Part shown: piece after piece, positions 1 to 64,000 of the stretch
Layout of the letters: every line of letters starts with the position of its first letter
Numbering within the stretch: position 1 is the stretch's first letter
Source: Clostridia bacterium
GTDB taxonomy: Bacteria > Bacillota > Clostridia > TANB77 > CAG-508
Assembly (NCBI GenBank): GCA_022793875.1
Contig: JAAWDR010000028.1
Location: forward strand, 23,544-87,543
Length of the DNA stretch: 64,000 nucleotides
Reading direction: 5' to 3'
Notes under the pieces: generated by a model
Seen by the model: only the letters and a program-made list of their open reading frames with translations
What the model was told of the DNA's origin: nothing
Databases searched by the model: none
Program-made: the position numbers and the translations under genes

Positions 1-649
1 TGCAAAGTTGATGACCTCTTCCAACTCCTCCATCATCTGTAAATCCCCCTGCATTTATTCCTGCAATTGCATTATTATTTTCTACTATTTCACTTAATTG
101 TGTTCCTCTGTTCTTCTTTCTGCTGTCAACTAATTTTACTTTTGATGCATCAGGTATTATCATTACATATCCTACATAATTTTTTCCTGTTATTTTTTCT
201 ACAGTTATTTCTTTCTTTTCTTCTTCTATTGGTACTTGTATTATTATTTCTTCTGATTTTGAATCTTCATTATTTTCTACTTTTAATCTATCTAGAATCT
301 CCTTAATTTCTTCATCACTTAAAAACCATGTTGCTAGATACTTATGATTCATTGTGGACATTGCTGTTTCTACCCATATTTCTTTGTATTTTTGGAATAA
401 TGATGTTTTGAAAAATAAAACTATTCCTATTATTCCTAATAATATTAATCCTATAATAATTTTTAAAATTAAAAATATCTTTTGTTTTACTGTTTTTTTC
501 TTTTTATGTTTATTTCTTTTTTCCTTATGTGTTCTTTCTTTTATTATATATTCTTTTTCTGTATTTTCTTCTGCTTTTTCTTCTTCATGCAATTTATATT
601 CATTATTTAATATCACATTTGTTACTGTATCTATATCTGATTTTTTCAT
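1..649 (-). CDS. phosphodiester glycosidase (NAGPA/DUF2233-like) family protein, N-terminal part; the gene continues past the left window edge
   Basis: Absent from the ORF track because there is no stop in the window. My minus-strand translation from the ATG at 649 gives MKKSDIDTVTNV..., then a TM anchor (KIFLILKIIIGLILLGIIGIVLFF), then ...GKNYVGYVMIIPDASKVKLVDS...NNAIAGINAGGFTDDGGVGRG. The INAGGF-type motif is typical of this family. Confidence 0.55.
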   Translation of the reverse strand, partial: MKKSDIDTVTNVILNNEYKLHEEEKAEENTEKEYIIKERTHKEKRNKHKKKKTVKQKIFLILKIIIGLILLGIIGIVLFFKTSLFQKYKEIWVETAMSTMNHKYLATWFLSDEEIKEILDRLKVENNEDSKSEEIIIQVPIEEEKKEITVEKITGKNYVGYVMIIPDASKVKLVDSRKKNRGTQLSEIVENNNAIAGINAGGFTDDGGVGRGHQLC

Positions 650-1082
650 TTCTATTCCTTCTTTTATTAATAATACATTTTTATAATATTCTTCTCTTAA
701 TAAAATATTATAGCACTTATATTATATGATGTCAAAATTCTTGATACCCAACACTTTTTTATTAATGGTTGGATATCCTCCTATAGAGTATATTTTAGTA
801 TGTATCTTGTTCATTATGTTCAAAAAGAATTATTAAAATAAGAAAATAAGCCACTTTCACTCAGGCCAAAATAGATACTTATATTTATTTTACATAAATA
901 TTTTATAAATTTATGTAGAGTCATATTGATTTATGTTAAGTATTATGTTATAATTCTTGTATAAATAATTTAATAGTATTTTATTTCCTTTATCCACTAA
1001 ATTGTGGAGGAAATCTACCTCTTACTTTTTAGTTTCACATATATAACAAAAACATCAAAAAAAGAAAATGGAGGACAACAGT

Positions 1083-1421
1083 ATGATTAAAAAATTCGTA
1101 TGGTGGTTTATTGTTTTTGCTTTGAGCTTTTTTGCTCAGAACGCAGGTATGGCAGCCCAAGGAATAGCATTCTTTTATATTCACTTTGGTGCCCAAGCCA
1201 TTCTTCTTGCTATATTTACTCTTTTACTTTTTATTGCAGAAGATGACTTTGTCACAAAAATTGAAGTTTCTTCTGGCTTTATCATCATTAGTGCTATTGC
1301 TTTAGCACTTGTACTTTTCTTGCCATGGGTAATCTCAAAACTTTTTAATGTAGATTTCTTCTTGGCATATCAAATTGTATCATTTATTTCCTGTGTATTT
1401 AATAATGGAAATAAGAAATAA
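1083..1421 (+). CDS. small hydrophobic membrane protein (about 112 aa), paralog 1
   Basis: ORF 1068..1421. I prefer the second ATG (1083) because GGAGG lies 8 nt upstream of it. Three to four predicted TM stretches; shared motifs KKFVWWFI, QGIAFFYIH, FNVDF. Confidence 0.6.
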   Translation: MIKKFVWWFIVFALSFFAQNAGMAAQGIAFFYIHFGAQAILLAIFTLLLFIAEDDFVTKIEVSSGFIIISAIALALVLFLPWVISKLFNVDFFLAYQIVSFISCVFNNGNKK

Positions 1422-1544
1422 CAAAAATAATTTAATATATTCTTATTCCCTATTTCTACTAAATTGTGAAGGGAAATTACCTCTTGCTTTTTAGTTTCAC
1501 ATATATAACAAAAACATCAAAAAAAGAAAATGGAGGACAACAGT

Positions 1545-1886
1545 ATGAGTAGAACAAAAAAATTTGTATGGTGGTTTATTGCCTTTACTTTGAGTTTTTT
1601 AGCTCAGAGCTTTGGCTTAGCAAGTCAAGGAATTGCATTCTTTTACATTCACTTAATTCCCACTATCCTTATCATTTTATATCTTACATTAAAAGTAGGC
1701 TACTTTACAAAAATTAGTGTTTCACTTTATGTTATCATATGTTTTACTTTTATTTTAGCATTTTTACTTTTATTGCCGTTGGGAATCTCATTGATTTTTA
1801 ATGTAGATTTTTACTTGGTATATCAATTCGTATCTTTTATTTACTGTATTTTTAATGTTTCTTTAAAAGTAAATATTCAATTTTAA
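1545..1886 (+). CDS. small hydrophobic membrane protein (about 113 aa), paralog 2
   Basis: ORF 1530..1886. It has the same SD/ATG arrangement and the same conserved motifs as paralog 1. Confidence 0.6.
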   Translation: MSRTKKFVWWFIAFTLSFLAQSFGLASQGIAFFYIHLIPTILIILYLTLKVGYFTKISVSLYVIICFTFILAFLLLLPLGISLIFNVDFYLVYQFVSFIYCIFNVSLKVNIQF

Positions 1887-1925
1887 AAAACAATTCAAAA
1901 AGCTTAATATTAGAAAAGAAATAAT

Positions 1926-1953
1926 GAGCTCACTTTCAACTGAAAGAGGGCTC
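1926..1953. terminator. bidirectional intrinsic terminator between convergent genes
   Basis: Hairpin gagctcactttc-aact-gaaagagggctc followed by ttcttcttttt; A-rich on the other side. Confidence 0.6.
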
Positions 1954-1970
1954 TTCTTCTTTTTAATTAA

Positions 1971-2825
1971 TTACTTCTTAAAATAAATTGTTTTATTAAG
2001 TTCCGCTCCTAACAAAATTATATAAAAACAAGCATATGTCCACATCATAATAAGCATTAATGTAGTTAAACTTCCATAAGTTATTGAAAAACCTCTGAAA
2101 ACATCTAAATATATAGAAAATATAAAAGATATAACATTAAGACTAATCGCGCCAAATATAGCTCCTATCATTTGGCTTTTAAATGTAACTTTATGTTTTG
2201 GCATAAATTTATATAAAAACAAGAAAATTATAAAAGTTAAAAAAATAAAACTAATCTTTGCTAATATTTCATAAACATATTTAAAATCTCTTAATTCATC
2301 AAAATATCTTTGTATTATTGATAACAAACTACTTCCAAATACTAGTAAAACTATACCTGTAATAATTAGAGCAATAAATACTATTGTTTGTATAATAGAC
2401 TTTATTTTTATATATATTAACGAATTACTTTTTTTGTCATCGATACCATATACAGAATGTAATCCTTTAGTCAATGCAAATAATCCACGAGCAGCTGACC
2501 AAATTGTAAATATAATAGATATTGATATTGTACCTACTGACTTTGAATATACTTCTTTTACTATTCCTAATACAAATTCATTCATACTAGATGGTATTAT
2601 TTGAGAAATGAAATTAAACAGAGTTTCTTGTTCTATATTTGTATATTGTATAGAAGTTATCAATAATATTAAAAAAGGTATAAATGACAATATTGTGTAA
2701 TATGAACATTGTGCTGAGCATGCACTAATATTATCTTCTTTAATATTAGTGCATATCTTTTCTATTATTTTATATTTATCTTTATATTTATCTTTATATT
2801 TATTAATGGAATTAAAAATTCTCAT
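1971..2825 (-). CDS. YihY/BrkB (virulence factor BrkB / ribonuclease BN-like) family membrane protein
   Basis: 284 aa, multi-TM. The N-terminal ACSAQCSYYTILSFIPFLILL and later WSAARGLFAL motifs are typical of the YihY family. Confidence 0.75.
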   Translation of the reverse strand: MRIFNSINKYKDKYKDKYKIIEKICTNIKEDNISACSAQCSYYTILSFIPFLILLITSIQYTNIEQETLFNFISQIIPSSMNEFVLGIVKEVYSKSVGTISISIIFTIWSAARGLFALTKGLHSVYGIDDKKSNSLIYIKIKSIIQTIVFIALIITGIVLLVFGSSLLSIIQRYFDELRDFKYVYEILAKISFIFLTFIIFLFLYKFMPKHKVTFKSQMIGAIFGAISLNVISFIFSIYLDVFRGFSITYGSLTTLMLIMMWTYACFYIILLGAELNKTIYFKK

Positions 2826-3636
2826 AAAACACTCCTAATATGTGTGTCAAAATCCCCCGCCCCTTTTGACTCATTTTTCCTTTAAGCTTTTCTTTTTTTA
2901 TTTTTATATTTTCTTTTATTTCATCTTTTTGATTTTTAACTTGTTTTTTTATTTTTTCATGTTTCTCTTTAATTCTTACTTTTATTGATTGAATTGTTGG
3001 ATAAGCTTTTAATAATCTTCTATGATATTTAGACTTTCCTATTAATATCTCTTTAACTTTGCTAGTTATCTCTTCTGTATTATCTAAATCTTTTCCTATT
3101 TCTTTTGTAGTTTTTCCAACATATCTAATAACATTTGTTGATACTATATAATCTATTACATATAGCATCAATAATATTCCTGCTAATATGTTTAAATACA
3201 CTTCAGGTAATGCTTCTAATTTTGATATTAGAAATGGATTTGAAACATACATTATAAACATTCCAAGTAATCCAAAGGGTATGATTGTGTTTAAACATAC
3301 TCTACCATTTATATTAAATCTTCTTCGGCTATAATCCCACCATCTTGCATGAAAAAACTTCTCCATAAAGTAACTTGTAAAATATTCTAATATTCCACAA
3401 ACAAGAATTGCCATTATAAATAATGTTATTGGATCATCTACATATTTTTTTAATAAAAATGTAATTAGTATTGCTCCTGTACCATAAATAGGGCAATATG
3501 GTCCAATTAAAAAACCTCTATTTATAAATTTTTTCATTGTTATTAATTTTCCTATTACTTCAATTAACCATCCAAAAAATGAATATGCTAAAAATAATAG
3601 AAAATATATTCTTATATCTATTCCAAAAATAATCAT
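2812..3636 (-). CDS. polytopic membrane protein of the putative ABC-transporter type IV (CmpB/PF06541-like) family
   Basis: ORF 2812..3702. I trim the start to the ATG at 3636 (GGGAGGAAAA SD upstream) because the 22 upstream codons run through a palindromic repeat. Motifs FFGWLIEV, GPYCPIYG, RWWDYS. The last ~20 codons also run through a repeat copy, so the true 3' end is uncertain. Confidence 0.6.
   Translation of the reverse strand: MIIFGIDIRIYFLLFLAYSFFGWLIEVIGKLITMKKFINRGFLIGPYCPIYGTGAILITFLLKKYVDDPITLFIMAILVCGILEYFTSYFMEKFFHARWWDYSRRRFNINGRVCLNTIIPFGLLGMFIMYVSNPFLISKLEALPEVYLNILAGILLMLYVIDYIVSTNVIRYVGKTTKEIGKDLDNTEEITSKVKEILIGKSKYHRRLLKAYPTIQSIKVRIKEKHEKIKKQVKNQKDEIKENIKIKKEKLKGKMSQKGRGILTHILGVFYENF
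2843..2873. repeat. short palindromic intergenic element, family A (TGTGnCAAAA-GGGnCGnCCC-TTTTGnCACA)
   Basis: tgtgtcaaaatcccccgccccttttgactca. Stem GTCAAAA/TTTTGAC around a GC-rich centre. Confidence 0.6.
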
Positions 3637-3657
3637 TTTTCCTCCCATGTGCGAAAG

Positions 3658-3688
3658 TGTGTCAAAAAAGGGCGTCCCCTTTGGCACA
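3658..3688. repeat. palindromic element, family A
   Basis: tgtgtcaaaaaagggcgtcccctttggcaca, between the recG stop and the start of the next gene. Confidence 0.7.
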
Positions 3689-3691
3689 AAC

Positions 3692-5750
3692 TTATATTTC
3701 AATTCTATCTGTAAATTTGTTTTTTACTAGTTCTTTTAAAAGTTTATTTTCTTCGTTTTCTAATTTTTTATCTTTGTCAACTATCTTTATAGTAGCTTCT
3801 TGAGCTAATTTCAAAATATCTACATCTGTAAATAAATTTGCTATTTTAAAATCTGGTATTCCATGTTGCATTGTTCCAAAGAAATCTCCTGAACCTCTTA
3901 ATTCTAAATCTTTTTGTGAAATTACAAATCCATCATTTGTTTCACACATTACTTTCATTCTCTCTTTTGTATTTTGCCCATTTCCATTATATTTTAGTAC
4001 ACAATATGATTTATATTCTCCTCTTCCAACTCTTCCTCTTAATTGATGTAACTGTGCCAATCCAAATCTCTGTGCATCTTCTATTACCATTATACTTGCA
4101 TTTGGCACATCCACTCCTACTTCAATTACTGTTGTTGATATTAATATGTCTATTTCTCCTTTTTTAAATCTTTCCATTATTTCATCTTTTTCTTTTGGTT
4201 TCATTTTTCCATGTATATAATCTACTCTATAATCAGGAAATATTTCTTTTTGACATGTTTCATATAGTGTTATTACTGATTTTAAATCTGTGTCTTCTTC
4301 TTCACTATCTTCTACTAATGGACATACTATATATGCTTGTCTTCCTTCATCTACTTGTTTTTTTATGAAGTTGTTTATTCTTTCTTCCATTCTTTTTGTT
4401 ACTGCAAATGTTTCTATTGTTTTTCTATTTGGTGGTAGTTCATCTATTATTGATATATCCAAATCTCCATATAATATTAATGCTAATGTTCTTGGTATAG
4501 GAGTTGCTGACATTACTAATACATCTGGATTATGTCCTTTTTCTGCTATTTTTGTTCTTTGTTTTACTCCAAATCTGTGTTGTTCATCTGTTACTACTAA
4601 TCCTAAGTTCTTGAATACTACATTTTCTTCTAATAGTGCATGTGTTCCTATTATTATATCTATTTCTCCACTTTGCAATCTTTGTAGTATTTCTTCTTTT
4701 TTCTTTTTTGTTATTCCAGAAATTAATAATTCACATCTTATTTCAAATTTATCTAATATTTTTTTGAAATTGTTTAAATGTTGTGTTGCAAGTATTGCTG
4801 TTGGTGCAAGTATTGCGGATTGATATCCTGATTTTACTGCTTTATATGCCGAAATCATTGCTACTATTGTTTTTCCTGAGCCTACATCTCCTTGTAATAA
4901 TCTATTCATTGATTTTTCTGATTCCATATTTTCATCTATTTCTTGCAATACTCTTAATTGTGCTTTTGTTAAATTAAATGGAAGTGTATTTATTACATCT
5001 GACATTTTTGCATTTTTATCAAATACTATTCCTTTTTTATCTGTCAAATTATTATTTTTTAATTGTAATAATGCTAATTGTGTTGAAAGCAATTCTTCAA
5101 ATACTAATCTTTTTCTTGCCTTTTTGAAATCATCAAACTCTTTAGGAAAATGTATATTATTATTCGCTTTATTTATTTCTTCTAATTTATATTCTTTTAA
5201 TATATATTCTGGCAGTGTTTCCTTTAATCCACCTTCTTCTTTTACCTTCTCTAATCCATTTTCTATTATTTTTCTTAGTGTATTTTGTGTTAAACTAAAT
5301 GTTAATGGATATATTGGTATAATTTTTCCTGTATTATTTGTGTTTTCTATTTCGTCAAATACTGGTGAATTCATACTAACTCTACCATATTGAAATTCTA
5401 CTTTTCCATAAAATCTATATTTTTTTCCGTACTTGAAATTTCGATTTTAAATATGGTTGATTAAACCATGTTATTGTTGCTTGTCCTGTTTCATCTCCTA
5501 TGTTTATCTTTTGCATTGTTCTGCCTTTACTTATTCTTGTATCTATAAATCTTGAAGTTGCTACTGCTTCTATTAATGCTACTTCTCCATTTACACATTC
5601 ACATATGTTCTTAGGCTTGCTTCTATCTTCATATCCCCTCGGATAATATGTTATTAGGTCTTTTAGTGTAAATATTCCTATTTTATTTAAAATCTGTACT
5701 CTATTGGGCCCTACTCCTTTTATATATTTTACATCTTCATCTAATTTCAT
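3692..5750 (-). CDS. recG: ATP-dependent DNA helicase RecG, split as written by one extra C (pseudogene-like or +1 recoding site)
   Basis: ORF 5415..5750 is the wedge domain and ORF 3692..5374 the helicase (GDVGSGKT, DEQHRFG). The gene strand reads caa gta C gga aaa aaa tat aga ttt tat gga aaa gta gaa ttt. Removing the C (plus-strand G at 5429) gives continuous ...KFQVGKKYRFYGKVEFQYGRVSMNSPVF... Confidence 0.9.
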
Positions 5751-5830
5751 TATTTTTCCTCTCTTATGTTTATCTTCATTTTTATTTAGTTTACTATATT
5801 TTCACTTAATTGTCTAGAACAAAATTAACA

Positions 5831-5862
5831 AACCAGCTAAAGGAATTCACCTTTAACTGGTT
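5831..5862 (-). terminator. probable intrinsic terminator of the 133-aa orphan gene
   Basis: aaccagctaaagg-aattca-cctttaactggtt (one mismatch), with a T-rich tract following on the minus strand. Confidence 0.45.
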
Positions 5863-5881
5863 GTTTGTTGTTTTTACTCTT

Positions 5882-6283
5882 CTATCTCAAAAATCTCTCA
5901 ATGTGTTCACTCTCTTTGTATTCCAGAGCCAAATGTTCCATTTCCACATAGTCCTGATAGTCAAGCATATCTGACAGCTTAGCTCTGGAATTTGAAGTGA
6001 AAGTTTCAAAGCTTTCTATTGCATTGCTTTCATTCATATTATCCAAAACGGTTTTCAATTCGCTTACATTCTTCCTATTCAGAACAGTATAATAGAACTC
6101 CATATTAACATCTGCATCTTCGAGGCAGACATGACGTTCATCATCTACACTATTCTCAATAAGTACTGTAAGCTTCTCGCTCAGACTTTTAGATTTGAGC
6201 AAAAACTCTTTGAGGATCTCATTCCGATACTCCTGTACTGCCTTAGCTGCCTTTCCTTTGGAAACTCTAATTGCTTCATTCAT
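5882..6283 (-). CDS. hypothetical protein (133 aa), compositionally atypical (visibly GC-richer)
   Basis: Intact ORF with its own TTGACT-17-TATAAT promoter and a downstream hairpin. Contains an in-frame CGG Arg codon. I recognise no family. Confidence 0.5.
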   Translation of the reverse strand: MNEAIRVSKGKAAKAVQEYRNEILKEFLLKSKSLSEKLTVLIENSVDDERHVCLEDADVNMEFYYTVLNRKNVSELKTVLDNMNESNAIESFETFTSNSRAKLSDMLDYQDYVEMEHLALEYKESEHIERFLR

Positions 6284-6322
6284 TTTGTTTTCTCCTCTTT
6301 TATTTTATATTGTTACATTGAT

Positions 6323-6351
6323 ATTATAGCATTTTTTTGTATTAAAGTCAA
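6323..6351 (-). promoter_or_regulatory. sigma-A-type promoter for the 133-aa orphan gene
   Basis: Minus strand reads ttgact-17 nt-tataat. AAGAGGAG SD lies before the ATG at 6283. Confidence 0.55.
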
Positions 6352-6354
6352 ACT

Positions 6355-7050
6355 TTATGTAATCTTTTTTAATTCAAAATTTAATCCATCACTACTTACC
6401 AATTTTAATTCTATACCATTAATACTTCCTTCAATTGCATCGTGAATTGAACTTGAATGCAAATGTCCATAAAAACATCTTTTTATATTATATTTTTTCA
6501 TTAATTTTATATAATCTGTATTCATATACTTTTGTGTAACAGGAGGATAATGTAAAAATGCAATTATCTCCTTATGTTCTCCATATTTTGATATTCCATC
6601 TTTTATAGACAATTCAAATCTATCTATTTCTCTTTTAGTAAGCCTTATATCTTCTTGTTCATCTGACAAAGTCCATCCTCTTGTTCCAACTATTATTTTA
6701 TTTTCAAATTCATAACTGTTATTATATAAGAAATCTATATTTTCAAAATCTTTTTCTTTTATATATCTTCTCATACTTGTAATAGTTGTCCACCAATAAT
6801 CATGATTACCCTTTAACAATATTTTTTTTCCTGGCAAATCATTTATGAATTTAAAGTCTTTCTCTGTTTCTTCTAAATACATTGCCCATGAAAAATCTCC
6901 TGGCAATATTACTACATCTTCTGGTTTTACATTCAACATCCAGTCTTTTCTTATTTTTTCTTCATAATTTTGCCAATTTTCTCCAAATATGTTCATTGGT
7001 TTATCTGCATTAAATGATAAGTGTAAGTCACCTATTGTATATATTGCCAT
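6355..7050 (-). CDS. calcineurin-like metallophosphoesterase
   Basis: 231 aa with GDLHLS, GDFSW, GNHDYWW and YGHLH motifs. Confidence 0.8.
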   Translation of the reverse strand: MAIYTIGDLHLSFNADKPMNIFGENWQNYEEKIRKDWMLNVKPEDVVILPGDFSWAMYLEETEKDFKFINDLPGKKILLKGNHDYWWTTITSMRRYIKEKDFENIDFLYNNSYEFENKIIVGTRGWTLSDEQEDIRLTKREIDRFELSIKDGISKYGEHKEIIAFLHYPPVTQKYMNTDYIKLMKKYNIKRCFYGHLHSSSIHDAIEGSINGIELKLVSSDGLNFELKKIT

Positions 7051-7073
7051 TTTTCTCTCCTTTTCTACATAAT

Positions 7074-8067
7074 TTATAATTTTAAGTTTGGCACTGCATT
7101 TAAATTCAAATCACTCTTTTCACCATTTATAAAATTATAATATCCAGCAGAACCTATCATAGCTGCATTATCAGTACACAACTTCATATCTGGCATATAA
7201 ACTTTTATACCTTTATCTTGTAATTTCATAAATTCATTTCTTATATAACTATTTGCTGAAACACCACCTGCTAATACCACTGTTTTAGTATCTATTTGTT
7301 TTATAGCTTTCATTGTATTTTCAATTAAAATCTCTGATACTGTTTTTTCAAAACTAGCACATAAATCAGCTTTATTAATATCAGGCATTTTGTGATGTAA
7401 ATTTATTACTGCTGTCTTTATTCCACTAAAACTAAAATCTAGATTTTCAAAATGTGTTTTAGGCAGTTCAATTGCATTAGGATTTCCCTCTTTTGCAAGT
7501 TTATCAATCTTAGGTCCTCCTGGATACCCCAAACCAACAACTCTTGCAACTTTATCAAATGCTTCCCCTATTGCATCATCTCTAGTTTTACCCAAAACTT
7601 CAAATTTTGTATAATCTTTTACATATACAAGTTGTGTATTTCCACCTGACATCATCACACATAAAAATGGTGGTTCAAGCTCTTTATATGTTATATAATT
7701 TGCAGCTATATGTCCTTGTATATGATTAACTCCAATTAATGGTTTATCTATTGCAAAACTTAAGGCTTTTGCATAAGAAAGGCCTACTAATAAAGCTCCT
7801 ACTAAACCTGGTCCATATGTTGGTGTTATTGAATCTATATCCTCAAAAGTAATATTTGCTTCTTCCAATGCTTTTTTTGTTACTCTTGAAATTGCTTCAA
7901 TATGATTTCTTGATGCAATTTCTGGCACTACTCCTCCATATTTTTCATGTATTGGTATTTGTGTATCTATTATATTTGATAATATTTCTCTTCCATTTTT
8001 TATTACTGCAACTGATGTTTCATCACAACTTGATTCTATTCCGAATAGTTATTATATCTTTTTTCAT
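7074..8067 (-). CDS. tsaD: tRNA N6-adenosine threonylcarbamoyltransferase TsaD, 5' end shifted by one extra C
   Basis: ORF 7074..7928 lacks the N-terminus. Upstream, the gene strand reads atg aaa aaa gat ata ata act att C gga ata gaa tca agt tgt gat gaa. Without the C (plus-strand G at 8043) this is [30 protein letters not shown]...[12 protein letters not shown]. Confidence 0.9.
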
Positions 8068-8077
8068 TTCTTCTCTT

Positions 8078-8211
8078 GGGAAAAGGGGACGTTCCTAAAA
8101 TCCCTCAAAAACGGGAATATGGGACACTCCTTAAAACTATAAATAATAAAAATATAAAGGAGTGTCCCATATTCCCGTTTTTGAGGGATTTTAGGAACGT
8201 CCCCTTTTCCC
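8078..8211. repeat. long perfect inverted repeat, family B (55-bp arms, 24-nt loop)
   Basis: The left arm is gggaaaaggggacgttcctaaaatccctcaaaaacgggaatatgggacactcctt (8078-8132). Its exact reverse complement lies at 8157-8211. The element sits between the M50 protease stop and the tsaD start. Confidence 0.9.
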
Positions 8212-8219
8212 TTTCCTTT

Positions 8220-8960
8220 CTATAATCCAAAAATTAAAGTTCCTAAACTTAAAATTCCTTTGCTTATTCCACTAATAGCTGGTGTAATAATTGTTCCTGC
8301 AACTCCTGTTATCCAAATTAATATAAATATAATATAAAATATTTGCTCATTATTTACAAAAAATTCTTTTGCTTTATATGGTAAAAATGGCATTATTATT
8401 TTTGAACCATCTAATGGTGGTAATGGTATTAAATTAAATACTCCAAGCCCTATATTTATCGATATTGTACTTGATACCAATAACAATATTACCCAACCAA
8501 CTGTTGATGTTAAAAATGTTGCACTTGCAAATTTATAAATTGCACAATATATTAATGTAAATATTATTGCTAATACAAAATTCATCAATGGTCCTGCTGC
8601 AGATACTATTGCTTCTCCTTTTTCCATAGACATTTTTCTTGTATAGTTTCTAGGATTTACTTCTACTGGTTTTCCCCATCCAAATCCTGCTACTAATAAC
8701 AATAAAGTTCCTATTGGGTCTAAATGTGCAAATGGATTTAAACTTAGTCTTCCTTGGCTTTTTGCTGTGTTATCGCCTAATTTGTATGCTGCATATCCAT
8801 GTGCAAATTCGTGAAATGTTATTGCTATTAACACTCCTGGTGCACTTAATAATAGTCCTATTAATCCTCCTGGATTTGTTGCATATTGCAATACTGCAAT
8901 TCCTGCCATTACTGCTACTATTATGTACATTGTTCTTTTATCAAATGAAAAATTAAACAT
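8220..8960 (-). CDS. site-2 protease (peptidase M50) family membrane metalloprotease
   Basis: 246 aa, multi-TM, with the HEFAHGYAA (HExxH) motif and a later NLIPLPPLDG motif. Confidence 0.8.
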   Translation of the reverse strand: MFNFSFDKRTMYIIVAVMAGIAVLQYATNPGGLIGLLLSAPGVLIAITFHEFAHGYAAYKLGDNTAKSQGRLSLNPFAHLDPIGTLLLLVAGFGWGKPVEVNPRNYTRKMSMEKGEAIVSAAGPLMNFVLAIIFTLIYCAIYKFASATFLTSTVGWVILLLVSSTISINIGLGVFNLIPLPPLDGSKIIMPFLPYKAKEFFVNNEQIFYIIFILIWITGVAGTIITPAISGISKGILSLGTLIFGL

Positions 8961-9029
8961 ATTTTTCTCCCTTCATTTGTTTTCAAATTCTATTATGAGA
9001 CATTTTTGACCTGTCCCAAATGTCTCATT

Positions 9030-9632
9030 TTATAATTCATCTGTCTTAAATGACAAATAACCTTCATATAGATAACTATTATCTATTCCCTTCATATATA
9101 CTTCTCTATCATCAACTTTATCAGTTAAGCCTTTTTTTAGTAATTCTTTAATTTCTGTGTCTTTAATAGGACTACGTTCCATTGCAAGTAAATAATCTGT
9201 TTTATCAATTTTACTCCAATCAATTACTAGATTTAGTTGTTTTTTTAAAATTAAGTCAAGCCATATTCTTGTACTTCTTCCATTTCCTTCTCTAAATGGA
9301 TGTGCAACATTCATTTCTACATATTTTTCAATGATTTCTTCATAGGTTGATTGTGGCATTTTCTCAATGTTTTTAACTGCTTCTTCTAGATATGCAATAG
9401 GTGTAAATATAAAGTTCCCTTTTGCTATATTTACTTTTCTTAAATCTCCTGCAAATTCATGTATTTTTTCAAATAAATATTTATGGATTTTTTTTAATGT
9501 TTCAAATGTTCCTGGTTCTAATGTATTTAGATATCCCTTTTCAAACATTTCTTTTGCAGATGTTTTACTAATTCTTTCTTCTCTTACTAGTTCTGCTGGG
9601 GCAGTAATATTTAATTTGTTTTCTAAAATCAT
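9030..9632 (-). CDS. Fic family protein (AMPylase-type), class III with C-terminal auto-inhibitory motif
   Basis: Fic motif HPFREGNGRSTR. C-terminal SYLYEG matches the S/T-x-x-x-E-G/N inhibitory helix. Start trimmed to the ATG at 9632 (AGGTGG SD). Confidence 0.8.
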   Translation of the reverse strand: MILENKLNITAPAELVREERISKTSAKEMFEKGYLNTLEPGTFETLKKIHKYLFEKIHEFAGDLRKVNIAKGNFIFTPIAYLEEAVKNIEKMPQSTYEEIIEKYVEMNVAHPFREGNGRSTRIWLDLILKKQLNLVIDWSKIDKTDYLLAMERSPIKDTEIKELLKKGLTDKVDDREVYMKGIDNSYLYEGYLSFKTDEL

Positions 9633-9688
9633 TCTTACCACCTTTCTTTATTTTTTCTTTTGTAATTATATATATTTCTCATAAACAT

Positions 9689-9865
9689 TTATCTTTCTTC
9701 ATCATCCTCTAATGATTTTATTGCTTTTATATCTAAGCTTACACTTCCTGTTGATTTTCCTTTTTTTAATTGTTCTTTTGCTTGTTTTAGTATTGTTTGA
9801 TTATCTGGTATATTGGGTTCATACTCTTTAGCTATTATATATCTTACATCTTCTCTCAATCCCAT
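9689..9865 (-). CDS. small hypothetical protein (58 aa), below the ORF-track cutoff
   Basis: My translation: MGLREDVRYIIAKEYEPNIPDNQTILKQAKEQLKKGKSTGSVSLDIKAIKSLEDDEER. The ATG lies 4 nt after the upstream gene's stop, with AAGGA just before it. Confidence 0.4.
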   Translation of the reverse strand: MGLREDVRYIIAKEYEPNIPDNQTILKQAKEQLKKGKSTGSVSLDIKAIKSLEDDEER

Positions 9866-9868
9866 ACT

Positions 9869-10276
9869 TTATCCTTTCATTATATCATTAATTTTATTAA
9901 TTACTTCATCTACACTTTCATAAGCTAAGAAATTAATTTTTTCATCGCCTCTAAGAAATCCAGATACATTAGCCCCTTTTTCATAAATAGCATAAATGTC
10001 TTTTCCTAAGTTTTCTGCATAAGATATTTCATATCCTACTCCTAAAGATGGTAATGTTATATCTGCAAAAACTATATCGCATTCTTTTAGCCATTTAATA
10101 TCCCTTTCATATATTTCTTTAAAAGACATGTTTTCACCTTTAACAGAAAGATTTGGGTCAGCAACATGTTTTGTTAAAACCTCTGCTCCACATTTTTCAA
10201 ATTGTTGTACCATTTTCTGATAATCGTAAACCTTTTCTCTCCCTCCTCTGATTGCTCCTGCAAAATAAATTTTCAT
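9869..10276 (-). CDS. nucleoside 2-deoxyribosyltransferase-like / DNPH1 (RCL)-type 2'-deoxynucleoside 5'-phosphate N-hydrolase
   Basis: 135 aa. MKIYFAGAIRGGRE... and GVGYEISYA resemble the DNPH1/RCL family. Confidence 0.6.
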   Translation of the reverse strand: MKIYFAGAIRGGREKVYDYQKMVQQFEKCGAEVLTKHVADPNLSVKGENMSFKEIYERDIKWLKECDIVFADITLPSLGVGYEISYAENLGKDIYAIYEKGANVSGFLRGDEKINFLAYESVDEVINKINDIMKG

Positions 10277-10314
10277 GTTTTTTCTCCTTTTCTTTTTTTA
10301 TTTCATAATATAAA

Positions 10315-11829
10315 TTAAGGATTATTAATTGGCTTCATTGTTGGAAATAATAAAACATCTCTAATTGATGCAGCATCTGTTAGTAACATTACCAATCTAT
10401 CAACACCAATTCCAAGACCACCAGTTGGTGGTAAACCAATTTCTAAAGCGTTAATATAATCTTCATCCATCATTGCAGCTTCTTCATCTCCAGCTTCTTT
10501 TGCCTCAACTTGTTTTTTAAACCTTTCATATTGGTCAATTGGATCATTTAATTCTGAAAATGCATTTCCATATTCTCTTCCAGCAATAAATACTTCAAAT
10601 CTTTCAGTCATTTTCTTATTATTTGGACATTTTTTAGCAAGTGGTGAGATTTCTACTGGATATTCATATATAAATGTTGGTTGTATCAAAGTTTTTTCTA
10701 CATATTCATCAAAGAATAAACTAATTACATCTCCTCTTGTTTCCTTTGTTTTATCTGGTATTTCTATTCCTCTTTCTTTTGCCAGTGCAACTGCTTCTTC
10801 ATCAGAAGTAATTTGATTGAAATCAACTCCACAAGCTTCTTTTATTGAGTCAATCATTGTAATTCTTTTCCAGCCTGGTGTTAAATCAATTTCTTGACCT
10901 TGATATGTAATTTTTGTTGTTCCTAATATTTCTTGTGCTGTTCTTGAGAATATCTCTTCCGTTATGTCCATCATATCATTATAATCTTCATAAGCTGCAT
11001 ATAATTCAAGTTCTGTAAATTCTGGATTATGTCTTATATCCATTCCTTCATTTCTAAATACTCTTCCTATTTCATATACTTTATCTATTCCACCAACTAT
11101 TAATCTTTTTAAGTTTAGTTCTAGTGCAATTCTTAAATACATGTCTAAATCTAATGTATTATGATGTGTTATAAATGGTCTTGCAGAAGCTCCACCTGAT
11201 ATTGTATTTAATATTGGTGTTTCAACTTCTAAGTATCCTTTTTCATCTAATATTTTTCTTATATTACTAATTATTTTACTTCTAATTACAAAACTTTCTT
11301 TTACTTCTGGATTTACAATTAAATCTGTATATCTTTGTCTATAACGTAAGTCAGGATCTTTTAATCCATGGAATTTTTCTGGTAATGGTCTTAAAGATTT
11401 TGAAAGTAATGTTACTTCTTTTGCATGTACTGATATTTCTTCAGTTCTTGTTTTAAAAACAAATCCTGTAATTCCAATTATATCTCCAATATCAAAAGTT
11501 TTAAATGCTTTATAACTTTCTTCTCCTAAATCATTTATACTTACATAACTTTGAATTTTCTCATCACAGTCTTGTATTGTACAAAATGATGCTTTCCCCA
11601 TTATTCTTTTCGCTATAATTCTTCCAGCAATAGTAACATCTTTTTCTGCAAATTGTTCATAATTTGCTTTTATTTGACCTGCTGTATTTGTTCTATTAAA
11701 TTTTGTAATTTCAAAAGGATCTTTCCCTTGTTCTTGTAATTCCTTTAATTTGTCTCTTCTTATTTGCATTAGATGATTTATATCTAATTCTTCAATTTGC
11801 TCATTATTATTATTTTGATTTTCATTCAT
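10315..11829 (-). CDS. lysS: lysine--tRNA ligase (class II)
   Basis: 504 aa with an OB-fold N-terminal domain. Motifs [15 protein letters not shown] and [14 protein letters not shown]. Confidence 0.95.
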
Positions 11830-11849
11830 TTTCTAATTTCTCCTCTTCT

Positions 11850-11960
11850 GAGGGATTAAGGGGACAGGTCTTAAAATCCCTCTTTAATTATATTTACTTA
11901 ACAATATTAATTATATTTCTATTTCAAGAGGGATTTTAAGACCTGTCCCCTTAATCCCTC
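11850..11960. repeat. long inverted repeat, family B (34-bp perfect arms, 43-nt loop)
   Basis: gagggattaaggggacaggtcttaaaatccctct (11850-11883) has its exact reverse complement at 11927-11960. Each arm is itself a hairpin (GAGGGATT...AAATCCCTC). The element lies between the obg stop and the lysS start. Confidence 0.9.
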
Positions 11961-11971
11961 ATATTTTTTTA

Positions 11972-13248
<1,277 letters not shown>

Positions 13249-13308
13249 TTTCTCTCCTTTTTAATATAAATCATTATTTTCACTATCTAAGAATTCACAT
13301 ATAAAGAT

Positions 13309-13359
13309 GTGTCCCCAATGGGACAAAATGTCCCAAACAGAAACGTCCCCAATGGGACA
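13309..13359. repeat. GGGAC/GTCCC double-hairpin element, family C
   Basis: gtgtccccaatgggacaaaatgtcccaaacagaaacgtccccaatgggaca. It directly abuts the trpS stop codon. Confidence 0.85.
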
Positions 13360-14373
13360 TTATTCAAAATAATTCAACATCATTGCATCTTTAACTTTTT
13401 TCATAGTTTCTCTTGCAACTTTTCTTGCTCTCTCTGTGCCTTCAATTAAAATTTTGTCCACTTCTTCTGGATGAGCTTCATAATATGCTCTTTTTTCTCT
13501 TATTGGTCTTAGCTCTTCAATAATATTTTTTGCTAGTTGTTTTTTACAAGCAACACATCCACGTTTTCCTGCTTTACATTCTTCACATACTGCTTTTACA
13601 TCTTCTTTTGATGTAAATAAGTTGTGATAATATGCAACCATGCATACATCAGGATTTCCTAAATCATCTTTCTTTATACGGTTAGGGTCTGTTACTGCAC
13701 TCATTACTTTTTTTGTTATTTCTTCTTCACTGTCTGATAAGTATATTGCATTTCCTAGTGATTTTCCCATTTTTTCGTTTCCATCAAGTCCTTTTATTCT
13801 TTTTGCACTTGATAAAACTGCTTGTGGCTCTTTTAGTACTCCTTCTCCATATATACTATTGAATTTTCTTACTATTTCTCTACATTGTTCAATTAGTGGT
13901 AATTGATCTTCTCCTACTGGTACTAATTCTCCTTCAAATGTTGTTATATCTGCTGCTTGGCTTACTGGATATCCTAAAAATCCATATGTTACACTTTCTC
14001 CAAATAAGTCTTTCTTTTGAGCTATTTCTGTTTTTACTGTTGGATTTCTTTGTAATCTTGCTATTGTTACTAAATTTGAATAATATATTGTTAGTTCTGC
14101 TGTTTCTGGTATCATTGATTGTATATATATTGTTGTTTTATTTGGGTCTATTCCAACTGATAAATAGTCTATTGCTACTTCTCTTACATTTTTTCTTACT
14201 TTTTCTGGATTGTTAAAATTGTCTGTTAATGCTTGAACGTCTGCTATTAATATAAATGGGTCATATTCTGGATTTTCTTGTAATTCTAATCTCTTTTTTA
14301 ATGAACCAAAATAATGTCCTATATGTAATCTTCCTGTTGGTCTATCTCCTGTTAATATTCTTTTTCTTTTCAT
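13360..14373 (-). CDS. trpS: tryptophan--tRNA ligase with a C-terminal cysteine cluster
   Basis: 337 aa with GDRPTGRLHIGHYFG (HIGH) and KMGKSLGN (KMSKS). Also carries C-x18-C-x2-C-x6-C-x2-C (DVCMVAYYH...AVCEECKAGKRGCVACKK). Confidence 0.9.
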   Translation of the reverse strand: MKRKRILTGDRPTGRLHIGHYFGSLKKRLELQENPEYDPFILIADVQALTDNFNNPEKVRKNVREVAIDYLSVGIDPNKTTIYIQSMIPETAELTIYYSNLVTIARLQRNPTVKTEIAQKKDLFGESVTYGFLGYPVSQAADITTFEGELVPVGEDQLPLIEQCREIVRKFNSIYGEGVLKEPQAVLSSAKRIKGLDGNEKMGKSLGNAIYLSDSEEEITKKVMSAVTDPNRIKKDDLGNPDVCMVAYYHNLFTSKEDVKAVCEECKAGKRGCVACKKQLAKNIIEELRPIREKRAYYEAHPEEVDKILIEGTERARKVARETMKKVKDAMMLNYFE

Positions 14374-14520
14374 ATCGTATTACCTTTCTTTTATTTATTA
14401 TTTATGCATTGATAATTTTGATATATCTCCTTGAAATACGCTTAATTATTATATCATATGAAACCTAAAAAGTCCACAAAACAAATAAAATTTTCTTCAA
14501 TTTTATCTACAAAAAGGTTA

Positions 14521-14550
14521 CAAAAAGCCCTAGTGATTTCTCACTAGAGC
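14521..14550 (-). terminator. intrinsic terminator ending the five-gene operon
   Basis: Minus strand reads gctctagtga-gaaa-tcactagggc followed by ttttt, 27 nt after the stop at 14577. Confidence 0.7.
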
Positions 14551-14576
14551 TTTTGTCTTTAAAACTTTGTAAAATT

Positions 14577-15875
14577 TTATTTAATCTCTTCAAATGCTAT
14601 TTGCCAAAATACATAACATCCTTGTTTTTTCGCTTTCGAAGATTCTTCTCCTATAATTTTTTCAAATTCCTTATATTCAGAAGACTCTCTATCAAATTCA
14701 ACCATTTTGAATAATTTTTCAATTTTTCCTTTATTCATTTTATATAAAATATTACGATGTGTATTTGTCTCTTGCCTTTCATATCTCCTATTATAAACAA
14801 ATATTTTGTATGTTCTGCCAGGATATTCTACATAACATGACATATTATCAAACATTGTTTTATTAATCTTTTGAAGTTCTTCTACTCCAATTTCTGGTTG
14901 TATAGCCTTTACATAAATTCCATTATTTTTATATCTAATCTTCTTGCTGGTTGGAAAATCCTTACAATTATTATGTTCCATTTTTAAAAAAGCATAGAAA
15001 TTTCTCAAATAGAAATCACAAACTACAGGTATATCCTTTTCTTCTAAAAATATTGTTGCATTTAAACCTATATCTTGCACTTTATTAATCCTAATACATG
15101 GTTCTACACAACTCAAAGGTAACATCATAAAATTGTAAATTCTATTTACTAAAAAATCAGTGTCTTTAGGAACAACTTCATGAATTATTTCTTCCAATTC
15201 CCTTTCTATAAGAGAATATGTTACTTCTTCTACATCCAAATTATCTGTAACTGCATATATTTTTTGAATGTCGGAATAAGTTTTGGTTATAAGCATTATA
15301 GGATTGCTTTGTAAAAGTGAACTTTCATATATTTTCACTATTTTATTGCATACTTGCTCACTTATTTTTGGTTTTAATGATACTTCTAATATTCTGCCAA
15401 ATGCATATTCAGCATTATTCAATGTTTCTGATAAACTTTCAATATCAGGAATATATTTAATCGATGTTTTTAAATATATATTAGCTATTGAATCAGTTTG
15501 TCTTATACTATCATTTTGTTCATCCTTCCAACTTCTATAATCTTTCATAAGATTTTTAAACTCAGGATAGCATTTTTTAAAACACTCTATTAAAACTGGA
15601 TGAGAAACTTCATCTATTTCAAAAAATTCCTCTGGTACTACTTTAAAATTCAAATCTGAATTCACACTATAAAGTATGGAATCTTTTTCAACAAATACTG
15701 CTTGTTTTGGAATTTTTATTGATATTTTCTCCCACATTTCTTTAATCCGCCACTTCATAGCATCTTCCTGATATAATTCATTAAAATATTCTTTAAACAT
15801 ATCATTTATGACATCTTCTGCAAATCCTTCTTTGTGAACATACCATTTTCTTTCATTAATATTTAATAAAATCAT
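14577..15875 (-). CDS. hypothetical protein (432 aa), fifth gene of the operon
   Basis: Intact ORF with AAAGGAGAA SD, 26 nt after the upstream stop. I recognise no motif. Contains an in-frame CGG. Confidence 0.6.
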   Translation of the reverse strand: MILLNINERKWYVHKEGFAEDVINDMFKEYFNELYQEDAMKWRIKEMWEKISIKIPKQAVFVEKDSILYSVNSDLNFKVVPEEFFEIDEVSHPVLIECFKKCYPEFKNLMKDYRSWKDEQNDSIRQTDSIANIYLKTSIKYIPDIESLSETLNNAEYAFGRILEVSLKPKISEQVCNKIVKIYESSLLQSNPIMLITKTYSDIQKIYAVTDNLDVEEVTYSLIERELEEIIHEVVPKDTDFLVNRIYNFMMLPLSCVEPCIRINKVQDIGLNATIFLEEKDIPVVCDFYLRNFYAFLKMEHNNCKDFPTSKKIRYKNNGIYVKAIQPEIGVEELQKINKTMFDNMSCYVEYPGRTYKIFVYNRRYERQETNTHRNILYKMNKGKIEKLFKMVEFDRESSEYKEFEKIIGEESSKAKKQGCYVFWQIAFEEIK

Positions 15876-15901
15876 ATCATTCTCCTTTTCCTTTATTAGT
15901 T

Positions 15902-16765
15902 TTAAATTGCATCTCCTCCTGCTGTTACATAGTTTCCTGAATAAAAGAATTTTTCCATACAGTCACAATCCCTTCCTAAAGAATTTCTCAATGTTGTTCT
16001 GGCCAAATCATAATCATACAATGAAAATACGACTATGACTAAATCAGAAGAGTTTAACTTTGAAAGATATTTTAATGTCTTATAATCCAATTCTTTTAGT
16101 TCTAGAATCACTAAAAATTTCGAATCATAATTTCTTGAAAAAGATGAAAAATTTATAATCTGTTTGATGCGATTAATAACACTCAACAGATTTCTATCTC
16201 TTTCATTTCTTTCATTTATTCTTTTTAATGTTACAAGTGTTGTTTGATATTCATCATATTCTTGATGATTGTCATAAACCTTTTCTAATCCAATCATTAC
16301 ATCCTTTAAATAAAACTCAATATCATACTGTCTAGTAAAATTATCTCTTAAATACTTATAAAATATTGCTGCAATGTTATTATAAACATCTGATAATGCA
16401 GAAGAGCAATCTGCTTGTCCTGCAAAAATAAGATTTTCACTTACTTCTCGTAAATTATGACACAAATTATTAACAATAACATCAGAATTGATTCCAAAAA
16501 CTCCAATCATGTTAGTTGATGCTCTTCCTGATACAACTCTTTTAACACATCTTATTAATTCATTAGATGCATTATATTGTATTTCTTGAATATCTTCTTC
16601 GGAATCCTCGCTATGTTCTTGCAAATTTTCTTCTACTAAGATATCATTATTAGAACTGATATCTTTTTTCGGTCTTTCAAGAATTTCCTGATTTTCAGGA
16701 TTTTCCTGTTTCTTTTTTTCTTCTACAAAGTCACATTGAAACCGAATAACCCTCTTAATTTTCAT
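15902..16765 (-). CDS. hypothetical protein (287 aa) with an acidic N-terminal region, fourth gene of the operon
   Basis: Intact ORF with AAAGGAGC SD. I recognise no family. Confidence 0.6.
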   Translation of the reverse strand: MKIKRVIRFQCDFVEEKKKQENPENQEILERPKKDISSNNDILVEENLQEHSEDSEEDIQEIQYNASNELIRCVKRVVSGRASTNMIGVFGINSDVIVNNLCHNLREVSENLIFAGQADCSSALSDVYNNIAAIFYKYLRDNFTRQYDIEFYLKDVMIGLEKVYDNHQEYDEYQTTLVTLKRINERNERDRNLLSVINRIKQIINFSSFSRNYDSKFLVILELKELDYKTLKYLSKLNSSDLVIVVFSLYDYDLARTTLRNSLGRDCDCMEKFFYSGNYVTAGGDAI

Positions 16766-16791
16766 CTTTTTGCTCCTTTCATAAATTAAAT

Positions 16792-18168
16792 CTAGGAACC
16801 ATTACATAATAATAATTTTTTTGCTTTTTGTTTTATTCCCTTCTTAAAGTTTCCATTTTCAAAAATACTATAAAACATACTCCTAACTTCTAAAGTGTAT
16901 TTTTCTCTCAAATATTTTTGATTTCTCTGAAAGTCGAATTCACTTCTTGAAGCACTAATATATTCTGAAACTTCTTGTAAAACTTCTTCCAATTTAAGTT
17001 TAATATTAGTATCCACTCCAGCAATACAATTGTATTTTTGTCTGTTATTTAAAATATTTTTTGGCAAAGTTTTAAAAAAACTATATGATTTTAAATATTC
17101 TTCAATAACTGACATTTCAAAATTATTGCTTGTAGGATATGCACAAGCACCAAATCTATCCTTAATGAAATTCAGCCTTTTTTGCCTTATTTCTAAAGGA
17201 ATTTGATTTTCCATAATAGATGCAGGTGTTTCTAAAACTTGCTCATAACTTGCAACTCCTATGTCACTAAAATAGCCTTTTTCCAGATATTTTACCAAAT
17301 TTTGAAATTCCAGTTGGGTTTCACCAGGAAACCCAACTATGACTTCTGTTGAAATAATTAAATCTGGTCTTAATTCTTTTAATTTCTGAATCCTTTTATC
17401 TGTAAATTCAAATGATGGTCGGTTCATTTTTTTAAGAATTGTGTCAGAAACATGCTGAATATGCAACATTATTTCTACAATATTCTTATTTTGAGATATA
17501 ACAGAAATCATTTCATCTGTTAATCCTACTGGATGAAACCATCCAATAACATAATTACAATCTGGAAACTGTGTACAAATTTTCTGTAACAACTTAGGAA
17601 AGCTCGGCTTTCCATACAAATCAATTCCATAATCTGAAGTCTCCTGTGCTCCAGTAATATATATTGTTGTTTCTGTATCGTATAAATCTTCAACTTCTAG
17701 CAAAACATCTTCTATTGGCTTACTTTTATAATTTCCAACAATCAATGGGTACACACAGTATGAACATTTTTTCAAACATCCTTCTGAAACAATTACCCTA
17801 TTTTGAGGAACTATCTTTTCAAAGTGACAAATCTTGGACTTTTTGAAAAAGTTAATTAGTTCTTTAAAACTTTTAACTTCTATTCCAGGAATAGCTTCTA
17901 ATTCCTCTTTATTGATTGAAAGTAAACAACCTGTTACAATTACTTTTGCATCTGAACGGCTATTGGCTCTAACATCTGCAATAACCTGTACACTATACTT
18001 CTTTTTTTCTCCAAAAGCACATGTTTGAATAATAACAATATTTGCTATTGTATAATCACAAACAATTTCATAACTACCATTTTGCATAATGTAATTTAAT
18101 AGAACATTAGACCGTTCTATATCCATATGCATATCATTACACATTATAATAGCAATCTTTTTCTTCAT
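16792..18168 (-). CDS. radical SAM enzyme of the methylthiotransferase (MiaB/RimO-like) type; divergent, no recognisable TRAM domain
   Basis: It has a UPF0004-like N-terminal domain (IIMCND, IQTCAFG, VTGCL). The radical-SAM CxxxCxxC motif is present (EGCLKKCSYCVYP), followed by GFPGET. Start trimmed to MKKKIAII at 18168 (GGAG SD, 4 nt after the upstream stop). Confidence 0.75.
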   Translation of the reverse strand: MKKKIAIIMCNDMHMDIERSNVLLNYIMQNGSYEIVCDYTIANIVIIQTCAFGEKKKYSVQVIADVRANSRSDAKVIVTGCLLSINKEELEAIPGIEVKSFKELINFFKKSKICHFEKIVPQNRVIVSEGCLKKCSYCVYPLIVGNYKSKPIEDVLLEVEDLYDTETTIYITGAQETSDYGIDLYGKPSFPKLLQKICTQFPDCNYVIGWFHPVGLTDEMISVISQNKNIVEIMLHIQHVSDTILKKMNRPSFEFTDKRIQKLKELRPDLIISTEVIVGFPGETQLEFQNLVKYLEKGYFSDIGVASYEQVLETPASIMENQIPLEIRQKRLNFIKDRFGACAYPTSNNFEMSVIEEYLKSYSFFKTLPKNILNNRQKYNCIAGVDTNIKLKLEEVLQEVSEYISASRSEFDFQRNQKYLREKYTLEVRSMFYSIFENGNFKKGIKQKAKKLLLCNGS

Positions 18169-18172
18169 ATTT

Positions 18173-18727
18173 TTAGCTCCATTCCTTAAGATGTACTTCA
18201 GAAACATTATTCTGATAATATTCTGGTTTCTTTTTTGTACTATCAATATGTCCTAATGCTTTTTCGATAATTCCAAAGTTCATACATGATTTTCCTTTAA
18301 AACCAGATGTTTCAACATTAATCTTACCATCAGAATCGAAACTGATTATAGCTTTTCCTCCAGATTTTTTGTCCATCAGTTTGAGTTTACCTTCTTCAGC
18401 TGGATAAACTTTATATCCGTTTTTCTTAGCTTCAATCTTCAATTTTTCAATTGAATACTGTCTTAAAAGTTCACTTCCCTGATGTCCAATGAATCTTTCA
18501 ACATGACCTTCATAAAAGTCAGCATCTATATCATAAGTTCCACCTGTTTTAGCTTCAATTGCCACATCATATTTTCCTGGAAGCTTAATCACATGTTCTC
18601 TGGTTTGAGCACCATAATAGTACCGACAAGTTGTATTAGATTCTAAACTTAAGTTCATATTAGTAGCAGCCTGTTTCAATGCTTCTAAATCTTTAATTTC
18701 TGCTGTTATTCTTGTAAAATGGCTCAT
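18173..18727 (-). CDS. DUF1257 (Ycf35-like) - DUF2997 fusion protein
   Basis: The N-terminus MSHFTRITAEIKDLEALKQA resembles the characteristic DUF1257 start. The C-terminus GKINVETSGFKGKSCMNFGIIEKALG resembles DUF2997. The ATGA start overlaps the AAA+ gene's stop. Family assignment is from memory, not a search. Confidence 0.6.
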   Translation of the reverse strand: MSHFTRITAEIKDLEALKQAATNMNLSLESNTTCRYYYGAQTREHVIKLPGKYDVAIEAKTGGTYDIDADFYEGHVERFIGHQGSELLRQYSIEKLKIEAKKNGYKVYPAEEGKLKLMDKKSGGKAIISFDSDGKINVETSGFKGKSCMNFGIIEKALGHIDSTKKKPEYYQNNVSEVHLKEWS

Positions 18728-20304
18728 TTTTGCTCCTCCTTTTCAAATCGCATTACTCTTGAACCTTTTGTTTCAATTGGATTAGTTTCTATTTGAACCT
18801 TAGGGGCAACATTAGCATTTCTTATTCCATGAGTTATACTCCAATTTCTTAGAGAACTTACTGTATCACTCATAATCCCTTTTGCCATCGGATTAATCTT
18901 TGACATAGCAATTACCAAGTCATCTGTGGTATATGGCCTTTTTCCATCATTCCATGCATAAAACATTGAAGAAATAACACATTCCTCAATTTCTGCTCCA
19001 GTATATCCATCAGATACACTTGCAAGCTTTTCAATATCAAAGTCTTCTGCTTTCCTTTTCTTTTTCTCAATCTGAATCTTAAAGATTTCTTTTCTTTCTT
19101 CTTCACTTGGTAAATCAACGAAAAAGATTTCATCAAATCTACCTTTCCGCAAAAATTCTGGTGGCAAAGAAGAAATGTTGTTAGCAGTAGCAATTACATA
19201 TACAGGTACTTCTTTTTCCTGTAACCATGTAAGAATAGTCCCAAACATTCTTGAAGTCACACCTGAATCTGTTTTTCCACTACTTCCAACTCCAGATAAA
19301 CCTTTTTCAATCTCATCAATCCATAAAATAGCAGGTGCCATAGCTTCTGCTATTTCTAAAGCCTTTCTTGTTTTTGCCTCAGTATCACCTACCAAAGAGC
19401 CAAATAGTTTGCCTAAGTCTAACTTAAGTAATGGCTTTTTCCACATATTTGAAAGTGCTTTAGCAGCCAAACTTTTACCACATCCAGGAATTCCTACAAG
19501 CAATACACCTTTAGGATATGGCAATCCATAATTCTGTGCTTCTTCTGAATATGCCGAAAACCTTTCTTCTGCATAACTTATGAACTCTTTCATCCCTCCA
19601 ACTGTTTCCAATGTTTCTTTTGATTGCATATATTCAAGCAAACCGTCTTTACAAATAATTTGCCTTTTAACATTATTTATAATATCAACATCAAAAGTTC
19701 TTGTTTTTGAAAATGATGTTGCAAATGCATTTTCAGCTTCAAACATTGTAAGTCCAAGAGCTGCATCAATAGCATCATCAATATTCTCAGGAATATTAAC
19801 ATTGTATCCCTTGCAAATTCCTATTGCAATTTCTCTTAAATCGTCTTTTTTAGGCAAATCTAAATTTGTTATAATTACCTCATGTTCAAGTTCAGGTGGT
19901 GTATCAAATTTACTGCTTATAAAAAGATAGATTATTCCTTGTGTTTTAGCACTACTGAATACATCTTTTGCTGTCCGCCAAACAGAAGGAGATTTAATAT
20001 ATGGATGAAAATCTAACATACAATAAATTGTGTTCTCTCCATAATTTAAGCCTTGTGTTAATGCTTCTTCATCAGGTGAAATATTAATATCCATATCTTT
20101 TTGAGATATGTCTTTGCCATTTTTATCAAAAAGATATTGGATAACACCTTTTGTTTCTGACCATACATAAAACTGCATTTTTACACTTTGAGCTATTCTA
20201 CAACATTCTTCAATGCCCCGTTCTTCTTCAGAAGTGTTCAAAACAATGGCTGGATATCCTGCATATATATAGTCCTTTAATTGTAGAGAAGTTTGTGCAC
20301 TCAT
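18724..20304 (-). CDS. Ycf46-like AAA+ ATPase (N-terminal degenerate domain plus C-terminal AAA module)
   Basis: 526 aa. Walker A is GIPGCGKS, Walker B is ILWIDEIEK, sensor-1 is ATANN, and the Arg region is FLRKGRFDEIFFVD. The N-terminus (YPAIVLNTSEEERG) resembles Ycf46-type proteins. Confidence 0.8.
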   Translation of the reverse strand: MSAQTSLQLKDYIYAGYPAIVLNTSEEERGIEECCRIAQSVKMQFYVWSETKGVIQYLFDKNGKDISQKDMDINISPDEEALTQGLNYGENTIYCMLDFHPYIKSPSVWRTAKDVFSSAKTQGIIYLFISSKFDTPPELEHEVIITNLDLPKKDDLREIAIGICKGYNVNIPENIDDAIDAALGLTMFEAENAFATSFSKTRTFDVDIINNVKRQIICKDGLLEYMQSKETLETVGGMKEFISYAEERFSAYSEEAQNYGLPYPKGVLLVGIPGCGKSLAAKALSNMWKKPLLKLDLGKLFGSLVGDTEAKTRKALEIAEAMAPAILWIDEIEKGLSGVGSSGKTDSGVTSRMFGTILTWLQEKEVPVYVIATANNISSLPPEFLRKGRFDEIFFVDLPSEEERKEIFKIQIEKKKRKAEDFDIEKLASVSDGYTGAEIEECVISSMFYAWNDGKRPYTTDDLVIAMSKINPMAKGIMSDTVSSLRNWSITHGIRNANVAPKVQIETNPIETKGSRVMRFEKEEQK

Positions 20305-20343
20305 TTTTTTAAGTCTCCTTTCAAAATTTTATTATTAGTCTTA

Positions 20344-20361
20344 TTGCAATAATTATTGCAA
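20344..20361. promoter_or_regulatory. perfect 18-bp palindrome in the operon 5' leader (candidate operator or RNA hairpin)
   Basis: ttgcaataattattgcaa, located between the -10 box and the ATG at 20304. Confidence 0.4.
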
Positions 20362-20383
20362 CTGCTACAAAATATTTTTATAG

Positions 20384-20412
20384 ATTATATCATAGTGTAC
20401 ATAAAAAATCAA
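20384..20412 (-). promoter_or_regulatory. sigma-A-type promoter of the five-gene operon
   Basis: Minus strand reads ttgatt-17 nt-tataat, about 80 nt upstream of the ATG. AAAGGAGA SD lies before the start. Confidence 0.6.
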
Positions 20413-20439
20413 CAATTTTAAATTTATTAAAATTGTTGA
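20409..20439 (-). terminator. 13-bp-arm AT-rich hairpin: probable terminator of the MFS gene, overlapping the -35 box (possible operator)
   Basis: tcaacaattttaa-attta-ttaaaattgttga, followed by tttttt on the minus strand, 14 nt after the MFS stop. Confidence 0.45.
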
Positions 20440-20452
20440 CACTAAAAGTTCA

Positions 20453-21730
20453 TTAAATATCAAATTCTATATCTTCTTTTTTATACTCACCTGGCTTTAA
20501 CCCAGTTCTAGTTTTCATATAACTTATCAAGGCAACTGTTACAATACCAAAAATAATACCTGATAATATTAAACTATGTGCTGTATTAGTAATTGTTAAA
20601 ATATATGAACCTAAAAATCCTATTATCATTCTAAAAAGGTTTCTACTTATTCCGTTAATAGAATATATTTTTGGAAGAATTGATGGGTTTGTAAAATTAC
20701 TTAAATACCTTGTCATTAAAATTCCAAAACTTCCTTTATTTGAATTTATTACACAATAGAATATCATTATCCATATCATTATAATATTAGGTGCCATATT
20801 ACTAATTCCAAATATTCCTGATAACAAAATCATTATAGCTGTTGTAACAGCTAATGCTGACAACGTTTTATTTCTAAACATTTTATGAAGTGCTAATTGA
20901 TATTTAGAACCAACACCTGATGCAATTCCAACTATTGCTGCTATAATTGCATTCCAAGTTGCTGATATCCCTATATCCTCTAACAAACTTGTTCTATATG
21001 TGCTAACTAAGCAAAATGTTCCCCACATAATTCCTGAATATATTATTAAACTTCTTAATCTATTTGATTTTAAAATAAATTTGAAAGAGTCTTTTAAATC
21101 TACTATATATTCACTTATTTTAAATTCATTTTTTATTTTACTTGTATTATCTATTTCTTGGAATCCTACTGATAATATGGTTGCAATTAATGCTATTATT
21201 GTTGCTCCTATAATTGGTATATACGGATTTAGTGTATATAAAAATCCTGAACATACAGCTGTGATTGCATTTATATAATAATATTTCTCATTTCCTCTTC
21301 CTTCTATTTTCGAAAAGATTTCTCCTTTAATTTTTACTTCTGGAATTGACATATTTAAAAGTGTTGTATCTGACACATCTTTTATTGAAAAACATAGTGC
21401 ACTAAAAAATTCTGCTACTATTAAGTTTTGTAGATTTGTGGCTGTCATAATTAGTACTAAATATATTACATTAAATACATTTCCTAATATTGTACTTCTT
21501 CTGGTTCCTATTTTATCAATTAATATATTTGCTGGTATTTGTAATATTACCATAAACATAGCATAAAATGATGATTTTAGTACTACGTCTGATGCTGATA
21601 TATTCTTTACTTGTGTTAAAAATAAAAATTCTATTGCATAGTAAAATAGTATATCCATTGATATTGCTCTATACATTGAATATAACTTCATGTTTTGCTT
21701 TCTTTTTTGTGTATTTACATCTGTTTTCAT
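20453..21730 (-). CDS. MFS transporter
   Basis: 425 aa, about 12 hydrophobic segments. Motif-A-like LIDKIGTRRS. Confidence 0.75.
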   Translation of the reverse strand: MKTDVNTQKRKQNMKLYSMYRAISMDILFYYAIEFLFLTQVKNISASDVVLKSSFYAMFMVILQIPANILIDKIGTRRSTILGNVFNVIYLVLIMTATNLQNLIVAEFFSALCFSIKDVSDTTLLNMSIPEVKIKGEIFSKIEGRGNEKYYYINAITAVCSGFLYTLNPYIPIIGATIIALIATILSVGFQEIDNTSKIKNEFKISEYIVDLKDSFKFILKSNRLRSLIIYSGIMWGTFCLVSTYRTSLLEDIGISATWNAIIAAIVGIASGVGSKYQLALHKMFRNKTLSALAVTTAIMILLSGIFGISNMAPNIIMIWIMIFYCVINSNKGSFGILMTRYLSNFTNPSILPKIYSINGISRNLFRMIIGFLGSYILTITNTAHSLILSGIIFGIVTVALISYMKTRTGLKPGEYKKEDIEFDI

Positions 21731-21895
21731 TTGTATCCTCCATTTTTACATATGTTATTATATAAAAATATCTTATTTCAATTTTTATTTCTTATTTTTT
21801 CATTTTATATTTTTCTAATATATTTTATCTTAAAAATAAAGAAATAGCAAGTTTTTTTGCATTTAAATTTTTTGCATTAATTGTTAGGTGGTTTA

Positions 21896-21924
21896 TTGAC
21901 TTTATGTCTACAATATTGTATAAT
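21896..21924 (+). promoter_or_regulatory. sigma-A-type promoter of the tandem-HD gene
   Basis: ttgact-17 nt-tataat, 47 nt upstream of the ATG at 21971. Confidence 0.6.
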
Positions 21925-21970
21925 ATAATCTAACCAAAAAAACTATTTGTTTTTAAGAGGAGGAAACAAT

Positions 21971-23302
21971 ATGATGACAACATTATTCTTAGGTCAAAAC
22001 GGAGTTTTATCAACTCAATGTGTAGAATACTACAACTCTATCAAAGATTATGCTAATCGGTACAGTTTAACCAATACCATTATAGCATTAAATTTGGCAG
22101 CAGAACTTCACAATGGACAATTTAGAGATACTGGATTACCTTATGTAATACATCCTTTAGAAATAACTCATTACTTGATTCTGTTAAAAGTTCGGCATGC
22201 TATTTTTGATATGAATTTGAATATTTTGCATGATGAAAATTTAGCAGAAACTCAAACTAATTTAGATCTTGACATTTTGCTTGCTTCGAGTCTATTGCAT
22301 GATACAATTGAAGATTGCAAATCTAAATTGCCTAATAAAGGTAAAGAATTTATTGATGTTTATCATCTCCATCAAGACATTTTCAAATATGTAACTATCT
22401 TAACAAAAGACAAAACTGCTCCTGGTTATACTTTAGATGGTTACTTTGAATCTATTTGTCAATATTGGCAAACACTAATTGTAAAACTTGTTGATAGAGC
22501 AAATAACTGCTCAACAATAAATGCTTTTTCAAATACTCGGATGGAAAAATATGTGAAAGAAACAAAAAAATATTTCTACTCAATGGCATCAACCTTAAAA
22601 AATTCTTTCCCCACGTTTTCTAGACAGACAACCATTCTGAAATATTTATTTGTATCAATCTGTGAAACAGTTGCATCAGCTTTAGACATTAAAGACATTA
22701 TCAGTGAAGAATCATATGATAAAACTTACTATTTTGTAAAAGGCTTAGCAATTGGTAAAGGTTCTATGCAAAATACGCTCAAAGCACTTCCACTCTCTAA
22801 AGAATACTATAAAGATTTAACTCGAAAGAGTGGTGACCCTTTTATCATTCATCCTTTAAGAGTATGTTCATATCTCATATCTTTAAAGATTGATGATGAT
22901 ATTGTCTGCTCAGCTGCATTATTGCATGAAATTATCAAAAAATGTCATTTAGAGTATAATGGTATTGAGATTGTTACTAAGTATCATTTGGACTTCTCAG
23001 TATTAGAATTAGTGAGATTGGTATCAAACAACGAGCATTATCCGCTGGATTTGTATTATGAAGCATTAAAACATAACCCTAAAGCTATGCTTTTAAAACT
23101 TTCTAATAGGGCTCATACCTGTACTACTCTAATTGATTCATCATCTGATGAAATTCGTTCTTATGTTGAAGAATGTGAAAATTTCATTTATCCTCTTTGT
23201 GATTATGGAATTGCTCACTATCCTGAATATGCTTACAGCATTCAGGTAATGTATTATCACATTTCTTCTGTCTGTAATATTGTTAAAAGTTTGCGGTCTT
23301 AA
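21971..23302 (+). CDS. tandem RelA/SpoT-type HD (small alarmone hydrolase-like) domain protein; second domain degenerate
   Basis: Domain 1 has HNGQFRDTGLPYVIHPLEI, LLHDTIEDC and KLVDRANNC. Domain 2 has RKSGDPFIIHPLRV and ALLHEIIKKC (HD replaced by HE, ED lost), plus KLSNRAHTC. Start trimmed to the ATG after AGGAGGA. Confidence 0.7.
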   Translation: MMTTLFLGQNGVLSTQCVEYYNSIKDYANRYSLTNTIIALNLAAELHNGQFRDTGLPYVIHPLEITHYLILLKVRHAIFDMNLNILHDENLAETQTNLDLDILLASSLLHDTIEDCKSKLPNKGKEFIDVYHLHQDIFKYVTILTKDKTAPGYTLDGYFESICQYWQTLIVKLVDRANNCSTINAFSNTRMEKYVKETKKYFYSMASTLKNSFPTFSRQTTILKYLFVSICETVASALDIKDIISEESYDKTYYFVKGLAIGKGSMQNTLKALPLSKEYYKDLTRKSGDPFIIHPLRVCSYLISLKIDDDIVCSAALLHEIIKKCHLEYNGIEIVTKYHLDFSVLELVRLVSNNEHYPLDLYYEALKHNPKAMLLKLSNRAHTCTTLIDSSSDEIRSYVEECENFIYPLCDYGIAHYPEYAYSIQVMYYHISSVCNIVKSLRS

Positions 23303-23322
23303 ATTTTTCTAACTCTTCTTAA

Positions 23323-23351
23323 AAAACGGCTGAATTTATTTCAGCCGTTTT
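23323..23351 (+). terminator. intrinsic terminator of the tandem-HD gene
   Basis: aaaacggctgaa-tttatt-tcagccgtttt, followed by a T-run. Confidence 0.75.
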
Positions 23352-23382
23352 TGTGCCAAAGGGGACGTGCCTTTTTGGCACA
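23352..23382. repeat. palindromic element, family A, abutting the mutS stop
   Basis: tgtgccaaaggggacgtgcctttttggcaca. Confidence 0.75.
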
Positions 23383-25989
23383 CTATTTCATTTTTTCTTT
23401 AATTCTAACTAAAGTATTTAAAGCATCAATTGGTGTTAACTCATTTAAATTAATCTTGTCAACTTCATGAGCAATTTCAGCTAATTTATAATTAAACATA
23501 TCAAATTGACCTTCAACAACCTTTTTAGTTTCTTGTTTTTTACCAGTTAAAATATTCTTTCTTTCTAAACTTTTCAATATTTCATCTGCTTTTTGAGTAA
23601 CAGTCTTTGGAACACCTGCTAAACGTGCTACATGTATACCATAGCTTTCATCTGTTCCTCCTCTTAATATTTTTCTTAAAAAGATTATATCTTCGCCCTT
23701 TTCTTTAACTGCTATATTATAATTTTTTACACCTTCAAGTTTTTCTTCAAGTTCTGTAAGTTCATGATAGTGTGTTGCAAATAATGTTTTTGCTCCACAT
23801 TTTTCTTTATCTGCAATGTATTCTGCAACTGCCCAAGCAATTGAAAGTCCATCATATGTTGATGTTCCTCTTCCTATTTCGTCTAATATTACTAAACTAT
23901 TAGATGTTGCTTCTTTTAGAATTGTTGCTACTTCCATCATTTCAACCATAAATGTACTTTGTCCCATACTTAAGTCATCAGATGCTCCAACTCTTGTGAA
24001 AATTTTATCTACAACACCAATTCTTGCTGAAACAGCTGGTACAAAGCTTCCTACTTGTGCCATTAATGTGATTATTGCTACTTGTCTCATATATGTTGAT
24101 TTACCTGCCATATTAGGTCCTGTTATTATTGATAATCTGTTTTCTTCTTTATCTAAATATGTATCATTTTCAACAAAACTTCCTGTTCCTAACATTTTTT
24201 CTATTACAGGATGTCTTCCACCTTTAATATCTATTACTCCTGTATTATCTACTGTTGGCATACAGTAATTCATATCTTCTGCAACTGTTGCAAATGATGT
24301 TAATACATCTAATGTTGATACTACATTACTTGATTTTTGTAACCTTTTTACATTTCTTGCTATTTCTTCTCTTATTTCTGTAAATGCATTATATTCTAAA
24401 TTTACAACTTTTTCTTCTGCTCCTAGAATTTGATTTTCTAAATTTTTCAAGTCTTCTGTTATAAACCTTTCTGCATTTGTTAGAGTTTGTTTTCTTATAA
24501 ATCTATCAGGAACTTGATTTAATCCTGATTTTGTAACTTCAATATAGTATCCAAATACTTTATTAAATCCAACTTTTAGGTTTTTAATTCCTGTTTTTTC
24601 TCTTTCTTCTGCCTCTAGTTTTATAATCCAATTTTTTCCTTCTGTTGTTGCTGTTTTTAATTTATCAATTTCTTCATCATATCCTAATTTTATAATTCCA
24701 CCATCTTTAATTGTCATTGGTGGGTCTTCTACTATTGATTTTTCTATCAATTCATAAATATCTTGCAATTCATCTAAATTTTCATATAAATCTTTTAACA
24801 TATCTGTTTTACATTCAGAAAGAACCTTTTTTAATTCTGGTAATTTAGAAAGAGAATTCTTTAGTGTTATCATATCTCTTGCATTTGCATTACCATAAGC
24901 CATTTTACCTGCTAAACGTTCAATATCATATACTTTTTTTAGATTTTCTACTATATCCCCTCTTAAAATAACTTCATCTTTTAATTCTTGTACTGAATTT
25001 AATCTTCTATTAATTTCTAAAGTATCAATAAGTGGGTCATTTAGCCATCTTCTTAAAGCTCTTCCTCCCATTGATGTTGATGTTTTATCTAATACCCATA
25101 AAAGTGTTCCTTTTTTAGACTTATCTCTCATCTTCTCTGTGATTTCAAGGTTTCTTCTTGCATTTATATCAAGTGACATATATTTTGAAATATTGTATAC
25201 TACAATTTTGTTAATATGGTCTAGTGTAGTCATTTGAGTTTGTTCAATATATTCAATTAAAGCATTTATTGATGATATTGCTAAATTTTTATTCTCAATA
25301 TTTTCTATTTCTTTTTGATTATTATCAACAAAACTAAATCTATATTTTATTTTCTCTACATCATCTGCAAAAAATTTATCATTAAATCTTGTTATATATG
25401 CTTCAAATCTTTCTCTTATTTTAGCCATTTCTTCTGTGCAATCTGCCATCATACTATTTATTACTAACTCTGATGGCATATATCTTGCAATTTCATCTAA
25501 AACTAATGGAAAGTTTTGATTATCCTTTATTTCAGCTGAATAAAATTCTCCTGTTGAAATGTCACATACACTTATTCCAAAATATATTCCAGATTTAAAA
25601 ATTGACATTATAAAATTATTTTTTCTTTCTTCTAGCATATTACTTTCAACTAGAGTCCCTGGTGTTACCACTCTTATAACACCTCTTTTTACTATTCCTT
25701 TAGTTTCTTTTGGGTCTTCTAATTGTTCACATATTGCCACTTTATATCCTTTTGCAATCAATCTTGAAACATACATTTCTGCTGCATGATGTGGTATTCC
25801 ACACATTGGAGCTCTTTCTGCTTGTCCGCAGTCTTTTCCTGTTAATGTAAGTTCTAGCTCTCTTGATGCTGTTATTGCATCATCAAAGAACATTTCATAA
25901 AAGTCGCCTAATCTATAAAATAGTATGCAATCTTTATATTGTTCTTTTGTTTCAAGATATTTTTGCATCATTGGTGAAAATTCTGCCAT
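23383..25989 (-). CDS. mutS: DNA mismatch repair protein MutS
   Basis: 868 aa. The N-terminus reads MMQKYLETKEQYKDCILFYRLGDFYEMFFDDA. Walker A is GPNMAGKST, and STFMVEM is present. Confidence 0.95.
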   Translation of the reverse strand: MAEFSPMMQKYLETKEQYKDCILFYRLGDFYEMFFDDAITASRELELTLTGKDCGQAERAPMCGIPHHAAEMYVSRLIAKGYKVAICEQLEDPKETKGIVKRGVIRVVTPGTLVESNMLEERKNNFIMSIFKSGIYFGISVCDISTGEFYSAEIKDNQNFPLVLDEIARYMPSELVINSMMADCTEEMAKIRERFEAYITRFNDKFFADDVEKIKYRFSFVDNNQKEIENIENKNLAISSINALIEYIEQTQMTTLDHINKIVVYNISKYMSLDINARRNLEITEKMRDKSKKGTLLWVLDKTSTSMGGRALRRWLNDPLIDTLEINRRLNSVQELKDEVILRGDIVENLKKVYDIERLAGKMAYGNANARDMITLKNSLSKLPELKKVLSECKTDMLKDLYENLDELQDIYELIEKSIVEDPPMTIKDGGIIKLGYDEEIDKLKTATTEGKNWIIKLEAEEREKTGIKNLKVGFNKVFGYYIEVTKSGLNQVPDRFIRKQTLTNAERFITEDLKNLENQILGAEEKVVNLEYNAFTEIREEIARNVKRLQKSSNVVSTLDVLTSFATVAEDMNYCMPTVDNTGVIDIKGGRHPVIEKMLGTGSFVENDTYLDKEENRLSIITGPNMAGKSTYMRQVAIITLMAQVGSFVPAVSARIGVVDKIFTRVGASDDLSMGQSTFMVEMMEVATILKEATSNSLVILDEIGRGTSTYDGLSIAWAVAEYIADKEKCGAKTLFATHYHELTELEEKLEGVKNYNIAVKEKGEDIIFLRKILRGGTDESYGIHVARLAGVPKTVTQKADEILKSLERKNILTGKKQETKKVVEGQFDMFNYKLAEIAHEVDKINLNELTPIDALNTLVRIKEKMK

Positions 25990-26007
25990 TCTTTACCTCC
26001 TTAAAAT

Positions 26008-26038
26008 TGTGACAAAAGGGGCGTCCCTTTTTGTCACA
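26008..26038. repeat. palindromic element, family A
   Basis: tgtgacaaaaggggcgtccctttttgtcaca, between the HD gene stop and the mutS start. Confidence 0.8.
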
Positions 26039-26073
26039 TTTTTTAATTTATCTTTCTTCTTTATCATTCAACA

Positions 26074-26619
26074 TTACTGGAGTACACCCTGCTTTTCTAA
26101 TTTCCCTAATACTCTGTCTAATCTTTCTATTCTTTCTTCTATATGTTCTGGATGATGTGCATAAGCATCACAATATTGAATATATAATAATTTTTTTGTT
26201 AATTCCAAATTATTTTCATTCACTTTATTTATATCTATTAATGTATTATGATTATTTATTAAATAACACAAGTCCTCTACTTCTTTATCAGAATATCCTA
26301 ATCTTTGTAAAATTTGTTTTGATATTTCTGCTGATTTCTGAGGATGCCCTCTAAAATGTCTTATATCTCCATCTTCTTGATATGAATATGGTTTTCCTAT
26401 ATCATGTAATAATAGTGCTATTCGTATTTGCAAATCTGGCTTACTTCTTTTTAATGCTTCCATAGTATGATCCCATACATTAAAACAATGATGTGGATGT
26501 TTTTGGTCAAACCCATCTTCTGCTTTTAATTCTGGAATTATTTTAAATACTTTTTCTTTATTAGCATCTATTTTAAAATATTTTGAAAGTAATAAATTTT
26601 CTAAAATTTCTCTCTCCAC
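26074..26619 (-). CDS. HD-domain phosphohydrolase
   Basis: 181 aa with HHCFNVWDHT and LLLHDIGKP (HD motif). Confidence 0.7.
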   Translation of the reverse strand: MEREILENLLLSKYFKIDANKEKVFKIIPELKAEDGFDQKHPHHCFNVWDHTMEALKRSKPDLQIRIALLLHDIGKPYSYQEDGDIRHFRGHPQKSAEISKQILQRLGYSDKEVEDLCYLINNHNTLIDINKVNENNLELTKKLLYIQYCDAYAHHPEHIEERIERLDRVLGKLEKQGVLQ

Positions 26620-26636
26620 TTTTTTGTTTACCTCAT

Positions 26637-26667
26637 TGTGACAAAAAAGAACGCCTCTCTTGTCACA
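26637..26667. repeat. palindromic element, family A, overlapping the miaB stop codon
   Basis: tgtgacaaaaaagaacgcctctcttgtcaca. The miaB ...atg tga lies inside the right arm. Confidence 0.7.
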
Positions 26668-28091
26668 TCTTTCCTTTCAAATACCACATATGTTCAGATA
26701 CTATTTTTAAGTCTACCATATTTCCAATCAAACTTTTATCGCCTTCAAAAATAACAACTTTATTGCTATCTGTTCTACCTGTAAGCATCTGTTCATTATT
26801 TTTGCTAGTTCCTTCTACTAATACTTTCTCTATTATTCCAATATATTTTTGATTATTTTCTTCAATTTGACTTTCTACTAATGCCTTTAATTTGTCAAAT
26901 CTTTTATGTTTTATTTCTTCTGGAACTTGATTTTCCATTCTATCCCCTGGTGTTCCTACTCTTCTTGAATATATAAACATATATACTTGTTCAAATTTTA
27001 CTTTTTCTACAACATCTAAAGTGTCTTCAAATTCTTCATCAGTTTCTCCTGGAAATCCTACTATTATATCTGTTGATAATGTTAAATTTGGTATTTTAGT
27101 TTTCATTTTTTTTACTAATTCTAAGTATTGTTCTTTTGTATATTTTCTGTTCATTTCTTTTAGGATTTTTGTGTTTCCTGATTGTAATGGTAAATGTACT
27201 AATTTACACACTTTATCACATTCTGCTATTGCTTCTATTACATCATCTGTAAAATCTTTTGGATGTGGTGATACAAATCTTATTCTTTCTATTCCTTCTA
27301 TTTTGTTTATTTCTTTTAATAATGTTGCAAATGAATCCACTCCTTCATATTGTTCAAATTCTATGCCTTTTTCACGTTCTACTCTTAAATATGAATTTAC
27401 ATTTTGACCGAAGTAATGTAACTTCTTTATATCCTTGTTTTGCTATTTCTTGTACTTCTTCTATTATTGCTCTTGGTTCTCTGCTTCTTTCTCTTCCTCT
27501 AACATATGGAACTATGCAATAACTACAAAAATTATTGCATCCATTCATTATTGTTACTGATGCTTTTATATTACTATCTCTTTTTATTGGTAAGTCTTCA
27601 TATATTTTTCCATCTATATCTAATATATCTTCTTGTCTTTTTCTCTCTTTTATCGCTTTATATAAATCTTCTGGAAGTTTGTGTAATGTATGTGTTCCAA
27701 ATATTATATCTGTATATGGATAACTCATTTTTATTTTATCTGTGATATGTTTTTCTTGCATCATACATCCACCGATTGCAATTATTGTTCCTTTTTGTTC
27801 TTTTAATTTTTTTAGTTCTCCTAATTTTCCAAACAATTTATCTTCTGCATTTTCTCTTACACAACATGTATTAAAAATTGCTAAATCTATTTCATTTTGA
27901 TTTTCTGTTTTTGTGTACCCCATTTCTTCTAACATTCCACATATTTTTTCTGAATCATTTTCATTTAATTGGCATCCCATTGTTAGTATACTATACTTTT
28001 GTTTTTTGTTTTGATTTATTTCTTTTACTTTATTTATGTATTCTTTTTGCTCTTCTATTTCTTTTTTTGTTTCCAATTTATTTTCCTCCAA
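26663..28091 (-). CDS. miaB: tRNA-2-methylthio-N6-dimethylallyladenosine synthase MiaB, split as written by one extra C
   Basis: ORF 27372..28091 (CQLNENDSE, GCNNFCSYCIVPYVRG) and ORF 26663..27340 together make one gene. The gene strand reads gtt aca tta ctt C ggt caa aat gta aat tca tat. Without the C (plus-strand G at 27410) this is EVTLLGQNVNSYLRVEREKGIEFEQYEGVDSFATLL... Confidence 0.9.
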
Positions 28092-28167
28092 TATGCGTAT
28101 ATTCTATAATATTTTGACATATTTTGCAAGATTTTTAAAAATTTTTTAAAAATTTTTAAATTTTATG

Positions 28168-28196
28168 TTGACATTACATAAAATACATGCTATAAT
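28168..28196 (+). promoter_or_regulatory. consensus sigma-A promoter driving the noncoding locus
   Basis: ttgaca-17 nt-tataat, preceded by an A/T-tract region (possible UP element). Confidence 0.7.
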
Positions 28197-28202
28197 AGCA
28201 TT

Positions 28203-28888
28203 ATGTTCACACAAAGAAATACTAAGAATCGAACAAATAACACAAGGAGGTATCTGACGTATGATTCGTGGTAGGCCTGTAGTAACATTTTATAGTACAT
28301 TCATAAAAATCATCTGATCCGGCGGCAGTAGCCAGGAGGTAGCCCCTATGAGGAGACGGTTTCCATCAGGTTTCGTTTAGATACGAAATCTAATTTTAGT
28401 AACTGTTAACATGCACAGGTATATCCTTGGCATAAGTCAGGCGCAGATTGCGCTAGGAGGTATCCCATGAGGGAACGGTATTTTTCAGGTTTCGTTTAAG
28501 TACGAAATCTATCAATGATTGCGAGGCTGGCCAGGATGACCGCCTCTCCCACATTTAGCTGAAATACAGCCCCGCACCCCTATATCTTTGTATGGGCTCG
28601 GCGGAGTTTGTAACAGCACCTCTATATATTTACCTATTTTGTTTGGCGGCACACAGTCAACCAGCACTACGGGTTTAGCTCGCATAAGCGACACCCCGTA
28701 TGTATCGCGAGAAAAGCTTAGCGCCATTACCATGTAATGTAAATCTGGATGGAGCTCGCTTAAGTCGCAGGGAGAATCAAAAATGAACCGGTACAAGTAT
28801 GTTTATTATTCAGGTTTTACCTAGTGTTGAATTTTAATTCAGCCTAAAGTATTTAAGCCGACCCCCAAGATTGGGAGCCGGCTTTTTC
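28203..28888 (+). ncRNA. unclassified large structured RNA locus (about 690 nt) with three AGGAGGTA modules and a GC-rich 3' domain
   Basis: It lies between a consensus promoter and an intrinsic terminator (28856-28888: aagccgaccccc-aaga-ttgggagccggct plus ttttt). GC is locally about 45-50% against a ~28% background. There are many short helices, and the only long ORF (minus strand, 94 aa) has no SD. The strand call rests on the promoter and terminator only. Confidence 0.6.
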
Positions 28889-28900
28889 TATTTTATTTTA

Positions 28901-29440
28901 TTAATTTTCTTTTGTATAATCATTTATTTTTTTAATAAATATTATTCTATCAATAATATCTAATATACCATAAACTATTATTATAGCTCCAACTGCTGTA
29001 ATTACTATATTTTGTTTTACTAAAATTATAATACCAGCTAATACCATTAACATAGTCAATACCAATGAAACAGTCCAATATGGTGATTTAACTTGCTTCC
29101 ATGCTAATACAGTTTGCAAATCCATAACTGCTGTTATAATAATCCACATTCCTAATATTACTCTAAATAATGATAATATTACATTAGATGCAAATAATAT
29201 TATAACACCAAATATTACCATAATCAGTGCCATTGTTAATAAGTAATCTTCTTTAGTTTCTGAAGTATAATATTCTACTAATTTTAAAACACCCATAGCA
29301 ATAAATACCACACCTAATACTATTGAAATTGCTCCTACTGTTTCATTTGGTTTTATTACAAATAATGCTCCAAATAGTACAAATATTATTGAAATAACTA
29401 TGTCTGTCCAGCTTGATCTTCTTAAGAATTTTTCAAACAT
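28901..29440 (-). CDS. HdeD/DUF308-like membrane protein
   Basis: 179 aa, six hydrophobic segments. N-terminal WTDIVISIIFVLFGALFVIKP is typical of DUF308 repeats. Confidence 0.6.
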   Translation of the reverse strand: MFEKFLRRSSWTDIVISIIFVLFGALFVIKPNETVGAISIVLGVVFIAMGVLKLVEYYTSETKEDYLLTMALIMVIFGVIILFASNVILSLFRVILGMWIIITAVMDLQTVLAWKQVKSPYWTVSLVLTMLMVLAGIIILVKQNIVITAVGAIIIVYGILDIIDRIIFIKKINDYTKEN

Positions 29441-29586
29441 GATACTCCCTCTCTTTCTTTTGTATTTTTGTTTATAATATCACAACATTTTAAAAATGTA
29501 CACATATTTTTAAAATTTTTCTATATTTTTGTCATATAATGAAAAAAAATAGCAGTTATTTTGTGCTATTTTCTTTAATTTACTTA

Positions 29587-29778
29587 TTATGCATTTTCAG
29601 TTTCTTTTTTTGCAACTACTTGTTTTCCATCATAATATCCACAATTTGCGCAAACTCTATGTGGCATTATAGGTTCATGACAATTTGGGCATGAAGCAAA
29701 ATTTGGTTGCTCTTTTTTCCATGTAGATCTTTTTGAATGTGTTCTTGCTTTTGACCATCTTCTTTTTGGTTGTGCCAT
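29587..29778 (-). CDS. rpmF: 50S ribosomal protein L32
   Basis: 63 aa. MAQPKRRWSKARTHSKRS...CPNCHEPIMPHRVCANCGYY (Cys4 zinc ribbon). Confidence 0.9.
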   Translation of the reverse strand: MAQPKRRWSKARTHSKRSTWKKEQPNFASCPNCHEPIMPHRVCANCGYYDGKQVVAKKETENA

Positions 29779-29849
29779 TTCTATTCCCCCTTTGCTTAAA
29801 GATATATGTTTATATCTATTTGAATTTCTTCATTTTTTCATACTATAAA

Positions 29850-29878
29850 ATTATACAAGTATTTTTCATTTTTGTCAA
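29850..29878 (-). promoter_or_regulatory. sigma-A-type promoter of rpmF
   Basis: Minus strand reads ttgaca-17 nt-tataat, about 70 nt upstream of the rpmF ATG. Confidence 0.6.
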
Positions 29879-30062
29879 CTGTTTCTCTACTTTTATTAAA
29901 ATTTCTTGTTAATTATTCAATAATTTTTATCATCCAACATTTTATATTTAATAATTTCATATATATTTTTCATTGTAGTTTCAATAGTTTCTCCTATTTA
30001 TCGGGATATTTCATTAATAGGTACTCTTCCCTCAACTCCAATCATAAAGTGTATAAATCTTA

Positions 30063-31319
30063 TCAATTTCTTTTATATTCTTTTCTATATCTTATAAACA
30101 CAACAACAATTATAGAAATAAAAATCATTAAACTGAAACCTAGAATTAACCACTTATAATTATATCCTTCCTTTTCTTCATTTTTCTCAACATTAGAACT
30201 AGTCTCTTGTGGCTTATATATATCTTCTGCTTTTTCAATCTCAGACTTTTGTTGTTCTAAAAAAACACTTTCTTCTTCCAAATCTCTTTTATATACCTCA
30301 ATCAAATAATTTTTCTTTGAAATACCATTAGCAGAAGTAACAGTCACTGTTATCAAATTACTTCCAACTTTTAAATTATCATTTCCTACAATATCAACTT
30401 TTGCATTTTCATTCTCAGGTACTGCAAGTATTCTAAGTTGTTCAATTGCATTTGAAATCTCAATATTATAATTAGTTTGATTTGTATCAAATGGAGGATT
30501 TAATAAATAATTTTCAACTGCTAATATCTCTAAATTTGTATTTGCCATTTCAAAATCATCTGTTTTAGTAACTTGAATACTATAAACCTTTTTTTGATTC
30601 TGATTTTCTGATGTAACATTCACATTAATAATATTAATTCCTCTTTGCAAATTAGTGTTTCCTGTTACTTCTACTTTAGCATTTGGATTTTCACTAATAG
30701 CCAATACTTCTATTTCATTTATATCATTAGGAACTGTTAAATAATATTGATAAACATCTTTGTTAAAAGTAGGTACAATTCCTTCTGTATCCAATCTTAA
30801 AACTTGTAAATATGCATTTTCACTTTGAGAATTTGTTCCTTTTTCTTCTTTTTGCTCTTCTGATATCCCATTTTTCTCTTTTATCTGAACTTGTTTTTCT
30901 TTAAAGTCTACTTGTATTAATTGTCCTGTTTCACTATAAAACTCACCTTCTATACTAAAATTAGCAATTCCTTCTTCTTTTGCTTTAAATCTAAATTTAG
31001 CAATTTCTCCATCCTTAGGTGTCTTTCCTCCATTTATATCATACCAAACATAAATAATTCTGTTCTCCTGTACACTTACATTTTCCGCTTCTGATATAAA
31101 TTCAAATTTAGTATTATCAAAATAAAGAGAAAAATTAAATGCTGCTGTTTTTGCATCTTTCAAATTTATAGACACTTCTATTTCATCATTTTTTTCTAAA
31201 TTTTCTTTATTGCATTCTATATAAACTAATCCTGTTTGTGTAGCATAACTTATATTACAAATACAAAAACTACAAACCAATATTATAAAAACAAATATAT
31301 TAATTATTTTACTTTTCAA
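30063..31319 (-). CDS. membrane-anchored surface protein: cohesin-like domain plus two cadherin-like beta-sandwich repeats plus C-terminal TM
   Basis: 418 aa with a signal peptide. The N-terminal ~140 aa is cohesin-like (EIEVSINLKD...FNFSLYFDNTKFEFIS...FRFKAKEEG). Two internal repeats follow (AYLQVLRLD...YSIQV and TNLEILAVE...YLIEV). The C-terminus is a TM segment plus RYRKEYKRN. Confidence 0.6.
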   Translation of the reverse strand: MKSKIINIFVFIILVCSFCICNISYATQTGLVYIECNKENLEKNDEIEVSINLKDAKTAAFNFSLYFDNTKFEFISEAENVSVQENRIIYVWYDINGGKTPKDGEIAKFRFKAKEEGIANFSIEGEFYSETGQLIQVDFKEKQVQIKEKNGISEEQKEEKGTNSQSENAYLQVLRLDTEGIVPTFNKDVYQYYLTVPNDINEIEVLAISENPNAKVEVTGNTNLQRGINIINVNVTSENQNQKKVYSIQVTKTDDFEMANTNLEILAVENYLLNPPFDTNQTNYNIEISNAIEQLRILAVPENENAKVDIVGNDNLKVGSNLITVTVTSANGISKKNYLIEVYKRDLEEESVFLEQQKSEIEKAEDIYKPQETSSNVEKNEEKEGYNYKWLILGFSLMIFISIIVVVFIRYRKEYKRN

Positions 31320-31380
31320 TCCCTTACCCTCTTTCTAAATTTATAAAACTATATTTAATTAATTATTATATATTTATAAT

Positions 31381-31511
31381 GTTTGTATATTAATACTTTA
31401 TATTCTAAACGAATGTTAAGTGGGGACCAATAGAAACTGTTAAATGTATTAGCATTGTTACAGTTTCTTTTGGGAAACATGAGTTTAAATATAAAGTATT
31501 AATATACAAAC
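31381..31511. repeat. structured intergenic element, copy 1: 24-bp perfect stem closing a conserved core
   Basis: gtttgtatattaatactttatatt (31381-31404) has its exact reverse complement at 31488-31511. The core tgttaaatgtattagcattgttacag and a ggacc box are shared with the copy at 63024-63139. Confidence 0.8.
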
Positions 31512-31527
31512 AATTGATTATAATTAA

Positions 31528-33783
31528 TTATTGTTTTATAAATTGCAACTCAAGTATATGCCTCTGTATCAGTAGCAAATCAACAGAATTAGGCTCCTTA
31601 CCATTCTTATTAATATTACTAGCCTTTTTATACACGCCACTCAAACGCTCAATTTCCAAAATATGCCTTTGTATAACCAACAAATCCACACTATTAATTT
31701 TTCCATCTCCATTACTATCTCCATATATAATAATTTGATATTCTCTTAAAATCTCTCCATCTTCTTTTACTCTTATTTTAGTTCCTGTACCAACAATATC
31801 TGTATCTTTTAAAACTTCATTTCTATTATTTACAATTTCTATCTCATAATCTGTTATAATTTTATTTCTTATATCTTGTACAGTATTTTCTTTATAATCT
31901 ATTCCAGTTATTTCTAGACCATTTACTGTTAAAGAACTATCAAAATGGATTTCAGAATCATCCATTGGTCTTACCACATTCACTTCACATTCTGTTTTTA
32001 TATTTGAATTTTCATTAGAAGTAGCAATTATTTTCGTTTTTCCCTCTTTTGTAGCTGTAATTATTCCATATTCTTGAATAGTTGCAATTGAAGCATTTGT
32101 ACTTTGATATAAAATCAACTTATCATTAGCATCATCTGGTTCTACACTACCACTTATTTTAAAAGTATCTCCTACTTCCATATAAATTTCTTCTTGATCT
32201 AATTTAATTCCTGTTACAGAAGTATAAACTTCTATTTCAATTTCACTTTGTACATCATTTTCTTCAGCTTTTACTTTAATTGTAGTCTTCCCTGACCTAA
32301 TTGCATGTATATTTCCTTTATCATCAACTGTTGCTATTTTAGGATTATTTGATATATATTGCACTTTGTGGTTACTTGCTTCTTCCGGAGAAATCTTTAT
32401 TTGCAATTGTTTTGTTTCTCCTTTTTTCAAAATATTTGTATCAATACTAATATCAATTTTTTCAATTTGAACAGGTGGAATTTCTGTTACATAAGTTTGA
32501 TAAATATATCCTATAATTCCATTTTCTAATATTACCATATCCCATCTTTCACCTGATTGATTTCCTTTAGCTATCCTAGTCATTTTATAATTTTGATTTA
32601 TCGTAGTTATTATCTCATATGATGTAGATGGTCCTGTTCTTATATTTACATTTGTTCCATTGCAATAAACTTTTGTATTATCTTTTATAAATTCATTTTG
32701 ATTTATACTTGGGCTTTGTGTTGGAATATTTGGCATGTTATTATATACTGGAATAATAAAAGTCATTGGCATATCTATTAGTCCAGTCTTTTTATATCCA
32801 TTATAAATTGACTTTGACTCACTATATGGAGCTAATACATTTGTCATATACTGATGCCAAAACAAGTTATCTCCTCTATCATCATTTACATCAAACTTTT
32901 GTAAATAAATTGTATTTTGTCCTACATTAATATAACTAGAACCTATAAAAATTCCCCCTCCTGTTATTGCTTTTTCTTTAGTATTCCATGGAATTAAATA
33001 TTTGTCTTTTGTTGCTTGACTTGCACCATTTCCATCTTTTGCATATTGTAAACCTTTTTTTATAGCTCCCATTGGTTCAGCCGAACTCGTTGCACCTATA
33101 TTATAAAAATTATATAAACCTTTAAATCCATCGACATTCCCACTAATTGAAGCATGTGATAAAAATGGTCCTACTTCTTGTTTTATACGAGATGCTAAAT
33201 GATATGGACTAACTAAGGATGTTTGTCCTCCTCTCAAAATCAAATCTGAATATTTTTCATTCATATTAATTGTATTTCCATTACTCTCTAAATAGGAAAC
33301 CTTATTTTGATAAAATTCTGTTCCATATAGTATTTTTTCAATCCCATCTAAATTATTTGTATATGATTCATATGATAAAGCTTCAAATTGAAAAATACGA
33401 ACTTCATTCAAAAAATTTCGTGAATCCATACAATATTCAACCGCTTGTCTTGAACTATCTACCCATCCACTATCTATTTCTACATCATATTGTCCTGGTG
33501 TAGTATTCTTCCAACTATCTGAATAATTTTTGGGTACTAAATTCTTTCCAAATATATTTTCTTGATTTATGACATAATTCCAATCTAAATTTGTATATAA
33601 AGCTCTAAATTTCCAATTAGGATATTTTTTAGATAATTCTTCTAAATATGGCTGATAACTGATTGGAAAATTTTCTATTCCATCTAATTTATTAGATGCT
33701 TGAACTTTAAAATGTATTACTATACTTATTAATATTAAAATAAATAAAATAGCTATAAATATATATTTTCTATTTTTTTTCAT
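31528..33783 (-). CDS. secreted peptidoglycan hydrolase: GH73-type N-acetylglucosaminidase plus SH3b plus two Big_2 domains plus C-terminal dockerin
   Basis: 751 aa with an N-terminal anchor or signal. The glucosaminidase-like region contains SPYHLASRIKQEVG and GLYNFYNIGA. SH3b is NVRTGPSTSYEIITTI, and the Ig-like repeats contain ATVDDKGNIHAIRSGKTTIKV. Two dockerin EF-hand repeats are DSNGDGKINSVDLLVIQRHIL and NKNGKEPNSVDLLLIQRHIL. Confidence 0.7.
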   Translation of the reverse strand: MKKNRKYIFIAILFILILISIVIHFKVQASNKLDGIENFPISYQPYLEELSKKYPNWKFRALYTNLDWNYVINQENIFGKNLVPKNYSDSWKNTTPGQYDVEIDSGWVDSSRQAVEYCMDSRNFLNEVRIFQFEALSYESYTNNLDGIEKILYGTEFYQNKVSYLESNGNTINMNEKYSDLILRGGQTSLVSPYHLASRIKQEVGPFLSHASISGNVDGFKGLYNFYNIGATSSAEPMGAIKKGLQYAKDGNGASQATKDKYLIPWNTKEKAITGGGIFIGSSYINVGQNTIYLQKFDVNDDRGDNLFWHQYMTNVLAPYSESKSIYNGYKKTGLIDMPMTFIIPVYNNMPNIPTQSPSINQNEFIKDNTKVYCNGTNVNIRTGPSTSYEIITTINQNYKMTRIAKGNQSGERWDMVILENGIIGYIYQTYVTEIPPVQIEKIDISIDTNILKKGETKQLQIKISPEEASNHKVQYISNNPKIATVDDKGNIHAIRSGKTTIKVKAEENDVQSEIEIEVYTSVTGIKLDQEEIYMEVGDTFKISGSVEPDDANDKLILYQSTNASIATIQEYGIITATKEGKTKIIATSNENSNIKTECEVNVVRPMDDSEIHFDSSLTVNGLEITGIDYKENTVQDIRNKIITDYEIEIVNNRNEVLKDTDIVGTGTKIRVKEDGEILREYQIIIYGDSNGDGKINSVDLLVIQRHILEIERLSGVYKKASNINKNGKEPNSVDLLLIQRHILELQFIKQ

Positions 33784-33786
33784 AGT

Positions 33787-34413
33787 TTAATAATTCTCCT
33801 TTTCTCTAGCTTTTACAATAATTCTTTGTTTAGAATCATTTGTACAAGTAATTAAAGTAATTTCTCGCTTTCCACCTGTTTCTTCATTTAAACAATTTAC
33901 ATCATTTGGTAAAACTTTATATATATCATATATTTCATATTCAATTTTTCCTACATTGTTATCTGAAAGAAAAAGTTTATCTCCTACTTTCAATTTTTTT
34001 AATTTATAAAACATATTTCTATTTGGAAAATTATGTCCTGCTACACAGAAGTTTCCTATTTGGTTTGGTTCTACTCCCCAAAATTTTGTTACGGCTACAT
34101 TCAATGCTTGCATTGAATAATTCTTTAATATATATGTTTGTAATAATATTTCTGGTATCTCTAATTTTGCACACACATCATATCCCTGGTATTGTTCTTC
34201 TATTTTTTCTTTAGGATATTGTTTAATCTCTTTTTCCTCTTCTTTTACATTGTCCATTACTATTTCTTGTTTTTCTGCTGTATAATTATTGTTTGTTTGT
34301 TGTTTATCTTCTTCTATTTTTTTATCTTTATTTTCTTCTATTCCTAACCATATTATGACTATTACAATAGTGCATACAAGAAAAATATTAATTATAATTT
34401 TTTTCTTTTTCAT
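33787..34413 (-). CDS. sortase family transpeptidase
   Basis: 208 aa with an N-terminal TM, AGHNF and the catalytic ITLITCT (TLxTC) motif. Confidence 0.8.
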   Translation of the reverse strand: MKKKKIIINIFLVCTIVIVIIWLGIEENKDKKIEEDKQQTNNNYTAEKQEIVMDNVKEEEKEIKQYPKEKIEEQYQGYDVCAKLEIPEILLQTYILKNYSMQALNVAVTKFWGVEPNQIGNFCVAGHNFPNRNMFYKLKKLKVGDKLFLSDNNVGKIEYEIYDIYKVLPNDVNCLNEETGGKREITLITCTNDSKQRIIVKAREKENY

Positions 34414-34467
34414 ATTAAAAGTCCTTTCTCTTTAGATATGTAAAAAGGAGAATTAATTCTCCTTCAA

Positions 34468-35508
34468 TTATTTTCTTTTATTATAATATATATAATAACT
34501 TAATAGAGAAACTAATACTAATACTATAGGAATATAAATATTAACACCTGTTTTAGGTAAAGTTGTAGGTTTTTGTTCTGGTTTAGTAGTCTCTGGAGTT
34601 GTTTGCTCTGGCTTTGATTCTTCTGGTTTTTCAGGTTCTGTAGCTGGTGGTTCAACTGGTGTTGCAGTTTCAGCTACTGCTATTTGAAATGTTTTTTCTG
34701 CAATAATAGCATCTGAATTATCTCTATCTATTAATTTTAAAGTTACAGAATAATTTCCTGCTTTACTAAAAATTCCTCTTGTTTGTAATACTTGAGAAAC
34801 ATTTTTTCCTCCTATTTTATATCCTTGTGCATCTCCCCATCCACTTTCAATAATATCATGTTCTAATCCTGCATTATCAGTTGCTAATAATTGAATATCT
34901 GCACCTTCAGGTGTAGTTGCTGTGGCTACTAATCTAGCATGTTCATAATAGTGTCCCATTGGTGATGAATAAGAAACTGTTATTGCTTTTTCTTCTTCTT
35001 TTACAATTTTACCTTCATATTGTAAGTTTAATGTGTAATCAACATATTCTGGTTCAACTGTTACATTTTTTACAATTGGTGTTCCAATATCATCAAATGT
35101 TACTGATGCATCTGCATTTGCTAATCCTTCTGCTGTAATTGTAAATTCTGTTGGATTTGATGTTGTAATATCTGCTTTTGCTTTAAATGTTACACTCATA
35201 TTTGTTCTTGGATTTGTTCCTCCTGTTGTGTCATGATAAGTTACTATTATTTTATCTGTTGTGTCATTTGCTGTTCCCCCTTCTGATGATACATAATCAA
35301 AAATGTTATTATCATAAGATACTTTAAATGTATAAGCTCCTAAACTTTGTCCAAATTCCATTCTTACTGTTATTTCTTCTCCTGGTCTTACTGTTGTTTT
35401 ACTTGTTGTTATATCTAATGTGTCTAGTTCAGCAGCATAAGTATTTCCTGTGAATATAACTAATGTTAATAATGTTATTATGGTAAAAATACTAATTATT
35501 TTTTTCAT
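34468..35508 (-). CDS. LPXTG-anchored surface protein with N-terminal cohesin-like domain
   Basis: 346 aa with a signal peptide. The cohesin-like domain contains VRPGEEITVRMEFGQSLGAYTFKVSYDNNIFDYVSS and SVTFKAKAD. A Pro/Glu/Thr linker leads to LPKTG, a TM segment and NKRK. Confidence 0.75.
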   Translation of the reverse strand: MKKIISIFTIITLLTLVIFTGNTYAAELDTLDITTSKTTVRPGEEITVRMEFGQSLGAYTFKVSYDNNIFDYVSSEGGTANDTTDKIIVTYHDTTGGTNPRTNMSVTFKAKADITTSNPTEFTITAEGLANADASVTFDDIGTPIVKNVTVEPEYVDYTLNLQYEGKIVKEEEKAITVSYSSPMGHYYEHARLVATATTPEGADIQLLATDNAGLEHDIIESGWGDAQGYKIGGKNVSQVLQTRGIFSKAGNYSVTLKLIDRDNSDAIIAEKTFQIAVAETATPVEPPATEPEKPEESKPEQTTPETTKPEQKPTTLPKTGVNIYIPIVLVLVSLLSYYIYYNKRK

Positions 35509-35678
35509 TGTTTTTTTCCTCCTTTTTTGTTTTTATATTTTTATTATGCTTTTTTTTGTTTTTTATATTCAATTCTAAGTTTTACATTTTTTTCTTATTT
35601 TTGTTTTTCCTTAAACTACAACAAAAAAACATAATGGTACTTTTTCCCATTATGCTTTTTATAATAACTATTTCTTTC

Positions 35679-35849
35679 TCAAAAATTTATTACAAAGTCT
35701 GAATTGTCATAAAAATTTGCATTAAAAATCAAATTAAATTGTAGCCTTCTTTTTCTTTCCTTCATTGCTTCGATTGCATTCTTATAAGCATTTCTTCTTC
35801 GTTCTGAATCAAACATTTCATTTTCTGCTTTTACAACAATACTCTGCAT
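35679..35849 (-). CDS. small hypothetical protein (56 aa), below the ORF-track cutoff
   Basis: AGGAGGGA SD, then MQSIVVKAENEMFDSERRRNAYKNAIEAMKERKRRLQFNLIFNANFYDNSDFVINF. Function unknown. Confidence 0.35.
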   Translation of the reverse strand: MQSIVVKAENEMFDSERRRNAYKNAIEAMKERKRRLQFNLIFNANFYDNSDFVINF

Positions 35850-35922
35850 TACTATCCCTCCTAAATATTTATTTAAGATTTTTAGTACAATTTACGTAAT
35901 TAATATATTATCATATTTATTC

Positions 35923-38900
35923 TTAACATTCAAGTATTTCATCAAAAATTTTTTTAATATCATCATTATAATAAATAGAAGCACAAGGCTTAATATCATC
36001 ACCAACTTTAACCTGAACATTCATATTATTCTTATCACCAGAAAAATACTTAATAGCACTTCTCAACTTATCTTTTTGCATTTCTGACAAATCAGTAATA
36101 TCAAATGTAATAAGATTTGGCTGTTCTTCACCCAAATTTTTAATTTCATTTGCAATAATTGTAGCATCAGCATCATCTCTAATACTTAAACGACCATCAA
36201 CTATAACAATATTTTCTTCTATCAAACTTTTTCCAGCACTTATTACTGTATTTTCAAATGCAATTATTTCAGCAACTCCATACAAATCTTCAATAGTTAT
36301 AAAAGCCATAATTTTATTATTTTTTGTGTATTTTTTCTTTATTGATGTTATTATTCCTGCATATTTTACTTTTTGCCCATCTACAAATTTGATTTTTGCT
36401 CCTAAATTTTGTGTTTGTATTTTGTCCAAGTCTGAATTTATATTTTCTTCATCATTTTGCTCACTTAAACTTACTAAATCTACACTACTTATATTTGTTG
36501 AATGTAATATTTGCTCTTTCAACTTTTCTAATGGATGTCCTGATATATATATTCCAAGCATTTCTTTTTCCATTGATAACAATTCTTTTTCTGGTAATTC
36601 TTCATATTCTTCAAATTGATATTTATGTTTTTCTCTTTCTTCCTTTTCTTCTTGTGTTCCTAAGTCAAACATTGATACTTGTCCATCAAATCCTTTTTTC
36701 TTTCCACTTTGTATTGTATCAACAATTGCTTCAAAAGATGCTAAAAGAGTTGCTCTTGTTTGCTCAAATTCATCAAACACTCCTGCTTTTATTAAACTTT
36801 CTATACATTTTTTATTTACTTGTGCTTCTGCTATTCTTTCACAAAAGTCTGTAAAACTTTTATAGTTTCCATTTTCTTTTCTTTCTTTTACTATATTTTC
36901 TACTGGGACAGTTCCTACATTTTTTATACTTCCAAGTCCAAAACGTATTTTTCCCCTTCTAACATTATTACCTTTTTCTGTTAGATTATTAATATTTTCT
37001 TCCTTGTTAATTTCAACTGTAAATCTTTCAAAACTTTTATTAATATCTGGTTTTAATATTTCTATTCCTAATCTTTTACATTCATCTATATATTGAGGAA
37101 CTCTGTCTAGATTTCCTAAATAACTATTTAATGTTGCAGCCATAAATTCTGCTGGATAATATGCTTTTAAATATGCTGTTCTATATGATACTACTGCATA
37201 ACATGCTGCATGTGATTTGTTAAATGCATATTTTGCGAATTCTGCCATTTCATCAAATATTTTATCTGCTGATTTTTCATCTATTCCATTTCTTACGCAT
37301 CCTGGAACAACAATATTTCCATTTTCATCTACTTGACCATGTATAAAGACTTCTCTTTCTTTTGCCATTACATCAAGTTTTTTCTTTCCCATTGCTCTAC
37401 GTACTAAATCTGCTCTTCCTAGAGAATATCCTGCTAAATCTCTTACTATTTGCATAACTTGCTCTTGGTAAACCATACATCCATATGTTACATTTAGTAT
37501 TGGTTCTAAGCTTGGATGTGTATATTCATTATGACCTGGATTTTGTTTTCCTCTAATGTATCTAGGTATTTGGTCCATTGGTCCTGGTCTATATAATGAA
37601 ACTCCAGCTATTAAATCTTCTAAACAGTCTGGTTTTAACTCTTTCATGAAATTTGTCATACCTTGTGATTCGAATTGAAATATTCCAGATGTGTTTCCAT
37701 CTTGCCATAGTTTATATACTTTTGGTTCTGACATATCTTCATCAAATTCTACATCTATACCATAGTTTTGCTTAACCATATCTATTGTATTTTGAATTAC
37801 TGACAAGTTTCGTAATCCTAAAAAGTCCATTTTTAAAAGTCCTAGTTCTTCAAGTGTTGTCATTATATATTGAGTGTTTATTTGTCCATCTCTTACATAA
37901 AGTGGCACATATGTATCTACAGGGTCTTTTGTTATAACAACTCCGGCAAGCATGTGTTGATGCCTGTCTTGGCATTCCTTCTAATCCCATTGCTATATCT
38001 AATATTTTTCTTGTTTCTTCATCTGTTTCGTATCTATCTCTTAATTCTCTATTTTCTTCTAAAGCTTTTTTTATTGTTATATGTATTTCATTAGGTATCA
38101 TTTTCGCTAAAGCGTCTGCCTCTGCATATGGATAATCTAAAACCCTTGCTACATCACGAATTACCATTTTTGCTGCCATTGTTCCAAATGTAATTATTTG
38201 TGATACATGGTCATGTCCATATTTTTCTGAAACATAATCAATTACTTCTTGTCTTCTTTCATCTGAAAAATCAACGTCAAAGTCAGGCATGCTTATTCTT
38301 TCTGGATTTAGAAATCTTTCAAATAGCAAACCATATTTAATTGGGTCTATATCTGTAATTTCAATTGCATATGCTAAAATTGAACCTGCACCAGAACCTC
38401 TTCCTGGTCCTACTGGTATCCCATGTGTTTTAGCATAATTTATAAAATCCCATACTATTAGATAGTAATCTACATACCCCATTTTTTTGATTACACCTAA
38501 TTCGTATTCTGCTCTTTGTTGTATTTCCTCTGATAGATTTTTTCCATATCTTTTTTCTAATCCTTTGTCACACAATTCTTTTAAGAAATCATAATGTGTC
38601 TCATATTCAGGTGGTACATCATAATTAGGCAATTTAGTATTTCCAAATTCAAATTCAACATTACATTTTTCAGCTATTTTTACTGTATTTTCAATAGCAT
38701 CTGGAAATGCCGCAAAATATTCTGACATTTCTTCTGGTGATTTTACATATAACTCTTCAGTATCAAATTTCATTCTGTCTTCATCACTCATTCTTTTTCC
38801 TGTCTGAATACATAACAAAACTTCATGATTATATGCATCTTCTCTTTTTAAGTAATGTGCATCATTTGTTGCAACTAATGGAATATCCAACTTTCTCGCA

Positions 38901-39475
38901 AGTTGTACTAGTTTTTGATTAGCTAATACTTGCTCTTGTATTCCATTGTTTTGTATTTCTATATAATAATCTTCTCCAAAAACTTTTTTATGCCATAATG
39001 CAACTTGTTCAGCTTTTTCCATTTGTCCATTTAATAATGCTTGATTAACTTCTCCTGCTAAACATGCACTTAAACAAACTAAGCCTTCACTATATTGTTC
39101 TAATATATTATGGTCAATACGTGGTTTATAATAATATCCATCAACAAAACCTAATGATACTAATTTACTTAAATTTCTATATCCTTCATTATTTTTTGCA
39201 AGCAAAATCAAATGGTAATAATGATTATCAATGCCTGGCTCTTTATCAAATCTAGTACGTGGTGCAACATATACTTCACAACCAATTACTGGTTTTACAC
39301 CTTCTTTTTTGCATGCTTTATAAAAGTCAATAGCTCCATACATTACTCCATGGTCTGTTATTGCTATTGAGTTCATTCCTAATTCTTTTGCTCTTACTGG
39401 CAAGTCTTTTATTCTATTTGCTCCATCTAATAAACTATATTCACTGTGTATATGTAAGTGTACAAATTTTGGCAT
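35923..39475 (-). CDS. dnaE: DNA polymerase III alpha subunit DnaE, split as written by one extra base in the HAxGVVI motif
   Basis: ORF 37850..39475 is the PHP domain (FVHLHIHSEYSLLDG) and ORF 35923..37953 is the rest. The gene strand reads aca cat gct tgc C gga gtt gtt ata aca aaa. Without the C (plus-strand G at 37945) this is ...QASTHACGVVITKDPVDTYVPLY... Confidence 0.9.
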
Positions 39476-39550
39476 TTATTTTTCTCCCTTCAGAAAGTTG
39501 TATTAAAAACCACCATTCCTACAAATACATGTAAGAATGGCGATCTCTTA

Positions 39551-39868
39551 TTATAATTTGCAATATTCATTTAAAATTGTCCAAACAATTTTATGATGAT
39601 TTTTTATCTTTAGCATATGAACTTCTCCACCATCCATATAATATACTATAAATGGTACATCTTGAGTTGCATTATAATCTTTATTTATAAAAATTTCTTC
39701 AACTTCTGGAATAATTAAAATTAATTTTTTAGAAATTTCATTATTATCACAACTAGCATAACCTTTTACCAAACCTTCAAATACTGCATAAACTTCATCT
39801 CTTTTTAACTCCTTATGATATCTTATTCCTTTCTCAAGCCACCGAAAATTAATTGTAGTTTTTTTCAT
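39551..39868 (-). CDS. hypothetical small protein (about 105 aa)
   Basis: Intact ORF with GGAGGG SD before MKKTTINF. Contains an in-frame CGG. I recognise no family. Confidence 0.45.
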   Translation of the reverse strand: MKKTTINFRWLEKGIRYHKELKRDEVYAVFEGLVKGYASCDNNEISKKLILIIPEVEEIFINKDYNATQDVPFIVYYMDGGEVHMLKIKNHHKIVWTILNEYCKL

Positions 39869-39917
39869 TTGCTGTCCCTCCATTTTAGTAATTTTTGTTA
39901 TTATAGTTGCACTAAGA

Positions 39918-40211
39918 TCAAATTATGTTATTCACAAATTTTATTAAAAAACGATAATTCTCATCATTTAATTCCAACTTTTTTTCATTTTCTTCAAAAT
40001 TAGTAATCCAAATTCTCCTAGCCTTTTCTCTTTCATTCCTATCAAAACTTACATAAATACTTTTAATGTTCTTTAAATCAATTTCTGGATTTTCACTAAG
40101 AATTTTTTTAATTACATCATTTTCAATTTGCTTGGAATCGATTACATTATACCGTATCCATTCAACTCTAATCATATTCATTCTCCTTTTCATTACTAAA
40201 AAGATATTCAT
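39918..40211 (-). CDS. hypothetical small protein (85-97 aa; start uncertain)
   Basis: Intact ORF with AAAGGAGA SD near the internal ATGs. Contains an in-frame CGG. Confidence 0.4.
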   Translation of the reverse strand: MNIFLVMKRRMNMIRVEWIRYNVIDSKQIENDVIKKILSENPEIDLKNIKSIYVSFDRNEREKARRIWITNFEENEKKLELNDENYRFLIKFVNNII

Positions 40212-40287
40212 CTTTCAAATTATTAGTTACATTTTTAATGTTTACATTATATACTATTTTCTGTAATTTGCCAAGTATTTTTAGTAA

Positions 40288-40989
40288 CTATTTACAAAAT
40301 CTATGTTTACCAATAGTAACAGTCATAGGTCTTGACCAAATCCATTTATTCGTAGCAGTTGCAGGATTAAAATAATAAATTGCACCATAAGTTGGATCCC
40401 AACCATTTAAAGCATCTTGAGCAGCCTTTTTTGCTGTTGAATTTGGAGTCAAATTTATTTGACCATCACTCACTACATCAAATGCCCCTGATTGATATAT
40501 AACACCTGAAATTGTATTTGGGAATTTACTACTTTTTACTCTATTCATAACAACAGCTCCAACAGCAACTTGACCTGTATACGATTCTCCTCTTGCCTCT
40601 CCATAAATCAATCTTGATAACAAATTTAAGTTACTATTATAACTTGACGATGAACTTCCTGAAGAAGATGATGATGACATTATTCCCATAGCTTTTAAAG
40701 TTGCTGGACCTGCTATTCCATCAACCGCCAATCCATTTTTTCTTTGAAAATATTTTACAGCATTAACAGTTTGAGTGCCATATATTCCATCTATATTTCC
40801 ATTATAATATCCCCATCTTTTTAATTTTGTTTGTATCTGTGTTACTTCATTTCCTCTTGAACCATATTTTGATAATGCTTCTACTGAATTATATTTCTTA
40901 TATACAAAATATCCTCCTGCTATTAAAATTATTAATACTAAAAAAATAAAACTTATTATAAATTTTCTATTTTTGAACATATTTACCAC
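40288..40989 (-). CDS. SleB-type cell wall hydrolase with PG_binding_1 domain
   Basis: 233 aa with an N-terminal TM. The PG-binding repeat contains LKRWGYYNGNIDGIYG and GLAVDGIAG. A poly-Ser linker precedes the Hydrolase_2 motifs (YGEARGE, VMNRV, ISGVIYQSGAF). Confidence 0.8.
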   Translation of the reverse strand: MVNMFKNRKFIISFIFLVLIILIAGGYFVYKKYNSVEALSKYGSRGNEVTQIQTKLKRWGYYNGNIDGIYGTQTVNAVKYFQRKNGLAVDGIAGPATLKAMGIMSSSSSSGSSSSSYNSNLNLLSRLIYGEARGESYTGQVAVGAVVMNRVKSSKFPNTISGVIYQSGAFDVVSDGQINLTPNSTAKKAAQDALNGWDPTYGAIYYFNPATATNKWIWSRPMTVTIGKHRFCK

Positions 40990-41059
40990 CTATTTAAAAA
41001 TTTATAATTAGTTTTATCTTATTTTCAATATTTTATTCATTTTTTAATCAATTATATAT

Positions 41060-42082
41060 CTATGAGCAATACCTACATAAAATAGTTTCTAATCCGACTT
41101 GCAAATCTATTTTTCCATTTTTAAAATTATAATCCAAATCGCACAACTCTTGTAAAATCATTCTTAAATCATTTTCATTAAAATACTTAGACTGGACCTT
41201 ATATTTTGTTGTCAAAAAAGCCTGATTAGGTTTCAAATTTAAACTAGAAGTCAAATCCTTATTATTATTTAAAGCAACTTTAGTTATATACAATTTCTTA
41301 AAATGATTATATAAAGTTACTAAAATTTTAGCTAAAGGCTCTTTTGCATAAATTAAATTTTTCAAAACTTGTAATGCATTTGTTATATCTTTTTTACCCA
41401 AATCATCAGTTAAATCAAATATTACACTTTCCAACTTTTTAATTGATAATTTATCTATATCTTCTTTTTTTATTGTACCATTTTCTCCTGCATATTCAAT
41501 TAATTTTCTAATTTCATTAATCAAATCTTGCATATTAGTTCCACAACATTCAATAAAATACCTTATAGTTTGTGAATCAATTTGAACCTTATATCCATTG
41601 CAAATTGCTTTAATTCTTTGTTCTATCTGCAAAGGCTTTTGAAAATCAAATTTGCAAACAATTCCATTTTTATCAATAACTTTGTATAATTCTGATTTTT
41701 CATCTGCATCCTCTTCAACAAATACTAATACAACAGATTCATTCAAAATATTCATATTTTCACTAATATATTGTGTTAACTTATCTTTTATTTTAGAAAT
41801 ATCTCCTGTTTTCTTCTTCGATTCTTTTTTGAACAATCCTGTATTTCTTGCAATAATTAATTTCTTTTCATAACCAAAACTTGGCGTTTCTATATCTGAA
41901 ACAATATCTTGTACATTTTGCTCATCTATTAATATATAATTTATTCCTTTTACACATTCTCCAAAAATAACCTTTATTTTTTTCAAGTTACTTTCTAATA
42001 AAAACAGTTCTTCTCCATATAAAAGATATAGGCTATCCAATTTATTTTCTTTCAGTTCTTTTTCTAAATTTTCTATTGTCAT
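41060..42082 (-). CDS. holA: DNA polymerase III delta subunit
   Basis: 340 aa. The LYLLYGEELFLL N-terminus, the overall length and the neighbourhood are typical of HolA. Confidence 0.75.
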   Translation of the reverse strand: MTIENLEKELKENKLDSLYLLYGEELFLLESNLKKIKVIFGECVKGINYILIDEQNVQDIVSDIETPSFGYEKKLIIARNTGLFKKESKKKTGDISKIKDKLTQYISENMNILNESVVLVFVEEDADEKSELYKVIDKNGIVCKFDFQKPLQIEQRIKAICNGYKVQIDSQTIRYFIECCGTNMQDLINEIRKLIEYAGENGTIKKEDIDKLSIKKLESVIFDLTDDLGKKDITNALQVLKNLIYAKEPLAKILVTLYNHFKKLYITKVALNNNKDLTSSLNLKPNQAFLTTKYKVQSKYFNENDLRMILQELCDLDYNFKNGKIDLQVGLETILCRYCS

Positions 42083-42108
42083 ACTTAACTTAATCCCCCT
42101 TAAAGATA

Positions 42109-42158
42109 TGTCCCCAATGGGACAAAATGTCCCAAAAAGAAACGTCCCTAATGGGACA
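42109..42158. repeat. GGGAC/GTCCC double-hairpin element, family C; supplies the last codons and stop of the upstream gene
   Basis: tgtccccaatgggacaaaatgtcccaaaaagaaacgtccctaatgggaca. The debranching-enzyme ORF ends ...ata atg tcc cat tag inside it. Confidence 0.85.
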
Positions 42159-44218
42159 TTATTCTCAAAATTTCAGCTACACTCCATGCTTGAGCAATTG
42201 TTCCCTTTGGCTCATATGGTTTCTTTGAATCATATATCTCAGCAATACTTCCTATACAACCTCTTTGGTTAATTTCTTTTTCAAATGTTTTAAAAGTTTT
42301 CTCTATAAATGCATTTAACTTTTCTTCCAATCTAGCTTTATATGTCTTTCTATTTTCTGCTTTTATCATATTATTTAATGTATTATAATATAAACCTAAA
42401 AGCCACACCCAAGTTATTCCTTGATGATAGCTCATGTCTCTTCTAAAACTATCTCCTTCATATACTTCTACATAATTAGATTCACCTTTTGCTAAAGTTT
42501 TTAATCCATAATCATTTAATAATTTCTTTTCTACTACATTCAAAATATTATAAGCTTCTTCTGAATTTGGTTCTATTACAGGATATGTTAAACTTAATGC
42601 AAATAATTGATTTGGTCTTACTTTATTGTCTCCGTATTACATCATATAAACATTTTCTCTTTGGATTATAAAATTTTTCATTAAATGATTTTTTGCATTT
42701 TTTTGCTAAGTCTTTATATATCTTAATATGTGATTTGTTATTTCCAATTTTTTCTGTCAAATCTTTCATTATCATTAAAGCATTATACCATAAGCTATTT
42801 ATTTCAACAGCTTTTCCATTTCTAGGTGTTACTGCTAAATCACCATATTTTGCATCCATCCATGTGTTTTGTGTATATTCTGTTCCTGATGATATTAAGT
42901 AATCTTCATCTAAGTAAATATTATTATCATCTATATCTATCCCATTTATATAATTTTCTATTATTCTTTCTAATTTTTCATAAACATTTTCTTTTATGAA
43001 TTCATAATCTCCTGTATATTCTATGTATTTTTGTATTTGTTCAAATAAAAGTAGTGATGCGTCTACACTATTGTATAGTGGTCTATTGTCAAATCCTGAG
43101 TATCCATTTGGTACTAAACCATATTTTATATCTCTTATCATTGTTAATATTACTTCTTTTGCTATATCATATCTTTTTGTTTTTAATAATAATCCTTCAA
43201 ACGCTATTAAAGTATCTCTTCCCCAGTCTAAAAACCATGGATATCCTGCTATAATAGTATGTAATTTAAATGATGGTCTATATACAACAAATTGATCTGC
43301 TGCTTTTATTAGTTCTTTTATTATTTTTTCTTTTTTCTCTTCGCTAATTTCTGTTTTTGTATTTTTTTCAGTTTCTGCATTATTTCTTTTTTTCTTATTT
43401 TTTGATACTAATCCTGTTTTGTTTATTATTTCATCTATTCTTTCTGCTTCTCTTGCAATCACATCTTTAATGTTTATTTCTTCTATATTTTCTTCTAATC
43501 CACATATAAATGAAATTTCTTTTTCTTCATTTGGATTTAATTCTACTTTATATACTCCTGTAACACTATGGTTTTCTTTTGGATAAAATCCTCTTTTTTC
43601 TTCCTCTATATAAAACATATCTCTAAATGTATTATTTTGATGTTCTATATATTTTCCTTCTGACAAATTTAAATATACTGGAAAATCAGATTTTCCATCT
43701 ATTATTAACTTGACTTTTGTTCCATTTATAATTTGTCTAACACTAAAATCATGATTAGTATTCATTGTGTGGAAATCTCTAAAATTTACTATTGGTGCTA
43801 TTGTTAATTTTGATGATTTATTTGAATTTTTTATTTTATAATATACACCTACAACTTCTCTTCCTTGTTCCATACATATTGTTTTTGTTAATTCGACATC
43901 TTCTATTTTATATGTATATGTTGGAAAATAGTTTTTCTCAAATGTTTCTTGGTATTTATATCCTTGTGAGATATAGTTTTCTCCAACATTTGTATATAAA
44001 TCGTATTTATTCTCTCCAATTTGTATACTCTCATCTACTTTAGATAAAATCAAATATCTTCTAGCTGGAGGCGTTAATGGAGCTATCAATAAACCATGAT
44101 ATTTTCTAGTATTTGCTCCAATAATAGTAGAACTTGCAAATCCTCCTATTCCATTTGTTATCAACCATTCCTTCTTTAGTCCTTCTTCTAAATTCAAATC
44201 TTCTTTAGTAAATTTCAT
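42148..44218 (-). CDS. glycogen debranching enzyme family protein (bacterial GDE_N plus amylo-alpha-1,6-glucosidase GDE_C), split as written by one extra C
   Basis: ORFs 42623..44236 and 42148..42543 together make one gene. The gene strand reads gat gta ata C gga gac aat aaa gta aga cca aat caa tta ttt gca. Without the C (plus-strand G at 42634) this is ...CLYDVIGDNKVRPNQLFALSLTYPV... (conserved RPNQ..A.SL). Start trimmed to the ATG at 44218 after GGAGGAAG. Confidence 0.85.
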
Positions 44219-44357
44219 TTTTAATGCTTCCTCCAAATCTTTTACTTCTCAAATTATAAACATTTTAACATCTATTCTTTAATTTCTTATTTAGTCTTCT
44301 TACTTCTTTGTCTAACTCTTTTTTTCATATTTTTTACTAGATTTTCTATTATTTTTT

Positions 44358-45866
44358 CTATCTTCTTTCTTCATTTTTTTGTTCTTTTAATTTTATCATT
44401 TCATCAGACTGCTTTATTGACTCAATTCTTTCACTATATTTACTACTAAATTTACTACTTCTTTTATTAGATTCTTTTTTATCATCATTTCTACTTTTTA
44501 TTCTATCTTTTTCCATTTGTCTTTTTATTTTATTTATTCTTTTATCTTCTTTTAGCTTATTATTTAGCATTAAATATTGTGGATCATTTTGTTTATCTTG
44601 ATATTTTAAATCATCACATATAAGACCTATAATTGATTCTGCAACTAATTCTGGATCATGTCTAATACATTCATTAGAAATCATTGATAAATCTCTTTGT
44701 AAAAATGTTATTCCCTTTGCTTTATCAATATCTGGTATTACTAAGTCTTGTCCTTCAAGATTATATCTTTTTATAAATTCTGGTACTATTTCACCTGTAT
44801 CATAAATGCAATAATCTACAATACCTTTTCCACAATGTTCTATAATAGCATTTAAATGGTCTGATACACTATATTCATCGGTTTGACCTGGTTCTGTCAT
44901 TATATTACTTATATAAACTTTTAAACCTGTATTTTCTTTTATAGCTTTTGCTACTCCATTTACTAAAAGATTTGGTATAACATTTGTATATAAACTACCT
45001 GGTCCTATTATTATACAATCCGCTTCTTTTATTGCTTCAATTACACCTGGAGCTGGTCTACAATTTGTAGGGTTTAAATATATTCTATTAATTTTTGTTA
45101 CTTTTTCATATACCATTTCTGGAATTTTAGATTTCTCTGTTACTACATATCCATTATCAAGTTCAGCTGTTATATTCATATCATCTAATGTAACTGGTAT
45201 TACTTTTCCAACTATATTTAGAACTTCATTACTTTTTATTATTGATTTTGAAAAATCATTATTTATATTTTTCATAGCACTAAAGTATATATCTGAAAAT
45301 GTTAAATTTCTTAATCTTCCTTCTGAAAATTTATAGTTAAACAGTCTATTTAATTGTTCATCCTTATTTGAAAGTGCTATCATACTATCTCTTACATCAT
45401 TTAATGGCTTTGTTTGCAATTCTTTTCTTGATTCACTTATAGCTTCTCCATAATCAGATATTGTAACAATTGCTGTTAAATTATCAGTATATTTTTTTAA
45501 ACCTGAAAGAACAGTATTTAGACCTGTTCCTCCACCTATTACTACAATATTAGGTCCTTGGTCATATACTTTTTTATTAAAAATCAAAGATTTTAAATTT
45601 ACATTTTTTTTATCATTCATTCTATCATCTGTTGATTCTATTAATATCTCTAATGTTCTTTTATTTATAAATACTAGTCCTAATACAATTGCTACTACTC
45701 CAATTACAAATGTTACTATTATTTTTGCCAATTCATTAAATGACATTTCTTTTAATACTATTATTTCTGCTGTTCCATAACACATTAGTGATACTCCTAT
45801 TAATATTAATAACATCCATCTTTTTAATTTACTACTTCCTGCAAACCATTGCATAAATCCATTCAT
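44358..45866 (-). CDS. YvcK/CofD-like (UPF0052, gluconeogenesis factor family) protein with N-terminal TM segments and a Lys-rich tail
   Basis: 502 aa with NIVVIGGGTGLNTVLSGLKKYT and IIIGPGSLYTNVIPNLLV. Confidence 0.75.
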   Translation of the reverse strand: MNGFMQWFAGSSKLKRWMLLILIGVSLMCYGTAEIIVLKEMSFNELAKIIVTFVIGVVAIVLGLVFINKRTLEILIESTDDRMNDKKNVNLKSLIFNKKVYDQGPNIVVIGGGTGLNTVLSGLKKYTDNLTAIVTISDYGEAISESRKELQTKPLNDVRDSMIALSNKDEQLNRLFNYKFSEGRLRNLTFSDIYFSAMKNINNDFSKSIIKSNEVLNIVGKVIPVTLDDMNITAELDNGYVVTEKSKIPEMVYEKVTKINRIYLNPTNCRPAPGVIEAIKEADCIIIGPGSLYTNVIPNLLVNGVAKAIKENTGLKVYISNIMTEPGQTDEYSVSDHLNAIIEHCGKGIVDYCIYDTGEIVPEFIKRYNLEGQDLVIPDIDKAKGITFLQRDLSMISNECIRHDPELVAESIIGLICDDLKYQDKQNDPQYLMLNNKLKEDKRINKIKRQMEKDRIKSRNDDKKESNKRSSKFSSKYSERIESIKQSDEMIKLKEQKNEERR

Positions 45867-45881
45867 TTCTTATTACCTCCA

Positions 45882-45931
45882 TGTCCCATTGGGGACGTTT
45901 CTGTTTGGGACATTTTGTCCCATCTGGGACA
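45882..45931. repeat. GGGAC/GTCCC double-hairpin element, family C, inverted orientation
   Basis: tgtcccattggggacgtttctgtttgggacattttgtcccatctgggaca is the reverse complement of the 13309 and 42109 copies. Confidence 0.85.
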
Positions 45932-45969
45932 GATCTATATTCTAAAATATGTCCCAAAAAGAACCCTTA

Positions 45970-46887
45970 CTAATTAGACAAAATCTTTATCTCTAATTCT
46001 ATCTTCTTTTCAAATTTTTCAAAAACCTTGTCTTGTGCATATTTTGCTAAGTCTAAAACATCTTTTGCTGTTGCATTTCCTTTATTTATTATAAATCCTG
46101 CATGCTTTTCTGATATTTGTGCATTTCCTATTGAATATCCTTTTAGTCCTGCTTCATCAATTAATTTTGCTGTTATAAAATCTGTACCTCTTTTAAATGT
46201 ACTTCCTGCACTTGGATATTCTATAGGTTGTTTTTCTTTTCTATATTTAGCATGTTCATCCATTTTTTCTTTAATCTGTACTTTATTTCCTTTTTCTAAT
46301 AGTAATTTCACTTGCAAAATTATAAATTGCCCATCTGAAAATTTACTATGCCTATATGTAAATTGTGCTTCTTCGTTTGAAAATTTATGTATGTTTCCTT
46401 CATAATCCATTGCTGTTACTTCTGTTAATATATCTTTAATCTCTTTTCCATGTGCACCCGCATTCATAACTGTTGCTCCACCAATCGTTCCTGGTATTCC
46501 TGATAATTCTTCAAATCCTGCTATTTCTTCTCTAAGTAACTTTTGCGCTAAAAATCCTAATAGTACTCCTGAATCTACTTTGATTTCAATTTTTTCTTTT
46601 AATTGATTTATTTCTATTTCTTTTAGTTCTAGTTTTGCAACTATTCCTTTTATTCCTTCATCTGCTACTAGCAAATTACTTCCATTTCCAATTATCATAA
46701 ATGGAATTTGTTGTTTTTTTACTAATTCTAATATTTTTTTTAGTTCTTCTATTGTACTTATTTTTACCAAAAATTCCGCTTCTCCACCAATTTTAATTGA
46801 TGTATGATTTTTCATTGGTTCATTTTGTTTTATTCTATCTTCTGAAATAATCTCTTTTATTTTTGAAAATAATTCTTTATTATCCAA
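45970..46887 (-). CDS. murB: UDP-N-acetylenolpyruvoylglucosamine reductase
   Basis: 305 aa with NHTSIKIGGEAEF, IIGNGSNLL and PSAGSTFKR. Confidence 0.9.
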   Translation of the reverse strand: MDNKELFSKIKEIISEDRIKQNEPMKNHTSIKIGGEAEFLVKISTIEELKKILELVKKQQIPFMIIGNGSNLLVADEGIKGIVAKLELKEIEINQLKEKIEIKVDSGVLLGFLAQKLLREEIAGFEELSGIPGTIGGATVMNAGAHGKEIKDILTEVTAMDYEGNIHKFSNEEAQFTYRHSKFSDGQFIILQVKLLLEKGNKVQIKEKMDEHAKYRKEKQPIEYPSAGSTFKRGTDFITAKLIDEAGLKGYSIGNAQISEKHAGFIINKGNATAKDVLDLAKYAQDKVFEKFEKKIELEIKILSN

Positions 46888-46913
46888 TTTTCACACTCGC
46901 TTTCTTTTTATAT

Positions 46914-47372
46914 TCAGTTTTCAGTTTTAGAATATACATATAATGCTCGTTTTGATTTTGTTACTTTTACTGTTTCATTAATTACTTCACCTGTTTTGTA
47001 ATTAACTATATATGTATCTTCTGCACCTGTTATTCCTAATTTTTTCAAATCTTCTTTATTCAATCTTCTATATTCTGTTCCTTTTAATGTTATACTTCCT
47101 GATGAATTTGAATTTATTTCACTTATTATTGTTTCAACTTCTGTTTTACTTACTGTTGTTCCTGGTAGTTCTTCTTTTGTTAATTGTGATTTTGTGTATC
47201 TTTCTAAAATTGCATGTTGTATCATATTGATTTCTGAAATTTGTTTGTTTTCAGTTGTTTCTTTTATACTTAATACTGTTCCTGTTATTGATATTCCTGA
47301 TATTATTAATAATAGTATTATTGTTATTGTTAATGATACTAGTGTTATTCCTTTATTTTCTCTTATGTTCAT
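46914..47372 (-). CDS. hypothetical membrane-anchored protein with a pilin-like N-terminus
   Basis: 152 aa. NKGITLVSLTITIILLLIISGI resembles a prepilin leader plus hydrophobic helix but lacks the Glu at +5. Confidence 0.4.
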   Translation of the reverse strand: MNIRENKGITLVSLTITIILLLIISGISITGTVLSIKETTENKQISEINMIQHAILERYTKSQLTKEELPGTTVSKTEVETIISEINSNSSGSITLKGTEYRRLNKEDLKKLGITGAEDTYIVNYKTGEVINETVKVTKSKRALYVYSKTEN

Positions 47373-47543
47373 ATTTCTTTCCTCTTTTCTTATTTTTAAA
47401 TCATTCTAATTTTATAATAAAATATATTATTTTTCAAGTATTCTTAGGATTTTTTGTTCTAAATGCTTTATTTTTCCATTAAAATATAGTATAATTAATT
47501 ACAAGATGTTTAAAAATTTGAAAATAGAATGGAGATGAATTTT

Positions 47544-47984
47544 ATGTGGCAAATTTGGTTAATCATAGCAGGATTATTTTTTGTAGCTGAAATGATAACA
47601 GTTGGATTTTTAGTATTTTGGCTTGGAGTTGGAGCTCTATTTGCAATGGTTGTAAGTTTCTTTACTTCAAATTTAATTGCACAAACTACTGTATTTGTTA
47701 TATCATCTGCACTTTTAATCCTTATAACAAAACCTTTTGTAAAAAAATTTGTTGATGTAAAGCCAACTAAAACAAATGCTTTTTCTATAATTGGAAAAAA
47801 AGCTTTAGTTATTAAAGAAATTAATCCTATCAAATCAACTGGTCAAATAAAGGTAAATGGTGAAGTTTGGACAGCTGAAACTGAAAATGATGAGATTATT
47901 GCAGAAGGTTCAGAAGTTGAGATTTTACAAATTAAAGGTGTTAAAGTTGTTGTAAAAGAATTAGCAGTAGCTATACAAAAATAA
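47544..47984 (+). CDS. NfeD family membrane protein
   Basis: Two TM segments followed by an OB-fold C-terminus (IKVNGEVWTAE...GSEVEILQIKGVKVVV). Sits upstream of an SPFH gene. Start taken at the third ATG because of SD spacing. Confidence 0.75.
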   Translation: MWQIWLIIAGLFFVAEMITVGFLVFWLGVGALFAMVVSFFTSNLIAQTTVFVISSALLILITKPFVKKFVDVKPTKTNAFSIIGKKALVIKEINPIKSTGQIKVNGEVWTAETENDEIIAEGSEVEILQIKGVKVVVKELAVAIQK

Positions 47985-48085
47985 ACTTCTTTTATAGAAT
48001 ATTAAAAATTCTATAAATTTAATTTTGTTATTATTATTACTTATTTATAAGTATTTATATTTTATTATTTAAAGGAGGTATTTAT

Positions 48086-49015
48086 ATGTGGTTTTTATTA
48101 GTTTTATTAGTTATAATATTAGTTATAGCATTTAAATCAATTAAAATCGTTAAACAAGCTGAGGTTTATGTAATTGAAAGATTAGGAAAATTTTATAAGG
48201 TTGCAGATGCAGGTCTTACTATTATAATTCCATTTTTCGACCATGTACGTTCAGTTGTTAGCTTAAAACAACAAACAATGGACGTTCCACCTCAAGGAGT
48301 TATTACAAAAGATAATGTTACAATAAAAATTGATACTGTTGTTTTCTATCAAATAACAGATCCTGCAAAAGCAGTTTATGAAATTCAAAGTTTAAAGAAA
48401 GGTATTGAATACTTAGCAATCACAACAATCCGTGATATTATTGGTAAAATGACTTTAGATGAAACATTTAGTTCTAGAGATAGTATTAATGATAGATTAA
48501 GAGTTGTTTTAGATGAAGCTACTGATAGATGGGGATGTAAAATTGACAGAGTTGAAATAAAGGATATTACACCACCAGCTGATATCAGAGATGCAATGGA
48601 AAAAGAAATGAATGCTGAAAGAAATAAAAGAGCTTTAATTCTTGAATCTGAAGCTCAAAAACAATCTGCTGTAATGATTGCTGAAGGTAAAAAACAAGCT
48701 GCTATATTAGAAGCTGAAGCAGACAAAGAGGCTGCTATTCTAAAGGCAGAAGCTGACAAAGAAGCCAAAATTACTAGAGCTACTGGTGAGGCTCAAGCTA
48801 TTAAAGCTGTTGCTGATGCTAAGGCTAGAGAAATTGAAATGGTTTATAGTGCTATTAAGAATTCAAATCCTGATGATAGACTAGTTCAATTAAAATCTTT
48901 AGAAGCTCTTGAAAAAGTTGCTAATGGTGAGGCTAATAAAGTGTTTATTCCTTTTGATGCTACTAGTGCTTTATCAAGCTTAGGTGCTATTAAAGAAGTT
49001 ATGAAAGATAAATAA
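48086..49015 (+). CDS. SPFH/band-7 (stomatin/slipin-like) protein
   Basis: 309 aa. An N-terminal TM is followed by VIERLGKF...TKDNV...DPAKAVYEI...RDIIG, then an Ala/Glu/Lys coiled-coil tail. Confidence 0.85.
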   Translation: MWFLLVLLVIILVIAFKSIKIVKQAEVYVIERLGKFYKVADAGLTIIIPFFDHVRSVVSLKQQTMDVPPQGVITKDNVTIKIDTVVFYQITDPAKAVYEIQSLKKGIEYLAITTIRDIIGKMTLDETFSSRDSINDRLRVVLDEATDRWGCKIDRVEIKDITPPADIRDAMEKEMNAERNKRALILESEAQKQSAVMIAEGKKQAAILEAEADKEAAILKAEADKEAKITRATGEAQAIKAVADAKAREIEMVYSAIKNSNPDDRLVQLKSLEALEKVANGEANKVFIPFDATSALSSLGAIKEVMKDK

Positions 49016-49016
49016 A

Positions 49017-49145
49017 AGAGGGAGAAAGGGACGTTCCTAAAATCCCCCAAAAAAGGGAAAAAGGGACACTGCTTAGTTCTAAAAACTAAGCAGTGTCCCT
49101 TTTTCCCTTTTTTGGGGGATTTTAGGAACGTCCCTTTCTCCCTCT
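49017..49145. repeat. long perfect inverted repeat, family B (62-bp arms, 5-nt loop), between convergent genes
   Basis: agagggagaaagggacgttcctaaaatcccccaaaaaagggaaaaagggacactgcttagtt has its exact reverse complement in the other arm. It starts 1 nt after the SPFH stop and ends 1 nt before the argS stop. Confidence 0.9.
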
Positions 49146-49146
49146 T

Positions 49147-50865
49147 TTACATTTTCTCTGGCATTTCTATTCCTAATAAACTTGCACCTTGTTTTAAAAC
49201 TTTTTGAACAGCAAATGTCAAATACACTCTAGCATCTTGAATATTTTTATTTTCAACAATAATCTTATTTTCATTATAAAAGCTACTATAAGCCTTTGCT
49301 AAATCAATTAAATATTTTGCAAGTATAGAAGGTTCATTTTTCTCTGTTACTTGAACTAAAACATCTTCAAAATTATAAACCAATTTTAATATTTCTAAAG
49401 AATATTCATCTAATAAATTTTCCATTTTTATATCTTCAAGTTTTGGTATTATTCCACCTGCTTTTTCTATTACACTTTTTGTTCTAACATAAGTATATTG
49501 AATATATGGTCCTGTTTCACCTTGGAAATTTAGTGCTGTATTCCAGTCAAATATTTGATCTTTTATATTTACTGTTGATAATGTATTAAATATAATTGCT
49601 CCTATTCCTACTTTTTTAGCAACCTCTTCTTTATTTTTTAATTCTGAATTTTTCTCATTAACTATTTCTTGTGCTTTTTCAATTGTTCCATTTATTAAAT
49701 CTTCTATTTTAACTACATTTCCAAGCCTTGTTGACATTTTTCCAGAAGGTAAGCTTACCATACCAAATGATATATGTTCCAATCCATTTGCATATTTTTC
49801 ATCTACTAAATATTTTGCTACTTCAAATATTTGTTTAAAATGTAAATTTTGTTCATATGCAACTACATATAAACATTTATCAAAGTCATATGTTTTTGCT
49901 CTATACATAATTGCTGCTAAATCTCTTGTTGCATATATTGATGACCCATTTGATTTTTGTATTATACATGGTGTATTTATCCCTGCATATTCTAAGTCTA
50001 CTATTTTTGCTCCTTCTGATTCTGTTATTTTTCCTTTTTCTTCTAATGTTTTTATTACATTTGCTGTTTTATCTGAATAAAATGCTTCTCCATTATATGA
50101 ATCAAATTTTACATTTAATATATCATATATTTTGTTAAATTCTATCATACTTAAATCTTTGAATTTATTCCATAATTCAACGCAATATTTATCTCCTTCT
50201 TCCAATAATCTGAAGTTTTCTCTACATCTTTCTAATACTTCTTCATCTTCTTTGCACAAAGCATTTATTCTTACATATATATCCATCATTTTATTAATTG
50301 GGTCATCATTTAAATCATATTCACTTCCCCACATTTTGTATCCTTCAATCATCTTTCCAAATTGTGTTCCATAATCTCCTAAATGATTTATTCCTATTGT
50401 ATTATATCCTAGATATTTATATGTTTTATATAATGCATTTCCTATTAATGTTGTTCTTAAATGTCCTATGTGGAATGGTTTTGCAATATTGGGTGCTGAA
50501 TATTCTACTATTATGTTTTTTCCTTTTCCTATTTCTGATTTTCCATATTCTTCGCTATTTTCTATTTCTTGTAAGACTTCTTTTGCTAAAATTTCTTTGT
50601 TTATAAAGAAATTTAAATACCCTCCTGCAACATCTATTTTTTCTATATTTTCTTCTTGTTCAACTTCTTTTCCTAGTTTTTCTTTTATTTCATTTGCTAT
50701 AATTGGTGGTGCTTTTTTTAGTTCTTTTGCTAGCCTGAAACATGGAAATGAGTAGTCTCCATTTGTTTTGTCTTTTGGTGTTTCTATATATGTTTCTAAT
50801 TCTTTTTCTTCTATTTGCGTTGCTTTTGCTATTTTGTTTGCTATTATTTTCTTAAAATTTATCAT
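49147..50865 (-). CDS. argS: arginine--tRNA ligase
   Basis: 572 aa with SAPNIAKPFHIGHLRTT (HIGH). The domain order is typical and the protein ends in M. Confidence 0.9.
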   Translation of the reverse strand: MINFKKIIANKIAKATQIEEKELETYIETPKDKTNGDYSFPCFRLAKELKKAPPIIANEIKEKLGKEVEQEENIEKIDVAGGYLNFFINKEILAKEVLQEIENSEEYGKSEIGKGKNIIVEYSAPNIAKPFHIGHLRTTLIGNALYKTYKYLGYNTIGINHLGDYGTQFGKMIEGYKMWGSEYDLNDDPINKMMDIYVRINALCKEDEEVLERCRENFRLLEEGDKYCVELWNKFKDLSMIEFNKIYDILNVKFDSYNGEAFYSDKTANVIKTLEEKGKITESEGAKIVDLEYAGINTPCIIQKSNGSSIYATRDLAAIMYRAKTYDFDKCLYVVAYEQNLHFKQIFEVAKYLVDEKYANGLEHISFGMVSLPSGKMSTRLGNVVKIEDLINGTIEKAQEIVNEKNSELKNKEEVAKKVGIGAIIFNTLSTVNIKDQIFDWNTALNFQGETGPYIQYTYVRTKSVIEKAGGIIPKLEDIKMENLLDEYSLEILKLVYNFEDVLVQVTEKNEPSILAKYLIDLAKAYSSFYNENKIIVENKNIQDARVYLTFAVQKVLKQGASLLGIEMPEKM

Positions 50866-50879
50866 AGTTTTCTCCCCTT

Positions 50880-52182
50880 TTATATTAAACTTAATAATTC
50901 ATTTATAAAATATAAAGGAATATTTTTAATCCATTCTTGTTCTCTATAATCAGACATTGATGTTCGTATACAATTTTTATTATTATATTTTTCGTAAAAA
51001 GCTTTTAAGCTTTTGGCTTGTAAGTTTTCTTCTGCTTTTACTTCTATTGGAATAATTTTATTTTCATTTTGTATAATAAAATCTATTTCTGCTTTTGATT
51101 TTTCTGCTGACCAATAAAATATAGATATATCTTTCATACTTTTTAATTGTTGTAATACAAATTGTTCTGTAAGTGCTCCTTTAAATTCTGTAAATATATT
51201 ATCCCCTTCTAATAAAGTTTTTTCATCTAATCCTGCCATTGTTCCTAATAGCCCTGTATCTACTATAAATAATTTGAATGAGTTAAAATCTTGATATGCT
51301 GCAAGTGGTAAATCTGGTTTCGAAATTCTTGAAATACTATAAACTAAACCACAATCTATTAGCCACATCATTGCTAGTTCAAATTCCCTTGCTCTTGCTC
51401 CTTCTCTAACTAATCCATAAATAAACTTTTTATTTTCTTTTGCTAATTGAGATGGTATATTATTCCATATCATTCTTAATTTAGGAACTACATCATTTGG
51501 TGCATGTTTTGAAAAATCTTGTTCATATGAATATAGTATTTTGTTTTGTATTTCTCTTACTTGCTTATAATCTCTGTTCTCTATAAAATTATATACTACT
51601 TCTGGCATTCCTCCTATAAAATAATATTGCTTTAAAGTTTCTATATATTTGGTTTTGAAAACTTTAATTAATTCTAAATCTTTTTCTTGTAACAATCTCA
51701 ATAATTCTTTTTCTCCTAAAGCCATTAAAAATTCTTTATAATTTAAAGGATACAAATCTAAAAATTGTACTTTTCCTACTGGAAATGAAGTTCCTTTATG
51801 TAATGCTACTCCGCAACAAAGAACCTGCTGCTATAATATCATATTCTGGTGCTTCTTCTTGAAAATATTTTAGTGCTGTTAATGCTCTTGGAACTTCTTG
51901 TATTTCATCAAATATTATTAGTGTTTCCTTTGGTTCTATCTTTTCTCCTGTCTCTATTTGGAGTCCTTCTATTATTTTTGCTGGAATTAAGTCTCCTTTA
52001 AAAAGTTCTTCCATTCTGGAATTGTTGTCAAAATGGATATATGCTACATTTTTATAGTTTGTTTTTCCAAATTCTTTCATTAGCCATGTTTTTCCAACTT
52101 GTCTTGCTCCCCTAATTATTAATGGTTGTTTGTTTTTAGAATTTTTCCAAGTTATTAAGTCTTCTATTTTTTCTCTATACAT
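50880..52182 (-). CDS. AAA_14/DUF4143 family ATPase, split as written by one extra C
   Basis: ORF 51796..52260 (IIRGARQVGKTWL) and ORF 50880..51755 together make one gene. The gene strand reads tct ttg ttg C gga gta gca tta cat aaa gga act tca ttt cca. Without the C (plus-strand G at 51813) this is AAGSLLGVALHKGTSFPVGKVQFLDLYPLNYKEF... Start trimmed to 52182 (AGGAAGGTGA SD). Confidence 0.85.
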
Positions 52183-52222
52183 GCTTATCACCTTCCTATT
52201 AATAATTATTATATAATATAAA

Positions 52223-52250
52223 ATCACAAAAGTCAAACGACTTTTGTGAT
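52223..52250 (-). terminator. probable galE terminator hairpin
   Basis: atcacaaaagtc-aaac-gacttttgtgat, with a T-rich tract on the minus strand. A partial direct repeat of one arm lies at 52268-52287. Confidence 0.5.
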
Positions 52251-52308
52251 TTTGTGCCACTTTTTCGAACGACTTTTGTGATTTACTCTATTTAATTTGA
52301 CTTTTTTC

Positions 52309-53319
52309 TTAGTCATGCATCTTTTTTTCTATATAATTCCAACTATCTCTACACATATCATCTATATTTTTTTCTGCTACCCATCCTAACTCTTCTTTAG
52401 CTTTAGTTGGGTCAGCATAACACATAGCAATATCTCCTGGTCTTCTTGGAACTATTTTATATGCAACTTTTTTACCTGTTGCCTTTTCAAATCCCTTTAC
52501 CATATCTAATACACTTGCACCATGTCCTGTTCCTAAATTATAAATATATAATCCTTCATTCTCTTTTTCTAATTTTTCTAATGCTTTTATATGTCCTTTT
52601 GCTAAATCAACAACATGAATATAGTCTCTTACACCTGTTCCATCTGGTGTATTATAATCATTACCAAATATTGATAATTCTTTTAATGTTCCTGCTGCAA
52701 CTCTTGCTACATAAGGCATTAAATTGTTTGGTATTCCTTGTGGTTCTTCTCCTATTAATCCACTTTCATGTGCTCCTACTGGATTAAAATATCTTAATAT
52801 ACATATATCCCATGTATTATCAGATTTATATATATCTTTTAATATTTGCTCTATAAATAATTTTGTTGTTCCATATGGATTTGCTGTTCCTCCTGTTGGT
52901 GTTTCTTCAGTTATTGGCATTTTTTCTGGTTCTCCATATACTGTTGCTGATGAACTAAATATGAATTTTTTGCATCCATATTTTTTCATTGTGTCTAATA
53001 TAACTAATGCTCCTGAAATATTATTTGTATAATACTCTATTGGCTTTTGAACTGATTCTCCTACTGCTTTAAACCCTGCAAAGTTCATTACTGCTTCAAT
53101 GTTATTTTCTTCAAATACTTTTTCTAGTTTCTCTCTATCTAAATAATCCATTTCATAAAATTTAAATTCTTTTCCTGTTATTTCTTTTATTGCTTCTAAT
53201 GCTTTTGGTCTACTATTTGAAAAGTTGTCTATTATAACTATTTCTCTTCCTTCTTTTAATAATTCTACTGCTGTATGACTTCCTATAAATCCAGCTCCTC
53301 CTGGTAATAATATTGCCAT
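52309..53319 (-). CDS. galE: UDP-glucose 4-epimerase
   Basis: 336 aa with GGAGFIGSH, SSSATVYG and PYGTTK (YxxxK). Confidence 0.9.
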   Translation of the reverse strand: MAILLPGGAGFIGSHTAVELLKEGREIVIIDNFSNSRPKALEAIKEITGKEFKFYEMDYLDREKLEKVFEENNIEAVMNFAGFKAVGESVQKPIEYYTNNISGALVILDTMKKYGCKKFIFSSSATVYGEPEKMPITEETPTGGTANPYGTTKLFIEQILKDIYKSDNTWDICILRYFNPVGAHESGLIGEEPQGIPNNLMPYVARVAAGTLKELSIFGNDYNTPDGTGVRDYIHVVDLAKGHIKALEKLEKENEGLYIYNLGTGHGASVLDMVKGFEKATGKKVAYKIVPRRPGDIAMCYADPTKAKEELGWVAEKNIDDMCRDSWNYIEKKMHD

Positions 53320-53487
53320 ATTGTTTCCTCCTCTTAATTTTATATAATTTATAAATGATATTTTATTATTGTATGAATTATATCAAACTAATTGTGTTTG
53401 TTCAATAGTTTTATTATTTTTAAATAATTCTATGTTGCAAATTACCTGCTCTCAAAAAACAAAAAACTGTAAATTGAAACATTTCTA

Positions 53488-53515
53488 TTGAAATTTCCTA
53501 AAAACATGATATAAT
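53488..53515 (+). promoter_or_regulatory. sigma-A-type promoter of the HIT-domain gene
   Basis: ttgaaa-16 nt-tataat, about 48 nt upstream of the ATG at 53564. Confidence 0.55.
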
Positions 53516-53563
53516 GTTGTACATAACTTATAAACATAATTTCAGAAAGGAACAGGTAACTTT

Positions 53564-54646
53564 ATGGAAGTTAATCTATTTGTTTTAAAGACACGGAAAT
53601 TGTTTGTTTTAAGAGGTAAAGAATCAGATGTTGACATTGTTCTTGGTAGTTTGCAATTTAAAGGATTAACAGAATTTCCAGCTTCACACGAAGTAACTCT
53701 ATTTGATATTAGTAAAGAATTTGACAACAACAAAAGCATTGTATGTTTTAAGCTTTCACAATCTGTATCTTTAGACTTTATAGAAATTAACATTGTTAAT
53801 TCTACACAAAATGACAATTCTAAATTTGAGAATTGTATTAATCTTATGGATGGCTGTCTAGCTAAGAAATTTCAGACTATCGCAGATAAATACAACTGCG
53901 ATATTGGAGATCATAAATCAAACAGCTCTGGATTAACTGGTACTCCAAGTAAAAAAGACTGTCCTTATTGCATTTATCTTAATGACAATCATTTTGATAT
54001 AGCTTGGCACATTCATCGGACTGTTTACAAAAGTTCCAACTTCTTTGTAATGCCTACTGTTGGCGAGTTCATAAAAGGATATCTTTTGATTATTCCTAAT
54101 GAACATGTCATGTCTATGGCTGAACTTTCTCCAGATTTGAATCAGGAATTCTTAGATGTTCTTGATGATGTAATTACAATATTAAAACTAACATATCCTG
54201 TTGACAATTTCCTTGTATGGGAGAATGGTACAGGTAATGGAGGAATCGGAAAAGCTAAAAGCTCAATCGTACATTCCCATATACATGTTGCACCTAGTAA
54301 ATTGGGTATTAATGCAATTGAGTTTCTATCTGGATTTCCTTTTACAAGAGTTTCTTATGATAATTTATCTTCATATGGAAAACATTCTTATTTGCTTATA
54401 AAAGGTTTTCGTGAGAATGAATGGTGGATTAATGACAATCCTGACCTGTACATTCCTCGTCAATATGTACGTCAGCTCATTGCAGCGGAATATGAACTTT
54501 CTGGTGATTCTTGGAATTGGAGAACAAATCCTTTTATTAATTTAATTGAAAGTACCTGTAAAGATATTCAGAATGCTTTAATACAAAATTGGATTTCTTT
54601 GCCTTCAAGGATAAAAGAAAATACAAAAAATTACTTGTTTTACTAA
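53564..54646 (+). CDS. HIT-superfamily domain protein with unknown N- and C-terminal extensions
   Basis: 360 aa. The central region has CPYCIY (CxxC as in Hint proteins), LLIIPNEHV and the histidine triad SIVHSHIHVAPS. Residues 1-125 and 255-360 match nothing I recognise. Two in-frame CGG Arg codons. Confidence 0.6.
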   Translation: MEVNLFVLKTRKLFVLRGKESDVDIVLGSLQFKGLTEFPASHEVTLFDISKEFDNNKSIVCFKLSQSVSLDFIEINIVNSTQNDNSKFENCINLMDGCLAKKFQTIADKYNCDIGDHKSNSSGLTGTPSKKDCPYCIYLNDNHFDIAWHIHRTVYKSSNFFVMPTVGEFIKGYLLIIPNEHVMSMAELSPDLNQEFLDVLDDVITILKLTYPVDNFLVWENGTGNGGIGKAKSSIVHSHIHVAPSKLGINAIEFLSGFPFTRVSYDNLSSYGKHSYLLIKGFRENEWWINDNPDLYIPRQYVRQLIAAEYELSGDSWNWRTNPFINLIESTCKDIQNALIQNWISLPSRIKENTKNYLFY

Positions 54647-54667
54647 AGTGTACTGAAACCTAAAAAA

Positions 54668-54692
54668 TGCTATCTTCTAACTAGAGATAGCA
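54668..54692. terminator. bidirectional terminator between convergent genes
   Basis: tgctatct-tctaactag-agatagca, flanked by aaaaaa on one side and tttttt on the other. Confidence 0.65.
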
Positions 54693-54715
54693 TTTTTTAT
54701 TAATATACACTTTTG

Positions 54716-55873
54716 TTATTTACAATCAACTACTATTAAAGGTACTTCCATCTCATTTGGAGTAAATCCACAATGAGTTGATTTTTTATTAGCCTTTTCT
54801 TTACACATATTAGTTTCCAATTTTATAATAGCATCCCCTATTGCTATAGCAATATAATCTCCTATAAAATCATCAACTTTTGGATGTTTATTTCCATATC
54901 CTAATAAATTTCTCTTTAAAAATTCTTCTTTACTAAATAATATAAATTCATCATTCATATTATCTTCAAAATATTTTTCAAATTTTTCTTTTTTATCATC
55001 TTTAACCCAAAATGTTACAGCTCTTGATTCGAAGCTTGCTGGCATTATAATACAATCTTGAATTTCTTTTAAATCTAAAATATTATATACTTTTTCTATA
55101 TCCTTATGTCCATGGTCTGCAGATATAATAACTAATGTATCAGTATTTTTTAATTCTTCACACATTTTTTCTATTTTTTTCTCTGCTTGTGTAATAAATT
55201 CTTTAACTTCTTCTGATTCACATCCATATTTATGTAATAATCCATCTGGATTAACATCATATCCTAAAATAAAATTCTTCTCATTATTATTACATATTGA
55301 TTTTATTGAATCACATAATAGGTCAATATTATCAGCCTTTATGTTTCTTTTGCTTCTTGCCTCGCAATGACCAGGATTTATTTCATATGCTTTAACTCTT
55401 GGTTGTGCATTTTCTATTTGTTCATATATTGGTACATATTTTACTAAATCAAATACATCCATTCTTGAAGTATTTATTTTTTCTCCTGTATATGAATCTA
55501 TTTTTCTTAGCATTTCTACTGCTCTTCCATATTCTTTAAAATATTGCGACATTGCTATCCAGCCTGTTTCGATTGGTGGCTTTCCTGAATAATATGTTGT
55601 TAATGCTGCCGTTGTTGTTGATGGACATACTGATGTAACTACATCTATTTTATTTCTTTCAAAAAATTGGTTAGGAGATATTTTTTTTAATATATGTTCT
55701 CCCATTCCATCTAATATTATCAATACTACATTTTTGTATCCTTTTGATAATTTCTCTTCTAAATTTGGTAATATTTTATATTTTGTATCTACTTTATAAT
55801 ATTTTAATATTGTATTTATTATATTTAAAATACTATGTTCATAATCTGGATATATTATTTCGTTTTCTTTCAT
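54716..55873 (-). CDS. alkaline phosphatase superfamily protein (type I phosphodiesterase/nucleotide pyrophosphatase-like)
   Basis: 385 aa with VVLIILDGMG, CPSTTTAALT (nucleophile Thr region) and ISADHGH. Confidence 0.7.
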   Translation of the reverse strand: MKENEIIYPDYEHSILNIINTILKYYKVDTKYKILPNLEEKLSKGYKNVVLIILDGMGEHILKKISPNQFFERNKIDVVTSVCPSTTTAALTTYYSGKPPIETGWIAMSQYFKEYGRAVEMLRKIDSYTGEKINTSRMDVFDLVKYVPIYEQIENAQPRVKAYEINPGHCEARSKRNIKADNIDLLCDSIKSICNNNEKNFILGYDVNPDGLLHKYGCESEEVKEFITQAEKKIEKMCEELKNTDTLVIISADHGHKDIEKVYNILDLKEIQDCIIMPASFESRAVTFWVKDDKKEKFEKYFEDNMNDEFILFSKEEFLKRNLLGYGNKHPKVDDFIGDYIAIAIGDAIIKLETNMCKEKANKKSTHCGFTPNEMEVPLIVVDCK

Positions 55874-55891
55874 TTTCTTTTCCTCTTAATT

Positions 55892-57292
55892 TTATACTTT
55901 AGAAATCTCCATCCCTTGTTTTGTATCTTTAACACAATAACCCATTTCAGAAATCAAATCTCTTAGCTCATCAGATTTTGCCCAATCCTTATTATCTCTT
56001 GCAATTTTTCTTTGTTCAACTAAATCTAAGATTTCCTGTGGTATCTCTTCCTTTTCAGAACTTGAAGATAATTTATCTACTTCAATTCCTAAAACTGTAT
56101 CAAATTTTGCAAGCAATTTAGCAACTTCTGAGTTTTTCTTTTCAAATCTTGCAGCTTCCCAAACATAGCTCATTGCAAGAGGCATATTTAAATCATCATT
56201 AATAGCTTTATGGAAGTTCTCTTCGATTTGATTTAATTTTTCTATGTCATCTCTACTTAGTATATCATTTCCATTTAAATTTGATTGGTAACTATTGCGT
56301 AATCTATCTAATGACTTAGATGCTGCATCTATACCTTCCCATGTAAAGTTTAGTTTATTTCTATAATGGCATGAATAACTAAATAATTTATATACTAATG
56401 GGTCATATCCTCTTTCTTTTATATCTCTTACTAGAAATACATTTTTTAAAGATTTTGACATTTTTCCGCCATTTATTAACAAATATTCTCCATGTATCCA
56501 AAATTTAGCTGGTATTTTACCACATCTACCTTTACTTTGAGCAATTTCATTTTCATGATGTGTTGGAACTAAATCTATTCCACCTGTATGTATATCAAAT
56601 TGTTCTCCTAAATATTTTTGTCCCATTGTTGAACATTCTATATGCCAACCTGGATAACTTGGTCCCCATTGACTATCCCATTTCATTAAATGATTTGGTT
56701 TAGCTTTTATCCAAAGTGCAAAATCTGCCGGATTTCTTTTTTCTGTATCAACATCAACTCTTGCACCTGCTTTTTGATTTTCCAAGTCTAAGTTTGATAA
56801 AATAGGATATTTATCAAGTTTAGATATATCAAAATAAATTGCTGTTGATGTTTCATATGCATATCCTTCTTCTATTAACTTTTCAACATATTCAAGCATT
56901 TCTTTTATATGTTCTGTAGCTTTACATACTATTTCTGGTATTTCTATATTCAAGTCTTTTAAATCATTAAAAAATAGTTGTGTATAATGTTCTGCAATTT
57001 CTATTGGTGATTTTTGTTCTTCTCTTGCTGATTTTAGCATTTTGTCTTCTCCTTCATCACCATCAGATACTAAGTGTCCAACATCAGTTATATTCATTGC
57101 ATGTTTTATTTTATAACCATTATATTTTAATACTCTTCTTAAAATGTCATTTAATATATTTGTTCTCATATTCCCAATACTTGCATCTTTATATACTGTT
57201 GGTCCACATGAATATATTCGTACTTCATTTGAGTCTATTGGTTCGAATCTGTCTTTTTGTTTTGTTAATGTATTGTAAAAATATATTTCCAT
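55892..57292 (-). CDS. cysS: cysteine--tRNA ligase
   Basis: IYSCGPTVY and GGKMSKSLKN (KMSKS) are present. Start trimmed to MEIYFYNT (AAAGGAGA SD). Confidence 0.9.
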   Translation of the reverse strand: MEIYFYNTLTKQKDRFEPIDSNEVRIYSCGPTVYKDASIGNMRTNILNDILRRVLKYNGYKIKHAMNITDVGHLVSDGDEGEDKMLKSAREEQKSPIEIAEHYTQLFFNDLKDLNIEIPEIVCKATEHIKEMLEYVEKLIEEGYAYETSTAIYFDISKLDKYPILSNLDLENQKAGARVDVDTEKRNPADFALWIKAKPNHLMKWDSQWGPSYPGWHIECSTMGQKYLGEQFDIHTGGIDLVPTHHENEIAQSKGRCGKIPAKFWIHGEYLLINGGKMSKSLKNVFLVRDIKERGYDPLVYKLFSYSCHYRNKLNFTWEGIDAASKSLDRLRNSYQSNLNGNDILSRDDIEKLNQIEENFHKAINDDLNMPLAMSYVWEAARFEKKNSEVAKLLAKFDTVLGIEVDKLSSSSEKEEIPQEILDLVEQRKIARDNKDWAKSDELRDLISEMGYCVKDTKQGMEISKV

Positions 57293-57365
57293 TTTTTCTC
57301 CTTTCACTACGCTTTGCTTCGTTCATCGCCATTCAAAATTTTAGATGGCAAATCTTGAAACAATT

Positions 57366-57394
57366 GGGACAGTGCAAAAATGTCTCACTGTCCC
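57366..57394. repeat. GGGAC/GTCCC hairpin (related to the palindromic element families)
   Basis: gggacagtg-caaaaatgtct-cactgtccc, between the PBP stop and the cysS start. Confidence 0.6.
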
Positions 57395-57402
57395 TTAGTG
57401 TT

Positions 57403-60009
57403 TTAATCTACTACATTATCATTTCCAGCTGATGTATTTGTTGATGTATTATTTTCCCCAGCTGAATTTGATGTATTATTATTGTTTACTGAATTATTTG
57501 TATTTGAATTATTTGTTGAGTTTGTATTTGTATTTGTGTTTGTATTTGTTGTACTATTATCTACTGTATTATTGCCTGTAGTATTATTTTCAACAGTTGG
57601 TTTTTCTTCTGGTTTTTTATGAACATCACATACTTCTTTTACTTGTTCATTTCCAACTTTAGAACCTGCTCCTACTGTTCTCCATAATCCTAATTGTTCT
57701 TTTGGCATATTTCCACCATAACTTTGTGTTTCTTTTTCTGGACAATAATCATTTGCTAATTTTCCTGTTTGCTTACATATTGTTTGTGTTCCATGCCCTT
57801 CACAAGTTGACGGTGTATTGTCTGATGTGAAAATTTCTGAATAAGTATTTTTACATGTCGATGTTGATATACATCCTGTGTCTTTACATACTGTAAGAGT
57901 AACTATTCCTGATGTTGGTTTACTAAATATTTTATTTGCTAATCCTTTGTGAATATTTTTCATTATTGTTGACCATAATTGTCCTGCTGGGTTATTTCCA
58001 TCTACACTATATACTTTACCATTTGCATACTTTAATGGTTCTTGGTCATTATCAAATCCCCACCAACATGCTGCTGTATAATATGGTGTCATACCACATA
58101 ACCATCTATCAACATAATCATCTGTTGATCCTGTTTTTGCACAAGTTTCCATTCCAGGAATTGCACAATATCCTGCAGTTCCTCCTGCTTTTAATGGTTC
58201 TTCTATTATAGATCTTGTTAAATATGCATTTTGTTCTGTATATACTTTTGTCTTTTCTTGTTTTGGCGTTAATACAGTTTCACCATTTGAGTCTACTACT
58301 TTTGTAAAGAATATTGGTGTTACATATACTCCATCATTTGCAATTGTTCCATATGCCCCCGCCATTTCTAATGGGCTAATTCCTTCTGATAATCCACCTA
58401 TTGATAGTGGTAATGAACGATCGTTGTCATTTAATGTTGTTATTCCCATTTTTCTTAAATACTCAATAGCTTTATCTGGTGTTAACTCTCTCATTACTTT
58501 TACCATTGGTATATTTTGTGATGTACGTATACATTCTCTTATATTTATTGGTCCTAAAAATCTATTCCATTCACCTGGTTCATATTTTCCACCAAAATTT
58601 GTTTTAACATCATCATATCTTGTTGCTGCTGTTATTACTTTTTCTTGTAATCCTGGTGCTATATCTGCTATTGGTTTCATTGATGATCCTGTTTGTCTTA
58701 TTAATTGTGTTCCTCTATTCCATCCAACAACACTATTTTTATCTCCTAAATTTCCACCAACTGCAACAACATGCCCTGTTGCATGATCTAGTATTACCAT
58801 TCCTGCTTGAGTATGTTCATTTTTCTTAGTTCCATCTGCTTTTAATAGTCTTCCAGGTATTTGATATTTCTTTTTAGCAAATTCTTCTTCAACTGCTGCT
58901 TGTATTGATGAATCTTGTGTTGAATAAATTGTTAACCCACTTCCATAAACATAATTTCTAGCTAATTCTTCTGACATATTCTTTTCTTCCATTATTTGCT
59001 TTATAACTGTTCTTATTACTTCATCTGTATGATATGAATATGTTGAATTTGTAACTGTATTTCCATTTTCAAATTTTAATCCTGCATTTGTTTCTTCAAC
59101 TGCTGCATTATATACATCTTCATCTTTTATTAATCCTTGGTCTTTCATTTCAGCTAAAACTGTTAAGACTTTTGCTGTTCTTTTTTTACTTAATTCTTCT
59201 TGATTTTTAGATGTATCAAATGGGTCATATACATTTGGTGCACTATTAATTCCTGCTAAAAATGCACATTCTGCTAAACTTAAATCTTTAGCACTCTTAT
59301 TAAAATAATATTTTGAACCTAATTCAACTCCATGAAGATTGCTTCCACCAACATATATTATATTCAAATATAATTCTAAGATTTGGTCTTTAGAAATCAT
59401 TCTTTCTACTTGTATTGCTTTTGCCCATTCTTTTACTTTTCTTGTTATTCCTGCAAGTCCGCTTCTTTCTTTATCATTTGTTACATTTTTTACTAATTGC
59501 TGTGTAATAGAGCTTCCTCCATAAGAAGAATTTTTTGTAAGAACACCTATTATTGCTCCTGCTGTTCTTTTTATATCTACACCATTATGGTCATAAAATC
59601 TTTTATCCTCTATTGCTACATAAGCTTTTGGTAAATATTCTGACATTTCACTTAATGATATTATTTTTCTTTTTTCATCACTACTTAAATTTGCAATTTC
59701 ATTTCCATCTTTATCTACTATAATTGTATTTGAAGCACCTACAGTTAATTCTTCTTTTGATATTTCAAATTCTTCTCCAAATAATCCAAAGAACATTGCT
59801 GCAATTACTCCTGCTCCTGCTACACATAGAAGTAAAAATAGTATTAGTAATATTTTTAGTATTAGTTTTAGTTTTGAATGTGATTTTTTCTTTTTATTTC
59901 CTTTTTTATTTTCTTTATTATTAATGTTTTTCTTTTCAACATTTTCTGCTTTATTTGTTTTTCTTGGTGTCGGTTTTTTTGAACGTTTATTATTACTACT
60001 ATTTGGCAT
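57403..60009 (-). CDS. bifunctional penicillin-binding protein 1A (GT51 transglycosylase plus transpeptidase) with an Asn/Thr-rich tail
   Basis: The transglycosylase motifs are EDKRFYDHNGVD and GGSSITQQL. The transpeptidase motifs are SSMKP and KTGSTDD. The last ~70 aa are NTTGNNTVDNSTTNTNTNTNTNSTNN... Start trimmed to MPNSSNNK (AAGGAGGT SD). Confidence 0.85.
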   Translation of the reverse strand: MPNSSNNKRSKKPTPRKTNKAENVEKKNINNKENKKGNKKKKSHSKLKLILKILLILFLLLCVAGAGVIAAMFFGLFGEEFEISKEELTVGASNTIIVDKDGNEIANLSSDEKRKIISLSEMSEYLPKAYVAIEDKRFYDHNGVDIKRTAGAIIGVLTKNSSYGGSSITQQLVKNVTNDKERSGLAGITRKVKEWAKAIQVERMISKDQILELYLNIIYVGGSNLHGVELGSKYYFNKSAKDLSLAECAFLAGINSAPNVYDPFDTSKNQEELSKKRTAKVLTVLAEMKDQGLIKDEDVYNAAVEETNAGLKFENGNTVTNSTYSYHTDEVIRTVIKQIMEEKNMSEELARNYVYGSGLTIYSTQDSSIQAAVEEEFAKKKYQIPGRLLKADGTKKNEHTQAGMVILDHATGHVVAVGGNLGDKNSVVGWNRGTQLIRQTGSSMKPIADIAPGLQEKVITAATRYDDVKTNFGGKYEPGEWNRFLGPINIRECIRTSQNIPMVKVMRELTPDKAIEYLRKMGITTLNDNDRSLPLSIGGLSEGISPLEMAGAYGTIANDGVYVTPIFFTKVVDSNGETVLTPKQEKTKVYTEQNAYLTRSIIEEPLKAGGTAGYCAIPGMETCAKTGSTDDYVDRWLCGMTPYYTAACWWGFDNDQEPLKYANGKVYSVDGNNPAGQLWSTIMKNIHKGLANKIFSKPTSGIVTLTVCKDTGCISTSTCKNTYSEIFTSDNTPSTCEGHGTQTICKQTGKLANDYCPEKETQSYGGNMPKEQLGLWRTVGAGSKVGNEQVKEVCDVHKKPEEKPTVENNTTGNNTVDNSTTNTNTNTNTNSTNNSNTNNSVNNNNTSNSAGENNTSTNTSAGNDNVVD

Positions 60010-60097
60010 ATCTTTGTACCTCCTTGCCAATTTTTATTTTAACATATCCATTATATTATATTTTTTATAAAAATAAAAGCTTTTGGCAAAAATTTTC

Positions 60098-60943
60098 TTA
60101 TAATTCTCCATTATTCAAAATTAACTTTTTAATAATTACATTATCCAACTTTAATTTTTCTTTTATATCACTAATTCTCTGTTTTTTATAAAATTGGGAC
60201 TCATATAAATTCTTTAAATAATATTTATTTTCTAGTGCTTTATCATTCTTTTTATCATCTCTAAAATCAATTTCGTAATCATTTATAGTTAGTCCATTAA
60301 ACCTTTTATTAACAATTTTAGTTTTTAACTTAACATTTAAAATTATTGCGTCTTCTTTAATATTATATTTATTAATTAATTCATTTGGAAAATCTATATT
60401 TATAATTATTCCTGATTTCATTAAACTTCTTTTCTTATTATTAGTTATCGATATTATTATTCCCTCATCTTCTTCTAGACTTTTTTCCAATTTTTTAAAT
60501 TTCTCCACATGATTTGTCACAATATTAATACTTTTATATTTTTTAGCTAATATTTTTATATTTTCAAATTCTATGTCTGTCAAATCATTTATTAATATAG
60601 ATATTACAAATTTATTTTCTTCTAATTTCTTTTTAGTTATTATATCTTGTACTATATCTGGCACTAAAATTTCAAACAGAAACTCTCCATTAGCTATTTC
60701 TATTCCATATGAGTTTAAGTAATTTATGAAAATTTCTTCTTTCCCTATTTCTTTACTTAACACTACCTTTTTACTATTTGATTTTTTTTCTATTATCCTT
60801 TTTACTTTTAATGCCATCTTTTCTAATTGATTTTCTTTCAAATTTTCATTAATTGGAAACATTATAGTATTATCCTTAATTTTTAATAATTTTAATTTTC
60901 TTTCTATAAAATTAGGCTTGTCATTTTTTTCTATATAAAACAT
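60098..60943 (-). CDS. hypothetical Lys/Ile/Asn-rich protein (281 aa)
   Basis: Intact ORF downstream of truB. I recognise no motif. Confidence 0.45.
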   Translation of the reverse strand: MFYIEKNDKPNFIERKLKLLKIKDNTIMFPINENLKENQLEKMALKVKRIIEKKSNSKKVVLSKEIGKEEIFINYLNSYGIEIANGEFLFEILVPDIVQDIITKKKLEENKFVISILINDLTDIEFENIKILAKKYKSINIVTNHVEKFKKLEKSLEEDEGIIISITNNKKRSLMKSGIIINIDFPNELINKYNIKEDAIILNVKLKTKIVNKRFNGLTINDYEIDFRDDKKNDKALENKYYLKNLYESQFYKKQRISDIKEKLKLDNVIIKKLILNNGEL

Positions 60944-61004
60944 AAAAACACCTCACATACTTTTATTTAAATATATGAGATGCTTTGTTATTCTATTCAA
61001 TATT

Positions 61005-61880
61005 TCATAAAACAATATCTCTTTTTAGCAAATTGTTTTCAACAACTCCAATTCCAATAAACTTATCATCTTTATCATAAATTCTATATATTCCATTATC
61101 AAAATTCTGTGTTAATTTCACACCATTTAAAAATAATTCTAATTTTCTGATATCTAATTTTATAATATTACTTTTTGAAAATAATTTTTCTATTGAAATA
61201 ATCTTACTATCAATATACTTCTCATCATCAACATTATTTTGTAAATCTTCAATAGTTACACTATCTTCTATATTAAAATCTCCAACTTTAATTCTCTTTA
61301 ACTCTTTCATATATCCAACAGTCTCAAATTTTTTTGCTATATCTTCACACAAGCTTCTAATATATGTACCTTTACCACAAAAAACCTCAAATTTAATTTG
61401 CTTTTCTTCTATTGAATAATCAATTAAATTAATATCATAAATCTCTATCTCTCTTGGCTTTAATTCAATATTTTGTCCTTTTCTTGCATATTCATATAGT
61501 TTTTTCCCATTTACTTTTATAGCTGAATAAATTGGTGGAATTTGTTCTTGTTGTCCTATAAACGATTTTAAAATTTTTATAATATCTTCTTCATTTAAAA
61601 AATCCACATTTACATCTTTTTCTTCTATAACTTTACCTTCTGAATCTGCAGTATCTGTTTTTATCCCTAATTGAAGTTTAACTACATATTTTTTATCATG
61701 ATTTATCAAATATTTAGATAATAAAGTTCCTTTTCCAACAAGAATCGGAAGTACACCTTCTGCCATTGGATCTAATGTCCCTGTATGTCCAACTTTTTGA
61801 TTGAATAACTTTTTTATTTTATAAACTATATCATGTGATGTACAACCTTTTGGTTTATTTACTACTATTATACCATTCAT
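61005..61880 (-). CDS. truB: tRNA pseudouridine(55) synthase
   Basis: 291 aa with GIIVVNKPKGCTSHD and GHTGTLDPMAEGVLP. Confidence 0.9.
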   Translation of the reverse strand: MNGIIVVNKPKGCTSHDIVYKIKKLFNQKVGHTGTLDPMAEGVLPILVGKGTLLSKYLINHDKKYVVKLQLGIKTDTADSEGKVIEEKDVNVDFLNEEDIIKILKSFIGQQEQIPPIYSAIKVNGKKLYEYARKGQNIELKPREIEIYDINLIDYSIEEKQIKFEVFCGKGTYIRSLCEDIAKKFETVGYMKELKRIKVGDFNIEDSVTIEDLQNNVDDEKYIDSKIISIEKLFSKSNIIKLDIRKLELFLNGVKLTQNFDNGIYRIYDKDDKFIGIGVVENNLLKRDIVL

Positions 61881-61894
61881 TTTTTATTCCTTTC

Positions 61895-62022
61895 TGTGTC
61901 AATAGGGACGTCCTTTTTTGACACATTTTCGAACCAAAAAGGACACCCTTCTTCAAGATATATAAGAGGAGTGTCCCTTTTGGCCTATTTTTGTGTCAAA
62001 AAAGGACGTCCCTATTGACACA
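61895..62022. repeat. compound inverted repeat: two family-A palindromes (31 bp, mutual reverse complements) flanking an inner GGACAC/GTGTCC inverted repeat
   Basis: tgtgtcaatagggacgtccttttttgacaca (61895-61925) pairs with tgtgtcaaaaaaggacgtccctattgacaca (61992-62022). The right copy supplies the nrnA codons ttg tgt caa tag. Confidence 0.9.
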
Positions 62023-62971
62023 AAACTTTCTCTAATTCATTCATTACTTTTTGTTTTACTTGCTCAATGTCACCTTGAACAATAGCTCCAGCAGCTTTCT
62101 CATGTCCGCCTCCACTAAACATTAAGCATACATCTGACACATTAACATAGTCATTAGAACGCATAGAAACTTTATATAAATTTTCGTCATCTTCTCTTTG
62201 TCTAATAAACACAGAAACTTCTACACCTTCTATATCTCTTCCTATTTCAACTAGACCTTCATGGTCTCCTATTCCTGCGTTTACTTCTTCTAAATCTTTA
62301 TTTGTTATATATGTAAATGTAACTTTTCCATCTTGTAAAAATTCCATTCTGTCTATTGTTCTTTTCATTAATTCAAAATTAGATTTAGTTTTTGTATCTA
62401 ATACTCTTTTATATATATCAGATACATTTACACCTTTTTGTAATAAATCCGCTGTAAATTCAAATGTCTCTGGTGTTACTCCTGAATATCTAAATCCGCC
62501 TGTATCTGTTATTATTCCTGTTAAAATACAAGTTCCTAATTCCTTATCTATATTTATGTTAAAATATTGAAACATTCCTATTAAAATTTGGCAACATGCT
62601 GGTGACACTGGATTTATAAAATTAATATCACCATACATTTTATTACTTCCATGGTGATCAATTACTATTGTTTGTTTTGCATTTTCAAAATATTCATTTC
62701 CAACTAATCTTTTAAAATCTGCACAATCTAATGATATTGCTAAATCATATTTTTCTATATCTGAATTTTCTTTTATTTCTTCTCTACCTGGTAAAAAATC
62801 AAATATCTTCGGAACTTCTTTTATTATTACATCTGGATTTTTTCCTAATTGTTTTAATGCTACTCTCATAGCCAAGCTACTTCCAATAGCATCTCCATCT
62901 GGTGTTTCGTGTGTAAGTATTACTATTTTTTCAGCTTTCTTTATTTCTTCAATTATATTATCTAAAGTCAT
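62012..62971 (-). CDS. nrnA: DHH/DHHA1 phosphoesterase NrnA (oligoribonuclease / pAp phosphatase)
   Basis: 319 aa with ILTHETPDGDAIGS, VIDHHGSN and GGGHEKAAG. Confidence 0.85.
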   Translation of the reverse strand: MTLDNIIEEIKKAEKIVILTHETPDGDAIGSSLAMRVALKQLGKNPDVIIKEVPKIFDFLPGREEIKENSDIEKYDLAISLDCADFKRLVGNEYFENAKQTIVIDHHGSNKMYGDINFINPVSPACCQILIGMFQYFNINIDKELGTCILTGIITDTGGFRYSGVTPETFEFTADLLQKGVNVSDIYKRVLDTKTKSNFELMKRTIDRMEFLQDGKVTFTYITNKDLEEVNAGIGDHEGLVEIGRDIEGVEVSVFIRQREDDENLYKVSMRSNDYVNVSDVCLMFSGGGHEKAAGAIVQGDIEQVKQKVMNELEKVLCQ

Positions 62972-63023
62972 ACTCTTTCCTTTCTTTTTATAATTTTATT
63001 TTATATTATGCTTTCATTTTGCA

Positions 63024-63139
63024 ATGTAATACTTTTTATTTTTACAAATACTACGTCAGGACCGTTGAGAGATGTTAAATGTGTTAACATTGTTACAGCT
63101 ATAGTGGTAAAGTATGAGAATAAATAAAAAGTATTACAT
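63024..63139. repeat. structured intergenic element, copy 2: 18-bp perfect stem closing the conserved core
   Basis: atgtaatactttttattt (63024-63041) has its exact reverse complement at 63122-63139. The core is ggaccgttgagagatgttaaatgtgttaacattgttacag. Confidence 0.8.
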
Positions 63140-63178
63140 CATAAAATTAAATAATATTCAAAAATAAAATTATAACTT

Positions 63179-63541
63179 CTAATCTTCTTTTTTAGGTAAT
63201 ATTTCTTTTAATATAGAGTCTATTTTAGCACCATATTCCATAGAATCATCAATTTCAAACACTAATTCAGGGGTATTTCTTAAATTAATTCTTTTAGCTA
63301 ATTCACTTCTTATAAAACCAGATGATTTTTTCAATCCATCTAATGTTTCATCAATATTTTTTGAATTTAAAATACTTACATATACTTTTGCATATTTTAA
63401 ATCTGGTGTTACTTTTACTTTTGTAACACTTATCATACCTGTCACATTTGGATTTTTTAATTCATATCCAATTATCTGACTTAATTCTTTTCTATATTCT
63501 TCATCAATACGTCCTATTCTATTATTATTCTTACTTGGCAC
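63179..63541 (-). CDS. rbfA: ribosome-binding factor A
   Basis: RIGRIDEEYRKELSQII...VTKVKVTPDLKYAKVYVS is present. Start trimmed to the GTG at 63541 (GGAGGT SD) because the ORF-track N-terminus runs through a repeat. Confidence 0.85.
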   Translation of the reverse strand: MPSKNNNRIGRIDEEYRKELSQIIGYELKNPNVTGMISVTKVKVTPDLKYAKVYVSILNSKNIDETLDGLKKSSGFIRSELAKRINLRNTPELVFEIDDSMEYGAKIDSILKEILPKKED

Positions 63542-63560
63542 AATTATACCTCCTATATAT

Positions 63561-63617
63561 AATAAGGAATGTCCCACAATCCCTTCTAAAAGGGATTTTA
63601 GGACCGTCCCTTATTCC
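63561..63617. repeat. GGGAC/GTCCC palindromic element related to family B
   Basis: aataaggaatgtcccacaatcccttctaaaagggattttaggaccgtcccttattcc. It contains the hairpin AATCCCTT-ctaa-AAGGGATT and the ttaggaNcgtccc box, and abuts the infB stop. Confidence 0.7.
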
Positions 63618-64000
63618 CTATTTTTTAATTTCCTCCATAATATAAGCCTCAATAATATCGCTTTCTTTAATGTCATTGTAGTTTTCAATTTGGATACCAC
63701 ACTCAAATCCTTTTGTTACTTCTTTTGCTTCATCTTTAAATCTCTTTAATGTAGCAAGTTTACCTTCATGAATAACTATATTATCTCTAATAATTCTTAC
63801 TCCTGCATTTCTTTCAACTTTTCCAGTTAAAACATATGCACCTGCAATTGTTCCAACATTTGAAATTCTAAATGTTTGTCTTACTTCTGCTGTTCCTATT
63901 ACTTTTTCTTGATATTTTGGAGCTAACATTCCATTCATAGCTGCTTCTATTTCTTCTATTGCTTGATAAATTATAGAATATTGTTTTATTTCAACTTCTT
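63618..64000 (-). CDS. infB: translation initiation factor IF-2, C-terminal part (gene continues past the right window edge)
   Basis: The frame stays open to the window end (...[43 protein letters not shown]...). This is the typical IF-2 C2 domain, and the order infB-rbfA-nrnA-truB matches. Confidence 0.9.

Follow-up and report, generated by a model that had tools for sequence, protein, structure and literature searches.

We found that five genes (g1 to g5), encoded on the minus strand of a 64,000-nt stretch of Clostridia DNA (hereafter, the window), form a densely packed operon in which a Ycf46-type AAA+ ATPase, a DUF1257-DUF2997 fusion protein, and a putative RimO-like radical-SAM enzyme are followed by two accessory proteins. 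The cassette is conserved across genomes. The suggestion in a preliminary description of this DNA that the operon is a candidate undescribed system still stands, since no description was found in the domain and defence libraries, and no published account of an AAA+/radical-SAM operon was found in the literature searched. Our tentative interpretation is that its products make up a self-sufficient machine, powered by ATP, for modifying proteins through radical-SAM chemistry, with inter-genomic conflict or stress response as its most likely physiological role.

A single strong promoter lies at one end of the block (14577-20304) and a single strong terminator at the other (Table 1). The g1/g2 junction is a 4-nt ATGA overlap, and the spacings of g2/g3, g3/g4, and g4/g5 are 4, 26, and 26 nt, with GGAG ahead of each junction, so that the coordinates agree with the junctions and Shine-Dalgarno sequences (SDs) described previously. 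For g3, we took the ATG at 18168 as the start, which has an SD and agrees with the start in all homologues; the ORF list also holds a longer form with a TTG start at 18246. The promoter (TTGATT-17-TATAAT) ranks second among the promoter matches in the region, and most related loci carry a TTGACA / TGATATAAT-type promoter (TGnTATAAT) at an unchanged distance from g1. Promoter-like matches inside the operon show no excess (46 found versus 57.5 expected from shuffles). Given one promoter, one terminator, and overlapping or closely spaced genes, the layout bears out the single operon claimed earlier and points to co-expression of g1 to g5, whose products probably form a complex.

Table 1. Features of the operon (positions in the window).
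Feature	Position	Strand	Length	Description
g1	18724-20304	minus	526 aa	
g2	18173-18727	minus	184 aa	
g3	16792-18168	minus	458 aa	
g4	15902-16765	minus	287 aa	
g5	14577-15875	minus	432 aa	
Sigma-A promoter	20384-20412	minus		TTGATT, 17-nt spacer, extended -10 TGnTATAAT; score 10/12, TG upstream
5' leader hairpin	20343-20362	minus		8-bp stem, then A/U-rich TAATAATAA tract and SD
Intrinsic terminator	14520-14556	minus		11-16 bp hairpin, GAAA loop, then U run

Both ends of the transcript are predicted to be structured. A leader hairpin of 7-10 bp at an equal position, with differing stem sequences, was obtained in all 12 leaders folded (12 loci), with z-scores that are negative throughout (-0.3 to -5.7), and it matched no Rfam family. 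The terminator has a free energy of -20.7 kcal/mol (z = -4.8), equalled by none of 200 shuffles, and is followed by the trpS promoter at 14476-14448.

Frameshifts in the nearby core genes miaB and obg of this assembly could suggest that g1 to g5 are no functional unit and merely reflect chance adjacency or decay. This is extremely improbable and is refuted by the conservation seen: none of the five ORFs is disrupted, each aligns with its homologues across the full length, gene order is kept down to ~50% protein identity in differing genomic contexts, and catalytic residues are invariant.

The domains originally assigned to g1, g2, and g3 are recovered by Pfam and NCBIfam profiles. In g1, described as a Ycf46-like AAA+ ATPase with a degenerate N-terminal half, the C-terminal half forms an AAA module of the classical clade with its lid (Pfam AAA, E 7.7e-28, and AAA_lid_3, E 8.9e-7; residues 267-463), and the N-terminal ~230 aa are non-ATPase, with no Pfam match for residues 1-230. 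The top PDB matches are Cdc48/p97 D2 domains (E 1e-52 to 1e-54). Conservation is at least 90% at Walker A, Walker B, sensor 1, and the Arg fingers; g1 carries the full catalytic motif set of an active classical-clade AAA+ hexamer. An aromatic residue, typical of the pore loop in processive unfoldases, is missing from that of g1 (LVG), which argues against the proposed machine. The likeness to Ycf46 extends over the full length and refers to phage (phrog_8638, E 1.4e-123) and cyanobacterial plasmid homologues (33-42% identity).

The second protein fuses Ycf35/DUF1257 (residues 1-~112), with an invariant MSHF N-terminus, to DUF2997 (~125-171), which contains an invariant G-x-x-C. The MSH N-terminus with which g2 begins is a Ycf35 hallmark (PMC13060386). 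DUF2997 scores 38.8 bits in Pfam; DUF1257 scores 21.2 bits, slightly below the cut-off of 22.2, and the fusion call is upheld by its detection in 15 of 19 g2 orthologues (best E 7e-8). No solved structure was found for g2 by sequence match.

The third protein combines UPF0004 and Radical_SAM (Pfam) and shares with RimO and MiaB the N-terminal UPF0004 domain, the three cysteines for an auxiliary 4Fe-4S cluster, and a radical-SAM core with CxxxCxxC. Both Fe-S cysteine triads are retained, as had been noted, with C10/C50/C81 at least 90% conserved and C131/C135/C138 invariant. The label "MiaB-like" given at first should read "RimO-like", because among solved structures RimO (T. maritima, 4jc0; E 7.6e-42) is far closer than MiaB (E 1.4e-19). 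RimO methylthiolates an Asp of ribosomal protein S12. The scores remain below the NCBIfam cut-offs (family, 203.9 versus 251; RimO, 200 versus 357). As described before, g3 departs from both enzymes in having no TRAM domain (Pfam); in its place is a family-specific C-terminal domain of ~120 aa with conserved motifs such as IAGVDTxxK and no Pfam or PDB match, and one g3 subfamily has no tail whatsoever. We therefore regard g3, on profile and alignment evidence, as a putative RimO-like methylthiotransferase with a novel conserved C-terminal domain, whose gene always follows those of the AAA+ and DUF1257-DUF2997 proteins.

Alternatively, g3 could act on RNA, as a specialised tRNA/rRNA methylthiotransferase with its tail as RNA binder, g1/g2 supplying electrons or rebuilding the sacrificial auxiliary Fe-S cluster, and g4/g5 as scaffolds. 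Most methylthiotransferase subfamilies act on tRNA A37 (PMC2952846), a conserved cyanobacterial gene cluster joins DUF2997 and Ycf35 to the 4Fe-4S ferredoxin Fed7 (PMC4284462), and radical-SAM/Fe-S proteins adjoin the module in four plasmid lineages. In addition, g4 resembles the ring of Elp456, partner of the radical-SAM tRNA modifier Elp3 (probability 0.77-0.97, with TM only 0.2-0.3), and the canonical miaB, elsewhere in the window, is frameshifted. Nevertheless, we consider this role unlikely: RimO is a much nearer relative of g3 than is any enzyme acting on tRNA, the g3 tail has no detectable RNA-binding domain, and the tags, disordered linkers, and fast accessory turnover described below would be left unexplained.

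The co-occurrence across genomes that the preliminary description proposed to check is indeed found. The g1-g2-g3 core is inherited as a block: it is contiguous in about 36 loci, every one of them in uncultured Clostridia of the gut or rumen. Among them g3 never occurs apart from g1-g2, and adjoining genes overlap or are separated by only a few nt. The proteins downstream are less constant; they are exchangeable and fast-evolving, and many share an N-terminal tag with a disordered linker behind it. Across matched loci, identity to the window is 50-89% for the core, 22-57% for g4, and 33-59% for g5, and coiled-coil and other accessory families are found at other loci. The g4 family is almost as widespread as the core, and g5 is optional, being present in only 13 of ~40 loci and missing from a close relative (L004/L016).

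Neither g4 nor g5 matched anything in Pfam, NCBIfam, PADLOC, or PHROGs. The claim that both resemble nothing known holds for g5 only, since the g4 model revealed a P-loop NTPase fold by Foldseek. This protein consists of a basic N-terminal tag (MKIKRVIRF), an acidic disordered linker of ~50 residues, and the P-loop fold, consistent with the AF2 pLDDT, which stays below 50 up to residue 61 and is high from there to residue 287. The best Foldseek match is RdrA (8fnt_E, E 1e-4, probability 1.0), followed by CED-4, NRC4, BrxC, and Elp456, and Walker A is dead (GVFGINSD). Thus, g4 is predicted from its model to be a degenerate P-loop NTPase of the STAND/AAA type. The g5 model is confident (pLDDT 88.5, pTM 0.80), its best Foldseek E-values are 0.16 (PDB) and 0.058 (BFVD), and its profile found nothing among PDB sequences. 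A search of 1.84 billion representatives turned up no more than 22 clusters, and g5 is a true orphan with a confidently predicted fold; its invariant residues are H92, C98, C102, and C347.

The tag, in the form (R/K)(R/K/Q)-I-x-F, recurs on families C1, C8, C9, C16, C78, and C123; apart from C78 and C123, none of these is related to C1. The regular expression matches 29/47 proteins of the tag families and 36/370 background ORFs, a contrast whose enrichment p-value is inflated because the families were chosen after inspection. Since tagged C16 proteins co-occur with tail-less g3 variants (L038, L212), the g3 tail cannot be the sole tag receptor. Two further observations count against the proposed machine: the tag alignment of the g4 family contains no fixed Asp or other evident target residue, and g5 and several other accessory families carry no tag.

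In the machine that we tentatively propose, g1 with its fixed adaptor g2 would bind the basic tag and engage the disordered linker of cassette proteins, the clients being the g4 pseudo-ATPases here and coiled-coil and other families elsewhere. Subsequently, g3 would methylthiolate a protein (+46 Da), which could be the tagged client itself, the DUF2997 domain encoded just upstream (at its Gly/Cys loop), or a foreign protein presented by clients. As a lineage-specific add-on, g5 may provide a metal or Fe-S site through its His/Cys3 cluster. The handling of tagged clients is modelled on the AAA ATPase Pvc15, which acts on disordered 50-70-aa N-terminal signals of downstream-encoded cargo (PMC11495950). 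Like g1, Pvc15 pairs one active AAA domain with an N-terminal part that is inactive, and the variable downstream proteins, whose disordered N-terminal signal is required by the ATPase, recall the tagged accessory proteins. Unlike g1, Pvc15 has tandem AAA domains, and, unlike the operon, the published descriptions of Pvc systems consulted include no radical-SAM enzyme. A g1 homologue (42% identity) lies within a contractile-injection locus in Treponema; no sheath, tube, baseplate, or spike genes are among the scanned operon neighbours. The resemblance to Pvc15 is one of logic only.

A somewhat doubtful possibility, itself compatible with a protein-modifying machine, is that the cassette serves in anti-phage or anti-plasmid conflict. 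Here the g1-g2-g3 core would execute and the variable g4, g5, and other proteins would sense or decoy invaders; once activated, the system would methylthiolate a component of the phage or of translation, and growth would stop. The narrow range favours such a role (27 cassette loci in ~26 of 185,579 species genomes, all gut or rumen Clostridia), as do accessory genes whose divergence outpaces that of the core two- to threefold and which are exchanged in situ, even at the common mutS position (type I in L017, type II in L027). So do g4 paralogues expanded to 1-3 per locus, with a fold nearest RdrA, CED-4, NRC4, and BrxC, the two cassettes in one MAG (RUG770), and the wider AAA/DUF module, mostly on phages, one satellite phage, and megaplasmids. 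However, in lytic phages this module adjoins replication genes, and the operon encodes no recognisable nuclease, protease, NADase, or pore-type effector. PADLOC returned only generic IetA/TRIP13 matches, all to the g1 AAA domain. The relation to IetAS (IteAS) is limited to this generic AAA module (PADLOC E 7.5e-22; NCBIfam IteA, 65 bits against an equivalog cut-off of 510), and the IetS protease partner is absent.

Codon usage and flanks bear on the same question, and on the idea that the block is an acquired island. Both CGG usage (7/72 Arg codons versus 11/521 in the background; Fisher p = 0.003) and GC3 (0.18 versus 0.12) depart from the background, so that the bias reported previously is real, if modest, and adds to the case for conflict. 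Against both ideas, the flanks across loci are housekeeping genes (lysS, obg, trpS, mutS, frr, rplU, lepA), with no defence islands or integrases among them and no mobility genes around the block. The island idea has thin support from the sequence: every CGG codon of g1 and g2 falls on an invariant Arg column, and three other species have the cassette near mutS as well. In the window, the neighbours are trpS, an MFS transporter, a tandem HD_4 protein, and mutS. The MFS and tandem-HD genes, placed together with the block at first, are not conserved partners at other loci.

The HD neighbour also enters a further explanation, in which the operon would resemble the ycf46 operon of cyanobacteria as a chaperone module for stress or dormancy: g1 and g2 would remodel complexes of the stressed host, with the radical-SAM and downstream genes as loose passengers. 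In Synechococcus 7942, (p)ppGpp and severe oxidative stress induce the three-gene ycf46 operon, whose expression anticorrelates with that of ribosomal genes (bioRxiv 10.1101/2025.07.21.665879). A tandem HD protein of RelA/SpoT type adjoins our operon divergently, and the AAA/DUF module mostly occurs without a radical-SAM enzyme (such a neighbour was found for AAA+ relatives in 2/80 metagenome loci and in no phages), so the AAA+ ATPase needs no such partner, a point that also weighs against the protein-modifying machine. We consider this explanation improbable, as g3 accompanies g1-g2 with coupled junctions in 36/36 loci, the HD gene is not kept elsewhere, and the tagged, fast-evolving partners are unaccounted for.

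Outside this clade, the AAA+/DUF1257/DUF2997 module is found in phages, plasmids, and cyanobacteria, in accordance with the earlier statement that the two small domains are usual Ycf46-type neighbours. In the Ycf46/Ycf35/DUF2997 module of cyanobacteria, plastids, and phages, DUF1257 and DUF2997 are separate, whereas they are fused here; our operon further adds a methylthiotransferase and tagged accessory proteins and is chromosomal, in anaerobic gut Clostridia. A close arrangement is AAA+ - DUF1257 - DUF2997 - (HhH) - NrdG-like on Paenibacillus and Paenarthrobacter plasmids, which shares the first three components and the radical-SAM slot. No g4, g5, or tags were seen in these cassettes, which are annotated by domain names only and for which no publication was found in the literature searched. 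In the B. cereus plasmid cassette, the NrdG-like gene is upstream, and on a Treponema plasmid it immediately precedes the AAA+ gene, with no DUF1257/DUF2997 annotated. These enzymes (~200 aa, Fer4_12 type) score 117-119 bits against TIGR02491 in three of four cases and 74 in Paenarthrobacter (cut-off 126). By sequence they are activase-like, unlike the methylthiotransferase g3, and their resemblance to the protein-acting activases of glycyl-radical enzymes speaks for the proposed protein-modifying machine and argues against the RNA-directed role considered above.

Judged from its sequence, the operon is a co-inherited and tightly packed combination of an AAA+ ATPase of catalytically intact type (g1) and a putative methylthiotransferase-type enzyme (g3), joined by a fixed, adaptor-like fusion protein (g2) and accompanied by exchangeable, fast-evolving partners that are often tagged at the N terminus. 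The preliminary description had proposed a single compact operon with one promoter and one terminator, and this was confirmed by ORF calling, inspection of the junctions, promoter scoring and hairpin folding. In the window (G+C ~27%, coding mainly on the minus strand), the five genes follow one another through an ATGA overlap and then gaps of 4, 26 and 26 nt, with GGAG at each junction. For g3, the ORF lister begins the frame at TTG 18246; the ATG at 18168 carries a Shine-Dalgarno sequence (SD) and agrees with the starts of all homologues. The promoter upstream of g1 is among the best matches in the region, and most related loci carry a TTGACA / TGATATAAT promoter at an unchanged distance from g1. 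Promoter-like sites within the operon were no more frequent than in shuffled sequence.

Coordinates of the operon and of compared features (window positions unless another locus is named)
Feature	Coordinates	Strand	Remarks
recG ORF	3692-5374		seems short at N-terminus
tsaD ORF	7074-7928		seems short at N-terminus
Fic-family gene	9030-9641	-
obg	11972-13300	-	frameshifted near 5' end
trpS	13360-14373		flank of five-gene block
Terminator hairpin	14520-14556		-20.7 kcal/mol, z = -4.8
g5	14577-15875	-	orphan
g4	15902-16765	-	predicted pseudo-NTPase
g3	16792-18168	-	RimO-like radical-SAM enzyme
g2	18173-18727	-	DUF1257/Ycf35-DUF2997 fusion
g1	18724-20304	-	AAA+ ATPase
g1 leader hairpin	20343-20362	-	7-10 bp stem, ~25-40 nt upstream of SD (range over 12 loci folded)
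Promoter	20412-20384		TTGATT-17-TGnTATAAT
MFS transporter gene	20453-21730		other flank of five-gene block
Tandem HD_4 gene	21947-23302	+	divergent neighbour
Canonical miaB	26663-28091	-	beside mutS, split into two ORFs
L009, g5 homologue P0017	3048-4373		~45% identity
L011, Fic-family gene	4762-5262		type II Clostridial cassette
L130, Fic-family gene	8638-9444		Manganitrophus plasmid
L212, metK	1485-2594		two genes upstream of cassette
L126, NrdG-like gene and g1 homologue	6369-8524		Treponema succinifaciens pTRESU01
L129, AAA+ - DUF1257 - DUF2997 - (HhH) - NrdG-like cassette	4995-7862		Paenibacillus polymyxa plasmid
L131, same kind of cassette	4785-8453		Paenarthrobacter plasmid
L127, same kind of cassette	4068-7877		Bacillus cereus plasmid

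The leaders of g1 are too divergent to be aligned for covariation analysis and were therefore folded one by one (the window and its named equivalents L001, L004, L011, L017, L021, L023, L024, L027-L029 and L040). A hairpin was present in 12 of 12, its position being kept while the stem sequences differ, and it is followed by a TAATAATAA-like A/U tract. Rfam matches to the g1 leader, sought for a known riboswitch or sRNA, were at chance level only, and no family fits; the hairpin is a candidate mRNA stabiliser or could be a regulatory element.

The MFS transporter gene and the tandem-HD gene, which had been named together with the block, were rejected as parts of the system, since neither is conserved beside the cassette (the g1-g2-g3 core plus accessory genes) in other loci. 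The latter gene encodes two tandem RelA/SpoT-type HD_4 hydrolase domains and contains four CGG codons. Its location is suggestive, given that the cyanobacterial three-gene ycf46 operon is stress- and (p)ppGpp-induced (bioRxiv 10.1101/2025.07.21.665879), yet it is not a conserved neighbour of the cassette elsewhere. That the present operon is itself a stress chaperone seems quite improbable to us. An alternative genetic code behind the CGG bias was ruled out: the CGG codons of g1 and g2 align with and encode invariant Arg, and thus the genetic code is standard.

The reading of g2 as a DUF1257/Ycf35-like domain fused to DUF2997 was borne out by Pfam. Against PF06868 (DUF1257), g2 itself scores 21.2 bits at a gathering threshold of 22.2, and the domain is matched by 15 of its 19 orthologues (best E 7e-8); against PF11211 (DUF2997), it scores 38.8 bits at a cut-off of 24.1, with matches in 18 of 19 orthologues. 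The g2 N-terminus, MSHF, is invariant, and an MSH N-terminus has been reported for essentially all Ycf35 proteins (PMC13060386). Across phyla, the DUF2997 part retains a single motif, DG...G-x-x-C, which is invariant.

A Pfam search placed a classical AAA domain with its lid at residues 267-463 of g1 and found no recognisable domain in residues 1-230; the closest solved relatives are Cdc48/p97 D2 domains. Walker A (GIPGCGKS), Walker B (LWIDEIEK), sensor 1 and the Arg fingers (RKGRFDE) are conserved across 28 orthologues, and the pore loop (LVG) lacks an aromatic residue. The predicted architecture is of the Ycf46 type: ~500 aa, of which the N-terminal half is no ATPase domain and is followed by one active-type classical AAA domain plus lid. 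As a putative Ycf46 orthologue, g1 was compared with cyanobacterial plasmid homologues, to which its identity is 33-42% over 78-94% of the query, and the phage family phrog_8638 is matched over the full length (E 1.4e-123). The genomic pairing also agrees: g2 lies directly downstream of g1, and g1 homologues are likewise paired with DUF1257 and DUF2997 in phages and plasmids, so that the earlier assignment to a Ycf46-type AAA+ protein beside these domains held in both architecture and neighbours. The IetA/TRIP13 defence models match g1 through the AAA domain only, and the NCBIfam IteA model reaches 65 bits against a cut-off of 510. A single metagenome gene call in the cluster of the L001 g1/g2 pair (P0227, 698 aa) joins g1 and g2, probably through a frameshift or a miscalled gene where the two overlap by ATGA.

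Beyond the host clade, homologues that match g1 over its full length and neighbour DUF1257 and DUF2997 lie beside replication genes in lytic phages of Rhizobium and Pseudomonas, and such modules are also found in many marine viral contigs and in cyanobacterial and other plasmids; one predicted viral contig carries a fused g2-like gene and no radical-SAM enzyme. Of 37 metagenome loci whose flanks reach 2.5 kb or more, 16 have DUF2997, 10 have DUF1257 and 7 have both. A radical-SAM neighbour appeared in only two loci of the best 80 metagenomic g1 homologues, and the idea that the AAA module always has a radical-SAM partner was therefore rejected. Since the AAA/DUF1257/DUF2997 trio is widely spread and radical-SAM neighbours are rare, the trio is the widespread core. 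The cyanobacterial genes for DUF2997 and Ycf35 form a cluster with that of the ferredoxin Fed7 (PMC4284462).

A ~200-aa Fer4_12 NrdG-like radical-SAM protein accompanies the module on plasmids of Paenibacillus polymyxa, Paenarthrobacter and Bacillus cereus; its gene follows DUF2997 in the first two and lies upstream of the AAA+ gene in B. cereus. At an NrdG activase cut-off of 126, this protein scores 117-119 bits in three of four lineages and 74 in Paenarthrobacter. On the Treponema plasmid (L126), an NrdG-like gene directly precedes the g1 homologue (42% identity, 95% coverage), with no DUF1257 or DUF2997 annotated, and the pair lies inside a contractile-injection locus (VgrG/Pvc8, GPD hub, baseplate V). 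We found no literature description of the plasmid NrdG-like cassettes; one of their hosts is cultivable, and so these cassettes may offer a tractable way to study the module. By this comparison, a radical-SAM partner has been recruited on at least two occasions, and the two classes that supplied it are unrelated: one resembles protein-acting activases and the other is closest to a protein-modifying enzyme.

The second class is that of g3. Its UPF0004 domain (PF00919, E 6.1e-9) keeps C10, C50 and C81 at 90% conservation or above in 23 family members, and the CxxxCxxC cysteines C131, C135 and C138 of its radical-SAM core (PF04055, E 1.6e-15) are invariant. In MiaB/RimO methylthiotransferases, the three N-terminal UPF0004 cysteines are ligands of an auxiliary 4Fe-4S cluster. 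Both Cys triads are thus common to g3 and these enzymes, whereas g3 is without their C-terminal TRAM domain: PF01938 gave no match in the whole protein at E up to 0.1 or in 21 isolated tails at E up to 1, while the canonical MiaB of the same window, 8 kb away, served as a positive control and matched at E 1.1e-10. Because methylthiotransferases are defined by three domains, TRAM included (PMC2952846), g3 lies by definition outside the canonical enzymes. In place of TRAM it has a tail of ~120 aa with its own conserved motifs (Y..IAGVDT..K and YT.E) and no Pfam or PDB match; searches gave no support for a TRAM or PqqD/RRE-like nature of this tail. The cysteine motifs and the replacement of TRAM by a conserved tail thus stood as first described, and the label "MiaB-like" did not, since g3 is by far closer to RimO (E 7.6e-42) than to MiaB (1.4e-19). 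It also falls below the curated NCBIfam cut-offs (203.9 against 251 for TIGR00089; 200.3 against 357 for the RimO model TIGR01125). Methylthiotransferases would thereby gain a sixth type, without TRAM and probably targeting protein. That the operon serves RNA modification together with Fe-S maintenance is, in our judgement, unlikely. No literature linking methylthiotransferases with such an operon was found.

The g3 family is larger than those of g4 and g5: the best 120 of 980 matches at E <= 1e-20 are all without TRAM and mostly full-length, with identity down to 45%. A scan of 185,579 species genomes placed it in 27 loci of ~26 MAGs, with one further, unrelated match at 28% identity. All hosts are uncultured gut or rumen Clostridia, e.g., Clostridium sp. 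CAG:245 and Hadza gut and roe-deer rumen MAGs, and g3 was not found in viral contigs. For g4, a word-seeded search gave 22 clusters; for g5, 18 clusters were found among 5.8 billion proteins and 22 by an exhaustive profile search of 1.84 billion representatives.

To define accessory gene sets, we called and clustered the ORFs in all loci. The core g1-g2-g3 is contiguous in 36 loci, most of which hold one to three paralogous g4-family proteins. In type I (13 loci, the window among them), g4 in one or two copies is combined with g5; in type II (9 loci), g4 is combined with small helical proteins and a ~420-aa coiled-coil protein; type III (3 loci) carries four to five paralogues of another family, and the remaining loci hold further combinations. 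Co-occurrence in other genomes is therefore real for the core and partial for g5, which is missing even from a close relative (L004/L016, g1 80% identical). That the genes form no functional unit is extremely improbable. A g5 homologue also stands alone on a 4.7-kb contig (L009), beside a SpoIIID-like gene; the 3 kb upstream of it contain no core gene. One MAG, RUG770, has two type III cassettes at separate loci (L032 and L035), each with three to five paralogues of a single accessory family located between g2 and g3 and also after g3. Fic-family genes were noticed a few kb or less from the AAA/DUF module three times, in contexts unrelated to one another, which may be chance, and the metK gene (S-adenosylmethionine synthetase) near the L212 cassette, whose g3 variant is tail-less, may reflect coincidence or a local SAM supply.

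The accessory proteins diverge faster than the core. Identity to the window proteins is 50-89% for g1 and g3, and in the same loci 22-57% for g4 and 33-59% for g5. Both g4 and g5 had been described as matchless, which remains so for g5 in structure and profile searches and no longer for g4, whose predicted model has a P-loop NTPase fold. No sequence family matched g4, and neither the g4 nor the g5 profile found anything among PDB sequences. In the AlphaFold model of g4, residues 1-61 are disordered and residues 62-287 confidently folded; Foldseek relates the folded part to RdrA (E 1.1e-4, probability 1.0) and to CED-4, NRC4 and BrxC (probability 0.98-0.99), with Elp456 among the closest, at modest TM-scores (<= 0.44). 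The Walker A site reads GVFGINSD (family consensus hIGVFGxNSD, no Lys or Ser/Thr), and canonical GxxxxGK[ST] is present in no family member; the site being degenerate, g4 is a predicted pseudo-NTPase. The g5 model is confident (pLDDT 88.5), and its fold appears to be without a relative in PDB (best E 0.16) or BFVD (best E 0.058). Internal duplication of g5, or homology to g2, g4 or the accessory families C6, C8 and C9, was rejected (hhalign probabilities all < 2%). Its invariant residues are H92, C98, C102 and C347.

These observations bear on whether the operon is a conflict or defence system. Such a role is favoured by the narrow distribution, the turnover of accessory genes, the likeness of the pseudo-ATPases to STAND proteins and the association of the module with mobile elements; however, the neighbourhoods are of housekeeping type, PADLOC returned nothing and the module is carried by lytic phages, and we regard this explanation as rather unlikely. 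Cassette flanks vary by species and are mostly housekeeping genes; the near-mutS position is common to three other species, with differing accessory sets. Searches of g2-g5 against anti-phage models (PADLOC 2.0, NCBIfam IteA) gave no match, and the system belongs to no defence family. PADLOC, NCBIfam and PHROGs returned domain names and nothing more for the operon proteins, no source names any of the five, and the papers found to mention DUF1257 (five) and DUF2997 (three) concern no such system. We therefore rate the operon as outside every described kind of system, with a candidate function only.

The accessory proteins often carry an N-terminal tag. The first ten residues of g4, MKIKRVIRFQ, are the most conserved stretch of its N-terminal region, and the family shares a basic (R/K)(R/K/Q)-I-x-(F/hydrophobic) motif within the first ~20 residues (e.g., MKIKRVIRF, MARRRQIIF, FSGRKIR, MPRQII), usually followed by an acidic or polar stretch. 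The tag recurs on C8 (coiled-coil), C9 and C16 and on two remote relatives of g4, C78 and C123, and is absent from g5; none was seen in phage loci carrying the AAA/DUF module. A regular expression for the tag matches 29 of 47 proteins of tagged families and 36 of the 370 remaining ORFs of these loci, counts that are illustrative only, since the families were picked after the motif had been seen. A fixed modification site was rejected, as no invariant Asp, Glu or Cys follows the tag. In L038 and L212, tagged C16 proteins adjoin tail-less g3 variants, and therefore the g3 tail is not the sole possible receptor; this weakens its candidacy, and g1 or g2 would be better candidates.

We suggest that g1, together with g2, would engage the tag and disordered linker of partner proteins, and that g3 would then methylthiolate a protein, which could be a client, a foreign target or DUF2997 at its Gly/Cys loop. 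Pvc15 sets the precedent: it acts on cargo that is encoded downstream and bears disordered N-terminal signals of 50-70 aa (PMC11495950). The likeness to this eCIS cargo loading lies only in the logic of a tag followed by a disordered linker, and none of the scanned neighbours at the window locus, which are housekeeping, transporter or cell-surface genes, is a sheath, tube or baseplate gene. Drawn from sequence features and analogy, this joint reading is possible, and we hold it tentatively. We consider it rather doubtful that the operon represents a new protein-processing class, in which tag and linker would steer diversifying cassette clients to an engine of Ycf46-type AAA+ protein and Ycf35-DUF2997, with which a TRAM-less RimO-like enzyme is coupled. 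If true, methylthiolation of a protein other than ribosomal protein S12 would be a first, and so would a mechanistic handle on Ycf46/Ycf35/DUF2997 in cyanobacteria, plastids and phages, as a partner of protein-directed radical-SAM chemistry. To our knowledge, few conserved reading frames of plastids and cyanobacteria besides Ycf46 and Ycf35 still lack a known mechanism, and the compact operon ties their module to an enzyme of predictable chemistry (+46 Da), a direct experimental entry. The tagged, fast-turnover accessories point to a new conflict system of Clostridia that are abundant in the human gut and the rumen, or else to a new AAA+ client-delivery logic.

Several core genes of the window contain indels; each of the five genes of the operon is intact. 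The canonical miaB (UPF0004, radical SAM and TRAM) is split by one extra C near 27410 (ACA TTA CTT [C]GG TCA..., expected TLLGQNVNSY), and in obg the N-terminal Obg-fold residues are in frame and the start region is not. The miaB and obg frameshifts suggest assembly indel errors or real decay, which for miaB would mean a real pseudogene.

Follow-up and report, generated by a model that had tools for sequence, protein, structure and literature searches.

Leader-peptide attenuators and arrest ORFs (trpL, pheL, hisL, ermCL, ErmDL 'MRLR', TnaC, SpeFL and PepNL) combine a strong Shine-Dalgarno (SD) sequence with an ORF of 6-18 codons and a diagnostic slow codon. Conserved residues cluster at the C-terminal end, just ahead of the pause or stop, and the end of the ORF lies in a hairpin whose folding is controlled by the position of the ribosome. 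For PepNL, arrest at the termination stage by a 14-aa peptide has been documented (PMC11890864). RNAIII/hld of S. aureus, SR1/SR1P of B. subtilis and rnTrpL/peTrpL of S. meliloti are independent RNAs of several hundred nucleotides that carry hairpins as well as tiny ORFs; for the latter, attenuator RNA and leader peptide are reported to be both able to act in trans. OLE, ROOL and GOLLD are large ornate RNAs of the same size class as the locus described here, and they stand out as GC-rich intergenic islands in AT-rich genomes.

The locus described here was found in 64 kb of clostridial DNA (further referred to as the window) and resembles each of these systems in part. With the leader peptides and arrest ORFs it shares the short SD-preceded ORFs, the slow codon (here CGG) and the conservation next to the stop; in some modules the end of the ORF also lies in a hairpin, whose folding may depend on the position of the ribosome. 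With the dual-function RNAs it shares a predicted independent, strongly expressed and hairpin-containing transcript of several hundred nucleotides with tiny ORFs, in a low-GC genome of Firmicute type. Unlike the attenuators, it has three to four tandem ORFs on a stand-alone, terminated transcript and no structural gene in cis: no plus-strand gene follows downstream of the terminator, which faces the end of the DUF308 gene. The hairpins that follow the ORFs have weak or absent U-tracts, their register differs between modules, and neither an antiterminator nor any other alternative pairing was identified. Also in contrast to the known arrest ORFs, the shared ending of the peptides (SGF-X) is not a described arrest motif. 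Compared to the dual-function RNAs, no target or seed was identified, several ORFs are present instead of one, and conservation of the body is lacking even among sister species.

On balance, we interpret this locus as a polycistronic transcript of micro-ORFs that is restricted to few lineages and probably serves as a translation-sensing RNA. The best explanation of its selected content is a predicted series of tandem SD-preceded micro-ORFs (sORF0 of 18 codons and three of 10-13 codons), whereas the GC-rich material between them is best explained as a fast-evolving spacer of local hairpins and not as an ornate tertiary fold.

The GC-rich stretch between miaB (a fragment at 27372-28091, minus strand) and a DUF308 gene (28901-29440, minus strand), a setting correctly recognized in the initial annotation of this DNA, very likely represents a real, strongly promoted transcript, as predicted from its signals (Table 1). 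These support an independent plus-strand unit of ~685 nt, predicted to run from ~28203 to ~28889 with its own strong promoter and terminator. The perfect promoter that had been pointed out was recovered with a TG extension in addition; perfect copies of TTGACA-N17-TATAAT are rare (three in the window against 0.10 expected), and one of the other two is found upstream of rpmF. The inferred transcription start, near 28203, coincides with a conserved ATGTTCA. Also the reported terminator (hairpin and T-run) holds, even though a simple terminator scan overlooked it due to internal mismatches in the hairpin. The distance to the stop codon of the convergent DUF308 gene is 12 nt, so the hairpin may act as a terminator on both strands. 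The rise in GC content is equally genuine (0.40-0.51 over 28250-28800 against 0.276 window-wide) and constitutes the sole real GC island within the 64 kb. ARAGORN detected neither tRNA nor tmRNA.

Table 1. Features of the transcript unit and of the divergent miaB gene, with positions in the window.
Feature	Position	Strand	Remarks
CUU-CGG-U, candidate +1 frameshift site in divergent miaB	27407..27413	-	outside the transcript; same rare codon as the micro-ORFs
Sigma-70-type promoter, TTGACA-17-TATAAT, TG extended -10 (TGnTATAAT)	28168..28196	+	12/12 positions match
5' leader with SD AGGAGG at 28245-28250	28203..28260	+	most conserved part of the unit
sORF0, MIRGRPVVTFYSTFIKII-stop, 18 codons, SD-preceded	28261..28317	+	N-terminal M-[IK]-(T)-R-G-x-P conserved
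SD AGGAGG (28334-28339) and micro-ORF 1, MRRRFPSGFV-stop (28348-28380), rare codon CGG	28334..28380	+	
9-bp hairpin AGGTTTCGT / ACGAAATCT; 5' arm formed by G-F-V codons, stop TAG in hexaloop	28368..28391	+	-9.6 kcal/mol, z -3.75
GC hairpin GCGCA-GAT-TGCGC, SD AGGAGG (28455-28460) and micro-ORF 2, MRERYFSGFV-stop (28467-28499), CGG	28440..28499	+	
Second copy of 9-bp hairpin, stop TAA in loop	28487..28510	+	-9.6 kcal/mol, z -3.83
GC-rich spacer, GC ~0.49, with the helices and 'boxes' of the initial annotation	28512..28782	+	species-specific
SD-like GGGAG (28770-28774) and micro-ORF 3, MNRYKYVYYSGFT-stop (28783-28824), CGG	28770..28824	+	
Intrinsic terminator, GC hairpin and UUUUU	28855..28889	+	-17.3 kcal/mol, z -4.1

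The view that no credible protein ORF is present stands for the antisense strand: the 94-aa ORF there is not conserved, has no Pfam match and shows no similarity to a 116-aa gene-caller ORF on L101, and an antisense protein was rejected. It does not stand for the plus strand, where four SD-preceded micro-ORFs are conserved in relatives (Table 1). sORF0 comes first in the unit and has a basic N-terminus and a hydrophobic tail. Its orthologues are MIRGRPVVVVAYSSFMI (L095), MIRGNPIAILTYKFFKI (L098), MKTRGHPAFSNHSMIAKF (L101) and MIRGKP-stop (L011); the synonymous changes among them are GGT/GGA, AGG/AGA and CCT/CCC, and in every case the Arg of the N-terminus is encoded by the rare codon CGT. With regard to type I toxin-antitoxin systems, sORF0 is short and partly hydrophobic and has been cut to six codons in L011, and the minus-strand promoter-like sites near the unit are weak ones only (9/12).

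The micro-ORFs after sORF0 (two to three per unit, seven in three lineages) have 6-13 codons and end in SGF[V/T/L]-stop. An SD sits 6-10 nt 5' of the ATG (4 nt in one exception, L098a), and all seven have an in-frame stop one codon after SGF. Within the Ser-Gly-Phe codons the six first and second positions are invariant and the three third positions vary, synonymously (TCA/TCG, GGT/GGA, TTC/TTT). The N-terminal part changes in length by whole codons only, down to the minimal form MASGFV in L098. Module 2 of the window is an 81% direct repeat of module 1, with a GC hairpin directly 5' of its SD; a terminal micro-ORF ending in SGFT before the terminator is found also in L095 (MRRYFSGFT-stop) and L098 (MLRWKYSSGFT-stop). 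Conserved residues of the SGF peptides are limited to those adjoining the stop codon. Such a combination, with a variable N-terminus, is expected of nascent- or leader-peptide elements and not of folded or exported peptides.

The motif is concentrated in these units. TCAGGTTTYNNNTAR occurs three times in the window against 0.10 expected, and out of 11 entries for short ATG-ORFs ending in SGF-X in ~1 Mb of related DNA, eight (seven distinct micro-ORFs) lie within units. The rare Arg codon CGG is present, close to the start of the ORF, in six of the seven SGF micro-ORFs across lineages; it makes up 6/11 of their Arg codons, compared to 2.8% in the long ORFs of the window (P ~2e-7, for paralogues that are not independent). 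These SGF statistics are inflated by shared ancestry, since they concern only seven related micro-ORFs in three lineages. Profile HMMs of module and leader detected additional or decayed copies neither in ~1 Mb of related loci nor in the long spacer. A tandem SGF-module pattern gave 12 chance matches in viral contigs, all without SD or ATG. A literature search with the peptide strings yielded solely tachykinin-related peptides of arthropods (APSGFLGMRamide), which we regard as coincidence. The MRRRFP start of micro-ORF 1 is similar to the core of ErmDL (MRLRFP).

In three micro-ORFs (modules 1 and 2 of the window and module 1 of L095) the stop codon is located within a hairpin loop. The orthologous hairpin of L095 is more stable (-14.4 kcal/mol, z -4.8) and its pairing is kept by compensatory changes: relative to the window, a G-C pair is swapped to C-G and a G-C pair is exchanged with G-U. 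The hairpin of module 1 was also flagged as a terminator-like site.

A survey of 80 related species genomes and extra metagenome contigs located the unit in only six lineages, all closely related gut Clostridia, divergent from miaB each time. Homology between lineages covers the promoter and the first ~120-150 nt of the transcript only. The promoter is kept at the same place in the five other lineages (L011, L095, L098, L101 and L110), together with the leader, its SD and the start of sORF0, and so is a terminator, though every homologous unit closes with its own, different hairpin. Around 50 nt of the leader differ at one base from L011, and the leader HMM matches in these six lineages only; a hairpin predicted in the leader is no more stable than shuffles (z +0.7). 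From promoter to terminator the unit spans ~720 nt in the window, 400-500 nt in L095, L098, L101 and L110, and ~300 nt in L011, where just the six-codon sORF0 and an unrelated GC-rich tail of 110 nt are left. L101 and L110 have an ORF of 45-50 aa in place of the SGF ORFs, including a stretch of LNEIxIAG followed by (S/N)G. The 50-aa ORF of L101 has no Pfam or NCBIfam match, and a single homologue among 5.8 billion proteins.

Outside of these genomes, blastn of the RNA against phage and plasmid collections yielded no match, nor did viral contigs contain any hit to patterns of the leader or the repeat hairpin, or to a flexible version of the leader pattern. The flexible pattern returned four chance matches in a metagenome scan, in GC-rich contigs among which the species of the window was absent.

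Given these patterns, we propose that ribosomes would load on each mini-cistron and would have to decode the hungry codon CGG before completing the nascent peptide with SGF-X and terminating at the stop. For the internal modules, where the 3' end of the ORF itself is predicted to form a hairpin with this stop codon in its loop, we propose that progress or pausing of the ribosome decides whether the hairpin forms. Whether the distal RNA is read through, processed or stable, and how much peptide is made, would in turn depend on hairpin formation. The presence of four micro-ORFs with SD and ATG, and with slow codons, is in line with a leader-peptide mechanism; against the proposed mechanism speak the missing gene in cis that an attenuator could control, the U-tracts and register of the hairpins mentioned above, and the observation that the unit looks dispensable (reduced in L011) or replaceable (by another ORF in L101 and L110). 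Nor does the model account for the GC-richness that is consistent across the non-homologous spacers, and the minus strand of the region folds better (z -4.2) than the plus strand (z -2.1; 20 shuffles each). In AT-rich genomes, a long GC-rich intergenic island bounded by a perfect promoter and a terminator is classically used to nominate new structured RNAs, and here such an island marks tandem micro-genes of 6-18 codons, which are reported by no gene caller. If translated, these would form an undescribed family of bacterial mini-cistrons (SGF-X-stop, rare CGG, stop in a hairpin loop, stand-alone transcript) and would extend sensing of the leader-peptide type to RNAs that control no downstream gene.

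The same coding signature might also be expected from a small operon for free peptides, in which short cationic-aromatic products (predicted as fMet-RRRFPSGFV, fMet-RERYFSGFV and fMet-NRYKYVYYSGFT) and the more hydrophobic 18-aa sORF0 peptide function as signals, as antimicrobials or as ligands of proteins, with the GC hairpins confined to stabilising the mini-cistrons and keeping them apart. That one strongly promoted RNA encodes similar peptides several times would fit this, and precursors of short hydrophobic pheromones have a basic N-terminus and hydrophobic tail as seen in sORF0. The ORF in the same slot of L101 and L110 resembles a double-glycine leader, fitting a variable cargo, but this likeness was judged by eye and is not backed by the database searches mentioned above. 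We nevertheless consider free peptides rather unlikely: just three to four C-terminal residues are conserved while length varies freely (6-13 aa), a signal or leader sequence as in pheromones, RiPPs or bacteriocins is missing from the SGF peptides, and the conserved CGG and the stop-in-loop hairpins are superfluous to such a model. Moreover, no transporter, maturase, receptor or Rgg/RRNPP-type regulator is encoded within ~6 kb in either direction, where the genes are those of sortase, surface proteins, L32, DUF308, MiaB, HD and MutS. It might further be argued that the ORFs are secondary and that the GC- or C-rich segments pair with mRNAs (for example at SD regions), in the manner of RNAIII/hld or SR1/SR1P. 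Length and strong promoter are suitable for a dual-function RNA acting in trans, peptide-coding regulatory RNAs and trans-acting attenuators have precedents (such as rnTrpL/peTrpL), and C-runs such as CCCCT (28343), CTCTCCC (28546), CCCCGCACCCC (28571) and CACCCCG (28693) are very unusual at 27% GC. These C-rich segments, however, are not conserved in sister lineages and are internally paired in the MFE fold. Pairing in trans with the mRNA of the neighbouring miaB was rejected, with complementarity at chance level, duplex energies no better than shuffles and no shared words; overall we attach a low probability to this type of regulation.

A different possibility is that the unit is an evolutionary leftover, i.e. 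a young transcribed insertion whose micro-ORFs are decaying relics without present function. Its restriction to a few close relatives, its fast turnover (L011 has lost most of the unit) and the large spacer without sign of selection agree with this, as does the location: the spacer upstream of miaB is a hotspot of unrelated insertions, including long palindromic elements (L013, L022 and L095). Relics would nonetheless hardly explain that ATG, SD, SGF codons and stop are retained in seven copies while adjacent bases diverge completely, that substitutions in the SGF codons are solely synonymous, that GC-rich codons and spacers persist despite a strong mutational bias towards AT in a genome of 27% GC, and that a perfect promoter is retained in six out of six lineages, so that we judge this origin quite unlikely. 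The initial annotation had regarded the region as noncoding, with a size comparable to OLE, ROOL and GOLLD, or as an ORF-less intron-like RNA. On that reading, a conserved fold of the GC-rich body would carry the function. Size (~690 nt), the isolated GC island, strong promoter and terminator, and a fold of the whole transcript with z -2.1 (20 shuffles) speak for it. Also the short helices and both 'boxes' (28677-28688 and 28753-28764) named there are indeed present in the sequence. The spacer that contains them (271 nt), however, is no more stable than shuffled sequence (z -1.1; 26 of 200 shuffles reach or exceed its stability), has no conserved ORF on either strand and shows no similarity to the spacers of L095, L098, L011 or L101 (z ~0). 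OLE, ROOL, GOLLD, HEARO and the group I and II introns are all Rfam families. In agreement with the earlier statement that no RNA family is recognised, Rfam 15 gave nothing at gathering score in the 64-kb window; at E<=10 only noise around the terminator was obtained in 28050-28950, and no family matched within the units of the five related lineages. A group I or II intron was rejected given that no intron model appears at E<=10 and that the unit is intergenic, at a place where relatives have an uninterrupted spacer of 160-340 nt. Unlike OLE, ROOL and GOLLD, the unit has no covariance-model match, its folding is not exceptional, the body lacks conservation and its distribution is very narrow. 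The body is missing in 79 of 80 related species and wholly different in those five lineages whose 5' end is homologous; the phage and plasmid collections and the viral and metagenome pattern scans gave no true matches. The reading as a large structured RNA is already largely refuted and we give it hardly any probability; the conserved features behave as translated micro-ORFs.

The divergent miaB gene shows a peculiarity of its own. A conserved CUU-CGG-N site in the miaB of many related species looks like programmed +1 frameshifting. The motif CT[TA]-CGG-[AT]CA was found in 24 of 100 loci examined (a set that includes several contigs from the same lineages), and a shift to the +1 frame would restore GQNVNSYLRVE...NSFATLL. 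Most shifted lineages have no start codon in that frame until 72-85 codons further downstream. The reconstituted MiaB proteins are 81-94% identical over 447 columns (82-92% among shifted lineages). Chromosomal programmed +1 frameshifts in bacteria are, to our knowledge, rare beyond prfB, and a shift in miaB across gut Clostridia would add one. Similar to the +1 sites of prfB (CUU-UGA-C), yeast Ty1 (CUU-AGG-C) and glass-sponge mitochondria (CGG_A/UGG_A), the candidate site contains a slow codon: CU[U/A]-CGG-[A/U] consists of a Leu codon and a rare Arg codon, followed in the +1 frame by a GGN codon for Gly. In glass-sponge mitochondria the shift takes place at a rare CGG_(A) created by insertion of C or T before GGA (PMC5009743). 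Unlike the sites listed, the candidate is bacterial, chromosomal and located in a tRNA-modification gene, with no stimulatory SD-like element seen. Because the miaB product itself maintains the reading frame, feedback control would then become directly testable. The proposition that CGG would be rarer in frameshift-bearing genomes was rejected, as it is not rarer there.

The micro-ORF RNA and miaB could then form one circuit on the hungry codon CGG, in which the RNA senses or titrates tRNA-Arg(CCG), an idea that we consider highly improbable. Full-length MiaB would need the +1 shift at CUU-CGG-N, and each of the three mini-cistrons would force decoding of CGG within what are otherwise largely Phe, Tyr and Ser codons, read by MiaB-modified tRNAs; by sensing or titrating tRNA-Arg(CCG) and translation capacity, the RNA would set or report frameshift efficiency. 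If true, this would be a new kind of codon-specific regulatory RNA. However, L101 and L110 are frameshifted yet devoid of CGG micro-ORFs, the unit is absent from seven lineages that do have the frameshift, and an enrichment of MiaB-dependent (U-starting) codons was rejected, since it is not significant once the SGF motif is left out (P=0.08). In favour of a connection, the unit adjoins miaB in all six lineages, the rare codon is shared, and L011, the one unit-bearing lineage in which miaB has reverted to the unshifted form, has also lost the CGG micro-ORFs.

Ten contigs of the same species are uninformative as they are 99.9-100% identical; two SNPs fall inside the unit, where both affect spacers, and another is found immediately beyond the terminator.

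The borders proposed for this GC-rich unit (28168-28889, plus strand) by the initial annotation hold up well. Its neighbours are a miaB fragment (27372-28091, minus) and the DUF308 gene (28901-29440, minus), its promoter matches the consensus at 12/12 positions and carries a TG extension, and it ends in a hairpin plus U-run (-17.3 kcal/mol, z -4.1). GC reaches 0.40-0.51 across 28250-28800 against 0.276 window-wide, and no second island of this kind exists in the 64 kb. The consensus TTGACA-N17-TATAAT is found without mismatch at three places in the window, where 0.10 would be expected. Of the two remaining sites, one is the promoter of a protein gene beginning at 649 and extending beyond the window edge; the second precedes rpmF, which encodes ribosomal protein L32, so that sites of this class mark genuinely strong promoters here. 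rpmF and the DUF308 gene would form an operon ending at the terminator shared with the unit. The predicted transcript start (28203-28205) coincides with an ATG (ATGTTCA) conserved in four lineages, from which leaderless translation is conceivable; the frame opened at 28203 shows no conservation, with 23 codons in the window, 4 codons in the related locus L098 and a fusion to the first small ORF in L095.

Between these borders a noncoding RNA of about 690 nt had been suspected, of the size class of OLE, ROOL and GOLLD or resembling an ORF-less intron. In Rfam 15 no model reaches threshold anywhere in the window, nothing credible appears in the unit region at E<=10, and a search for tRNA and tmRNA found none. 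The whole plus-strand transcript gains only modestly over shuffles (z -2.1) and the minus strand more (z -4.2; 20 shuffles each), so folding energy cannot even pick the strand. The core at 28512-28782, which holds most of the proposed helices and both similar 'boxes', folds like shuffled sequence (z -1.1; 26/200 shuffles at least as stable), and homologous bodies are unalignable after about 150 nt. A 690-nt RNA with a conserved fold was excluded because bodies lack similarity between lineages and only the promoter, leader, Shine-Dalgarno sequence (SD) and start of the first small ORF (sORF0) are conserved. Summarizing, the unit belongs to no Rfam family and is no large ornate RNA; the ornate-RNA reading is essentially excluded.

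Nor is the unit without credible ORFs. The doubt cast on the antisense 94-aa ORF was justified (no Pfam match, not conserved), but the plus strand has four SD-preceded micro-ORFs with coding-type conservation, three of which (sORF1-3) end in Ser-Gly-Phe-X-stop (SGF).

Features of the unit, of neighbouring miaB and of related loci (L-numbers)
Feature	Position	Strand	Details
Unit promoter	28168-28196	+	TTGACA-N17-TATAAT
Unit terminator	28855-28889	+	hairpin and U-run
Other perfect promoter	707-735	-	protein gene
Other perfect promoter	29850-29878	-	rpmF
sORF0	28261-28317	+	SD-preceded; MIRGRPVVTFYSTFIKII
sORF1	28348-28380	+	SD-preceded; MRRRFPSGFV
sORF2	28467-28499	+	SD-preceded; MRERYFSGFV
sORF3	28783-28824	+	SD-preceded; MNRYKYVYYSGFT
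Stop-in-loop hairpins, modules 1 and 2	28368-28391, 28487-28510	+	-9.6 kcal/mol, z about -3.8
miaB +1 frameshift site	27407-27413	-	within miaB 26663-28091; ...ACA UUA CUU CGG UCA AAA UGU...
L095			sORF0 MIRGRPVVVVAYSSFMI; SGF micro-ORFs MRRNSYPSGFL, MRRYFSGFT
L098			sORF0 MIRGNPIAILTYKFFKI; SGF micro-ORFs MASGFV, MLRWKYSSGFT
L101			sORF0 MKTRGHPAFSNHSMIAKF; no SGF micro-ORFs
L011			sORF0 MIRGKP; no SGF micro-ORFs
L101 replacement ORF	2066-2218	- (of locus)	45-50-codon ORF
L110 replacement ORF	about 930-1070	- (of locus)	45-50-codon ORF

With those of L095 and L098 there are seven SGF micro-ORFs. Their Ser-Gly-Phe codons vary only synonymously, at third positions; Val, Thr or Leu comes next and is always followed by a stop, and an SD-preceded ATG lies 2-9 codons upstream of SGF, always in frame. 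The stop is UAG, read by RF1 only, in 5/7 (including window 28378-28380 and 28822-28824, L095 and L098); 8/41 long ORFs of the window end in UAG. Exactly one CGG is found in six of the seven, a codon used for 2.8% of arginines in long ORFs of the window (nominal P about 2e-7, for ORFs that are paralogues). TCAGGTTTYNNNTAR, expected 0.10 times in the window, is found there three times, always within the unit. Across roughly 1 Mb of DNA from relatives, 8/11 short-ORF entries ending in SGF-X lie within units, corresponding to the seven distinct micro-ORFs (one counted from two start codons). Judging from these codon patterns, this is the signature of translated sequence and not of RNA helices.

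Some local RNA structure does look real. In window modules 1 and 2 (those of sORF1 and sORF2), which form a tandem duplication with 81% identity, the last codons G-F-V make up the 5' arm of a 9-bp hairpin with the stop codon in its hexaloop. Module 1 of L095 is arranged likewise, its stem having 12 bp (-14.4 kcal/mol, z -4.8); relative to the window, the arms show one G-C to C-G exchange and one swapped G-C / G-U pair, and pairing is thereby maintained. The remaining modules are embedded in different hairpins, and GC hairpins often stand immediately 5' of SDs (e.g. GCGCA-GAT-TGCGC at 28441-28453).

Only a small clade of uncultured gut Clostridia has the unit. Ten contigs with an identical DUF308 protein are of the window's own species; across the region their identity is 99.9-100%, with two SNPs in spacers of the unit (28320, 28646) and a third just past the terminator. 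Scanning the N-terminal half of MiaB against one genome per species gave 80 related uncultured gut Clostridia (MiaB identity 74-93%), among which only L011 (93%) matches the RNA, over its first ~120 nt only. Where the DUF308-miaB arrangement is kept (L015, L016, L018, L083, L107), the spacer is 160-340 nt, AT-rich and without a GC island. Contigs fetched via MiaB homologues added L095 (93%), L098/L113 (90%), L101/L102 (88%) and L110/L111 (87%). With a promoter and leader HMM, the homologue search proposed earlier does find the unit, but in only six lineages, always divergent from miaB. In the multiple alignment the promoter, leader, SD and start of sORF0 are conserved and nothing is alignable beyond about 150 nt; the bodies show similarity z about 0, several-fold different lengths and GC of 0.39-0.52 throughout. 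The spacers separating the micro-ORFs (28381-28466, 28500-28782 and those of L095, L098, L011 and L101) have GC 0.39-0.52 against 0.27, that is, compositional conservation without sequence conservation.

The sister lineages L101 and L110 keep promoter, leader and sORF0, after which a conserved 45-50-codon ORF (MKTSINTIFSKKNILSLSQAQTAQQKSNVNEIQIAGSGHGDIDIEHRLLI and a shorter variant) replaces the SGF ORFs; L011 has a 6-codon sORF0 followed by about 110 nt of unrelated GC-rich RNA. Promoter, leader and sORF0 are therefore the conserved module, and what follows downstream turns over quickly. The replacement ORF has no Pfam or NCBIfam match and one homologue only among 5.8 billion proteins. Its pattern (...LSQAQTAQQK..NEIxIAG(S/N)G..DIxHRLLI) includes a stretch resembling a double-glycine leader.

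Given that conserved residues lie only beside the stop, that N-terminal length is free, that the slow codon is kept and that the ORF ends in a hairpin, we favour a translation-sensing RNA by analogy; leader-peptide and arrest-peptide elements show such a pattern, and to terminate, a ribosome must melt the stop-codon hairpins. How far ribosomes advance along each mini-cistron would set the folding, read-through or stability of the remaining transcript, and perhaps also the peptide yield. A weak point of this model is that no gene to be regulated follows the unit, which would leave the RNA itself or its peptides as the output. The main rival is that the micro-ORFs make free bioactive peptides.

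Leader-peptide and arrest-ORF sensors are the closest likeness in presumed mode of action, but that class is defined by a regulated downstream gene, which the unit lacks. A trans-acting dual-function sRNA and a decaying insertion are less likely readings. The unit resembles dual-function sRNAs in that it stands alone and codes for peptides, but no target was identified. What the analysis shows is a conserved strong promoter, a terminator, translatable micro-ORFs under coding-type constraint and a conserved rare codon. Translation-sensing or not, the unit is probably best regarded as a transcript that stands alone, carries micro-ORFs in tandem and contains an undescribed module of CGG and SGF-X-stop.

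The neighbouring 'split' miaB is not random decay. Its 0 frame stops 13 codons past the shift site, and skipping the C of CGG restores GQNVNSYLRVEREK..., an exact match to unshifted relatives (...EVTLL-GQNVNSY...). The site CT[TA]-CGG-[AT]CA (CU[U/A]-CGG-[A/U]) is present in 24/100 related loci examined (including L012, L013, L021, L023, L095, L098, L099, L101, L103, L107, L108 and L110), and in the MiaB tree shifted lineages are interspersed with unshifted ones such as L011. Over 447 columns, identity among the reconstituted proteins is 81-94%, or 82-92% when only shifted lineages are compared. The residues immediately after the site are conserved and the first +1-frame start codon lies 72-85 codons downstream in most shifted lineages, which leaves shifting as the way these residues are translated. 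The pattern looks like programmed +1 frameshifting at a rare Arg codon. In having a Leu codon ahead of a rare Arg codon, the site parallels the shift sites of Ty1 (CUU-AGG-C) and prfB (CUU-UGA-C). It also parallels glass-sponge mitochondria, where frameshifts occur at rare CGG_(A) next to GGA (PMC5009743). A literature search found no report of frameshifting in miaB.

The rare CGG is common to the micro-ORFs and the shift site, and in L011 miaB is unshifted and micro-ORFs with CGG are missing, which suggests a link; against a necessary one stand L101, L110 and seven lineages that have the frameshift but not the unit, and we consider a link quite improbable. While the original large-RNA claim is downgraded, the micro-ORF array and the conserved +1 frameshift both merit experimental follow-up.

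Insertions concentrate in the intergenic region upstream of miaB, which is a hotspot for them. Long near-perfect inverted repeats (arms roughly 80-130 nt) occur there in L013 and L022, and L095 (e.g. 1350-1500) has a roughly 125-nt element between the two divergent promoters, bounded by GTTACTATTCACAGC / GCTGTGAATAGTAAC; all three insertions look like MITE-type elements.
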